DNA of 64,000 nt from Camelus dromedarius (lineage: Eukaryota), in contig NC_087436.1 of assembly GCF_036321535.1 (NCBI RefSeq), forward strand, positions 8,246,001 to 8,310,000, in the 5' to 3' direction. Below are positions 1 to 64,000 of the stretch, piece after piece. The position numbers were made by a program, and so were the translations under genes. Under the pieces are notes generated by a model. That model saw only the letters and a list, made by a program, of their open reading frames with translations, was not told the DNA's origin and did not search any database. Numbering within the stretch: position 1 is the first letter of the stretch; every line of letters begins with the position of its first letter.

Positions 1-307
1 CAGGATGGAGTCTGTCCAGAATGACAAAACCCAAACGTTCAGAATAGGTTCCAATAATTTTTTTTCTCTTAGTTTTACTTGGCTGTGCTGTGTGCCCAAA
101 AAGGCAACAGGGCCAGTGAATAGACCAAGTGCCCCATCCACAAGAGAGAATGTCTTAGGCAATAGCAGGAAAGGCATGTTTGATTTATTTGTCATGATAT
201 TCAGACAAATCAGTACTGTGTTTCTACTTGTCTGGATCAAGGGACTATCCCTGGGACCAATATACTATTAATCCTTGGCATATTTGAGTTAGTTTATATA
301 CAAATGG

Positions 308-880
308 TGTTACCAAGTTCAGATCCAGCTGCTCATCACTCAAAAATCAATACTCGAGAGAGGCAAATGATGGTAGAAAAGAAGGTTGCTTTTAATCAGA
401 ATGCTTGCCATCTGGGGAGATACTGGAATCAGTGTCAAAAAACCCACAAAAAGACCAGGGCTGTGATTCTGCTCAGCCATGAAGTTTTGAAGGAAAAAGG
501 GGAAGCAATCTCAATTAATCACTGAGATACGGGGTCAGTATCCCACACAGAGCCCACACTGTGTGCAGGCTTGTAGACTTGTGTATTTTCCTTAGATGTT
601 ATCTTGTTCACACAGTTTGTTCATGAGATTACTGCAGGGGAAGCAAGGGAAGAGACCTGGTCATCTGTTAATTACTTATTCTCCATTTCTACTCCTTTGA
701 TCTACAGAAACAACCAACAGGTTAAGCAAGGCATGATATAATCAAAAGATCTGAAAGATGCCCAGGGCCAGAAATGAGTAGAGCATGAGGGTGCCTGGTT
801 AAAGGTTAGTGACAAGACAAAAGGCCCCCCTGTAAAGAGCTCTTATCTGCAAAGAGCTCTTTCTTGACATACTGCTTACA
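308..880 (-). mobile_element. Solo ERV LTR
   Basis: TG...CA termini, minus-strand polyA-like signal near left end; flanks atgg/ataa (imperfect TSD). Confidence 0.75.
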
Positions 881-1008
881 ATAATACATATTGAATCTTT
901 GCTAGTTTGTGTGGCTCCTTGGAAGAGAATTCAGCTTCTTCAAGCATAATAATAGCCCAAATGATATGTAGATTTTATGTATGTGAAAGCATTTTTAGAA
1001 CTCTCAAA

Positions 1009-1231
1009 CTAGAAGCTATAATGATTGTCAATCACATCCTTGTAGCATCCCTTAATAGACCCGAGGAATGGAGGAGGCTGACTCAGTTTTATTAGAGACC
1101 CCAGAGTCCTGTAGCCTGGTGCTGGTCTTGTATAGCTGTTGAAAGCAGTGGCAGGAAAGGAATTCCTATAGGTTTTAATGCTTGTCCCTGACAGCCGGGA
1201 ACAGCAAAACTCTCGGAGAAACAAAGAGACA
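1009..1231 (-). pseudogene. Exon 15 (starts phase 2): SVSLFLREFCCSRLSGTSIKTYRNSFPATAFNSYTRPAPGYRTLGSLIKLSQPPPFLGSIKGCYKDVIDNHYSF*
   Basis: tctttctttgatatctttttcaacacag acceptor; the phase-compatible frame is open for 73 codons; true 3' end uncertain. Confidence 0.6.
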
Positions 1232-1631
1232 CTGTGTTGAAAAAGATATCAAAGAAAGACTGAACTAAACTGTGTATCATTAACAGGAAACATTATTATT
1301 ATCATTATTATTTTCACTCTGAGTTCTAAGAAAAAGTTTTTATCCTACTTTCCAGAAGTATATTTTCTTTTATCTAAACAGATATGTTTAACAGACTATA
1401 ATACCTGGAAATGTAAATTTCTAATATAATTTTTTTAAAGGCTCCATCATAACACTTTAATTCAGAGAAAATATAATAACTACCTGGACAATCATAATAC
1501 AAAATTCTTATTACTATTATTATTTTTATTACTATAAAACTTAATTGCTTTCTGTCTTGAAGTTAGTGCCATTAAGTTCTTAAAAAGGAATCAATAGGAA
1601 AGTGTTTTTAGTTTTTGTTAACTTTTGAGTT

Positions 1632-2839
1632 TGTTACAGGGTGACCATGTCCTAGGTCTCGACTGATTCCCTGGGACGTGCCCTGCCAAATGTGGGTCCT
1701 TGGATTTGCCCATGAAAGAATTCAAGAGCGAGCCACAGTTGAGTAAAAGTAGATTTATTCAGAGAGATATGTACTCCATAGACAGAGTGCAGGCTGTCTT
1801 AGAAGGTGAGAGAGAGGCCATGAGGTGTGGGGTGGTTAGTTTTTATGGGCTTGGTGACTTCTTATGCTAACAAATGGGAGGATTATTCCAACTACTTTGG
1901 AGAAGGGTCAGAGATCTCCAGGAATTGGGCCACCACTCACTTTTTAACTTTTTATGGGCAGCCTTGGAACTGTCATGGAGCCTGTGGGAGTATCATTTAC
2001 TATGGTAATATAATAAGTGTATAAGGAAACTCAAGATCTACTGGAAGTCAAATCTCCCACCATCTTGGGCCTCAAGGTCTACTGGGAGTTGGATCTTCTG
2101 CCATCTTGGTGTTAATTGCTTTGAATTTGACTCAGGAAGAAACAAATGTGGGGCATGATGAGGGCCATGTCCCGGGTCTCCGTTGAGTCATATGTGCCCT
2201 ACAAAGTGTGGGTCCTTGGCTTCATCCAGGAAAGAATTCAAGAGTGAGCCACAGTTGTGTAAAGGTAGATTTACTTAGAGAGATACATACTGCATAGAGT
2301 GTAGGCTGCAGGCTGTTTCAAGAGGCATGAGAAAGGCTATGAGGTGTGGGGGTTGGGTGTTCAGGTTAAAGTAAAAGTAGGTACACACTCCATAGACAGT
2401 GTCCTGGCCATCTCTGAAGAAGAGGGAGTAACAGAGGAGGCCATGAGTCATGGTGTTGCCAGTTTTTATGGGCTCAGTAGCTTCATATGCTAACAAGTGG
2501 GAGGACCATTCCAACTACCCTGGGGAAGGGGCTGGGATTCCCAGGAATTTGGCTACTGCCCACTCTTTGACCTTTCATGGTTAACCTTGGCACTGTGGCA
2601 CCTGTGGGACTACCATTTATCATGTTAATATTACAATGGGCCTATAATGAAGCTCAAGGTCTTCTGGAAGTCAACTCTCCTCCATCTTGAGTCCCAAGAC
2701 CTATTAGTAGTTGAATCTTCTGCCACTTTGGCATTAATCACTCTCATTCCTTGAATGGCTGTGGCTGTGCCCTGCCCCCCTCCCTCCTGTCTCATTATTC
2801 TTTGAATGGCAATGCCCTGTCCCCTTCCTTCCTGTCTCA
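1632..2839 (-). mobile_element. Tandem pair of related ERV1-type LTRs (1632-~2120 truncated, 2156-2839)
   Basis: Two similar copies (gaaagaattcaagag, tatgctaacaa.tgggagga); TG...CA ends; whole unit flanked by AGTT TSD; same family as 61048-61490. Confidence 0.85.
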
Positions 2840-3357
2840 AGTTTGATTTAAAAAATAAATCTGTAGAGACTATCTGGAAAAGCAACCAAATGATTCAATA
2901 TAGTAGAAAAATAAGCTAAAACAGCAGACAAATAAGGACTTATAGAGTGAGCAGGCAACTTAAAAAATCCTTCTTCAAGTATGTAGCAGAGGTTTAATTT
3001 GGATTTTTTCAACTATTATTTGATTCCTTTTGGCTACTTAATCATTAAAATGCAAAATGCAAGTACTGTTAAAAATAAGAGTCTTATTTTTTATTATTTC
3101 CAGGAAACATTAAGTACATACGGAAGCATTGGCATATTTTGAACGATGACTACACATGAGATACTTTGCATTAATTTTAAGGCAAATGAGTGAAATTCTA
3201 TGAAATTTTTAGTAATTACTGATTAAAAACATTTTTCTTAGTGTTAGCATAATCGTATTTCACTCCAGTTACACTAGCATCTGTTGCAACTCTGAACACA
3301 CCCGAGAGCATTTTAAACAAGCGATCACAGCAAAAAATGATGACTGTTTTCAGATAC

Positions 3358-3434
3358 CTGCTGTGACACAAAATTTCCTCCTGGAAATCAGTTGTGCTGT
3401 TTTGTTCTAAATTTTGTGTGCCACACTGTCTGAA
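3358..3434 (-). pseudogene. Exon 14 (77 nt, 0-2): FRQCGTQNLEQNSTTDFQEEILCHS
   Basis: tcttatattttcag|...CAG|gtatct; only the phase-0 frame is open. Confidence 0.7.
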
Positions 3435-3529
3435 CTGAAAATATAAGACATGCATGAAATAAAATCTTATTAGATTTTAGACATTATTGGTTAAAGATAC
3501 GAAGCATTTCACCAGGAAGGATATATAAC

Positions 3530-3905
3530 AAAATATAATTTGAGATGATTTTTGGTCAAATATAATCTCTCAAGTTTATTAAGGTACATATTGCATAAAT
3601 TAAAATGCTAGTATTGTAAGTGCCCAATTCAGTGACATTTGACAAATACATACACTGATGTAACCATCACCTTAACAGAGATGCAGAATATTTCCTTCAA
3701 TCACCTCAGCCAGCCTCCTGGTTCCCCTTTACAATGAATTTCTCCCACCTTGGTACCAGTGACCACTGATGTAATTTTTAACAATAGATTAGTGCTATCC
3801 ATTCTACAACTTTATATAATGAAATAATATAGTATGCACTATTTTAAGTTTGTTTTTTTCCCAGTATAATATTTATCATTCAATGTTGGTCTGTTTATCA
3901 ATTAT
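3530..3905 (-). mobile_element. Old L1M 3' fragment
   Basis: typical L1M 3'UTR text (gacaaatacatacactgatgtaaccatcacc, gaaataatatagtatgcact). Confidence 0.7.
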
Positions 3906-4928
3906 TCATGGTTTCCTTTATCTTTTTTATATTTACCTTTTTCTTTAATCATATTTTTCACTAGTAAATTGAAAACATTCAAAGCTATTTCTTTTACATC
4001 TGTCTCCTGTATCCAACATCAGAGTCATCTGGGATAAATGATTTGGTTCTGTCACATTATCCTGCTTTTTTCCCATGTTGAATAGTTTTTACTTTGGGAA
4101 AGACAGTGTTGATGATACGTGGAAGATCCCCAGAATTGTTATATTTTACTTGAACTTGGGCAACTTGTTTTTCAGTTCTTCTTGTGCATATCTGGGAAAA
4201 ATCCAAGGGGTTGTCCATGTCTCTCTCACACAGTAGACATGACCTTCAATTTTGTCTTCCCTGTTGGTTTTGCAGGGTTTGCTTTTAGGTGTTCTTAAGA
4301 TAATAGTCCATTCAAGACCTGAGAAACAGCCTTTGCTGCTAAAGTACAGGCTTTCTGTTGTCAGGGTTGAATGTTAAGGGGTGGTAATATATACATCATG
4401 ACTTATCTGGAAATCCAACATTTCCACAGCAGTTCTTAACATCTAGTGTCTCTCATATTTTCTATCCCATGGAAACTTTCTTCTGGTAATTCTCGTATGA
4501 AGATGCTCTGAGCATGCACTGCCAGGTTCTTGGCCAAGGGATCTCAGGGAATCTCCACAAAAAGATCTGGGGTTTCTGTCTGGGAAACATCCTCCTCTCC
4601 TGTGCTCTAATCTGCTGAGTTCAGACACTTCATCTGCCCTAAACTCTGATCTGCGCCTCCTCAGCTCAGAGGGACCACCACGGTCTACTTGGACTTGAGT
4701 TTGCCCCACCGGTTCAGAAACAGAACATGGACCAAGAGCTGGGGTCAAATCTGGGCAGTGATGTGCATCGTGAGTTTTCTTCCTGTAATCAGTTTTACCA
4801 AATGCTGAAAAGCATTTATCTCATATTTTTATCTCATTTATTTTGTCCAGATTGATGATTTTTAGAGAATTAAGAGCAGTCTGATGTCAATCACTTTTCA
4901 TCACTGGAACAGAACAAGTCCATTTTTT

Positions 4929-5516
4929 TGTCAAAAGGTTGGCCCCTGTCCCTGACTAGCCAAATTGAAACTCAGAGACTGGGTCTTGGAGCTTAGAAGA
5001 AAAGAGACAGCTTTATTACTTTGCAGGGCAAAGGGGACTCACAAAAGGCTGGTGCCTTCAAAACTGTGAACCCCCTTTGGGGACGGGGTAGGGTGATTAT
5101 AGAGCTGTAGCTCAAATAATAAATAATCAACAGAATCATTTTCTCATCATAAGACTAAAGTGGTGTCATGATGCCTCCAGGTGACCAATTCTATAGAAGC
5201 TAGCTGTTGTCACTTTGTTTTTTTATCTCTTTACCTCTAAGCACCCAAGGTGTGGTCTTCTTGGTATTTAGCCTATTTTGTAAGGTTACAATTCTGTGAC
5301 TTCCTCCCTGGAGAACAACTCAGAAACCAAGCATGATTATTACTTTTGATTACTGGAATAAAACAGAAACAGTAAAATGAATAGCTTTATTTTAAGTACA
5401 GGGCCTGGAGCTGTGAATAGCAACCAGTCAGTCAGGTCAGTTGACCATTTAAAGGGCAAGCATAAGAATAAGCAATCTGTTAGCCTAAATGTGGCCATTT
5501 GATTAATCTTCCTTCA
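4929..5516 (-). mobile_element. Solo ERV LTR
   Basis: TG...CA, gctttatt (AATAAA on minus) near left end. Confidence 0.75.
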
Positions 5517-5970
5517 CATTCAAATGTATTTTTAAATTTATGGTTTCCCACAAAATTATGCAACAAATAGGAAATGATACATTATGTATGATGATAGAAA
5601 ATTCCATATGCCTTCCTTCAAGTGGACTTTTGAATTTTGACATATTTGGGTTTTTTAATAATCACCTTAAATGATTTAAATCATCCATAGACTATTTAAA
5701 TAATCTAAATAATATTTAAATATTTATTTAAATACTCTTCAAATATACATAAGGTTTTGGAATCATGAAAACGTTATTATTGTTTACTTAAAGATCAAAT
5801 AATATGCTCGGGGTTCCCCACAGAACAATTCCAACAACTGGGGTATTGCAATAAAACCCTAAATGTCTCAAACATACAAATTCTAAATCTGTATTATAGA
5901 TGAGGAATAGAAAAAAAAATTGATTTTCTCTGCTTATATACATTAAAACAATGCAGCTGATAACCCTTAC

Positions 5971-5997
5971 CTCCTTTAGAGGCTGAAAAACCTTTTG
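5971..5997 (-). pseudogene. Exon 13 (27 nt, 0-0): QKVFQPLKE
   Basis: ttttcattttgtctccaaatag|...GAG|gtaagg; resembles DED LFQRLQE helix. Confidence 0.7.
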
Positions 5998-6162
5998 CTA
6001 TTTGGAGACAAAATGAAAAGGATTCTGAGTCCGCACACTAACTATATGCTGTGTAAATAAATGCTCCAAGGACCAGATCAGTCTCGGTGTTTCAGAAATT
6101 TACAACCCAGTAATATCTCCCTGGCACTGGTCTTCATTTTCCCTTGCAATGTATACACATAC

Positions 6163-6282
6163 TTTTGAGTTAGATAAATCTCTCTGGAGATCTTTCACAA
6201 TCTCTACAGAAGTAGGTGAATTTCCCAAGGTTATTCTTAGCCAAGAATCGCCAGTTCTTAACAAAATTAATGCAGGAATCCT
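6163..6282 (-). pseudogene. Exon 12 (120 nt, 0-0; alternative CAG acceptor at 6287): inferred ancestral RIPALILLRTGDS/LAKNNLGKFTYFCRD/VKDLQRDLSNSK
   Basis: tttttgtgtccctgcagaatag|...|gtatgt. Open end to end as RIPAL...WLRITLGNSPTSVEIVKD...; the DED-like middle (LAKNNLGKFTYFCRD) sits in a shifted frame between two compensating 1-nt indels. Confidence 0.7.
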
Positions 6283-6365
6283 CTATTCTGCAGGGACACA
6301 AAAATATTTCTATACACTCAAAATGTTCCTCAAAGAAAAATTTAAGAGGAATTATAGAGCCTTAC

Positions 6366-6401
6366 AGATGGTTCTAACATTGTGACTCTTTGAGTAGTTT
6401 T
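6366..6401 (-). pseudogene. Exon 11 (36 nt, 0-0): KTTQRVTMLEPS
   Basis: tttgttaatttgtttcag|...|gtaagg; short (~80 nt) intron to exon 12, like the exon 6-7 arrangement. Confidence 0.65.
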
Positions 6402-6843
6402 CTGAAACAAATTAACAAACAGAATGCCATAAGGTTCTAGATTTTGCTTGGAAGCAAATCATTGTGAACACACCTATAAATACACACTAATGGAGAGCTC
6501 AGTCTGCACTATAAAAATAATTCTTGGGGTGATGAAATTATTTTACACTTGATTGTAAATATGAGTAATTATGTAAATGTATTCAAAGTATACTTGGAAT
6601 GGTTTAATTTTATTTTATGTAAATTACAACTCAGTAAAGAAGCATAAACTACATGGTAAAAACATTTGTTGCAACTTAAAAATGTTTTTGCCAACTTTGC
6701 CCTTCCAAAACAAGAAAAAAAAAAAAAGTCTACCTAATTCCTTTCATTTGGTTATTATTATTAATAATACCAATGAGATGAAATCTTTTGAAATCACTAA
6801 GTATAATGTAACTGCTATAATGCAAGCATACCTCTGGGATGCT

Positions 6844-7332
6844 TGTGAACGAAAATACTGCAACCACAAAAGTAAATAAAAAATGCTGAAACCAAGGCAT
6901 CACCAGCTGCCAGCATCACCAGCTGCCACCACCCCCAGTGAGGACAGGCCTGCAGCCCCGCCTCTGCAGCCACTCACAGTTGTGCACCCTGAGGGGACTC
7001 AGAATAAGAAAGGACAGGATACTGGCCCTAGATAGCTAGGTGCTTGTCAAAGGGATGAATTTAATGAGCCCAAATGTTTGCTTCCTCCCATATGTAGAAA
7101 AGCACTAAATTCTTTAACTTGAGATGCCTGGTTTTCTTTAGATAACAAGTAATCTTTTAATGTTCCAACTACCTGGTCTTTGTTGTAAAGATCCTATAGA
7201 TCCTGGCTCCTCCCCTACCTCTTTGGAGCAGTGCCACAGAGCCATCTGAGGGGCTGTCATCCCAGCTCAAGTCCTCCCGCCAAATAAAACATAACTTTTA
7301 ACTTTTAGGCTGTGCATTTATTTCAGTCGACA
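6844..7332 (+). mobile_element. Solo ERV1-type LTR
   Basis: TG...CA, AATAAA near 7283, perfect TGCT TSD. Confidence 0.85.
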
Positions 7333-8671
7333 TGCTGCAAGTTCAGTTCCAAGCCACCACAATAAAGTGGATATCACAATAAAGTCACACGATTTTTTTG
7401 GTTTCCTGCTATATATAAAAGTTATGTTTACAATATACTATACCTATTAAATGTTGTTGATCTTAAACAAATAGACTACCAGATATTTCTCCAGCAAAGA
7501 TGGGTTTATTTAGAATCAACAGAGAATTGCAATCCAGGGTCTAACCTTGGTGAGCCCCGTGCAGATCCCTACCCGGCAAGGGAAGGCGGATGCCTTTGCA
7601 GAGGGGAAGGGAAGTTGGGAGGGCCATCATGAACAAAGAGTACATGGATTTCCACTGGCTGAGTCCTTGCCCGGATAGAAGAGGGGTCTTTCTCCTTCCT
7701 GTTGGGCTCTGCATCATCACAGGGCATGAGAACTCCCCATTCTGGTCTCCCAACTCTATTTACTTGAGGTTTCTGTTTATAGGTGTTCTCCATTTGCTCC
7801 TTTTGATCAAGGTCTTTCTCTGAAATCATCACTGATCAAGAGGCATGTTCTCTAATTTCAGCAGCTTTTTGTCCCTCAGTGTCAGGAAAGACCCATCCTA
7901 GCCCTAGGAATGGCCTGATGAGGTCAGGGAGGAATGGCCTGAGCCCGACCCTGCAATAAGTTAGGTGTGGTACCCCAGGGGTAATTCTAGAGACCTGCCA
8001 GGACTTCCCCCAGTGAGTGGTTTTCACCCAATGCTGGACCTGACCTTTAGGAGCTCACTGATGTAAGTCATAGAAGCCAGGTTGGTAAGTTTAAATGACT
8101 ATATTAAATTTCTCAGCACATTTGAGGATATTTGTTTACTTTGGGAACATCTTTAGCTATGGCTCACAATTCAGCTTTAGTCCAGGGAGAATGAGAAATT
8201 AAAGGTTTAGCCCCTGGACCCTCAAAAGACTTAATTTTAAAGGGACAGATTCTGACAAGTCGGGAGAAAAGGGAGTGGGGAGCATTTCAGAGAAAAGGGT
8301 AAGTTTGGTAAGAGAATTAGCAGGTGGGAGTTGAGGGTATAGGAGACGCAGAGGCGGCCCAGAAGGGAAGGAAAAGATGGTGCCAGCGGTGGCGTCTGAG
8401 ACCAGGAAGTCCAGGAGGAGGCGCCTGAGGCTTCTAACATCATTTTGTCTTCTTTTAATCATTTGTTTGACTCAGTTAATCTTAAAATCTTATTTTGCAG
8501 AGTCTCCTGATAACATTGGGAAGATTCAAAATAAGCATTCCACTCAAGATCTGGAAATCTTTGAGCTATTGTAGTCCATTTCAATTTTAAAGCAATTAAT
8601 TTGGGGATTTTAAAAAGATCCCCATTAGGGCCATTGATATTCTAAATTGCCTTCTATCGAGTCCATCTATT

Positions 8672-9241
8672 TGTTGCTGAACACAAGTTTGTGGACCTGA
8701 GGCACCGTGAAGCCAAGCAAGCTGAAACATCAGAGCTGGGAGCAGAGAAAGGTTTATTGTGAGGCCAAGCAATTAGAATGGGTGGCTTGTGCCCCAAAAC
8801 CCCAAACTCTCTGATGGTTTTCAAGGAGAATTAAAGGCAAAATTTGGGGTGATGGCTGCAGGTTGTGTGACTTTGTCCTGATTGGTCAGTGGGGGGGGGT
8901 GACAGGGTGGCAGTCCAGGAATCTTGTGCTCTGCCTGAAGTTGCCAACCTCCACCTGGGTAGGGGGCCTCAGATCCTGGGGAAGAACTCAGAGACAGTGT
9001 TAAGTGTAATTCCTCGAGGGAGAACCAGGACCCTGCCCTGAGGCTGCACTGTTGTTTCTTGACTGCTCCCCCTTTGTTTCTATGTTCCTTCCCTTCTCTG
9101 ATTAGCAACTGTTTAAACCTGCGCTTTGGAACTCAGGGAAGGTCAAGGAGGCCGCCTGAAGCTTATTTCTTACAAACAAGAAGGGAGGGACACGGAAGAT
9201 TTATACCCAAGAGGGCCCCCACAGGGTCTTGCTGTATTTCA
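8672..9241 (-). mobile_element. Solo LTR nested in provirus
   Basis: TG...CA, TSD tatt/catt; related to 49130-49756. Confidence 0.85.
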
Positions 9242-10100
9242 CATTTGGTTAGAAATGAGTATGAGGAAGGACCATGGCTTTAAAAATAAAATTGTTGTTG
9301 TTCCTATAGGAGGGGGTGCCCTCAAAATTCTTAGGTAACTGGGCTCCCATCTCCTAGAGATTTTTCCTCTAAAAAACAATTTTCAAACAGCGCAAAGAGC
9401 TTCCGGCAATGAATGGCTCAAATTCAAACAGCTTGCAAGCCAATTCCAACCAGACTGAAGAAGACAAGTTGATCCCAGAAAAGCCAGGCTGAAGGCCTTT
9501 TTAAAGCCAGTCTCCAGAGGAGGATATTCCTTCCAAAGGAAGAGGCCAAAGGCTGAAAACCTAGCATAGTTTCAGTTGAAGCAGACCCTCCCAAAGGAAT
9601 TGAGACAAAGGCAATTTCACTGAGCTTTGGTTGAAACAGTCGTTATCTCAAGATCAGACCAAAGTGTCAAAAGGGTACTCACATAGAGAACAAGGTTTTA
9701 ACCAGAAAAACAAAAGCTTTGAATAGATCCTGGGTAAAGCCTGGAGAGCTTTAAATGCAACAGAATGAGAGCTCAGGTCCAGGAGAAAGATGTACCTTCA
9801 GATTCCAAGGTCACCCTGAAAAGAGTGAGTGACGAAGTGACAATTGTGGGTATTGCATCTGTTTGCTGACCAGTCCTGAAGCCATTGGATGTCTTCTCTG
9901 GTCCCTGTGGAGGCCACCAAAATGGTGACACAAAACAAATAGGCTGGTGGATACTTCTCCAGCAAAAGTGGGTTCATTCGGGATCAGCAGAAAATTGCAG
10001 TTCAGGGTCTGTGGACATGGTGAGCCACATGCAGGTCCCTGAACAGCAAGCAAAGGAGAATGCTTTTAATAGGGAGGGAAAGACGTTGGGAAGGCTTTAG

Positions 10101-10754
10101 GGTTGCGGGCAGATGCATCTGGTGTCCAGGTTCTTGTCCCGTCCCAGAAAGAATTCAGAAATGAGACATGGAGGTTAAGACAGTGAAGTGAGGATTTATT
10201 AAGGGATGGATAGCACACTCTCAAAGGGAGAGCAGGCAGGCTCAGCTGAGCAGCTGCCCTCAGTTTCTTTGGCAAGATGGTTACAGAGGGTGTAAAAATA
10301 AATGGTGGAATATTCATTGGGGAGGGAAGGGTTTGGGGTCACATACTCTGATGTTCACCCCAGCTCCATCGTCCTGAAGGGAGGAGGGATTTTTGTCCTT
10401 ACTTAGTCTGGATTGGAAGAGTCATGGCGTCAATGTATGATGGCTACTTCTAACCTGCAAGGCTAATTTTATTGAAATGAGGGCATGATGAGCAAAAGGT
10501 TACATTCAAACATTGGAGATTCCTACCTTTTTCCACCTTTGTTTGTCAACTTCCAGGCTGCTCATCAACCCAAAAGTTGTGGCCGCTTATCAGCACAGAG
10601 ATTCCTGCTTTTCTTTCTCTGCCCAGGGACCCCTGGTGCTTATATGATGTAGGGTTTCCTGTATATGGCCTGTGCCCTCCTTTCTGCACAATTCCTGCCA
10701 TTTGGCCTGTGTCCCCCTTTCTCTGCTCATATCTAGTATCTGCTTGCTCTAACA
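10101..10754 (-). mobile_element. Solo LTR nested in the provirus 5' LTR
   Basis: TSD ttag/ctag; homologous to 46297-46890. Confidence 0.85.
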
Positions 10755-12328
10755 CTAGGAAATGCAGAGTCCATGGCTTTTCACTGGCTGAGTCCTCACC
10801 AGGAAAGAAGAGAAGGCTTCCTTCTTCCCATTGGGCTCTGTTATTGTCACAGGGCCCGTGAGCTCCCCATTCTGGTCTCCCAATTATACTAAGGTTTCTA
10901 TTTAGTAATTTTTACAGTGTTCAGTAGCATTATCTAAAGACAAATACATTCTTTTATTTAAAAATAATTTATTGCTAAAATATGCTATCATGTGAGCCTT
11001 CAGAAAGTCATGGTAATGACATCAAAGATCACTGATCACAGATCCTCATAACAAATATAACAATAATAAAAACAATTTGAAATATATGTAACACAGAGAT
11101 ATGTAGTGAGCAAATGCTGTTGGAAAATTGTCACTGATAAACTTGCTTGATGTCAAATTGCCACAAGCCTTTAATTTGTAAAAATTGCAATATCTACAAA
11201 GTTCAATACAGCAAAGCACAGTAACGTGAAGTGTGCCAGAATCTATTCACGGAATATTAAATAATTCCAATGTTGCAACAGTAATGATAAGAGTAGTATC
11301 CAAAAATTAAAACAAGGACTTCAATCCAGTACCAATCTACCTTAAAAAAAAACAAAAAGCAATAAAACAATGCCAGAGAATTGGTAGTTAATACTTATCT
11401 TCTGATTATCCTAAATTATTCTAAATTTGAGGTATTATGTCACTAACTTCTACAATTCATCCCAACTAATTCTGATGACCAATAAGAAGTCAAGTTACAA
11501 TTTGTCTTCTTAGTGTTTAAAATTACTATGTACATTAAATGTCAAATGCAGCATGATAAAAGATAATGGTAGGAACTGTGTGTCATGTAATACAATCAGA
11601 CATTTAAAAAAATTATTTCAGAAAAATTAAAAAAAATAGCTCTAGGAGAGAGGTGCAAAAGAATTCCACATGGAAGAATTATAGTTCAATCACACAAATA
11701 CAATAATAATATGAGTAAGAACATATGACATTCTAAACAAGTAACTTCTAGTAGGAGGGACAAGGGGATTTCAAGTGCATTTCAAAGACTACATAATTAT
11801 AAGTTAAAATACTTTAAATAAACCTACATAAAAAAGACCACAATCATACAATCAATGCCTTTTTTCTAAGTGTGATATCACAGCCACGTGATACTGGGTT
11901 AATAATGTATTGAGTGTGATATGAAATTTTTTAGTTTCCAAGGCAACTAACTTTTTGATTTTCTATTCAAGGTGCAAGGGCTTTCTGTAAATTAAAGATA
12001 TTGTCACATTGCTTTCATTTAAAAATCAGAAAAAAATTGATTTAAAATTGTAGCATTCTACAAAAAAAGTAAATGCAATTTTTATTTTTCCAATTTATGT
12101 TTTATATAGATCCTTTAAACTATCTAGATGGAGAGTTAAAAAAAATACTCTTAATTAATTGGGCAAAGGGCAAAATTAAAACAAAGATATTTTTGTAATT
12201 GTCATCATTTTAAAAATTCATGTTTCAAACTAAAGGATCCTTGAAAATCAGAAAGTATTTAGCTAACCCCATTCCTAAAGTGGTATCATGTTTGCTAAGA
12301 AGGGTGTATGTTTCCGATAATTCCTCAC

Positions 12329-12484
12329 ATTGTAGTGCTGGCTATTTAGGTAATTTGAGTCTATCTCATAAATCTTCAGGTCCTCTGCCTTTTCTCTCAA
12401 AATCTCTGATAAAATTGTTCTGGTTTCCTCAGTGTGATCCCAAGTAATTAGAGTCTCCCTTTTGTGTGTGAATCATGTTCTACT
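12329..12484 (-). pseudogene. Exon 10 (156 nt, frameshifted near 5' end): VVEHDSH / KRETLITWDHTEETRTILSEILREKAEDLKIYEIDSNYLNSQHYN
   Basis: ttttattttattaaaag|...|gtgagg; 48 open codons ending in phase 0. Confidence 0.65.
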
Positions 12485-12632
12485 CTTTTAATAAAATAAA
12501 AACGGAATAAAACATACAGAGTTGAAATTCTCTTGGAACGTTAGAAGTGAAAAATCAGAATCCCAAGTTTTATCAATTGAAATAATCTCTGGAAAGGAAT
12601 GATAACTACAGTGCCCTCAAGGAGTGACTTAC

Positions 12633-12745
12633 ACAAATCCACGTGCCATCAGAGAATAATAATGAATAAAGCAATCTAGGTTTGTCTTATGAACACAGAA
12701 TTTTCCTGACAATCTTTTAAGTAAACCAAGATTCTAAGTGTGGTT
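12633..12745 (-). pseudogene. Exon 9 (113 nt, 0-2): NHT*NLGLLKRLSGKFCVHKTNLDCFIHYYSLMARGF
   Basis: ccctgcctag|...|gtaagt; resembles C-terminal DED helices (caspase-8 [23 protein letters not shown], from memory). Confidence 0.7.
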
Positions 12746-12872
12746 CTAGGCAGGGATATGCTGTTATGCTGGGTTTTTTTGTTTTTTTCCTGTTAAATTC
12801 ATTGGGTGAAATGGACATAGTGCTTACAGGGACCTACACAATGTCCCAGGCCTAGATCCCCCCACCCCAAAA

Positions 12873-12887
12873 ATGTGTATATGTGCT

Positions 12888-12919
<32 letters not shown>

Positions 12920-12985
12920 CATATATATATAAAATATGTGTGCATGTGTATATAATGTGTGTGTATGTGTGTATATATATATATA
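12873..12985. repeat. Compound (TG)/(TA) microsatellite
   Basis: direct inspection. Confidence 0.9.
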
Positions 12986-13019
12986 GTCTTAAAATGTTTT
13001 GTGATTGTCTCATCCTATT

Positions 13020-13256
13020 TTTTTTAATTAACCTATAGTCGGTTTACAATGTTGTGTTAATTTCTGGTGTATTGCACAGTGTTTCATATATATATACATA
13101 TATATATATTCATTTTCATTTTAAGTTATTATAGGATATTGACTATAGTTCCCTATGCTATAGAGTAGGATCTTATTGTTTATTTATTTTATATATACTA
13201 GTGCATATCTGTACATCCCAAACTCCCAGTTTACCCCTCCACCTGCCCTCCTACCC
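13020..13256 (-). mobile_element. 5'-truncated artiodactyl-type L1 3' end
   Basis: polyT head, L1 3'UTR text, perfect 14-bp TSD tgtctcatcctatt (13006-13019, 13257-13270). Confidence 0.9.
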
Positions 13257-13279
13257 TGTCTCATCCTATTAATAACCAA

Positions 13280-13770
13280 TGTTGTGGTTGTATCAACCTT
13301 TGTGGTTCTTATTGTGATCGCAAGACTCCCTTCAGCAAAAATCAGGAAACTTGTAAAAAAATAAGTTTACCACTTACAAGACCTAGAAATTACACAGCAC
13401 ACCTGGAGCCACACAGCAAGGTAATGGGCAGAGAGGGTGCAAGAGGGGTTGTGCTTTATTGGGATGGAGGGTGGGGCCAGCCCTAGGGCTTAGTGGGCTT
13501 TTTTACTGAATTTACAACAGAAGAGCAGGAATTTAAAGTGTGGGGGAAAAAAGACCGCAAGTAGTCTAATGGTCAGTTTTTGAACTCAATCAAGATCTCT
13601 AAAACGAAGTAGCCTCAGTGGAAGGAGATGACCTGGTTCTTTATGTCTGCAGCTGGCAATGTGTTAGAGATAGCCGTCCTTGAAGTGGATGCCACAGCAC
13701 CAAACCTAGGTCAGGCACTTGCATTACAAAAAAGAAAGAAACAAAAACACTTGTCAGGGCTTACCCCACA
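13280..13770 (-). mobile_element. Solo LTR (older ERV1-like)
   Basis: TG...CA, ~490 nt, minus-strand AATAAA. Confidence 0.6.
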
Positions 13771-13974
13771 CAAATGTATGAATAATGACCTGGAAGTTAG
13801 TAGGTAACATATATTCACTGAAATGGTAATGACACAAGATGTGGAACTGTATCAAATGAACAATTCTATCCAGGAGACATTATGTTTATAAAATACATTA
13901 TATTTAAAAATAACTCTGCTCCTATTTTCTCACTTTGCAAAAGTTTTCAAGTTCTGCTACTCTGTGATCATTAT

Positions 13975-14439
13975 TGTTGACTGAAGAAAAATGCATAGCC
14001 TCAAAGTCACAAGTTATGTTTTATTTGGGGACCTTACTGAGAACTATAGCCCGGGAGGCAGCCTCTCACATCAGTCTGAGGAATTGCTCTGAAGAGGTAA
14101 TGAAGGATCTGGGATACAAGGAGTTTTTGCTGGAAAAATCAAGAACAAAAAATATAAAAATGTAGTGAACATCAAAGATTACTGCTAATCCCCCAAAACA
14201 GACATCTCAAGTTAATGATTTTTTGTGTATGGGAAGATGCAAGGGTTTGGATTCATTGAAATTTTCCTTAAATATACATCTCAACTACATAGAACTATTA
14301 TCCTAAATGCTTCTTGTTTTTTCTCCATTCTTAATGCCCCTCAGGGGCACTCTGTTGGGGGCAGCCACAGTGACTGACGGCTTGGTGGTGAACAGCATTT
14401 GTTATTTACTGCAAGGGCAGGCAACATACCCTGTCCACA
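13975..14439 (-). mobile_element. Solo ERV LTR
   Basis: TG...CA, TSD ttat/gtat. Confidence 0.8.
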
Positions 14440-14532
14440 GTATAAATTATAGCCAACTGTGAATTTAATGAGTTCATCTCTTCAGAATTATTTCAGAAGC
14501 AAATTGTTAACAATATTCTTTTGCATTCTTAC

Positions 14533-14592
14533 AGCCGTAGGTAAATCCATCATAGATGTATTTACATTTTTATATTTGATCTATATTAGATC
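14533..14592 (-). pseudogene. Exon 8 (60 nt, 0-0): DLI*IKYKNVNTSMMDLPTA
   Basis: tctccttgacttacag|...|gtaaga; 1 stop. Confidence 0.6.
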
Positions 14593-14936
14593 CTGTAAGT
14601 CAAGGAGACTTAAGTTCTGCTAAAGTCTTTAAGTAGCTCTAGTCTTTCAAATACTAGCACAGTCAGCCAAGTTTTAAAATATTGTTTTAAATTTGTAAAC
14701 CATTGGATTCAATGACAGTAAAGCATATGAGGTTTTACTTCCCTTCTAATATATAACATTATTCTGTGTCATAAAAACAAATTCAATGTATTTATTTCCT
14801 TCAGTATAGACTAGTAAAGAAACAATATATGGATGGTTGTCATACAACAGACCTGGAGAGAAGTGGGAAATTTTAACACATCTAACATTGTGCTAATTGT
14901 TCTGCTTAGTTGGCTTTGCCTGACTGTGCTGAATAC

Positions 14937-15716
14937 TGTTAGTCTAGAACTTTGAAGGGTCTGAGATTTTAAGCTCACAAGCTAAGCTAGCAAATTAGCC
15001 TACCATAGTTATAAATATCTATGCCTGTGTTTGTATGTATGCATTAAGTACATAAATGTACTATAAATATTTATGGACATATATGTATGTGCATATGTGG
15101 GTGTCTGTGTGTACAGAAGATTCTTTGGGTTAGAGACAAAGACCACTTACTACTCACAGAAATAGCACCAGCCATAGTGATATCGTGTGTCAGTTTTTTG
15201 AGTATCAGTTCCCATGAGGGTGGCTCAGTGAAGATGAGATGGTTTTGCACGTGCCATGGGGTCAAGTATGAACAAGGAGCTCTGTATTGGGAAACGGTGA
15301 GTACAGACAGGGCTGATGCTTCCCTGTCTATATGAGAGAGAGAGAGAACGTATCTTTACTCTGGAATGAAGAGAATAAATTCTATTCCAGAGAGGGGAAT
15401 GGTATTTCACTCTCCTGGAATGTCTCTGAGGAGGGAGACACTCTCTGCCTGTGTAATGAAAAAGCCACCCTTTCGGGCTTGGACGGAGACACTGTCTATG
15501 TCTTCAAAGAATGTTTTCTATGCCTTGACTATGCATAGCAAAGTTCTGAGTCTCAAAGATAAACGGAATGTGTTTACTCATGACAGCATAGTCTAATAAA
15601 GGGAATATGTCTTTGCAAATAAGCAAATATCTTTGCAAAGATTGCCAGTGCCCTTTGCTTGGAAGATCCAGCCTGTGTGAACATAAGATGCTCATGGAGA
15701 ATTATGTGTCTCAATA
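14937..15716 (-). mobile_element. Old ERVL-class LTR (LTR40/MER74-like)
   Basis: gaagggtctgagatttt...gggttagagacaaag...catggagaatt recalled motifs. Confidence 0.6.
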
Positions 15717-15831
15717 GACACTTAATCTTAATTATGGTGCTTAAGTAGGTTTCATCCAGCACAGCTATTTTATACAACACTGTCTATAAAAATCATTTAA
15801 ATAACTTTCTAGAATGTTAAATAATAACAAC

Positions 15832-15973
15832 AGGAATTTTTGAGAGGTCTGAATTCATATTTTTAACAACTATAACACGATTCTTATTCTTAACGAGGTT
15901 ATTTTTTGAGAGTTTATTTCAGATTTCCAATCTACGCTGGAAACAACTGTAATAGTTCTCAATCTCTAATTCC
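15832..15973 (-). pseudogene. Exon 7 (142 nt, 2-0): RELEIENYYSCFQRRLEI*NKLSKNNLVKNKNRVIVVKNMNSDLSKIP
   Basis: Long pyrimidine tract ending ccatcg (AG damaged); GT donor at the same codon position as in paralogous exon 12; shares L.KNNL.K and VK....DLS with exon 12. Confidence 0.65.
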
Positions 15974-16040
15974 CGATGGAAGATAAGAGAAAGATTTCTC
16001 TATGAAATCCGCATGTATTTCCTCCTCTTCCCATTCTCAC

Positions 16041-16072
16041 CTTCTCCATCCTTGCCCAGGGAAGTAGCTGTC
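16041..16072 (-). pseudogene. Exon 6 (32 nt, 0-2): DSYFPGQGWR
   Basis: strong donor GAAG|gtgaga; weak acceptor caacaag. Confidence 0.5.
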
Positions 16073-16204
16073 CTTGTTGTTTTAAGATAATTACATATAT
16101 ATCACAGAGTATACAATAAAAGTACCGATTACATATACAACACAAACTATCTAATACATCACACCATGAGATGCCCCCCCTGGGAAATTAAACTCGTTAT
16201 TTAC

Positions 16205-16228
16205 TTGGTCCAAAGCTGTACAGATTCC
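16205..16228 (-). pseudogene. Exon 5 (24 nt, 0-0): GICTALDQ
   Basis: ctttttattttag|...|gtaaat. Confidence 0.6.
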
Positions 16229-16496
16229 CTAAAATAAAAAGTGCCACATCTAAGAAATAGAATTTGGCAAGGACCATCCTATAATACACAAATATGGTTT
16301 GTGCTGTGCAAAAATGACCGTATTAATGAAGATACACATTTAAAATTTTCATAATTAAATAGCCATCTGGTTAAGCAATTAAAATGTATAAATTTTTAAA
16401 GTGTTGTTTGGAGGATAAGGTCAGATTTTTATTTAAAAAAAAATCTAACTGTTACAGGATCATTAGACATCATCAACTCCAGCTGCTAGCAAATAC

Positions 16497-17593
16497 TTGG
16501 TGCCACTGGCAGCATTCTCACAATAGTTTTCTCAGACTTCACTAATCCTTCAGAAAACCCAATTGTTTGAGATAGTTATGAAATTTTTTGGTGGTCTGTT
16601 GGTTCATATTCTAAATCGCTAGAATTTTTTTATTGTGATAAAATATAGATAAATACAAAATTTATCATGTTAACCATTTTAAAATGTACAAAGCAGTGGC
16701 ATTTAGTTCATTCACAATGTGGTGCAACTATGACCACTGCAGTCTCCCCTCGGTGTCCACAGGGGACTGGTCCCAGGACCCCCATGGATACTGAAATCTG
16801 CAGATGCTCCAGTCCCTTATATAAAATGGTGGAGTACCATTGGTGTTCCATTTGGATTAAACCAACCTTGCATTGGATTTCTAGTTCTAGAACATTTTCA
16901 TCTCCCCAAAGGAACCCTGTAGCCATTATGTTCCATTATCCCCTTCTCTCATATTTTGACAATCGTTAGTGTGCTTTCTTTCTGTCTCTGTTTGCCCATT
17001 CTGGGTATTTCTTATAAATAGAATCATACCATAAGTGGTCATTTTGTGTCTGATGTTTTTCATTAAAATAATACTGTCAAGGTTCATCAATGTTGTGGTA
17101 TGCATCACTCTTTGATTCTTTTATGGCTGAATAGTATTCCATTTTGCAGAGAGACCATATTTTACCTGTCTATTCATCAGCTGACAGGTATTTGAGTTGC
17201 TTTCCTCTTTGGCTTTTGGAAATGGTGCTGGTATAAACATTCTTATACAAGTTTTTATTTGAACACCTGTATTCAAAGCTTTTGGATACACACTTAGGCA
17301 TGGAATTGCTATCATACGGTAATTCTGTGTTTGACTTTTTGAGGAACTGCCAAACTGTTTTTCACACCAGCTGTGCACCATTCTACAAGCTCACCAACAA
17401 AGTAGGAGGGTTCCAATTTTCTAATTTCACCGCAGTCTTGCCAACATTTTTATATTTTCCATTTTTAAAAATGATTATGATCATCCTCATGAGTGAAGTG
17501 GTATCTCATTCTGGTTTTGACATGCATTTCTTTAATTGCTAATAATATTTGATCCACAAATGGATGGTTTTCAACTTTTGAACTTCTAGTTGA
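16497..17593 (-). pseudogene. Exon 4 split by L1: 17593-17534 STRSSKVENHPFVDQILLAI + 16613-16497 *NMNQQTTKKFHNYLKQLGFLKD**SLRKLL*ECCQWHQ
   Basis: tgaaag acceptor, CAA|gtattt donor. The halves join in frame after removing the L1 and one degenerate TSD copy (aattgctaataat / aatcgctagaat); 4 stops. Confidence 0.65.
16626..17533 (-). mobile_element. L1M(B)-like 3' fragment with nested MER2-like Tigger piece (~16740-16870)
   Basis: polyT head, L1M 3'UTR and ORF2 end text; MER2-like cagtctcccctcggtgtccacaggggactggtcccaggaccccc. Confidence 0.85.
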
Positions 17594-17720
17594 CTTTCAG
17601 GTGCACACAGAACATAAAGTATATAAATAATGTCAAGGCCCTCTTTCCAGGAGCCGTGGCTTCTGGGGTCATAGGGCAACCTAATTTTAGATGTCACTTT
17701 TTAGAATGTAGGAAACTTAC

Positions 17721-17744
17721 TGATAAGTTTATCATGAGATTCAA
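17721..17744 (-). pseudogene. Exon 3 (24 nt, 0-0): LNLMINLS
   Basis: aatttacag|...|gtaagt, consensus splice sites. Confidence 0.65.
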
Positions 17745-17862
17745 CTGTAAATTATGAGGTTAACTAAAACTACTACTCTACTACTAGCATGAATCTGGTT
17801 CTAAATAGGACATTCTGAACAAAACGTGTAGAATGGATGGGGGAAAAAACACACTGTCTTAT

Positions 17863-17945
17863 CCTTGCAAAAGTCACAGTTTCTCCCAATTGTAGCATTC
17901 TTTGATTCTGTGGAATTTTAGTGAAATTTGCAGACTTCTCCTGCA
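17863..17945 (-). pseudogene. Exon 2 (83 nt, phase 1-0): VQEKSANFTKIPQNQRMLQLGETVTFAR
   Basis: aacag acceptor; donor reads ataaga (gtaaga with G>A); open frame; start of DED-like repeat A. Confidence 0.65.
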
Positions 17946-18114
17946 CTGTTACATTAACAACAACCAACACACGCTAAGACGTCTCCCCCAGCCATCGTCG
18001 AGCTTTCAGGATCTTGGAATATTCAGCTCAGCATTTTGGTGCTTGAATCCTTCTCCAGTTTCAGCATCCATTGGCCAAATACCCAGAAGACAAATGCTAT
18101 ATATCTTCTATGGC

Positions 18115-18322
18115 AGGGGTCAGGAGTCAAGCAGTAAATATTTTAGCATTTGTGGGCTATATGGCTCAATCCACCACTGACTCAATAACTCAGATATACC
18201 ATTAAGATGTAAAAATGCCCATTGGCAACACACTAAAAAAAGGGTAAATTTTCCAATAAAAGTCTATTCACATAAAGAGACTGTGGAACAAATTTGTCCT
18301 ACAGACCACAGTTTCTAAGCCT
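18115..18322. mobile_element. MER58-like hAT MITE
   Basis: caggggtcag...agtaaatattttag...gaccacagttt. Confidence 0.65.
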
Positions 18323-18387
18323 CTTTAATAAAAAGATGAAATATAAGATAACATAAATAATCATTAAGTGACTGCTATAAAAAGTAA

Positions 18388-20880
18388 CAGTGTTGTCAAG
18401 AAAAATATAATGTAGGCAACATACATGAGTTTAACTTTTTATCAAGACTTATATAAAAAATAAGAAGAAACAGGTAAAATAATTTCAATAATAGAGTTTA
18501 TTTAACTATAAATTCCAAATATTATCTCAACAGATAAGCAATGTAAGATTATTGATATTTTACTTTTTTTAATATAAGACTTTAAAATTCAGAGTATATT
18601 TTCCATTTATATTACATTTCAATAAGGACACAGATTTTCACCAAGAGACACCTGATTTGTATTTAGCTTTTATAAAATTTCAGTTGAAAAACTAGATACA
18701 TATTCCTAAACATACGGAGGCATTTTCTAATAACTCAATCAAGTAACAGAACGTCATTTTCCTTTAATGATCCATGTTCAAAAAGCTGGTTCATCATTTT
18801 TCAAGAACTGGTTTGACTTTGGAGGAGAAACGTATCAGTTCTAACATATCTATCCAAATTCAGGAAATCCATTGACTATTCTAACTGAGTATTCCTAGCA
18901 TAAAAGGTAGAGTTTATCAAATAAATTGAACAGAAACTACAAATTTATCAATATTGACAAAGTGCTTAAATTTTCTTGTGGTTTTTATAGCTATTGCATA
19001 TGATGCTGTAGATTGCAATTAATATCGTCTGCAGATCTTCATTTAGAAATATGGGCAAAGTCATTGTTATTGATATGCATTATGAAAACTCGATTTCAAT
19101 ACAAATTGTAAACTTGTTCAGGAAGCTTGGCTTCATAAGTGTGGAACGTGTGCAGTTGTGCTGGCTGCGCACTAGGAAGGGCTCTGCTTGAATTAATGCT
19201 GTGCTACTGATGTCTTAAAATTCTTACTGTTTTAGAAAGTGTTCCCACATTTAGTTCTGCCCCAGACATCATAAATTATGTACCTGGTCTTGTTGTCTAG
19301 ATAAGTAACAAAAAATAAATGTACTTTTCCTGGGAAATTTAAACGTGGCTTGTACATCTGCAGTGTGATACGAAGACATAGAAATAACAACTAATGTTGG
19401 TCCCTGACTACTGAATATATAGGAGGCATTTCCTTTGTTCAAGAAAGTCTAGAATTAGAGTTAATATCACCGTGATATTCTTCTACAAGTCAGACAGCGA
19501 GCTCTGGCACAGAACATAGTATCACAGAATCCATTCTTTTCTAGTTCTTTCAACAGTTATATGGACCAGTGACGTTTCACAGCATGTGCATATATATACT
19601 GAGTGCCATTAATAACTTTATCCATCCATTTTCTATAGAATCTGAGTCAAATAATTGGGCATATATATTAATATGTATCATGCAGTAATAATAATAAATA
19701 AGAAAACTATCATTTTCTTGTTTTAAAATTCCAATAAATTAGATTTTTTTTCCTAGAATAACAAGACTCATCCATTGTAAGAAATAATTTTTCCATATCT
19801 AGTTGAGATTCTTTTTCGACAACCACAATAGAACTTAGAATATCTTTGTCATGAGCTTGATTTTTAGGCTGCAAATTGGAAACATTTTTTCTTACTTTCC
19901 AAATATTTTGAGAAAATACTTACCTGATGTTTTAAGCAAGGAATGTCTCTTCCACCTTATAGTTGGAACTAAAGCATTTTCAATTTTAATGCATTGAATC
20001 TAATGGTCATAAATATTGTTGGAAAGATTTTATATTATGTAGGTAACTGGTGGCTTAAGAGAAGATTTTTCACTTTGTTAAAATATGATTTTTTTGGGTG
20101 TAGTGTATAATTCTCTAACACAATTTCCTTAAAATGAGTTACTAATTCATTTTATTTCCTCATCATCTAAATATAGCTTTCATTTTGTTTAAGAACGAAG
20201 TCATCTGACAGCTGGCCAAAATTTCACTCAGATCTTGTTAAATAAGATTTTTAAAAGTCTGTTGAATTTTTAGTTCTAATTTCAGGTGAATAATTTTGTC
20301 AAGTTTTTAGCTTTAGGAAGAATTTTCTTTTCAAATTAAGTATTTTTGTCAACTTTATTATCTGTAAATTTATTTTAGGTGACAGACATATAGGTTTCTC
20401 ATTTTATTCAGCCTAGTGAATTGCATTTGGCATTTATTATAAAATTAACAACATACATCTTTTGAACTCTTTTAATTACTTTTCCATCTTCCGCATCTTT
20501 AACCCATTTGGTATCAGTAATATTACTTTATTATAAAATCAATATGTGTACCTTCTTATTTTCAACTAGAAAACTGTTTAATTATAATTAATGTCATAAG
20601 TGTTGTAATTTAATTTAAAATTACAATGTACATAGTACCACTTAACTCACACTACAACACATTATAATATACATAATGCAAGAGTTAGGGTGAAATGTAG
20701 TGCTAACAAAACAGTACATTTGTGTTTGTAGAGTGATAGTTCCTATTTCTTCAGTTTTTAAACTGAAGTGGAAATTAATACATACTAAATAAATTAAAAA
20801 TCCCAACCCTTATTGTGTTAGCCACAGTTCACACGCTCTTAACTGCATGTGGCCAAGGGTAACTGTGCTGGTTGAGGGCT
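18388..20880 (-). mobile_element. Near full-length Charlie5-like hAT transposon (decayed) with nested MER91A-like MITE (~19122-19292)
   Basis: MER33/MER3-type ends separated by ~2.3 kb of AT-rich internal sequence. Confidence 0.75.
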
Positions 20881-21571
20881 TTCCAATTTGCTTAGTCCTG
20901 AAATAGCTTTAATGACACTCGTTAACAATTTACGTAGGAAGTACTATATAATGTCACAATTTTCAACTGAAGTCACCCTCAACAAATTCTTCAAAATAAC
21001 TGTCATCTAACTATCTAAAGGCCACAATTTTCCATGCTAAGTAACCCTGGTTCCTTTATAATTCTTTATATGGCAGGTTTTAAATTGATGGATGGTAACA
21101 TTTTTTTTCCTAAGCCAGAAATAGTGGCACATAGACCATGTAAATTTTGATGGAGTGAATGCAATTATGACGAGGGGTGAGAGAGGTCCAGAAAATAGTA
21201 TTTTTAGAGAGGAGTAGGCAGAATGAGAATGTTATAGCCAATGCATCATGAGACTTGAGGGCAATGACTTCCTGCAATCGAATGAAAGAGAATTGGAAGG
21301 AGAGTTTAAAGGACAAAATTAATCCTGGAGAAAATTGCAAAAAACAGAGTAGAGGCAGATATGTAATCCACAGTCAAATCTCAAATGTCCCCCAAAATGA
21401 TCTACCCTATTTTTAGTTCTTTAGTGGAATTTTGCTTAGTTCACGAGCTCCTATTGAGTTCACAAGCTAGATAATTTAATCTAGCAATGCCACTGTGTTT
21501 CCTCACTTCAACTCGGAAATCAGATGATAATAATAAGCAAATCAGGGTTTACAGGTCTATTTGTTTCTCAC

Positions 21572-21693
21572 CAATGTTTAGTTCATTCAGATTTTTTGTC
21601 TTCATCTTCCCACCTTAACTCTGAGCGTTGCCTAATTTCCTAGGATCTTATATTTCAACTGGAATTGACTTCTCTGGCTTGGCTGACATCTGT
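21572..21693 (-). pseudogene. Exon 1 (ATG at 21689): MSAKPEKSIPVEI*DPRKLGNAQS*GGKMKTKNLNELNI, ends phase 1
   Basis: tgtag|ACAGATG ... ATTG|gtgaga; phase matches exon 2; 2 stops. Confidence 0.5.
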
Positions 21694-21944
21694 CTACAGG
21701 ACACTGGCTCCTAGTCCCTTCCATCAAGACTAGCACGTGCTGATCTCACGTTGGCCTCCAGCTGCTGGACAGCTCCTTCACTCGAACCACGGTGCACGTT
21801 GAAAATGCAGCCAAGTTTCAACTAAAAGTTTGAAGTGGGAAGTGTAAATGTGAAGCTTGGAGATCTTTGAACCATCTCCCATCAGGCTCCCTCTGAAGTC
21901 ACAGGAGTCGGACTAAGAAGTTTATCTCTTACTTTCTCTTTTCC

Positions 21945-21977
21945 TATATTTATTTTATTTTATTATATATTTCAATT

Positions 21978-22009
<32 letters not shown>

Positions 22010-22548
22010 TTGTGTGTGCTGTGAACACTTAGAATGTACCCCCAGCAGCTTTCAGGTGTGCAATACTATATTGTTAACTGTAGCCCCAGTTTATATTAGA
22101 TATATTAGTTTATATTAGATCCCCAGAACTAATTCTTCTTTTCTTTTTATTTTAACAAGTTTTTGTTAAAGTACAGTCAGTTACAATGTGTCAAGTTCTG
22201 GAGTCCAGCATAATGTCCCAGTCATGTATATACATACATATATTCATTTTCATACTCTTTTTCATTAAAGGTTATTGTAAGAGATTGAATATAATTCCCT
22301 GTGCTATACAGAAGAGATTTGTTTTTTTTTTAAATCTATTTATATACATATAGTGGTTAACCAGAACTTATTCTTCTTAAGACTGAAAGTTTGAACCTTT
22401 TGACCTATATCTTTCTTTCCATTTCTCCTTCCCCCAACCCCCTAGTCCCTGACAACTACCATTATGCTCCCTGTTTGTATGAAATTGGCTTTTCATTTTT
22501 AATACTGCACACACAAGTCATACCATATAGTATTTGTCTTTCTCTAGA
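21945..22548 (-). mobile_element. L1MA-like 3' fragment containing (TG)n (21983-22018) and a younger nested L1 3' end (~22140-22361)
   Basis: duplicated ccagaact.attcttctt flanks the inner element. Confidence 0.8.
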
Positions 22549-22574
22549 CAACTAAGAACAATTATACATCATCA

Positions 22575-22838
22575 ATTTGATGGGTGAGGTCTTGAGGGTG
22601 CAGGTCCCATGACAGTATTAGTGCCCTTAGAAGAGGAGGATGAGAAACCAGAGTTCCCCTCTCCACCAGGTGAGACTATGGCATGAAGCTCGCCAGCTGC
22701 ACATCCGGAGTGCGTGCTCACCAGATACCACATCTTCCAGCACATTCCTCTTGAACTTCCAAGCCTCCAGACTAAATGCATGTTTATCATTTAAGCCACC
22801 GAGACTGTGGCATTTTGTTATAGCAACCCAAACTGACA
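22575..22838 (+). mobile_element. MLT1 (MaLR) LTR fragment
   Basis: cttccaagcctccaga...tttaagccacc...ttttgttatagcaaccc. Confidence 0.8.
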
Positions 22839-25800
22839 AAGACAAAGGCATAAGCTTATAAATTAAGCCACCATGAAGATCAGTACTTAGTCTTATGTAC
22901 CATGTATCCGTCACTCCTAGGACAGTACTTGGCACACAGAGGGTCTAAAATACTTTATGAATGAATGAGTGAATAGAAGCTTTTATGTACCCACTCCACT
23001 CTGGATAGTTTAGAATTAATTATAGGAAAATATGTACAATAATATCATTGAATAGTTTATGGTAAAAACCTGTGAAACAGGGATTTGATTATAAAATTAG
23101 ACTAATTATTAAGCAATGTCACATATTTACTTGGAATTACTAGAACATGAACAACTTATTTATATGCAGAGATATGTAAATATGCATGAACATGACTTTC
23201 TGAAATAGGGTCATTCATGTGTTTAATTCTATTAAAAGAGATTTATTTTCTATTAAAAGAGGCTGGATGCCATCCAATGGGACAGACAATCCGTTTTGTG
23301 GGTAGCAGTTCATATTACTTGATTGACATTTTGCACAGTCACAAAATAGTCACTCTGGGTTCAGACTTCTTTGACAGTGGGGACATTTGTTAAGTTATAA
23401 CATGCACACACACATAGTCACTCCTGATGTATGCTTCTAACGATTTTATTATTTTCTTGCAGTGTTCTCGGGATATATAGCAAAACAAAGTCCTTTACTG
23501 CACTGCGACAAATACAGAATGTTTGAAGATGGGCTTTTCCAGAATGCCTCTTCAGGAGGGGATGGAGCAGAGGGCAGCCCCTCTGCAGCACGGTTCAACA
23601 CGCTGCCCCTCCCTTCACAGAGAGCATCTCTTTATTTCATCACTTTTTTCCTGGTTTTCATTGGGGAATAAGGAAGGTCAAAGTAATACTTTGAGTTTAA
23701 TTAGCATCATCCACTGGGCTAGAAGGGGAGGCAGAGAAGAAGACTTGGATGAAGCAAATTTCCATTGAGCACATTATGAAATAAAAGCAACTTTGTCTCG
23801 TGGTTAAACTTTCCACGATCTTATATCAAGCATCATTTTTATCTGAACACATTCAGAACACAGCTTTGCCTTTGCCATGGCAACGCTTTCCTTAGGACTA
23901 CACACCGCCAGAAGGAATGACTCTTTTTCCTTCCACTTTGAACACAGTGCTGTTCCACATTAAGCCTGTGATCTCTCTGACCACTTCCTCCAAAAAAAAA
24001 AGTTTTCTTAATCCCCCTAAGATGTCTCTTATTCTATTGAAGACATTCTTTTTAATTTGATGAATTTCACACATACATGCTTATGTTTATTTCAAATACA
24101 GTGTAATAAAATTGATAATGTGGGAGCATCCTTCCAGGGCAATGAGCTAGAGAGAGAAAATGTGAGGGATATTGTAGATAAATCTGAGGTATCTTCAGGA
24201 GCTAAAGGACAGAGGAGAGATAGACGATGGTGAAAGAAAATGGGAGAACTTCATAGCGTCCCCCAAATCATAAAACACATTTTATGAGGTTATAAGAGTA
24301 AGATTTCATTTATAATATAATTAGTCTTACCGTTAAATAGCAGAAGTTACATGTATGGAAGACAGGCATCCCACTTGTGTAATTATTAATTGTTATTATT
24401 ATAACAACATGTTTTAATTGTTGGTGTTTAAGAGTGCTGATTATTCATAAATTATTTATCTGACCTTGACAGTCTCATAGCAGAAAAGAGAGAATCTGTG
24501 TAAAGCTGTAAACGTTAGATCCTTGACTGCCTGTTTATGTTTCATCATCAAGGATTATTCTTTCTATATACTTTCCCGAGTAGCTCACGGCTTCATAAAT
24601 GATTTATATACAAGTTAGAGATAATAATAAATGCTTTTTGATTGATAAAGAATAGCCGTTTCATTTTATTAATGAAATTTATCTATTTTATTGTTATTAT
24701 TGGGAACCTTGATGCATCATTAATATCTCTTGATAATATGAAATCTGCTTTCTTAGATCATTATTCCGTTCAGTCTCCTTCCCTCTTTAGCTGATCTTGC
24801 ATCATGGGAAATAATTCCTATTAAACAAAAATAGGTAATTTTCACACCAAATTTCACTTTGAAATATTGCATACAAAAGATAGCCTCTTTTTCCCCTGTT
24901 ACATCAGTAAATATGTTATGGGGTCGGGGGATGACAAGTGGCATTTCTCACTGCGCATAAGCGGAGAGTTTGTGACACAGCTGTATATCCATTTGGGTGA
25001 TTTCTTTGCAAGCATTGAAAATTATGATTCTGGCTACTTTAACAAATTGGATTTTACTGTAAGACTATTAAAAATCCTGGAAGTCAGTGATAAGGCTGAG
25101 AAAACAGATTTGGAAATTAGAAGCAACTGAGGCACCTCGGGAGGTGAGAAAGGAGCACTGCATTGTGGGAAGTGTGCAGTAGGCACTGCTGCTGGGAAAG
25201 TGACCTTCAGTCTCTCCCCAAGATCAGGGTCCCAGGAGGATGTGAAGGTGCCTTCACTTCTGCTGTACCTGGAGGGTGAGAGAACGCATCTTCAAATAGT
25301 CTCCAAGAAGTCTTTTGTTTTCCATAGATGGAGGGCAGGCAACTTGATTCAGCATTTGTCCAAATCTGTTTGTAATGTGGGATTCCTCAAAATAAATGTA
25401 AGTGTCTATAAAAAATGGAATGAGGGGTAGGGTGGACAAAAACAAATGAGGATTATAGTAGGTGGTGTGTTCATATATATTATCGATTTCACTTCCGTGT
25501 GGTATTTTAGTCCTCATTTTAATTGTTTTCAACCTAAATGTGTTATTGAAAACTACAGGTTTAGGCTCAACTGAGAATGAATTATGGAAGGAAAAGAAAA
25601 GTGACTACCATTAGTTGTCACAGCTTCCTCCGCTCACTCCAGAAGCTTCTCATTTTCTAGATCTTAAAATAAATGCAATTGATTAAAATAGGTGAAATTT
25701 CCCTACTAATTACCCCTCCTTTAGGTTAATGTTGAATGCCATTTTCCTTTGCAATAAAATGCATATTACATACATAGCTCTTTTATTTGTGAACAGCTTT

Positions 25801-26209
25801 TTAAAAATTTTTCCTCCTCCCTGCTGTGAAATTCATGTTTTGAAAGGTATTATCAACCAAAATTTCTGAACAGCAAATGGTTCAATTTTTATCACATTGA
25901 ATTAATATATATCCTGATTCTATTTAAAGTCTCTTGATTTTCTTTAAACTGTAGAGCTTTATGGTGGGCAAATATAGTGTATAGACTAAGGCTTAGGTTT
26001 TTATTATAATAAAATCATTTAGTAAAACTGTCTTAAAAATATTCTATGGTAAAGGGACTTCAGGTTAGACCCCACAAGACTAAGCACTTCTCTAGAGGCA
26101 CATTAGGGAATTTCAGTATCTCATTTGTGCATATTTGTCCCTGCACCCACCCTCCCCCCACCTTCTGCTCAACCCTGTGAGCTCAGGGATATATTTAGAA
26201 GATACATTC

Positions 26210-26631
26210 TGATTTATCCCTCACCTGCCCTTTCCCCTTTGATAACCGTAGATAGTTTTCTATGTCCACAAGTCTATTTTTGGTTTGTAAATAAAATGTA
26301 TATATATTTCTCTAGATTCCACGTATGAGTTATATCATGTGATATTTGTCTTTCTCTGTCTGACTTACTTCATTTAATATGATAATCTCTAGGTCCATCC
26401 ATATAGCTGTAATCAGGTGTTTGGGATTGACAGATACACATTACTATATATAAAACAGATAAATAATAATGACCTACTGTGTGGCACAGGGAACTATATT
26501 CAATTTCTTGTAATAACATATAATGCAAAAGAATCTGAAAACATGTGTATGTGTAACTGAATTGCTTGCTGTACATCTGAAACTAACATTGTAAGTCAAC
26601 TTCACTTCAATAAAAATAAAAATTAAAAAAA
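26210..26631. mobile_element. 5'-inverted (twin-primed) L1 3' fragment
   Basis: minus-strand L1 piece abuts plus-strand L1 tail near 26410; degenerate TSD gatatattt.g.agat. Confidence 0.8.
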
Positions 26632-26989
26632 GATATATTTTGGCAGATGTATTATATTTCTAATATTTGACAGAAACCTACTTTACATTCATATCTGTGG
26701 TCAATAATCTGTCTTCCCATTTTGACATCTATCAGTTTTATAGCCCCGCTGCAGACTAAATCTTCAAGTGTATTGAAGGTTTTTATCCTAAATATTCCAT
26801 TCAGCTTATTGAATTCTGAGTTTACTCATTTCATCAACATTCAGTCTTCTTAGACATCTGTCAACAACCTCTCCACTAACTAGACCAGCCATGGGCTTTT
26901 GAAACTGACAGCTCATCTGTTTGTTTCCTTGCTCTATTGGTTACCATCCTTGTCTGTGCATCAGAATCTCTGGGGATTTCTTTCAAAGT

Positions 26990-27420
26990 ACGTTGTTGTA
27001 CAATTCCAACTACATGACATTCTGGAAAAGGCAAAACTATGTAGAGAATAAAAAGATTAGTGATTGCAAAGCAGGATGGAAGGGGGAAGGGGGAGTGGTG
27101 AATGGAAGGGGTACAGGAGAATTTTAGGGCAGTGAAACAACTTTATGATAGTGTAACAGTGGATACATATTATACCTTTGTCAAAACCCATTGACCTGTA
27201 CAACACAAAGTGAACCTTAAGAACTATGGGCTTTAGTTAATAATAGTGTGTCAGTACTGGTTCATCAATTGTTAGAATCGTACTAGAGTGATGCAGGATG
27301 TCACCAATAGGGGAAACGATGGGTGGGGAGAGGGTACATGGGAACTCTCTTTATTTTTCAATTAGTTTTTCTATGAACTTAAAACTACTCTAAAAAATAG
27401 TCCATTAGTTTTTTAAAAAG
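26990..27420 (+). mobile_element. L1MC/MD-like 3' fragment
   Basis: gacattctggaaaaggcaaaactat...cttaaaactactctaaaaaa. Confidence 0.8.
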
Positions 27421-27945
27421 TGAATGATGTAGTACACATGCACATTAGTAGGCTCCATTAAATGATCCTGATTTTCTGTTGGATGGGCAGATCTAGGCAG
27501 TGCAAGTCAACTTCAGAAGATGGCTGCCCCCAAGCTGTCCAGCGACATCCATTCCTTGGTAGAAAACCCAGTTGTAAACAGCATTTTGAAAAAAAAAAAA
27601 TTGTGTCTTCATATTTCAACAGGTGGTTTTGGTATTATGTAGCCTGTTTGAATTATTTAATTCAGAGAAGATTTCCTGTTTTTAATTCAAAATTGATGTT
27701 CCAACTTATATTTAGTTACAGAGCTAAGAATGATAAAGTCTCAGTTATTTGCATTGTGAAGAAGGGACAGTTATAATTTTGATGATAAAATAAGTTGAGT
27801 ATTAAAATCCTTTACTCTCACCATTCTGTCCACTTCAGTCTTATTCCATGGGTTGGTCAGACAATTTCATACACTCAAATTCCCAGTATGACAGTCAGTC
27901 ACACTATTATTCTTTGAAAGAAAAGGATTTTTTCATTCCTATAAA

Positions 27946-28462
27946 TGTTACTAAAGTCCAAACTCGTTCTGCTCACCACAAGACAGGCCAATAAGTCAGG
28001 AGATGAGGAGTTGGGGCAAGGAATAATGACTTTATTCAGAAAGCCAGCAGACCCAGAAGGTGGCAGACTAATGTCCTGGAGCACCATCTTCTCCAATCAG
28101 AATTCAGGGTCCTTTTATACTAAGAAGGGAAAGGGTGTGGTTGGTTGTTGCAAATTTCTTGGTGTCAGAATCCTTTGTTCTTGAAACTGTCCACATAGGT
28201 CAGGTCATGGTGTCCCTGTTAACCTCTAACAAGACAAGTGTTATTTTCTATTCTGCAAATTTTAATCTGTATATGGATAGGAAACTGTTACACCCTTAAA
28301 GGTCAGAGCCTTGAGAATGGGCTGCCCTGTATATTTCAGGCTCTAGGCAACATCCTTTTATAAAAGGTGCAGAACCAGCATGACTGAGCACAGGAAACAG
28401 CATAGGGTTAGAGCCAAAGGAACAGATCTAACATGAAGTCAGATTTGTTCTTCCCTATTACA
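27946..28462 (-). mobile_element. Solo ERV1-type LTR (family with 4 copies in window)
   Basis: TG...CA, perfect TAAA TSD. Confidence 0.9.
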
Positions 28463-30897
28463 TAAATGCTTGTCATAAACCAAGAAAACATGTTTACAAT
28501 AGAAATTAATAACCTAAAACATAATTATGACAACCCAACCCTGAAAAAAAAATAATGAAAATCTATATTGTGACACTGGTTAGTCCATCACAATCTTACA
28601 ATATATGCATTTTAAAAGTAATACCTAGAAGTAGAAATACTTATAAAATAGAAGTATTTATGAAGAAATTTAAACACATATATATCCTGTGTTATGTATC
28701 ATTACGTAAGTACAGCAACTATAAAAACGTTGTAAGAACGGAAAATTTTAGTGTGAAAATAATATAGCGCAATAGTCAGGATAGATTTTTTTCCCACCCA
28801 GAAGCCTTGATCATTGCCAAGCTTTGAACTATTAATACTATGAGAACAATTTCTAATATTGACACCGTATTTTAAGTCATTTTTTCATTGTTCAGTCAAA
28901 TGCATGATATTTTCTAAATATTTGTTTTCAATATGATGAAAATTGCTTGATATTTTAATTCCAATGTGTTATACAAAATCTAGCTCCAAATGCAGATGTC
29001 AGTGTCCATCATTAGAGGATGTCCATAGACCATCTGGCAAACCTCTCAGCATCATATTTGCCTATGCTGGACCAAAGAACAGCCAGATCATTTTCTCATG
29101 TCGTAGATGAAAAATGCCCGAAATGAAGAAATAGTATTTCAAGTGAACAGCAAGCACCTACTACTTGATTTTAAAGTCACAATGTTGGAGATAGTCATTC
29201 TTAAAGAGTTAATTTATGATTTTTAAAAAATACTGAGTGCTCAAGATACTGCTTTCTCTTTGTTGTGTCATTTATGTCATATTTAAATTACGTGGTATTA
29301 CTTCCTGAGAATCTCCTTTCATTTTTGTTATTCTCAAGTCATCCCAGCAAACTATGCCCCTCTTTTTTTCCTAATCAGAATTCACTTTCTGCTGTCATGA
29401 TTTATTTATTTAGGTTTTTTTGAGGACTTAGAGGAAAACAAAACTAGACACAGACTTAGGTTTGGAGACACGAATATTGGAAGAAATACAGTGTGTGTGT
29501 TTGCAATTAAATCTTGGCCTCTATTCTTCTGATCTTTCAAGATCAGACTGAGATGCTAAACTTCAAGGATTGTTTTGTCTGAAATGTCTTAATGCACTAA
29601 AGATACGTAAGAGAGGAAAAAACACCTTGCTTCGTTCCTTTGTTCTTTCTTTCACTCAGGCTTACGAGTGACTTCAGTGGAGACCTGAAGCCGAACGCTG
29701 CTTGCCTGCTGTGGGAAGCGGAGCATGGCTGTATTCACACCAGACCAAGTGCAAGCACTCAACATGATAAAACATTACCAGAATCTGATGGTTTTATTTA
29801 AAAGATATGTAGGAGTCCCAGCTTCTCCTTGGCTAAATAAGTACACCTGATTTTTCTCCTTCAAGGTCAAATAGACCAGACTGTTCCTGGACATTACAAA
29901 ACTACTTAGCACACATATAGAAAGAAGGTATTTATCATTTTTTCATTCTTATCCTTCAACATAAATAAAAATGGCACAGAATTTTTATGTTAATGGCCTG
30001 TCTTTGCCAATATATTCTGTCAATTTATATTAATATTAAACACTAAGTTATTCATTCCCCATTTTAGAACTGAATGAAAATATTGAGCATATTCACATAG
30101 ATGGAAAGTCCAGTAGCGACAGTTAACCCCATTCTACCTTACCCGCTGTCCTGACTGCTGTGCAACTGTTCCAATTTAGACAAAGAACACACATTTAGTC
30201 ATAAATAGAACAAAACATATCGAACACAAATTCAGTCACTAAATACAACAAAAAAATAACCAAAGCAAATAAAAAGAAAGGTCTTTGTAGAGATGGTTTG
30301 CTGTCTGGTCACATACGGAGATTATCGATTCAGTCCAAGCCTCGATTGTGATGTTTGCCTGTGGATATTTGCCAGCAAAATTTTCTCTCCTCTTTTTTTG
30401 TGTGATATTATGCATTCTTAACAGCATGTTTGTATTCAGCGTGTGACATCCTACATGCTTCCATATTTACCCTTTTGTACCTACACCTCTTTATTACTTG
30501 TTTAATAAAATCATCTCAGAGGCAAGCAGAGCAGACCAAATAAATGAGGGCTCATCATGAAAGTGACCTGCAAACTCAATATGTCACCAAACTCACTGGC
30601 AGTATGACTTGATTTATCCATGCACCAGTGTTGTCAAAAAAACGGTGGGATTAATTACCAAAGGGATATGAGAACATTATGAAATCTACTATAAAAGCCC
30701 CGTATAGCCAAAAACAACATGCTTGTTTATGACACAAATTTGCAAATTACTTTAATTTAATAGGATGAATAGATCTGGGTAAAACATGGAAGTGATCCAT
30801 TTGTATAAGTGTCTGATATGAAAAAAAGGACAAGAAAACAGAATAAAAAAATACATTGGTAGTTCTATTCTTAAGACTATTGTGCTTCTAGGAAACA

Positions 30898-31431
30898 TGT
30901 TACTGCGTCCAAATTCATTCTGCTCACAGCATAACAGGCCAATAAATTGAGAGACAAGGTGTCGGGGCAAGGAATAGCGACTTTATTTGGAAAGCCAGCA
31001 GCCTGAGAAGATGGCAGACTAATGTCGTGGAGAACCATCTTCCCCAAGTCAGAATTCAGGCTCCTTTTATTCTTTTTAGAGGGGGCATGTTTGGTTCTTA
31101 CAAACTTCTTGGTGTAGGAATGCTTTGTTCTTGGAATCCTTTGTTCTTGCAGCTGTCCACATGGATCAGATCATGGTGTCCCTGTAAACCTCCAATATTA
31201 CAAATATTACTTTCTATTCTGCAACTTGTTATCTTTATATGAATGGAAAAGTGTTAATATCCTTAAAGATCAAAGCCTTGAGAATAGGCCCTCCTGTTTA
31301 TTTCAGCCTCTAGGCAACCTTCTTTTATAAAAGGTGCAGAACCAACAAGACTAAGCCTATGAAACAGAGCACAGGGTTAAAGTCAAGGGAACAGAGCTCA
31401 TATGGAATCAGATTTGTTCTTTTCAACTACA
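30898..31431 (-). mobile_element. Solo ERV1-type LTR (same family)
   Basis: TG...CA, perfect AACA TSD. Confidence 0.9.
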
Positions 31432-31779
31432 AACAGAGCTGGAAGATTTTAAGCAAGTTAGTTACTAGTGAGTTTCTGAAATAAAATCATAAAACAAATA
31501 TAAAACTCTGGCTTGACTTTAGGTATGGAACATCCAACAATATCAGTGATATTGAATATATTTTCATGTGACATGGGAGAATTGTGGAAAGTCATCATGT
31601 CCAGATGACTACTTATGAAGGGCTTATGGAAATGGTTTGCAGAGAATATGGTTGGATTAAGAAACTATAGGAAGAAAATGATAGTCATGTTTTCTTAAGG
31701 AATTTCTGTGGTATCATTTAAAGTTCCCTGCAATGTGTAATTTCTCAGAGAATTTTGCTATTAGGAAATATTAAAACAC

Positions 31780-31782
<3 letters not shown>

Positions 31783-31816
<34 letters not shown>
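31783..31816. repeat. (TG)n microsatellite
   Basis: direct inspection. Confidence 0.95.
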
Positions 31817-31819
<3 letters not shown>

Positions 31820-31849
31820 ATGTGAAGTATTCCCTTACATTGTTCTTAA

Positions 31850-32375
31850 AACAAAAGACATTGAGGCAAAACATACATAGAGAAAGCAGGTCAGATTATA
31901 AAGATAGTCTTCATTCATTTTCATACAATGATGGCATTCACGTAACAACCACCTAGGTCAGAAGCCCCACCTACACCCATTCCTGATTACCAAAAAAGTA
32001 ACCACTATAATGACTTCTAGCATCATTGATTAGTTTTATCTGTTTTGACTCTTACGTAATTTCGATCTTTTGGTAAGTGTTTTTTAATGTCTACCTTCTT
32101 GTGCTCAACCTTGTGCTGTGAGAGTTACTCACACACCAGCAATTTATTCATTCTCAGTGCTGAAAGAATTACACTGTGTACATATGCCATGCACTATATA
32201 ATCCTGTGCTTTTGATGCATACTTGGGTTATTTCTAGCCTGGAGCTATTATGAACAGTGCTGCTGTGTACACTTTGGGTGGGTATATTTTCTAGAGTGGA
32301 ATTTCTCAGTAATGCGTGTGTGCCTATTCAATTTTGACAGATATTCTAGTAGAACACTTTTAGAATATTCTATAC
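31850..32375 (-). mobile_element. Old L1ME-like fragment
   Basis: degenerate L1 3' text (gctattatgaacagtgctgctg). Confidence 0.65.
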
Positions 32376-32461
32376 TCCAAATGAAGAAGGGAAGTGAGTG
32401 CATAGGCTCTTCAAAGTTACTAATTTATGTGAGAATAGATTATTTCAAAAGATGCTGATCA

Positions 32462-32976
32462 TGCAACAGAGAGCAAACCTGACTCCATATTGGATCTGTT
32501 CCTTTAGCTCTAACCCTGTGCTCTGTTTCCTGGGCTCAGTCATGCTGGTTCTGCATTTTGGTAAAAGAATGTTGCCTGTGGCCTGAAATATACAAGACAG
32601 CCCATTCTCAAGGCTCTGACCTTTAAGGGTATACCGCTTTTCCATTCATATAGAGATAAAAAAGTTGCAGAACAGAGACTAATATTTGTCTTGTTGGAGG
32701 TTTATAGGAGCATCATGACCTGATCCACATGGACAGCTGCAAGAACAAAGGATTTCTGCACCAAGAAATTTTCAACCACCAACCACACCTCCTCCCCATT
32801 TAATATAAAAGAAGTCTGAATTCTAACTCAGGCAAGATGGTTCTTTGGGACACTAGTCCACCATCTTCTTGGTCTGCTGTCTTCCTGACAATAAAGTTGC
32901 TATTCTTTCCCCCAAGGACTCATCCGTCGATTTATTGGTCTGTTGTGTGGTGAGCAGTGAGCTTGGACTTATAATA
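32462..32976 (+). mobile_element. Solo ERV1-type LTR (same family)
   Basis: reverse complement of 27946-28462; AATAAA near 32890; TSD atca/ataa. Confidence 0.9.
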
Positions 32977-33669
32977 ATAAATGGTTAAGCAATCACATCG
33001 ACCCCACACAGGGGATTATTTTTCCTCATTCCCTCAGGTGTAGAGTAAATGATAGGGCAAAGAATCAAAAAGCTTTCTTATGGATCTGTAAGAATGAAGG
33101 AAGTTTGAAATCACTTTATGGAAAATATTTTTCCATGAACTAAATAAGCTGACTGGAGTACAGGACTGGAGGCCACACTCCAGTCTCAGTTGAGTACGAA
33201 AACCAGTTTTTATATAGCTGTGCAAATCTACATAGCTTTGTGGTTTTCTCCATCAGCAGTCAGTAATCCTCATTCATGTTATAATAAGCCAAAAATTATA
33301 CATGTTAAATAGTTCTTCAAAATATTGTTATAAATGGACAAATAAACCAGCTGGATCATGATGACAACTGAATTTACAATTATGCTCCTCAGAAAAAGAA
33401 GTGTCAGATATATACTATTTCCCTCCATGCTAAGCTTTTTTTTTTTTTTTTTTACTAAAACTTGCTTTTGTAAAATTCAAAATATTTTATTCTCTGGGAA
33501 AGTCATAGATTAACTATAAAGAATCACTTGGGATGGTATTTCAAGCATCACACTTATGAGGCTGGCATTCAGTGTAAATCTAATGATGGAGAGAGAAGGA
33601 ATGAGCCAGTCAATTATGAAGTAATTACCAGAAAGCAATGCTTCCAAAAATCATATGCAACACAGAAGA

Positions 33670-33915
33670 CACAGTGTTTGATGCAGTGGTTAAGAATACA
33701 GAGACTGCAGCCAGTCTGCCTGGGTAGTCATGCCAACTGCACATCTACTTGTTCAAGTCACTTAGGTACCTTCTGCAATGCAGTATTCTCATCCACGAAG
33801 TGGGATCATGACAATACTCAGCTGGTTTTTATGAGGAGAAGAATGAGTGAGCCTTTTAAAGCATTTAGAACAGTAGCTGGAACGTAAGTACAATACTGGG
33901 ATTTGTTAAATAAAT
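33670..33915 (+). mobile_element. MIR SINE
   Basis: gcagtggttaaga...aaagcatttagaacagtagctgg. Confidence 0.7.
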
Positions 33916-34029
33916 AAATGCTGTCTAAAGCTTACTGACTCTTTTGTCCCCTGCAGAACCTGCGAATGTATAAAGACAAACAGTGTCACCTATACCAACA
34001 CTGCTGTTACTGCTGTTGAAAAACACGTG

Positions 34030-34450
34030 GTCTTGCTGGACTTCATTAAAATGAAGAAACTACTCCGCAAAAGACAGTATCGAGGGAATGAGAAGATAAG
34101 CCACAGAGTGGGAGAAAATAGTTGCAAAAGACAAACATGGTAAAGGACTGTTACTGAAAATATACAACGACAAGGAAACAAACAACTTGATCACACAACA
34201 GGCCAAAGACCTTCACAAACACCTCATTGAAGAAGACACATAGGGTAGAAATCAGCACAGGAAAAGATGCTCCACGTTATATGTCATCAGACAAATGCAG
34301 ATTAAGACAACACTGAGATACCATTACACAGGCATTAGAATGGCTCAGATCAACACTGACAACAGAAAATGGGAGCGAGGATGTGGAGCAGCAGGAACTC
34401 ACATCCACTGCTGGTGGGAATGTAAAACGGCAAAGCCACTTTGGAAGACA
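34030..34450 (+). mobile_element. L1M ORF2 3' fragment
   Basis: translates as MQIKTTLRYHYT.IRMA and HCWWECK (L1 ORF2 C-terminus). Confidence 0.85.
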
Positions 34451-36134
34451 GGAAGAGGAAGAAGAGCAAGAAAAACATGTAAGTGCCTAAGGGGATGGCT
34501 TGTATTTAGCTTAAATTTAGTAAATCTTGAGTTCATTTACTTGTCCAGAAATCAGCATTCTGGATCAGGGAATATTCATCACCTGCTGTGAAATAAAGGA
34601 TATAATTTAGTTTTTCATCTTTGAACGACTTCAGGGTCTAATTTTATAGAAAGGACATTAAAAACCCAAGCCATTTTTAAAATGAGGCAGTTCACAAATT
34701 TCTTTTGAAGATTGGTTATAAACATAGAATAAAACCTCATTAATTTAAATAATTGAAGGATAAATAATTAAAAAATCAGTCTGGCAATTTTGATAGCAAA
34801 CTCTTTCCTATTATAATTCCTCCTGGACTTCCTCTAATAAATAAATATGAATCATGCAATTGTCATTGTTTGTATTCAAGTGAATCCTGCTAAATCTTTA
34901 GAAACGATTAAACAAGTTCAGTATTCTGGTTTTTTCTCTGGCACTGTTGAGAAATGTCCTAAAATTTGAACATGTTACAAAACCTTTCTGGGGCTTAGTT
35001 TACTCATTTGTAGAATGGGATGTGGTTTGATGATTTCTAAATTCCATTTCACATCTACACGATTATTTTCTGTGATCTATTATATTATGTAAAATGTAAA
35101 GTTACTTTGAAATTATGTTTCAGAGTGCTTGAAGATAAACACCTGAGTTTCTTGTTTTGTGACATCCCCCCGCCCCACCCCCTAGACATACTCCAAGGAA
35201 AATAATAAACAACCTGAGTGACTTCTTAATTACCATGGCATGCTTCTCTGTCCGTGGAATACACCCTCAATGGCTGAACTCTGCTAACTTGAGCCATCTA
35301 GCCAAGAGAGGCCAATGCTGTGTTTGAAGATAAAATGAGTCCACCTTGTACGCAGCTCTCAAGTCTACACTGTGTGACCATACTGATCAAAACCAGGACC
35401 ACCGTCTATGATGAAGGATTGTGGGTGGTAAAAAATAAAAACTACTTTACAGTTTCGTTTGGGTTTTTCTGTTTTATATAGGTTAAAGAAAATTGCTTTG
35501 CATTTGGATGTACTCAGTGGCAATTAGATTTTTATCTGCTCTCCGAAGAGTAATTCAGTCACCTGTGTTGAAACTTTTTGCCTCGGTATACATGAAAGAA
35601 TTGAGACACTGCAGCTGTTTCAATATTTCTTCTCCTATCCACTGGGATGTAGAATAAATAAAGGGATAAATCAAAGAGAAACTTCAAAAAAGTTTAAAAT
35701 ATGAAAAATCTTCGGTATGATAGCACAACATAATACAAAGACAAAATAGATATAGGACATTAATCACTGCAAACATTTAAAAAATGTTGCTTTATCCAAA
35801 CTATACTTATTTTATACATTGCTTGGCATCCAGTGCTTAACATAATTTCTTTCAATAAAAGAGATCTAATATCTATTTCTTGAGTGAATGGATGAATAAA
35901 CAAAGGAATAAATATGAGGGTAAAACAAATATAATAACATTATAAATTATATACAGTAAGTTGTTGAAAATGAGACAAAGGATTCATAAGAGATTTCAAA
36001 TTCTAATCTACTCATTTTCAGAAGAGAAAATAAAGATTTGGAGCTTTTCATTAATATTCCCAGGGTCACATTCAAAAATAACTACCAAATTAAAACACTG
36101 ACCCTCTGATTTCAATAATATTTTGTTAAAAAAA

Positions 36135-36920
36135 TTTTTGTTTAATTTTATCATAAAATATTACACATATAGAAAATGCACATACAATTCACATTATAAT
36201 GAATCATGATAAAAAAAACCTTTGGAATTATCAAGTAAGTGCAGAAATGAAATACTTTCCGCACCCCAGAAGCCACTCAGTTCTATCATCACATTTACAG
36301 CACGAGTTCCCACAAGTAACCAATATTCTACCATTTTTGTCAATTACTTTCTTTTTTTCAATCATAGGTTTGCCAAATATCAGTGTATCCCAAAATAGCA
36401 TGGATCAGTTTTTTCTAGGATTTAATAGTCCATAAGGAGATATCATATACATTATATTATTTCATTTTTGCTTTTTCACTCTATATTATATATATTTGCC
36501 TGTTTCATACATGTTGTTCCTTGCAGCGCCCATCTCTACTTCTTATTTGCTGTATCCAATTCTATTATGATAAGCATCACAAATGTCTCATCCCTTCTTT
36601 TGATAGGCACATGGTAATTTTCTAATTTAGAGTAATTAGAGACAACATTGTTACGAATAGGTTTTCCACATCGCTTGGCACACACATGCATGCATGTCTC
36701 TAGGGCATATTCTTAGGAGTAGAATTGCTACCACTCTAATTGCTATAACTCTGTTTATACATGCAAACTTACTAGACCCCCAGACAGCATCTAGCTCTTT
36801 TACAGAGTAGGTGTACCTATCTATACTAACAGCAGTGGTTAATAAAGTGAGTCACTCTACACTATCACCGAAAGTAGTATTACAAGATGTTTCCATTGTT
36901 TTTCAGATTTGTGTGTATAT
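36135..36920 (-). mobile_element. Old L1M fragment
   Basis: degenerate L1 3' text (cttaggagtagaattgct). Confidence 0.6.
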
Positions 36921-37773
36921 GCCTTATTTCTTTCTCTTTTCTCACCATATCTACCACATAAAGTCTTTTATTGTATCCCTTCGGAATTCCACCGTCCGTT
37001 ATCAGCAAATACTTTCACAGCCTATATTTCTCCTTTGAACAGTCTTTTTATCTGAGTTTCTCCCGGGAAAGCTCCTAATTACCACTTTTTGCTCCTTTCA
37101 GATCAATTTCCTTCTGCCCACATCTAAAAACTCCAATCTCCTATCATGGGAGTAATCTATCACGTATCATCCTGTCTATCAAAACCTGATCATCCCCTGG
37201 AATTTCTAAATGAATTGACCATCCACTCAAAGTACTGTCTCTCATTACAATATTAGTTCTTGTCTATTGCAGTATACATGTAGATACTTTTTCCAACAAC
37301 TTGAACGACGTTCCTTAAATTCCTCCTCTCAAAACCAAAATCAGCACTGAGGTGTCATCGTTGCTAATAATTGCAATGACTTATATAGTCACAATTTCAT
37401 GCATACCTCCCTAACCACTGTCTCTTAGCTTTCTAGGTTTGTTTCTGTGTCAGTTCAACCAGGACGTCCACATCCTTGGCCATCCCGCACTTTCATGCTC
37501 CTTCACCACCAGAGGCACTCTTCTTGCTCACTCTACATCAGTTCCATGGTCTGTCATTGCTATTCCCTTGCATTGACCCTCAAATTCTAGATACCTGGCT
37601 CACCTTTTCATGCAATTGGCAAAACAACAACCATGGTTAAATTAATCTCTGATTTCTTTTAGCTCACAACCTTATCCTACTCTTGTGATTAAAGAAAATC
37701 CACACATCTATTTAAATGCATGATCAAAAAGAAAAACTAGATTCTTAATATTTCCAAAGAACAGGGCTATATT

Positions 37774-38458
37774 TGTGGGTTCTGTCCGGCAGAAGTCCCA
37801 CTGAGATGGAATGAATTATTCAAGACTCTGTGGAAAGTCAAGACAGCAAAAGGGAGTCAGAGACCAACTCCTTGAGCCTTTCAACACTCCCATATTTATT
37901 GTGCATAAAGAAAAGATCACAAACAATTGTGTCATAGAACGCAGGAGCTTAAGGAAAAACAGGATCGGGTAGAGATCATAAAATTCACAGTAAGTACAAA
38001 GGTTTAGTTTATCTTCAGGGCAGTCATGGGAAGAGGGGAACAAGGCAAATTCTTCAGATATAAGAAGTTGATTACAAAACAGACCACCAGACCAGCCAGT
38101 TCCTTGTCTTAGGGGGTTATAGACTATCTAAACAGCAGAAAGCTTGCCCAGCATTTATAGCTGAGGGCATGGTCGTCACTTTGCACTGAACTATGGACAT
38201 ATGCTTATGACAAGAAAAGCCATGTCCTGTGTTTATAGCAAGGGACACACAATGGTTTTGCCACTGTGGAAGCAGCCCTAAGTTAAAACCTCAACTATGT
38301 AAGCAAGACATTGTCTCTGCTTTTTACTACAAGGAGATAGGAGTGCATATGCACAGGTGCCTGTTAGCAAAGCAGTTACTAAGCACATTTGTTCTTCTTA
38401 AAGGTCACAAGTGGCTGGGGTCTGTTACAATTTATTAAAACAATCATGGGCTCCCATA
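37774..38458 (-). mobile_element. Solo class II (beta-like/ERVK-type) LTR
   Basis: tgtggg...cccata termini with 6-bp TSD TATATT. Confidence 0.75.
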
Positions 38459-38499
38459 TATATTTACCTAATTCATGTATTCTGCTAATGTCCTAGGGT

Positions 38500-39350
38500 A
38501 TTATCTCACACTTTATTTTCTCGCCTAAAGCCTCCAACATTCTCGACTTCATCTACACTCTTATGTAATGGACACGCTTTTGAATTCACTGGGAAAACTG
38601 AAGCACAGAAGAGAATATGGACACTCTCCCCACTACATTTACCCACATATGAACATCCGTACTCATTTGAGGCAATTTTCTGCCCTTAGTAAGAAATGAA
38701 CTCTTTGTTTATCTAATGATCATTGTTTAGTCTACATCTTTGATTCCCTCTTGTCTTTTTCACTCAGACACTGCTCTGACATTACTCTCTTCTCTACATC
38801 ATTAAAACTTCTCTAATTGATATTTCAATCACCATAGAAATATATATATATATATATTTTAATTTTTTCCTATCTTAAGAAAAAATGTTTTGGATCCTCT
38901 TCCTAATGTCCTTGGTCTTCTTTGCTCTTGGTCAGCAAGAGGACAAGAAAAACCCTTTAAGCCATTATACATTTAAGCAGTTACAAACACCACTGTAGAT
39001 ATCAGATGGTCACCAATGATGATAGGGTTCTGCTTGGTTATGGAACTGGTCTTGCCAAGGTCCCAGATGTCCGTTATGTGTCACCCTAAATTTCAGTACC
39101 TCAGACTCACATTTGACACAGTCAGTACTCTCTCCTTGATACTCTTTCTTTATTTGGCTTCAAACTTATCCTACACTTTTGGATTTCCTCCTGCCTCATT
39201 GATTGTTTTACATCAGTCCTCTTTGCATGTCTGCCTCCCTTCTATAAGACTTTTACTGTTGGTGTGCCTTAGGGATATCAGTTCTTGGCTCTCTTCTCTG
39301 TGTAAACACACCCTGATGATAATCTGGCCCGATATAATGGCATTAGATGT
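38500..39350. mobile_element. Degenerate L2 fragments
   Basis: pyrimidine-rich L2-like text (catttgacacagt...ctctccttga). Confidence 0.55.
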
Positions 39351-39429
39351 AACACACAGAATCATGCTGTCAACTCACACTCATATGAATCAGAAATATT
39401 ACCCAGTATCAAAAATTAGTCACTGGGGT

Positions 39430-39530
39430 AGAGGGGGGCAGCTCAGTGGTAGAGTGGATGCTTAGCATGCACAAGGTCCTGGGTTCAACTTCCAGTACTT
39501 CCATTAAATTAATAAAATACAATAAATTAA
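39430..39530 (+). mobile_element. Camelid tRNA-derived SINE (Vic-1-like)
   Basis: A box cagctcagtggtagag, B box gggttcaac, A-rich tail. Confidence 0.85.
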
Positions 39531-39749
39531 ATAATGGTTTGGCTGTGCAGCAGTATCCCTTTGCTTAACACATTTCCTCCTTCTGCTAAACAAAAAATAT
39601 TGAACTAAGATTTTATTCTCGATAATAAGAACTTGCAACTAATTCTGGAAGACACATCATACTCTTAAAACTATTCCTGAGCACCCAGCCACCTCCATCC
39701 AGGCCAGAGTGACTGCCTGCTGATGGTCTTAATGCTCAAAAAGTTAGGA

Positions 39750-39880
39750 GGGGGAGGGTACAGCTCAGTGGTAGAACATGTGCTTAGCATGCACAAGGTC
39801 TTGGGTTCAGTCCCTGGCACAACCATTAATAGTAAGCAACAAACAAACGAACAAACCTAACTACCCCTCCCCCCCAAAAT
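39750..39880 (+). mobile_element. Camelid tRNA-derived SINE (Vic-1-like)
   Basis: gggggagggtacagctcagtggtaga...gggttcagtccc; (AAAC)n tail; degenerate TSD aaaagtt. Confidence 0.85.
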
Positions 39881-40664
39881 TACTCGTAAAAGTTGAGGCA
39901 CAGTTGAAGTAAAGAGAGGTCCACAACCATTAGCACTGTCCACAGTGATTTCTTTCCGTCCTGGACCTTCTCTGAGCTCTAAGTGATATGTGCTCTTGAG
40001 GTCACTTCCAAAGAAGGGGGTCATTTTGATCAAGAAGTTAAATTATTTTATACTCACATAATGAAATACATTATATAACATATTCCATAGGCCACTCTTA
40101 TGAATTCATCTTATAGGTGTACTGTAAGCAATTTAAATCAGATGTATCTTTTTAAAACCACTCGGAAGGTAAGGAGTCTTCTGCTAGCAGATACCATTTA
40201 TTTATTAATTAGTAAGGTTCTCGTTAATATAATTATAAGGAGATTTGACCAAGTCATTTTCCTTCTTTATTTTCCTTTGGTGAAAGGAAACTGAATGGGA
40301 AGCAGGATAGGTGCTCATACACTTCTCAGCATTGTATCACTTCTTAAAAGTTTTTTTGAATATTGCTGTATTCTATTTTTTTATCCTTTTTTTTTCTTTT
40401 TTAATTGAAGTGTAGTTAGTTACAAGGTGTCAATTTCTGGTGTACAGCATAATGTCCCATACTAATGACTCCCAATTATATATCCAGTGAGACCCCTCTC
40501 CTGACTTGCATAATATTTTACCCAAAAGCATTCTCAATAGCTCTATTAAGTCGTTAAATGGACAGCTCAGACTCAGCATGTTCAAACCTGAATTCCTAAT
40601 AAACTGCTCTTTCTACGATCTCCCTCATAGTGATCGATGGCTATTGTTATCTTCAGGCTCAGGA

Positions 40665-40882
40665 GTCATCAATGTAGGGCATGTGGGTGTAAACCAGCCC
40701 ACCACAACCATCTGCTTTTACAAACGAAGTCTACTGCGACATAGCTGCACTTTTTATCTATCGTCCATGGCTACTTTCATGATATAACAGTAGATATGGA
40801 TTGTTATAACAGACACCGTATAGCCTGGAAAGTTTAAAATGTTTACTTTATGGTCCTTTATGGAAGCATTTCCTGATCTCTG
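40665..40882. mobile_element. MER58A-like hAT MITE
   Basis: acagacaccgtatagcc...aaaatgtttact...tggtccttta. Confidence 0.65.
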
Positions 40883-43051
40883 ATATATCGTAATCTATAA
40901 TTGTCTTTTCTTCTAATCTCATTGTTAGGTTTTCATAGTAAAATATTGTTGTCTTAAAAATTAAGTGTGGATTGCACTCTTTTTAACTCCTTAAAAATAA
41001 CATTGCAGTTAAAAACCTTTTCCTACTTCTATTAAGGTTTTTCTCTGATGCACTGTATCTCTACGTTTACTTCTCAGTGTTCAACTGTATGAATATTTTC
41101 AGCTAATTACAATGTGTACTGCAAAAAATACTTGGTGTGCCTTTTAGTCCTTTGATATTTTTAGGACTTGCTTTAAAGACAAATCTTTTTTATTTTCTAT
41201 TTATGCTTCAATTTAGATAGTGTTGTGTGCTTTATCCCCTAATGTATTAAATTTCCATTCATCTCTGTCTAATCTGCTATAAAATCCATCCATTAAGTGC
41301 CTAATTTTGATCCTTGTATTTTTGTGTGTAAATGTGGATAAGTTTATTTTTCAAGTATTTCTTGATTATGGTGGTGGTTTCTTCAGTGTATACGTCTATC
41401 AAAATTCATCAAATTGTACATCTGAAATATATGTAGTTTATATGTAGTTTATATGTAGTTTACTGTGTAGAAATTATGCCACAATAAAATTATTTAAAAA
41501 AATACTCTACTGTATCAAATAGGAAAGCAAATAATGATGTATTCTGAATTGCAATGCAATGAAAAATAAACTGGCCAATTTCCTAATCAAAACAAACAAA
41601 CAAACAAAAAAAAACCTGTTGCCCTACACATGAAAAAGCACAGTTCAGAGATTTATTTTTCATACTGTCTGAGAACAAAACAAGAAAAGGGGATTTAAGA
41701 TAAAGAGGGAGAAGTTTGGAATAATCACAAAGACATGTTTTCTTAATGTAAGTGGTGTTAAAAATGAAACAGCAATCTGAAGAACGTTGTGTGTGCTCTT
41801 TCCCTGTTGAGTCTTGAAATATGATGGACAGTGACATATGGAGGTAGTTTAGAGCCTCTTTGGAAGGTGGAGGACACATTAGATGACCTCTCTGAAGTTC
41901 TTTTAATTCTATTTTTCTGAACCACAAAATTATGTCTGTGTGCCAAGAATTGAATGGCCATTTATCAACACATCTTAGGAGTCCTCCCTACCCAACAAAA
42001 GCTACGTTATACAAAGATTTAAGTTTTATCTACACATCATGTCATGCATACGGTTTGCACTCTGGTATCCTAAAGAGTTTGTTTTGACTCAGGACAAACC
42101 TAAACATTAAAAATTCAGGTGTGCTAGTTAATTAACCTATCAGAGATTTATCTTTCCTATTTATAAAATGGAAGTAAAAATTCACATAACCAATCAATAA
42201 TGTGATAAATAATATAATATGAATGAAACTATCGCTATGCCTGAAGAGCAGTGGCTTCTTAAGAATATTAAATTATGGACTTAATGCAAAAACAAAAGCT
42301 GGGAGTAAACTAAGTAAGAATGGACAATCTCATGATAAAGTTTAGCAAGAACCCATCTACATTTTATTAAGTGCAGCTAAGGAAAAGTGATCAACTGTAA
42401 AGTTGAGTAGTTAAAAAGCAAAATCATCTATGTTGTTATCATTTCATGTGAACTTGATTTTATATTTCCAATATTTGGCATTAAAAGCATTTTTATAAAC
42501 TACCTCAAATCTCCTTCCTCTCCCTCCAACTTTTCCTCTCCCTCTTTCTTTCTCTAGTTGTACTTGACTGTCTCCTTACCCCTAGATGGTTTTGCAGCCT
42601 GGGATACAAAACTAATCTCTGTCATTTCCTCATGTTGTTATTATAAAGATTAAACTATTTGATACACTTAGAGCATTGAAGACAGTGTGTCATATAGTAT
42701 AAAAAATAATCAATTGTCCATTATATTTTTTATGATCTAGATTTTGCCTTTTATTGAAAGCAATGACTCTACTTAACACCAGCTTAACACTGTAAAGTGT
42801 GTTCAATGGTTATCAGAGTTGGTATGAGATATAAATGAATTAATATTTGTGAAGCATTTAGAAGAGTGTCTGGCACAGAGAAAGCATTAAATGTGTTTAT
42901 TTAAAAAGTTGATATATTAGCACAGTAATTGGACTATAAACTGTTAAATCACAAGAAGCCCAGCCATCTAACAAAATATGTATACATGTGTGTATGTGTG
43001 TTGAAAGCAAACCATGAACGTTTTGGAAGGATTAAAAATTTACAGAATATA

Positions 43052-44404
43052 GGTGTTGGGAAAGCTGGGCAGCTGCATGTAAATCAGTGAAGTTAGAACA
43101 CTCCCTCACAGCATATACAGAAATAAATGCAAAATGGCTTGAAGTCTTAAACATAAGTCAAGACACTATAAATCTCCTAGAAGAAAAAATAGGCAAAATA
43201 TTTCCTGATGTAAATCTTGGCAATGTTCTCCTAGGACAGTCTACCCAGGCAACAGAAATAAAAGCAAAAATAAACTAATGGGACCTAATTAAACTTACAA
43301 GCTTTTGCACAGCAAAGGAAACCACAAGCAAAACAAAAAGACAACCTATGGAATGAAAAAAAATTTGCAAATGATGCAACTAACAAGGACTTAATCTCCA
43401 GAATATATAAATAGTGCATATAGGTTAATAACAAAGAAACAAATAACCCATTCCAAAGATGAACAGAAGACCCAAACAAGCATTTCTCCAATGAAGATAA
43501 ATGGTCAATAGGCACATGAAAAAATATTGCTTATTGTCAGAGAAATGCAAATCAAGACAATGAGGTATCAATCATCTCACTTCAGTTGGAAAGGCTATCA
43601 TTCAAAAGTCCACAAATGATAAAAGCTGGAGAAGGTATGGAGGAAAGGGAACCCTCCTGCACTGTTGGTTGGAATGTAAATTGGTGAAGCCACTATGAAA
43701 AAGTATCAGTATAACCTAAAAAATTAAAAATATCCTTACCATATGATCCAGCAATTCCACTTCTGGGCCTATATACAGAGAGAACTCTAAATGGAAAAGA
43801 TACTTCCACCCTAATATTCATAGCAGCACTACTTACAACAGCCAGGACATGGGAACAGCCTAAATGTCCACTGACAGATGACTGGATAAAAAAACTGTGC
43901 TATATATATACACACACACACGCACACATACATATACACAATGGAATACTACTCAGCCATAAAAAGAATAAAATAATGCCATTAGCAGCAACATGGATGG
44001 ACCTGGAGAATGTCATTCTAAGTGAAATAAGCCAGAAAGAGAAAGAAAAATATCATATGATACCACTTATATGTGGAATCTTAAAAAAAAAAAAGACAAA
44101 AAAACTTATTTACAAAACAGAAACAGACTCACAGACATAGAAAACAAACTTGCGGTTATCAGAGGGGGAAGAGGGTATGGAGGGACAAATTGGGAGTTTG
44201 GGATTAGCAGATACTAACTACTATATATAAAATAGATAGACAACAAGTTTATACTGTATAGCACAGAGAACTATACTCAATATCTTATAATAACCTATAA
44301 TGAAAAAGAATATGAAAAGGAATATATGTGTGTATATGTATGACTGAAACATGGTGCTGTACACCAGAAATTGATACAACATTGTAAACTGGCTGTACTT
44401 CAAA
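43052..44404 (+). mobile_element. 5'-truncated artiodactyl/camelid L1 (ORF2 end + 3'UTR)
   Basis: L1 ORF2 translation (MKLEHSLT.YT.IN.KW), polyA, TSD aaaa.t.acagaatata. Confidence 0.95.
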
Positions 44405-45021
44405 AAAAATCACAGAATATAATAATTATTCTAATGAAGATTCAGCCTATTAAATGAATTAAGAGATATTTTAAATAAATCTAATTCAAGAAAATGTTTT
44501 AAAATATTAGTGACTAATATGATTTACTCCTATGAGGTTAAAACTAATAACTAGATTTTATACCACCAAATTTATTATAAGTAACAGAATTTTAAAATAC
44601 ATTCTTTATTTTAACTATATGACATATGTATTGTTGGCAAGGTACTGGTGACAACAGTTGTCAATGTAACATTTCTGGAGAGAGATTAGGCAAACGTAAT
44701 ATAAGTAAGTGAAATTTTCTTGTGGGAATAATCTGTCACATATTGAAAAGAAACTTTGCATGTTTTATTCCATTTAATACCCATCACAGACTTACGAGAC
44801 AGATACTATGGATTTTTATTATTTTTGTTCTATGTAGGAGGAGACTAAGGTGCAGAAAGATAAATAGCTCAAGGTGATGGAGTGGTAATGGCTGAGCTGG
44901 GATCCAGAATTGTTTTTCCTTTTCCAGTATCCAAAATATTACCCATTAACCTAATACAGGGACACACCTCATTGTTGCCATTGTGGTTTCTATCTGCTGT
45001 GATGATGGCAACATTTTAATA

Positions 45022-45562
45022 CTGCAGTTCCCAAACTGTGTGCCGAGCTGCCCAGGTTCCAACAGCAAAGCCACCCAATCACGGTGGAGCATTTTAAATT
45101 TTCAGTGGAAACAAAGGAACATTTAACAGCATTACTCAACATTGGACATCTCAAGATATTTTACGTTAAATGTAATTCACACTGTATTACTTTTCATGAC
45201 ATCATGTCTCCACAAATCTAAGTTTCCACGGGGTGCTGTGATTAAAATCAAAGACTGCTTGACAATCACCATGGAGCAGAATTTGAAGGTGGTGCTGTCC
45301 AATCGAATTCCAAGATACGAGAAGCTATGCAGTGCACAAAAGGTGTCCATATCCAGTCACGAGAAATTGTGGTTATTTAAGAATGAAATAAAAATATTCT
45401 ATTTATATTTCAACGTGTGTATATGATTTTCAGATGATCATACTAAGTTTGGGGAGATGATTTAAATGCACCTGATTGACTTTCTTTTTGAAGTTGGGGC
45501 ACCATGTAAAACATCTTGCAACACTAAGGGCTCTGTGAACTGAGAACGTTTGGGAATGCCTG
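45022..45562. mobile_element. hAT-Charlie-like non-autonomous element
   Basis: inverted ends gttcccaaac / gtttgggaat. Confidence 0.65.
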
Positions 45563-45779
45563 GTCAACAACAGAAGTGCTGCTCCCAGGAATATTGATCC
45601 TTCAGTATCAGAATCACTTTCTCTTCTGTTTATCTCCAGGGAAAACATTCTCCTGCCCATTTCTGATATTTTTCACCCGCATCTTAAAAGCTATACCTGT
45701 CCTCCCAGCTAATGTCTAACAGAAAGCAAACAATGAAAACAACAACATTTCTGGTTTTTTTCTTCCTTTCTTCATTTCC

Positions 45780-45864
45780 TTTTTTTTTTTTAATAGAGCT
45801 CCTGAGGATTGAACCCAGGACCTCGTGCATGTTAACCACACACACTACCACTGAGCTACACCCC
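45780..45864 (-). mobile_element. Camelid tRNA-derived SINE (Vic-1-like)
   Basis: polyT then gattgaacccaggacctcgtgcatg...ctaccactgagctacacccc. Confidence 0.85.
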
Positions 45865-46296
45865 ATGCCCTGCTCTTCTCATTCTAATTTGTTCACCATT
45901 TTAGTCGCTTTGAGGATCCTAAAGTAAACTAGAAAGATGCATTGGCACAACTCTATATAATAAATAAAGGGATTTTATTATGGCAAGTAGTGAAAAAGGC
46001 TCATGAGAGGTAGACCATACATTCTGGGCAAATAAATTTTGTTTGGTAAAAAAAATGTCTTCAGTTTGCACTGATTTCAGTCTGCACATTTCATCACGTG
46101 ATCCTCTCCCCAATATGTTCTGATATCAGGGAGCAATATAAAGGAGACTCGTGGACGGTAGACAGAACCTCACCTTGCAACCCCCATGTTGACTTGGGAG
46201 CCCACTTCTCAACTCTGTGTATCCAGTTGGCCACCCTTGCTACTTCCTTCTCTTGAGGGTTGAAGGGTCCAGTGTTATCAAATATCTCCGTGTATT

Positions 46297-46890
46297 GTTA
46301 CCAGAGATTAGGTTCTTGTCTCAAAACAGAAAGAATTCAGAAAGGAGACACAGAGGTCAAGAAAGTAAAGTGAGGATTTATTAAGTGATAAGGTGCTCTT
46401 AAGAGGAGAGTGGGCAGACTCAGGTGAGCAGCTACCCTGCGTTTCTTTGATAAGATGGTTACATAGCGTATAAAAATGAATGGGCAGAATACTCATTAGT
46501 GAGGAAAAGGTTTGGTGGTTTTCCCTGATTTTCTTTCCAGCTCCACCTTCCTGAAGGGAGGAAGGATTTTTGTCCCTATTTAGTCCAGATCAGAAGTGTC
46601 GTGGCGTCAGTGCATGATGGGTACTTCTAATCGGCAAGGCTAATTTTATTGAAATGAGGACATAATAAACAAAAGGTTACATTTGGACCAGAGATTCCTG
46701 CCTTTTCCCACCTTTCTATGTCTGCCTCCAGGTCACTTGTTACCCTAAAATGTATAATTTCTTAACAGTCCAGAGATTCCTGATATTCTGTCTGCCCACA
46801 GACCCCATTGTTTATATAGTGCATCATTTCCTGCTGTTTGGCCCATGCCCCCTTTCTCTGCTCATATCTAGCTCTCTGCCTGCTCTAAAA
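46297..46890 (-). mobile_element. Solo ERV LTR (may extend left to ~46116)
   Basis: colinear homology with 10101-10754. Confidence 0.85.
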
Positions 46891-49129
46891 ATAAAATCAA
46901 TATCCTATGTTCAAATACATGTCTGAAACACATAGATCAAAGATAGCAAATGGAAATGATTCTAAAACTGTGAGAGACAGGCAGATGACCCTATTTGCTA
47001 GGTAAAGCTGCGATCATTTTAAGCACAAGGCCAAATTTCAGAAATATTACTAAACTTCGGGCAAACCAGAATGCCTTGATGCCAAATATTTGATGTTTAA
47101 TTGGGGATTCCAGAACACTCCCTGAGTTGTGATCTCAGCCATCAAAATGACAATAGAGCACAAAACGAATCCAGGGGTCCAGGTTGCTAAGCAGTGTTCA
47201 TCTGACATCCCTCTCTACCCTCTCCCTCCTCCCAGAATCCGTCTCTGTTAGATCTGCCTCCCCTTCATGTGAGTAGCAAAGAGCTGGAGGCAGTTTTGAC
47301 TTGTGTAGCTTCTTCAAGGTCTTCCAAAAATTCTTAGGACTAGAGAGGGTCTTTGCTGTCAATGGGCAAAACTGACAGGAGCTCTTTCTTTTCTTTCTAT
47401 TTTTCTCAGCAACAAAGAAACTGACTACCCCAGATGATTGATTGAAGTCTTAAAAACAGGAAAAAAAAAAAAGGATTTCAACTTACAGTTCTCTTCTCTC
47501 CCTTAACTCTACAGAAGATGTCTTCCTAATCAATATTTTAAATGTCTTTAAATTCATTTTTAACTCCATCCTTAAATACAAGCTATTTGATTTCCCCTCT
47601 GTTGACTAGCAGACTTTGCAAGGACAAGTTTCTGAAGAATATTATAGCATGCTTCTAGGGGTGGTCCCAAGGCCATGGGCATTAAGTGTGAAGAATACAT
47701 ATGAAAAGCACAGAAGTTTTCACCTGTGGCCACCTTCACACATCTCGCCCCTCTCCCCTACTCTGGCAACCACCAATCTCTTCTCTGCTTCTATTTTTTT
47801 TTTAACAACTAGACTTACTATGGTGATCATTTCACAATATATACAAAAATCTAATCATTGTGATGTACACCTGAAATTAATATAATAACTCAACACTTTT
47901 TCAAAACTTATCAAACAGTATTCTTTAAAGGATGACTATAGACAGCAACAACAATAAAAAAAATTCTATTTCTTGTAAATTTCAGTCCAGATTTTGATTG
48001 ATATCTACTATAAATAAAACCAAGCATAACATTCCTTCCAACCATTATTAAATATTTAAAATATTCAACTTCTGATACCAGAAATCTAAAAGGGACAGAT
48101 AAATTTGCAATCAAAACAGCTTGACAAATCTTTCAAATATTTTTAGTTTAAAAATCTACATTTTTTTAATCTTGATAGTTCCAAACTAACTACAACATTT
48201 TTTTCTATCATAAAATGATTTTTTCAAACCAAAGTATATGAGGGTCCAAGTAAGTGAACAAAGAGTTTATCTTTTTTAACTCCCTCTAGATTTCTCAGCT
48301 AGGTATTTGTACATATAAATTCTCTTGTAATATTTGTGAGAAGCAATTTTAAGTTGTTACAATACTGTATTTTTGAGGTTCTTATTAAAACTTAAAAATT
48401 GTATATACAAAATATTATTCCATGTTATATAATACTTACAAAGTGATTTGGGAATACATCTAAATAACAAATATAAGTTTATTAACCAATCTATTTTTAA
48501 TGGGTAATTGTGTGGAAAATTGTAAATCATTGTAGTTGTTTACCTATTTATATTTTGTTATAAAATGGATGTGATTTTAAAATACATTACTTCAAAAATT
48601 ATAATGCCATGTTTAATAAGATTAAGAATCTAAATATGTAAGAAATTCAAAATATGTCATATGTTTCTGACATTCTTAAATGCATGTGCAGAACAGTGGT
48701 GTCAGTATTTTCAATTTAATTTGCTTTCTTTTGAAAAATTGTGCATATTTATACTAGTCATGCTTTTGATTTTGAACACTTTGAGATATGAAAATGCCTG
48801 GAAAGTTTATAACATGGTTAGATGATTATTGCCTTGGAAGTGTAGTTCAATCTTGCTGACAGTGTTCTTCTTAATATTTTATATTTTAATATTTATTATT
48901 TGATAATATTTGAAAATATTTGAATAGTTGATATCAATGCCCTTTCATGTAACTAAAGAAAAATAACTTTTGTTATTAGCAAATTTCCTCTATCTAATGT
49001 ATATTTAATCTGAGTCTCCAAATGTTTGTATTATAACATTTGTACTGCAAAATAAGTACTTGCACCAAGTTTATATTTTGTTTGCAAATGTGGCAGTTCC
49101 TGAGCGAGAATTCACATTATGTCAGCATA

Positions 49130-49756
49130 TGTTACAGAACCAAACTTGAGTCCACTCACCAGATGCACAGCAAAGCCAAGCTACTGACACCAGGTTGCGG
49201 CGAAGGGAAGTACAGCATTTATTACAGGTGTCAGACAAGGAGAATAGGCAGCTCCTGCTCAAAAGACCCAAACTCCCTGCTGGCTTTTAGGGAAAGATTT
49301 TAAAAAAAGAGTGTGAGGGAGGGGGCTGCAGGGTGTGTGATCAATTTGTGCACCATTCTCGGATTGGTTGATGGTGAGTTAACAGGTGAGGTCACTGAAG
49401 TCAGCCCTTTCAACCCTCAGGCTCCATCTGGTCTGGGGTAGGTGCTTACAGTCATAACGCAGTTCACTTCTTCCACCTGCTGGGTTTTAAGTACCTGCAA
49501 AACAATTCAAGGACATGGCTCAGGATATTATCCCTTAGGATAATTAGCCCTTGAGGAGGAACTAAGGATCCTTGACAGTTTTATGGCTAAACTATTATTT
49601 TGTCTCTTGCTTGACTGCTTTCCTTTGTTTCTGCCTTTTCTCACCTCTCTGATTAAATTTGCTCTTTAGAACTTGGGGAAGGCTTTTCTACAAACAAGAG
49701 GTGGTGATATGGGGGTGTGCCCCTGGGAAGGCCTCAAAGAGTCCTGCTTGGTTTCG
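49130..49756 (-). mobile_element. Solo ERV LTR
   Basis: TG...CG, TSD cata/tata; related to 8672-9241. Confidence 0.85.
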
Positions 49757-50837
49757 TATATACAATTAAAATCTTTTTTATAAAATTTCTGTCTTTGTTT
49801 ATTCTAAATAGACTTTGAGGTATCTTACAAAAATATCAAAATAAAACAATAAATTTACTTCTGCACACACATTGACAAAATATGTAATGCTTTTTTAAAT
49901 AGCATTTAGGGTAATATATAACAGATTATTCAGTGGAGAGACTGTTGGTGTGTTACTAGATCTTTCTGTATCTCTTTTGTGTAACTTCACAACCTTGATA
50001 CCATTTTAGAGTGGCAATTCAGCACCTAAGAAGCACTCTGCTTATCAGAGAATATTTTTAAAACACATTACATTTTAGTGAAAAAGTAGTCCCTAGAACC
50101 CAGAAAGAGTAAATATGCCTTGTGGATCTTTTGGGATCCTACTCATATGGTTTAGATTTCCAATTAAAATAGATCTCAAATTCTCATACAAATACCTGTA
50201 AAGACACCCAGGAGGGAAGTCCAGACACCACTCACATTTACTAAGAGTGCATGCTAGCTTTAAAAGTTGTTGATATAAATAAATACTGGCAAATTATTGA
50301 ACCAATAAATCTATACTCACTTGGAAGACTGACTGAGTTCCAAATCCCCTGCCACCAGTGAATTTTCTACTTAGTTCAGCCTGAGCAGGACAGTGTTGCA
50401 TATACAGCTGATTCCTCTATTTGATGGAATTCAAATGTTAAGGGAAAAAATTGTAAACTAAGACTATTTTCAGCCAGTTTTTTTTTTTTTTCCTTTTGGG
50501 TAAATACAACAGAAAAACACTCACATATTGAGAGACTCAGAAAAAAAAAAATCACCCATATACCATTCCTAAATAATTATTTGCAGACATAATTTAGGGA
50601 AAAGGGAAGCAGTGCTATACTCTTCATTATAAATGCAAATAATGAGGAGAGGAAGAAAGTTATTGCCCTCTCCTGAAAGAACTCTGCAAGAAACAAGGCA
50701 TATTAAAAGGGCGATTCTGCTATCCCAAATTCCCTCCAACCTAAAAACTTCATCCTCACCTTCAAGTTCTCTGCTGGAGCCTGGAAATGCCTGTGTTGCA
50801 GCTTGGATACAGAGGAAAGAGAGGAGGTTCAGGAACA

Positions 50838-51250
50838 TGTATTAGTCAGGGATGTCCCTGGAGAAACAGATTAAGCAGATTTGTATATAGGTAGAAAGAT
50901 AGTTATTATATGGGATTGGCTCATACAGTTATGGAGGTGGGTAAGTTCAGGTCTGCAGTGTAGGCCAGCACACTCAATTCCCAGGTAAGTGGGTGATGTG
51001 GTTCTAGTCCGAAGGCTAGGCACCCTGGAGGCCCAGGGGAGTCAATAGTGTTATGAAGTCTGAGGTAGTCTGCAGGAGAATTCTCTCTGGCTTGCGAGAG
51101 GCCAGCGTTTGGTTCTATTCAAGCCTTCAACTGATTGAACGAGGCTCAACCACTTTACAGAGCACACACTCCTTACTCAAAGTTCACCAATTTAAATGTT
51201 AATTTCATCCCCAAGTAGCCTTCAAATTGACACATAGAATTAACCATTAA
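50838..51250 (-). mobile_element. MLT2 (ERVL) LTR
   Basis: tgtattagtcaggg...gacacatagaattaaccatta. Confidence 0.85.
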
Positions 51251-51349
51251 AGGCAGTGATTTCCTTCTGCCAAGTAGAATTTGCTTTCTGTTCATGTTTA
51301 TTAGCAACAATTTAATCAGATGCCCATGCCTAATGAAACACAGGTGAAT

Positions 51350-51740
51350 AAAAGTCAGACCGAGAAAGACAAATACCATGATATCACTTATATGTGAGAT
51401 TTAAAAAAAAAAAAAAAAAGGACACAAGTGAACTAATTTATAAAACACAAAGAGACTCACAGACAGAAAACAAACTTATGGTTACCAAAGGGGAAAAGGG
51501 AGGAAGGATAAATTAGGAGTTTGGAATTAGCAAATACACACTACTGTATATAAAATAGATAAACAACAAGGTCTTAATGGATAGCCCAGGAAACTACATT
51601 CAATGGCTTGTAATAACCTATAATGAAAAAGAATATGAAAAGAAATGTATATATGTATAACTGAATCACTATGCTATATACCAGAAATTAATACAACATT
51701 ATAAATCAACTATACTTTAATAAAAAATAAAAATAAAAAA
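51350..51740 (+). mobile_element. L1 3' end (artiodactyl type)
   Basis: homologous to 44030-44404; A-rich tail. Confidence 0.9.
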
Positions 51741-52184
51741 TACATAGTCCCCTGCTGGGAATTTACATGCCCTGGAAAAGAGAATATAGGTTTGAGAGAC
51801 AGCTATATGCAATCTCCTGCATATGCAGAAATCCATGGGGATAATTTTTTCAAACCTCAAATGCAAAACTATCCACTTTCTTGAGGTCCATCAAGTTACT
51901 TTATTTAGCAAAAGTCTGGAATCCTTGTGTGATCCACTGTTCTTTGCCCCAGGTCCAGATTTGACTGCTTCTAGTCTGGAGACTACAGACTGAAAGGCAT
52001 TTGCTCCTGCTCCAGCAAATATCAAAGCATAGAGTCAGAACAGGACAACAAAAACAAACCAACACAAATTTGGCCAAATGAAGAACTGAAATTACACAGC
52101 AGTTCCTGGTCCGTGGCAATGATGAAATCCAGCTGAGCAGGATTTGAAAGCCTTCTGGGTCTGTAAGTGATGTGAATTCCTTTA

Positions 52185-52596
52185 TACTGTTGGAACCAAC
52201 TTCTGCAAACTTAGTGGCTTAAAACAATACAAATTTATCCTCTTACAGTTTTGCACGTCAGAAGTTACTTTAGGGTAAAATCCAGGTGTCAGCAGGGCTA
52301 GTTCCTTCTGGAAGCTTGAGGGAAGAATTTGTTCCCTTGCCTTTTCCACCTTCTAGAGATTTCTAGAGATTTCTAGAGTTATGGATCCTGGCCAGAAGCA
52401 CATAGCTGTTTGTCTTTCTGCTTCCATTACATGCCCTACTGCTGTCTCTGATCCTCCTGCCTCCCTCTTGTAAGGCCGGTGGTCCCACCCAGATAATCTA
52501 GATCCACTGGCAAATTCCTTTTACCATGTAGTTAACTAATTCTCAGGTTCTTCCATTTTTAGGATTTGGACATCTTGGCCAATAGTCAGCCTACAA
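52185..52596 (-). mobile_element. MLT1 (MaLR) LTR
   Basis: aaacttagtggcttaaaacaa...tcttacagtt...cagcctac. Confidence 0.75.
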
Positions 52597-54644
52597 GACC
52601 CTGCTTCTGTTCTCTGGGAAGAACCCCTTTTCCCACTGTCATCCACGACCTCTTAGAGGTCTTCCTGGCCATTTCTTTCTTTTGATCTTAGTGGATGCTG
52701 GAGAACTCTCCTTTAGGATGTACTTTTCATCGCCTGTGACTTCTGATGCATGCTTGGGAGCCTGGACCCTTTTACTCAGACCAGGCTTGGAGTCATTAAC
52801 CATTATATAAAAAAAAATTATCTAAGAAAAAAAAATAATATGTTTCTGGTAGCATGGATTAGTAACAAACACATTGTTCTTTTTTTGGACAAAGTTCTTA
52901 AGTCTGCCTTATAAAGTGCCTTAAATCTATCATTTCCCCCCTTATTTTATTGGTAGTTGCAATAAAATTACCTGAAGTAATAGGCTAGAGTTAGAAGAGC
53001 ATCTTTTTAATATGATCTGTGCTGCAGGGTTGGCATTTATTTTAAACGAGAGCTCTTCGTATGAGGCCCTCGAGGATGCCAGGAGGAACAGTGTGATACT
53101 CAGTTTCGATATTATTATTAATGTTTGACAAATTACTCCAGAACTGGGAAAGAATAACTTCTACTGTCCTAAGCCAGTAAATTTGTGGAAATTTGTTATA
53201 GCAGAAATAGGAAACAGATGCACGAAGCACTTGCTCGGTGGCCAGGTCAAGGAGGTTTTCAGACCCCACCAGCTGACTCTGTTGTTGCTGTGGACCAGGA
53301 ACTGTTTTGTGATTTCAATTCCCCCTTTTGCCAATCCTTTTGTTTTCATTATCATGTTCTCTCCACGTCAAAAAAAAATTTTTTTAAGTTAGATTTAAGG
53401 CTGTGATTTTTCTTTTCTCATACTGGCCTTGTCTGGCTTTACTATCCAGATTATTCCAACTGAATTAGCATAGAAGGAATAATTCCCTTTTTGTCTTTTC
53501 TCTATCAGTGTTTAATCCTTTGGCTGTTGGAACTGTCTTGTAAAACTGTCTGGATCTGGTGTTTTCTGTGTAAGAGGACTTCACAGGATTTGCTCAGTTA
53601 CTAAAATAGTTAAGGGACTAATTTAGTCCTTAAGTTTTGTCTCTCTGCCTCATACATTCAACTTCAGGATGTTGGGGCTGAGATTCCACAAGGCACATAT
53701 TTGCTTTGAAAGTGTGCTAATGTCCTAGTCTCTGCCACGAGGGGGCACTAGAGAGTCTGCAGGAGGAACAGATTTCATCTCTAGTGTCTGCCCTTCCTGT
53801 CAACTCTTCCATCAGTGGTGTCCCAGCCTCCCTCCTTGACTTCAGCACTGGCATTTCATCAGTTTGTGGTTCAGTTTGTGGTTTTCCAACATTTGCAGAA
53901 TCAGCTTGATGTCTCAACATCAATTACATTCTCTTCTAGGACACAGAGTCTTCCATTGTGTTCCAAGGGACCACGGGAATTTTGGGGTTGATACACTCAG
54001 AGTCGCTACCAAAGATGAAAAAAAAAAAAGGTAATTGCACTCTAATTCTATTTGAAACATTTCAGGGAATTTCTGGCTATCCCTCTTTGGTCACAACCAA
54101 GTATTTGACCACTCGCTGTGTTTTCATGTCCCGGTATGGGAGAAAGTCATGCTGAACTAACTCTACTGACTACATTTAATCCCTGTTACACAATTAATCA
54201 CTTCTACTCCATCTGCTCTTTCCAAATATATGAAGTATACTCATGATAGTCAAGATATTTTCATTAATATCTGTCTTTACTGTTAAGATACAGGTACATG
54301 AAGGGCAGAAACCAAATCTATTTTGCCCTTTATTGTGTTCCCATTGCCTGGCATGCTTCCAGACTAGAGACTCATGTTGAATTATTGAGAAAAAAGTAAT
54401 TGTCTTTCCTCATTCATTTTATATTAAAAACTTGATTCCAAGTGGTATTATGTATTATCAAATAAATGCATTCCGTAGCTGGAAATTGCGACTTGACCTA
54501 ATGATGCTTTGTTCAACTATTTCTCTCCTTCTATTCTTTGTGCAACAATGAGAAACAAATACTTTTAGCCTCATTCTTCACTTTGCAGGTCAGAAGGGCT
54601 AATCCTGCTACATGTGGCATCAGTTTAAAACATTGCTAATGGAA

Positions 54645-54990
54645 AATTCATCCAAACAAAGAGTAGAGTGGAGGTTGCCAGAGGCTAGGGGTAGGGGGAA
54701 ATGGGTGATGGTGGTCAAAGGGTATGTTAAAAGGTGAATAAGTCCCGAGGCTCTCATTTACAGCAAGGTGACTACAGTTAACAACACTGTATTATATACT
54801 TACAGGTTGCTAAGAAAGAAGATCTTAAATGTTCTTATCACAAAGAAGTAACTATATGCGGTGATGAATGTGTTACTTAACCTTATTGCGGTAATCATTT
54901 TGCAAGATATAAAGATATCAACTTACTGCATTTTACACCTTAAACTTGCACAAGTTTTATGTCGATTATATCTCAATAAAGCTGGAAGAA
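54645..54990 (+). mobile_element. L1MA-like 3' fragment
   Basis: gagtagagtggaggttgccagagg...tatatctcaataaagctgg. Confidence 0.85.
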
Positions 54991-57029
54991 ATTCCTAATG
55001 GAATGTTGTTTCAAGAGTTGCCATAAACTCATTTTCACGATCAAGACCTGAGTAAAAAGTTAATATATTCCCAAAACTCATTGCGATTATCTTAAGTCAC
55101 CTAGGTTTTATAACTGGCAAAGTCTAGGAAATCACCTGGGAAGAAAACCATGCACCTAGTAGTTTCTTAATTTAACAATGGTTATCGGTTATTGTATCCA
55201 AGTACAGCATGGTGTCCCAAACTCAGATTGTTCTCAGGTCCAGCCTCATTTCTGTAAAGAACTCGGAGGAGCAGGCAGAGGGACTGGGAAGGCAGAGAGA
55301 GAGGACCAGAGTTGAGATTTTCTTTTTTTGGTTGTTTTTTAAAAATGCTGATAGCACCGCAAATTCTCTAAAGTCTTTGCAAATAAAACAGCTTTGTTTT
55401 TAACTAACATAATGGCTTAGAGCAGAGGGGAAGGGATTCTGTTCCTATCAGTGAAGCAGATTCCCAGGAGCCTGATGTTGATCTAATTGCACTTTAGTGG
55501 ACATCATCCGGCATCACCGGCACTGCCCTGGCACCGGCAGCAGAAACAGCACAGCAAGCGCTGCAGACAGTTTGGAACGTCTTTAGCCTGCTGAATATTA
55601 GCTAGGGAGTTGGCTGGCTTTTAGAGTGAATTTCATCAAAGATAACCGGAGTCAAAGCAGAAGACAAGGTAAAAGGTGATGACTGTGTTAGTTAACAGCT
55701 GTGTTGTGATCAGAGGACCTCAACCCCTGAGGATCTGAAGGACTATGTAGGCAGAGGCTTTGAAAGGCTCCTTCAGATGGAGACACATATCTTCTCTTAG
55801 TCACTGAAGTTGTGACACTGCCTTTACATCCAGTTCCTAAAAAAATAGGTCCCTTATGCAATATGTGCCGACTATGTCAGAGATATACAAAAAGATATAC
55901 AAAGCTATGCACTATGTTGATTCAAAACTAAAATATTATATGCCACATCAGAAACTGACACATTGTGACTGACTGTACTTCATTAAAAAATATATATATA
56001 TACTTTGAAACTACAAAAGAAAAATTTATAAAATTGATGATCTCTTCAAACATAGCATAAATTTAAATAATGTTTAAGTGTGAGATTATAAATATGTTCT
56101 GAAATCATAGTTAAATTAAGCTAGACATCAATAGTACAGATATAACTTTCTTTTCAAAATTAACAAATATATTTTCCAATTAAAAAGCAAAATAAAAGTT
56201 TCACTTTTGCTTCTCGATTTAGACGTTACATGGGAATTATAGAATGTAACCTTAGTTAATGTCATGTATCTGTCCTAAAGGTTGGCATAGGATGCAGTTC
56301 AAGAAAGTGTGTGTTCATTTATGGAAACTGCTCCTTTTTATGATTAAGTAGATAGAGTGGAAGAGGAATCAGAAAATCCCAGATTTTATGAGTCTCTGAG
56401 ATGCAAAAGTGTTCAAAAAAAACACCAAGCTGTCCTATATTTGATGTATTTTCCTTTGGGGCTTGAGTAATAAACATAGATATATGGATGGAAGAATTTT
56501 ACATCAAATTTTAATGAAAGGTTAATCACTTCAGCATCAATAAGTCATTTACTAGGAAAGACATTCTAATTCATAACTGTAAGTTTTGATATGTGTTTCC
56601 ATTTACTAAGATGAAAGGAGAGAGAAAAAAATGAAAATAACCAAACTTAAAATATAGCTATTAACAGCTTGATGTTTCTTGATGCTAATAGATTCTTGTC
56701 AAAATAGAGGTTGACTTAAGATGACCTTGGTTGGATTAGACTAGTACTGAAATTCAATTAACTGCTGCATTAGGGTAGTAATGAGCACACTTTATTGCAG
56801 ATTAGTAACATCCAGAGGAGACAAAGCCCAAGGGTACAAGTTGTTAGGTATGCCACAGAGGTGGCAGAAAAAAAAAAAAGAATCAAAGTATATGCAGGCA
56901 AATGGAAACTTAATATGATGCATTGCTTCTAATATTATAATGAGCTAGACAAAAGTCTCTTGATTCTTTAAGGGAAACCTCAGAGCAGCAAGTGCCTAAG
57001 GAAAGTTGCTAATAGTTTCTCTACAATTA

Positions 57030-58543
57030 TGTAAGGCCAACTCTGGTAGATTGAAAAAGTAGCCACCATTATGCATGCTTCTTTATGTCTATGCACTTTG
57101 GAGAGTGACTTGGTAGGTCTTTTTTTTTTTTTAAGAGGTAGAGAATCTCGCCGTACTCCTTGACTTTGAGCTGGTATCATGGCTGGCTTTGGCTAAAAGA
57201 GAGGCCAATAATGTCATATGACTTCCTCTTTCAGACTCAGGAGGACTTGCATGTCTCTGCTTGCTTTTTCTTGGACTCCTGAAACCTCCACACTGTTAGA
57301 AAAAGAAAAATCCAACTGTTACTGGAGAGTTCATTCTTGTCTAGTTGCAGAAAGAATTCAGAAATGAGACATGGAGGACAAGAAGGTAAAGTGAGGATTA
57401 AGTGATAGGATGCTCCCAGTGCGAGAGACTCAGGTGAGGAGCTGCCCTGAGTTTTTGTGGCAAGTTGGCTACGCAGAGTGTAAAAATGAATGGGTGAAAA
57501 ATTCATTGAGGAGGAAAGGGTTTGGGGTTGTATTTTCTGATTTTCATCCCAACTCCACCTTCCCAAAGGGAGGAGAGATTTTTTTTTTTGTCCTTATTTA
57601 GGCTGGTTTGGAAGTGTCATGGTGTTGGTGTATGATGGGTTCTTCTTATCTGCAAGGCTGATTTTATTGTAATGAGGGCATGAGGCTAAGGATCTACTAG
57701 GTTGGTTCTAACCAGCTTATGTCTTATCCTCAATGGCTGTGTCATTGTTTTAATGGTTGTGCCCTGTCCCTTCCTCCCTGTCTCACAACCAAGTAAATTG
57801 GAAGCTCTAATTACCTTAATTCAAGAATTCATGAACCAGGCAACATTTTACCTAGAAACTAGACAGGAGCTCCAAGGAGTTGTACAAAATGGAAGGTTTT
57901 TACAGGAAGAAGAGTGGGCAAGGGAGCTATTAACAAAATAAAAGAATTATTTTTAGGCCTGGACATCTTCTTTGGGGATGAGGGTGGAGAGGAAGAAGGG
58001 AAGGGCTAGGGCTTTATCATGCGAATAGCCTCTTCTTCCTCTGGGGATAGAAGGGGCCCTCATGACAGATGACCTCATTGGGGCGGACCACAAAATTCCA
58101 ACTGGTTGGTTAAGGTGGCCTTTCTGGGCAGGTTGAAACTGCAGTTATGTCAGGTATTAAGTCCAGGTTTGCTATCCTGGGCTTTAGCACAAGTGGCACC
58201 ATTTTGGGCTTGTGGGTTCTTTTTCACGACACGAATGCAGCCAGACTAGATTCTGGGAAGATGACAGACTGAATGGAGCAGAGTCAGGGGTCAGTCTGCC
58301 GATCCATCTCAGCCACGACCCGTCAAAGAGCCATGTAAAGAAGCTGAAACTCGTCAGTTTTTGCAGCTACACGCCCTCCCCACCACCTCCCCTCAAGCTG
58401 ACTGCAGCAGGCGTGTGACGCAGGCCAGCCCAGACCTGCCAGGCTCACAGTGACTCAGCGACTCACGAGCTAAATAAGTGTTCATTGTGTTAACCCCTCA
58501 AGTTTTGCACTGGTGTGTTAACATAGCAGCGGTTAACCGATGT
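57030..58543 (+). mobile_element. MLT1-type LTR interrupted by an ERV LTR (~57294-58231, minus), itself interrupted by LTR 57317-57785
   Basis: MLT1 text on both sides; nested TG...CA elements. Confidence 0.7.
57317..57785 (-). mobile_element. Solo ERV LTR, chimeric between two local families
   Basis: TG...CA, perfect CAAC TSD. Confidence 0.85.
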
Positions 58544-58829
58544 CCCACTGATTATAGTGTGGATGATATTGGGTGGGGAAGATGTAACACTCATTGTTTA
58601 ATACATCGTTGTGTTTTGTTTTCTTACTACTACTAAGAAAACAGCCTCCAACCCTATTTTATATGCACGTGTGTATATAAAGAAGCATAAATGTGTACTA
58701 CTTCTTACCCGATGTCTACGTGAAGTTTTGGCAGGGTTATGATTGGCACAAGTGATATTAATAGTTAGTAGTTAGCAGGAGTGAATAGAGTTAGGTGATT
58801 GACTGTTACATTAAAATTTAGTGTTTGTA

Positions 58830-59290
58830 TCTGGGACTCCCCAAATCTTAATTTCTCCCTCCCAGCCCCTTTTCCCCCAGTAACCGTTTGTTTTCTATGC
58901 CTGTGAGCCTGTTTCTGTTTTGTAAGTAAGTTAATTTGTGTCTTTTTTTGTTTTTATATTCCACATATAAGTGTCATCATATGGTATTTGTCTTACTCAG
59001 TTTGACTGACTTCACTTAGTATGATCATCTGTAGGTCCATCCATGTTGCTGCAAATGGCCTTATTTCATTCCTTTTTTTATGATAAGCAACAAGATCCCA
59101 CCATATAGCACAGGGAACTATATTCAATAGTTCATAATAACCTATAATGAAAAAAGAATCTGAAAAAGAACCTATGTATGTATAACTGAATCACCACATT
59201 GTACACCAGAAACTAACACAACATATTAAATCAACTACACTTCAATAAAAAAATTAAAAACAAGAACAAAACAAAACAAACAAAAAAAAC
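58830..59290. mobile_element. 5'-inverted (twin-primed) L1 3' fragment
   Basis: minus L1 piece to ~59080 then plus L1 tail with (AAAAC)n; degenerate TSD tgt.tgtat.t.ggga. Confidence 0.8.
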
Positions 59291-60059
59291 TATGTGTATG
59301 TTGGGAAACCAGGTGAGACATTTAATTTATTTCACCTTCCTGTCAGTTGAGATAGAAATATAGCATGAACTTTTGCTTCTCGCTTTTTCTCACAATCGAG
59401 ATTAAAAATCCACCATCTAGATTAAGAAACTGAAACCCGTAGGCAGTAGCATTTTCTGAGCTTTGGAAAACTGTCTCTTCCATGTCCCTTGGCCAACTGC
59501 ATTTCAGAACCTTATTATCACACAGCACAGACATGCTTCAGTGGTTTTTCTAAACCAAACCATTTTCCTTTTAAGCCAGGGTTTACCCAGCCTAAACCAA
59601 ATTTCATTTTTCATTTATTATCCTTCAAAGATGGCTTTATAGCATCTCCTAACATTTGGTCCTGACGTCACAGCATTTCATAGTGTCTTCCTCCTGTCTG
59701 CCACTCCCCATTTATTGCCTATGAAATATAGACCTTAAAGGAAGTACAACACCCGAACGTATATTTTACCTTAAATTTTTTTAATCTGAGGAACAATGAA
59801 CTATATGAATGTGTGTTTCCTCTTTTCCCATAATGCTAAAGACATCAAACATAAATCTAATATTTAAACTTCTACCCAAGAATTTTTTTCTCATTTGTCA
59901 AAATAATGAATTTGGGAAACTCCCATTTTCTTCTTAAAATAAATAGAAACAAGAAATGTAATCAAAAAAATTTTAAAATAGAAGATATGAGGTGATTAAA
60001 AATATATATATTGTAGTCAGGGAGACATATCAGTTTCAGATGAGAAAGAAAATGCTAGT

Positions 60060-60267
60060 TTAGTGGAAGGGGAACAAGGGTCCCAGATACATCTGTGTAC
60101 CTGAAAGGGTGTCTAGATGTTGCCCTGATGGGCAATGGTTTGAATCTGCCCCTTGGAACTCAGGGAGGTGTAAGAGGTTGGAGCCTTCATCCTGCAAATC
60201 AGAATCTGGGGACACCACAGAAAGGCTTTGTGACCAGGAGGGCACACAGGGTCTTACTTAGGTCCAA
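60060..60267 (-). mobile_element. Partial LTR (8672/49130 family)
   Basis: shares ttggaactcaggga.gg and cacagggtctt. Confidence 0.65.
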
Positions 60268-60589
60268 AGTTATTGAACAGAGTGCAATAAATATGGAATA
60301 TATTTCAGGTATATGAAAGTAATAAGCTTAGTGCTGGGGGCTCCAAGAAACCAGGGACCTTACAAAACAGTGAGTGGTGAAAGAAAAGAATGAACGGAGG
60401 TGAATAATCTATAGCGTTGGAGCCAATATTGAAACTATGAAATGGAGTCAAAACTCAGACATTTACAAGATGAATGATCTCTTGCTTATTACTAACGTGC
60501 CTGCGTTTTCTCATTTGCAAGTAATAGTTTTAGGGTTGTTATAAAGATCGAGTTAATATTTTATTTTAGAGAGTATTTCATTTTCTAAA

Positions 60590-61030
60590 ATCCTTCTTTC
60601 CTCACATTCTTTTTACATTCACCTCACCATCTCATTGCACTTGGACCCTCTGTCTTGCAACAGTCCTTCAAAAGATTCCCTGGTCTAGTCTCTCAGTGGA
60701 TTCATGTCTCTTCAAATGCCAACTCCTCAGAGTCTCTGGGGAGCATGGGGGCGTTGGTCATCACTGTGTCTAAAATAGAACCCCCTCTCATTCAGCATGT
60801 TGTCTCTTCTCACTCCACTTTGCCCTTCCTCATAGTTGTCATCAACACCTGACATCATAGTCTGCATTTACTTGTTTCTTCCTTTCCTTCAACTAGAATA
60901 TGGTAAGTTATGTAAGGGTCAAGACTTTGACTTTTGTTGTTGGTGTTCACTGATCTAACCCTCTACCTGGTGAACAGGTGACTTACAGTGGTCTCTCACT
61001 AAATATTTGTTCAGTACATATTGAGTAAAA
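60590..61030 (+). mobile_element. L2 3' fragment
   Basis: tcttcaaatgccaactcctcagag...ctagaata...taaatatttgtt. Confidence 0.65.
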
Positions 61031-61047
61031 TAAATAATTTTTACAGA

Positions 61048-61490
61048 TGTTGTGGGAGAATAGGTTCTTGCCTTGCTCAAGAAAGAATTCAAGAACAAAG
61101 CATGGTGAAGTAAAAGCAAGTTTATTTAGAGAGATACACACTCCACAGGCAGAATGAGGGCCAACTCAGAAGGCGAGAGACAGTGACCACAAGGTGTGGA
61201 GCCATTAGGTTTTATTGGTTCTGTAATTGCATATGCTAATGAGTAGGAGGATTATTCCAACTACTTTGGGGAAGGGGTGAGGATTTCCAGGAAATGTGCC
61301 CCTCCACTTATTTTTGGACCTTTTATGGTCAACCTACAGGCACTGTCATGGCACCTGTGGATGTGCCATGAGGCTCAAGGTCTACTGAAAGTTGAATCTT
61401 CTGCCATCTTGGTTTCAGCCTGTCTGTCCTGTCCTCAATGGCTGTGTCATTCCTTCGATGGTTGTGCCCTCCCCCTTTCCTCCCAATTCA
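61048..61490 (-). mobile_element. Solo ERV1-type LTR
   Basis: TG...CA, perfect CAGA TSD; family of 1632-2839. Confidence 0.9.
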
Positions 61491-62974
61491 CAGAGACTTC
61501 TGTGCATTCTCTCAAGACAAAATTTTTGGAAAGCCCGGTGACAAGATTTCTTTAGGATGCACAAGTCATATTTAAATATGACTCTAGTACCTATGGGAAA
61601 AGTAGATATTTTATTTACTTTTTTGTTTTCAATAAAGGATAGAAACGGCAGCATGGTGATGCCTTTTACTTTTTTCATGTAATTAAATTATCAAAATACA
61701 GCCTATTTTTGCCTATAATTCATACTTCCTATTTCTTCAAAACAATTTTCCTTAATAGAGTAGTTTGGAAATATTCATCTATTGTCTTTCAATTAAGTAA
61801 TATTTTTGAATTCTTTATGCAGCACAAATATCAGCTCTATTTTTTGCTTGATAACTATCTGTGATGGATAGCTAATGGATGCCTATATTTCAAAATTGAG
61901 CAATGTTTCTGATTTGGAATATAAAGGTAAAGTTAATTCCCATGATTAAACCCAGTTGCTCACTGTTCAAAGAAAACATTCTTTGTGTTTTAGACCTGGA
62001 GGAGGGGAACAGTAACCAATGAGGGAGCTTCAGGAAAGTCAGCTTGAATGGTTCTTCCCCATTTATCCTATGGAATAAAAGCCTTACTTTTATTGAAGGA
62101 AGGTAACAAACCCGGTGGTCCTTAGGGCTCTGTGCAGCTGGGGCAAAGAGCTGTCTAAAATATCAAACATTGAACTTGTAGGAGAGAGGCAGGGATGTGC
62201 ACTACAGCTAGAAATACCATCTGAGAGGGCCAAGACGGCTAGGGGACCACCATCCATAAGACCAGGGACTCCATGCCTGCCTATGATGTAACTTGCTCAG
62301 AAAAACAGAGAATTCCTCCACCACTGCCCTCCATCAAAAAACACTGAATAACAAGGAAGGGTAGAACATTGCTGCGAAAGGGACAGGAGGAGGACAAGGA
62401 TGTGGGGTGGGACCTTTTCGGTGGCACCACAGGAACAGGAAAACCTAAGCTGAGGATATCAGAGCCAATATGCAAGAAGAAATGTGACAGGACTCAGGGA
62501 ATGGGACTCATGGAAAGTAATATCATGTATAGTAAAATAAGTAGAAACTGAGTATATACCCAACACACACACACACACACAGAGGTGGTCCATACCTATA
62601 GGTATAGGTAGAAAAATTAACAGACTTTTTTTTTTCTTTAACCTGGGGAAAAATATTTGGGTAATTGGGATATCTTATGTATTCAGAGGCTAATTTTCTT
62701 TATGACCCTGACTTCTATCAGAACAGCTCTGGTTACTTACTGAGTAGATAAGCATGTGAAAAATGTTCCCTTGTACTTTCAAAGACCGAAGTTTTGAGCA
62801 ACTGTAGTGAAGACAGAGCATCAGTCCACACGGCATGCAGTGTTTAATCAGGTTATAAGCCATCCCCACTGACTGCAGCCTGGTTTGAGTTAAAGGCAAG
62901 ACTTGGCCACGTTCATCTCCCAGGTTGGCAGCTCCACTGACTCTCTGACTGCCGTGTTGTGAAGTCCCTTGTGC

Positions 62975-63509
62975 TGTGCTAGAGAAGAACAAATCTGACT
63001 CCACATTAGATCTGTTCCTCTGGCTCTCACCCTGGGCTCTGTTTCCTGGGCTCAGTCACGCTGGTTCTGCACCTTTTGTAAAAGAATGTTGCCTGGAGCC
63101 TGAAATAGACAGGACAACCCATCCTCAAGGCTCTGACCTTTAAGGATATTAACACTTTTCCATTCATATAAAGATAATAAACTGCAGAATAGAAAGTAAC
63201 ACTTGTTTCCTTGGTGGTTTACAGGGACATCATGACCTGACCCACGTGAACTGTTACAAGAACAAAGGATTTCAAGAACAAAGGAGTCTGACACCAAGAA
63301 GTCTGCAACAACCAAGCGTACCTTCTCCCCTTTTTAGTATGAAAAGGGCCTGAATTGTGATTCAGGGAACATGGTTCTCTGAGACATTAGTCTGCCATCT
63401 TCTCACTCTGCTGTCTTTCAGAATAAGGTTACTATTCCTTGCCCCAACAACTCATCTCAGTGTACTGGCCTGTCCTGCAGTGAGCAGTATGAGCTTGGAC
63501 TTGGTAATA
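62975..63509 (+). mobile_element. Solo ERV1-type LTR (27946 family)
   Basis: colinear with 32462-32976. Confidence 0.9.
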
Positions 63510-64000
63510 GAACTCTTATAAATTCAGGCCAGTCTGGTTTCACAGATTTGGACACATAAGTAGCCAAAAGAAAAACTTTTTAGTGGAAAATAAAATATAT
63601 TATTCAACCAAAGACCAAAGATATTAAACATGTTTCAGAAATGCCTAAATGAAATATTTAATTCAGTATCATTGAATGTTAACAGTAATCGTACCATTTG
63701 TCATTTAAAATGTTTTGATCTTGTATAACCATAGTTTTCCTAATGGTCAAATAACACATTTTATTAGACACCTACATGAAAACTATCCAATTTTTGGAAT
63801 TACAGAGTTAAATTTTGTGGTATATTTTAAAATAGTATTTTATATAAAGATAGCTGGCTATAGTTTTTTATTTGACATTATACCATATATAATCAATGAT
63901 GTGCTTTGTAATATTATATACATTTGAAATATTATAGTAGTAACTATCTTTTGAAATGAAGTAAGAGTCTTTATTAATTTAAGAAAATGTCCCTTTTTTA

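What the first reader, a model, noticed from the sequence alone, without database searches (positions are those of the whole stretch)
3358..16072. Internal duplication: exons 6-10 and 11-15 are paralogous modules
Seen: exons 7 and 12 share L[SA]KNNL[VG]K-x7-VK[ND]xxxDLS and both end with GT exactly three codons after DLS. Each is preceded by a 32-36 nt exon across a very short intron, and followed by a 0-0 exon, a 0-2 exon and a phase-2-start exon. This self-similarity supports the gene model independently of any remembered homologue. Inference: repeats B and C arose by tandem duplication of a multi-exon unit.
Basis: seen in the sequence. Interest (0 to 1): 0.7.

Follow-up and report, generated by a model that had tools for sequence, protein, structure and literature searches.

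The report
Decayed gene with repeated exon cassettes
This stretch holds the broken remains of an unidentified mammalian gene built from two, probably three, ancient copies of the same set of exons, which may once have encoded cell-death signalling ("death") domains.

Summary
The duplication is real but narrower than claimed, and the gene is broken. On the minus strand, exon 7 (15973-15832) and exon 12 (6287-6163) are each other's best non-self match among 6,559 GT-anchored sites. They differ mostly at third codon positions (17/11/25 of 32) and have matching neighbours: introns of 67/78 and 159/165 nt, then a 27-nt exon. The shared motif exists in exon 12 only if one base is skipped. Exon 7 has an in-frame stop, a CG acceptor and a weak donor, and DNA alignment alone is not significant. 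The other four exon pairs are not separately significant and exon 10 was not found. A probable third cassette lies at 25570-25269. Module B cannot be spliced stop-free, so this is a pseudogene. No homologue was found. Best guess for the repeat is a death domain (about 45%): only module C scores (z 3.3-4.2), and HMMER and hhalign find nothing. The scan had not met this on other DNA.

The parts
25534..25570 (-).
25269..25405 (-). Module A, second exon candidate (137 nt, AG/GT present); probable third copy of exons 7/12, with TGA at the conserved Trp column; frameshifted
   Evidence: tied second of 127,860 non-self positions; not recovered by the gapped scan
25085..25111 (-). Possible remnant of the module A 27-nt exon, 157 nt downstream; no AG or GT left; weak
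16205..16228 (-). 24-nt exon candidate with fair splice sites upstream of module B; role unknown
16041..16072 (-). Exon 6 (32 nt): poor acceptor, strong donor
15832..15973 (-). Exon 7 (142 nt): acceptor CG, donor GTTGTT, one in-frame TGA; paralogue of exon 12
15646..15672 (-). Exon 8 (27 nt): AG acceptor, GC donor
14430..14592 (-). Exon 9 (163 nt): good splice sites, three in-frame stops
6366..6401 (-). Exon 11 (36 nt), AG/GT present
6163..6287 (-). Exon 12 (125 nt): one extra base between the two halves of the shared motif
5971..5997 (-). Exon 13 (27 nt, phase 0-0, strong donor), reads QKVFQPLKE
5235..5352 (-). Exon 14 (118 nt): stops in all three frames; appears to lack about 65 nt present at the start of exon 9 (inferred from a weak DNA alignment)
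3358..3434 (-). Exon 15 (77 nt), AG/GT present; no paralogue found

Best explanation
A unitary (unprocessed) pseudogene on the minus strand. Its ancestor grew by tandem duplication of a 4-5-exon cassette of about 120-150 codons. Two copies (B, 16.07-14.43 kb; C, 6.40-3.36 kb) are well supported and a third (A, 25.57-25.27 kb) is probable.

SHOWN: paralogy of exons 7 and 12, matching cassette geometry, and present-day breakage.

INFERRED: the duplication is very old and the copies diverged while still coding. Third positions differ in 25 of 32 codons and second positions in 11. A likely route is unequal crossing-over in the long introns between cassettes. After function was lost, stops, frameshifts and splice-site damage built up, most in module B. 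The gene now makes no three-module protein.

LEAST CERTAIN STEP (about 45%): each cassette encoded one death domain plus a linker. The ancestral protein would then have been a multivalent death-domain scaffold or decoy, seeding or blocking the helical assemblies that such domains form in apoptosis and innate-immune signalling (general knowledge of the family, recalled).
For: - Reciprocal best match among 6,559 donor-anchored sites, in one direction without any frameshift.
- 12 of 32 residues identical, 9 of them through different synonymous codons (partly circular, since the frame was chosen for amino-acid likeness).
- Joined modules align at BLAST E about 1e-3 to 1e-4, reached by 3 and 0 of 5000 shuffles (frame choices post hoc).
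- Flanking architecture occurs at 2 of 126,400 positions.
- Joined module B keeps one frame for 121 codons with 4 stops, against 8 and 12 in the other frames.
- Module A ranks tied second of 127,860 non-self positions with an ungapped B+C profile that counts TGA as Trp, and lies inside an AG..GT exon.
- Death domain: one column is TGG in C and TGA in A and B. Module C aligns end to end to a death-domain profile with a single one-residue insertion from the first conserved Trp onward, first Trp on first Trp, and the second Trp falls on the first codon (TAA) of exon 14; z 3.3-4.2, 0 of 150 shuffles. QKVFQPLKE resembles the RIPK1 stretch EKVYQMLQKW printed (by eye).
Against: - DNA similarity alone is at chance level.
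- Window-wide sequence-only chance is about 0.05-0.1; the whole exon ungapped ranks third.
- The other exon pairs do not rank, and exon-like AG..GT pairs are not denser here than elsewhere (4 against a mean of 4.5).
- Module A scores 18-21 against a background of 31-45 in the gapped scan.
- Death domain: the same profile finds solved death domains at up to 43 bits but gives the modules about 0 bits in HMMER and under 1% probability in hhalign. B and A do not score in the end-to-end test (z -0.5 to -1.2), and the joint z falls from 2.7 to 0.9 when stops are not counted as Trp. Pfam reports no death domain.
- No homologue was found in any search.
Confidence: 0.62

Rival explanations
1. The duplication and decay are real, but the repeat is not a death domain; it is another domain of about 120-150 residues (macrodomain, DED/CARD, or a family with no profile).
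For: Local profile tests for the death domain are negative. Exon 9 weakly matches PARP9 macrodomain 2 (E 0.9). Exon 12 weakly matches a leucine-rich-repeat-like protein (E 0.41).
Against: A profile of 28 macrodomains gives the modules -1.5 bits or nothing, and hhalign under 1%. The LRR-like hit is a sum of seven sub-threshold pieces. Module C does score against the death-domain profile end to end. DED and CARD profiles were not built; Pfam scans gave neither.
Confidence: 0.35
2. The likeness of exons 7 and 12 is chance in AT-rich DNA; module C may be part of a real or decayed transcript, and module B was assembled by the reader around a chance match.
For: DNA score is at chance level and the single-frame protein score has p about 0.04. 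Exon 7 has neither an AG acceptor nor a good donor. Sequence-only window-wide expectation is about 0.1. B ranks only tenth on its strand in an architecture scan derived from C.
Against: The best sequence hit also carries a strong donor 67 nt upstream, a top-0.1% pyrimidine tract and a 27-nt AG..GC piece 159 nt downstream. The match is reciprocal. Of 60 random queries only 2 reached the score, both in interspersed repeats seen.
Confidence: 0.12
3. Part of the locus is still alive: module C is spliced through alternative acceptors (near 6282 and 5307-5318) into a short open frame of about 100-115 codons, or into a non-coding RNA.
For: All ten splice sites of module C are canonical and in the top 0.2-11% of AG or GT sites. 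12,000 splice-and-frame choices among 226,800 site combinations are stop-free.
Against: These frames differ from the paralogue-supported frame in the first half of exon 12. With so many combinations, open frames are expected by chance. No protein record shares three 5-residue words with exon 12 read in the paralogue-supported frame. No RNA evidence was obtained.
Confidence: 0.15

Closest known systems
Death domains of RIPK1, THOC1, ankyrin-1 and FADD (Pfam PF00531; PDB 6ac5, 1wxp, 2yqf, 6aci)
   Same: Module C shows a Trp-x-x-Leu-Ala start and, 39 codons later, a Phe-Gln-x-Leu-x-x-stop that aligns to the second conserved Trp.
   Different: No HMMER, hhalign, Pfam or PDB hit. Modules A and B do not score. 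As I recall, these human genes carry a single death domain, not a tandem array of multi-exon cassettes.
Unitary pseudogenes, e.g. human NRADD, a lost death-domain gene (PMC2864566, passages and supplement rows seen)
   Same: An intron-containing gene disabled in place by stops, frameshifts and splice-site damage.
   Different: Those have an intact mouse orthologue. None was found here, and none of the chr4 rows of that paper lies in the distal part of the long arm (highest 123.9 Mb).
Tandem death-fold pairs such as tDED (vFLIP, caspase-8) and tCARD (RIG-I) (PMC11874512, passages seen)
   Same: Tandem copies of one death-fold domain in one protein.
   Different: Those are rigid pairs of DED or CARD. 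Here there would be three DD-type units, each followed by a linker, and the fold itself is not established.
Macrodomain PARPs (PARP9, PARP14; tandem macrodomains)
   Same: Tandem domains of roughly similar length; exon 9 matches 21 residues of PARP9 at E 0.9.
   Different: A macrodomain profile does not recognise modules B or C; no catalytic PARP part was seen in the regions scanned.

Membership tests
Internal tandem duplication of a multi-exon cassette | Paralogous exons with significant sequence similarity | tested here: met
   Exons 7/12 are reciprocal best among 6,559 sites; about 0.1 expected by sequence alone; other pairs not significant
Internal tandem duplication of a multi-exon cassette | Same intron positions and exon order in the copies | tested here: met
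   Donor three codons after DLS in both; introns 67/78 and 159/165 nt; 27-nt exon in both
Internal tandem duplication of a multi-exon cassette | All five exons duplicated, with symmetric phases at the cassette ends | tested here: inconclusive
   Exon 10 not found; phases blurred by indels
Unitary pseudogene | Introns kept and open frame disabled | tested here: met
   Four stops in module B, 0 of 1,200 splice combinations open; frameshift in exon 12; stops in exon 14
Unitary pseudogene | Intact orthologue at the syntenic place in another species, and no working copy in this genome | not testable with these tools
   No genome held and no vertebrate DNA collection; protein searches empty
Death domain (PF00531) | Score over the curated cut-off | tested here: not met
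   Pfam gave no hit on single exons; a home-built profile gave about 0 bits on joined modules. Decay and exon splitting lower the sensitivity.
Death domain (PF00531) | Two conserved Trp about 35-40 residues apart with the hydrophobic pattern between them | tested here: inconclusive
   Met in module C if TAA stands for Trp (z 4.2; 3.3 without); not in B or A; the first Trp column is TGG/TGA/TGA
Death domain (PF00531) | Six-helix bundle fold | not tested
   No fold was predicted; the domain is split over four exons and broken
Macrodomain (PF01661) | Profile match | tested here: not met
   (28 sequences, nearly all bacterial, so distant from PARP14-type domains)

The most novel reading that the evidence does not exclude
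The locus is the fossil of an undescribed vertebrate gene encoding three tandem death domains, each on its own exon cassette. It lies in the block that matches distal human 4q (CPE to AADAT side), is still intact in some other vertebrates, and was lost in this lineage. It would be an adaptor or decoy of cell-death or innate-immune signalling that is missing from catalogues built on human and mouse.
Probability: 0.3. Interest if true: 0.6.

Novelty: new member of a known kind. Interest (0 to 1): 0.35.

Why it matters
If the death-domain reading holds, this points to a lost member of the death-fold signalling repertoire with an unusual three-domain layout, and the exon coordinates given here are enough to look for living orthologues. 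If not, it is still an unidentified decayed gene with no relative in the protein collections searched. The internal duplication itself is an ordinary way for genes to grow, and a dead gene has no present function to study, so the overall interest is modest.

Tried and rejected
HOMOLOGUE SEARCHES, ALL EMPTY
- phmmer of ORF 25257-25604(-) against 1.84 billion representatives: 0 hits. This ORF spans an exon, an intron and an exon and is mostly not in the paralogue-supported frame, so the test was weak.
- Word-based searches: exon 12, no candidate; 24860-25291, 0 of 249 candidates. Both covered longer proteins only.
- Pfam: 13, 2 and 6 queries gave only sub-threshold hits (DNA_III_psi, DUF3511, HicA_toxin, YOMG_N).
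- Protein atlas: nothing usable. The exon-12 read-through was not searched there.
- PDB sequence searches gave only weak or artefactual hits. The E 2e-4 hit to designed 'Pizza' proteins is a sum over identical repeats, best single piece 7 bits.
- Related-locus scans: 0 of 174 (metagenomes), 0 of 98 (viral), 0 of 43 (prokaryote genomes).

IDEAS DROPPED
- A plus-strand gene in the long frames 24825-25427 and 6029-6385: no Pfam hit, and the splice sites point to the minus strand.
- A ZU5 domain at 25.3-24.9 kb (recalled likeness): no support.
- Macrodomain and LRR.

RNA
- One search listed one run on record as RNA, with a reproductive-system label and 0.10 of the words, and five more possible RNA runs. 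No reads were laid, so this is no evidence of expression.

DEATH-DOMAIN SEEDS
- These came from pattern scans (3 of 5 tested loci passed the Pfam cut-off) and a family search (15 matches). 14 went into the first profile and 12 into alignment A2. Searches added little and were not used in the profiles.

PAPERS
- Search listings only; none describes this locus.
- Passages seen: PMC12198960 (its pig gene list for the AADAT-SPOCK3 region names no extra gene), PMC7863760, PMC11874512, PMC2864566 with the chr4 rows of its supplement.
- Supplements of the other papers and gene-loss catalogues outside the library were not seen and may list this locus.
Full report
Setting. The window is AT-rich (31-45% GC per 2 kb) mammalian DNA with many interspersed repeats that look like LTRs and L1 ends (self-BLAST; the element classes are recalled). 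Earlier scan notes call the genome camelid and place CPE 3.5 Mb and LRAT 4.4 Mb beyond the window (unchecked AI notes). From recalled human gene order this suggests the block matching distal human 4q, roughly near AADAT. That placement is inference. A pig gene list for the AADAT-SPOCK3 region names no extra gene (PMC12198960, passage).

What is there. On the minus strand I find two sets of exon-like pieces. Module B: 16072-16041 (32 nt), 15973-15832 (142), 15672-15646 (27), 14592-14430 (163). Module C: 6401-6366 (36), 6287-6163 (125), 5997-5971 (27), 5352-5235 (118), 3434-3358 (77). Introns are 67, 159 and 1053 nt in B, and 78, 165, 618 and 1800 nt in C. All ten splice sites of C are canonical and in the top 0.2-11% of AG or GT sites. 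In B, exon 6 has a poor acceptor, exon 7 has CG for AG and a poor donor, and exon 8 has a GC donor. Exon-like pairs are not denser here than elsewhere in the window, so splice sites alone do not prove a gene.

The claimed motif. It is literal in exon 7. In exon 12 its two halves lie in different frames, so one base must be skipped. Across the whole window a frameshift-aware scan gives 2 of 40 and 4 of 40. Anchoring at the donor is more telling. Among 6,559 GT sites, the last 32 codons of exon 7 match exon 12 best (47, next 36; about 0.1 expected per window). The last 15 codons of exon 12 match exon 7 best with no frameshift at all (26, next 20). The whole exon ungapped is only third. Of 60 random queries 2 reached 47, both inside known repeats. 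In this register 12 of 32 residues are identical, 9 through different codons, and mismatches by codon position are 17, 11 and 25. That is the pattern of old coding paralogues, although it is partly built in by the choice of frame.

Architecture. A strong donor 55-95 nt upstream, a pyrimidine tract at the start, GT at the end and a 27-nt exon 150-180 nt downstream occur at 1.3%, 17%, 5% and 4.4% of positions, and together at 2 of 126,400. The thresholds were set after seeing the data. Still, that the best sequence hit is also such a position is hard to get by chance. I put the duplication at about 85%. The other pairs add little: exons 9 and 14 share a short Leu..Phe.Arg.Glu pattern, and 8 and 13 share Phe-Gln only after a one-base shift. 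None ranks in window scans, and no partner of exon 15 was found among 943 candidates.

A third copy. At 25570-25534 (37 nt) and 25405-25269 (137 nt), 128 nt apart, lie two AG..GT pieces. The second aligns to exons 7 and 12 with three invariant columns and TGA where C has TGG and B has TGA. With an ungapped B+C profile counting TGA as Trp it ranks tied second of 127,860 non-self positions. A gapped scan that penalises stops does not find it (18-21 against 31-45). I rate it probable, about 65%.

Dead or alive. Joined at these boundaries, B keeps one frame for 121 codons with four stops (8 and 12 in the other frames), and none of 1,200 nearby splice combinations is open. C can be made open with alternative sites, but then leaves the paralogue-supported frame in exon 12. 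The three-module gene is therefore a pseudogene. Whether module C is still transcribed is open, because no reads were laid.

What the repeat encoded. No search found a homologue. By eye module C looked like a death domain, so I built a profile from 12 Pfam-matched death domains. It finds THOC1, ankyrin, RIPK1 and FADD at 38-43 bits. Local methods give the modules nothing. An end-to-end alignment puts C's Trp on the first conserved Trp and the TAA that opens exon 14 on the second, with a single one-residue insertion between them; z is 4.2 with stops counted as Trp and 3.3 without (0 of 150 shuffles each). B and A do not score, and the joint z is 2.7 and 0.9. The segment ends were chosen by me. 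A macrodomain lead (E 0.9) failed against a 28-sequence profile. I give the death domain about 45%.

Mechanism. Shown: paralogous exons, shared intron positions, disabling lesions. Inferred: ancient tandem duplication of a whole cassette, probably by unequal crossing-over in the long introns between cassettes; long divergence under selection; later loss of function; insertion of repeats between modules. Speculative: the ancestral protein was a string of death domains with linkers, acting as a multivalent scaffold or decoy in death-fold signalling.

Novelty. Internal cassette duplication and unitary pseudogenes are known kinds. This locus is not described in the papers listed, nor in the chr4 rows of PMC2864566, and the scan holds no look-alike. 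It is a new member of a known kind, with a chance of pointing to an undescribed multi-death-domain gene. Verdict: observation partly confirmed, interpretation partly supported, interest 0.35.

Noticed in passing
window 18300-21000: AT-rich stretch that by eye resembles a decayed hAT/Charlie-type DNA transposon (recalled likeness); Pfam found nothing in the three minus-strand frames.
   Followed up: partly
window 24825-25427 (+) and 6029-6385 (+): Long plus-strand frames (201 codons with one stop; 118 codons) antisense to modules A and C; no Pfam hit. Probably a by-product of the minus-strand exons, or chance.
   Followed up: partly
window 13789-13765 (-) and 11984-11895 (-): Exon-like pieces between modules B and C (25 nt with strong sites; about 90 nt with a weak likeness to exon 15); candidates for the missing exon 10, neither significant.
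   Followed up: partly
window 27945-28457, 30897-31424, 32470-32970, 62980-63502: Four copies of one LTR-like element of about 520 nt, 75-80% alike, two in each orientation.
   Followed up: no
window 10128-10685, 46296-46857, 57317-57683: Three copies of another LTR-like element, 75-77% alike.
   Followed up: no
window 39434-39503, 39756-39813, 45780-45864: Short tRNA-derived SINE-like copies; the first reaches the Rfam tRNA gathering score exactly (29 bits, E 0.06).
   Followed up: no
window 43036-44410: 3' part of an L1-like element with reading-frame remnants; related 3' ends at about 13.0-13.3, 22.1-22.4, 26.2-26.6, 51.3-51.7 and 58.8-59.3 kb.
   Followed up: no
window 50857-50760 and 50683-50525 (-): Two exon-like pieces 76 nt apart that rank second in the architecture scan; the first acceptor lies at the end of an LTR-like element, so probably chance.
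   Followed up: partly
L018, L038, L040, L046-L060 (G001): A 10.4-Mb genome bin filed as a bacterium holds 15 death-domain matches; one is identical to a protein that NCBI assigns to a sponge, so the bin appears to contain animal DNA.
   Followed up: partly
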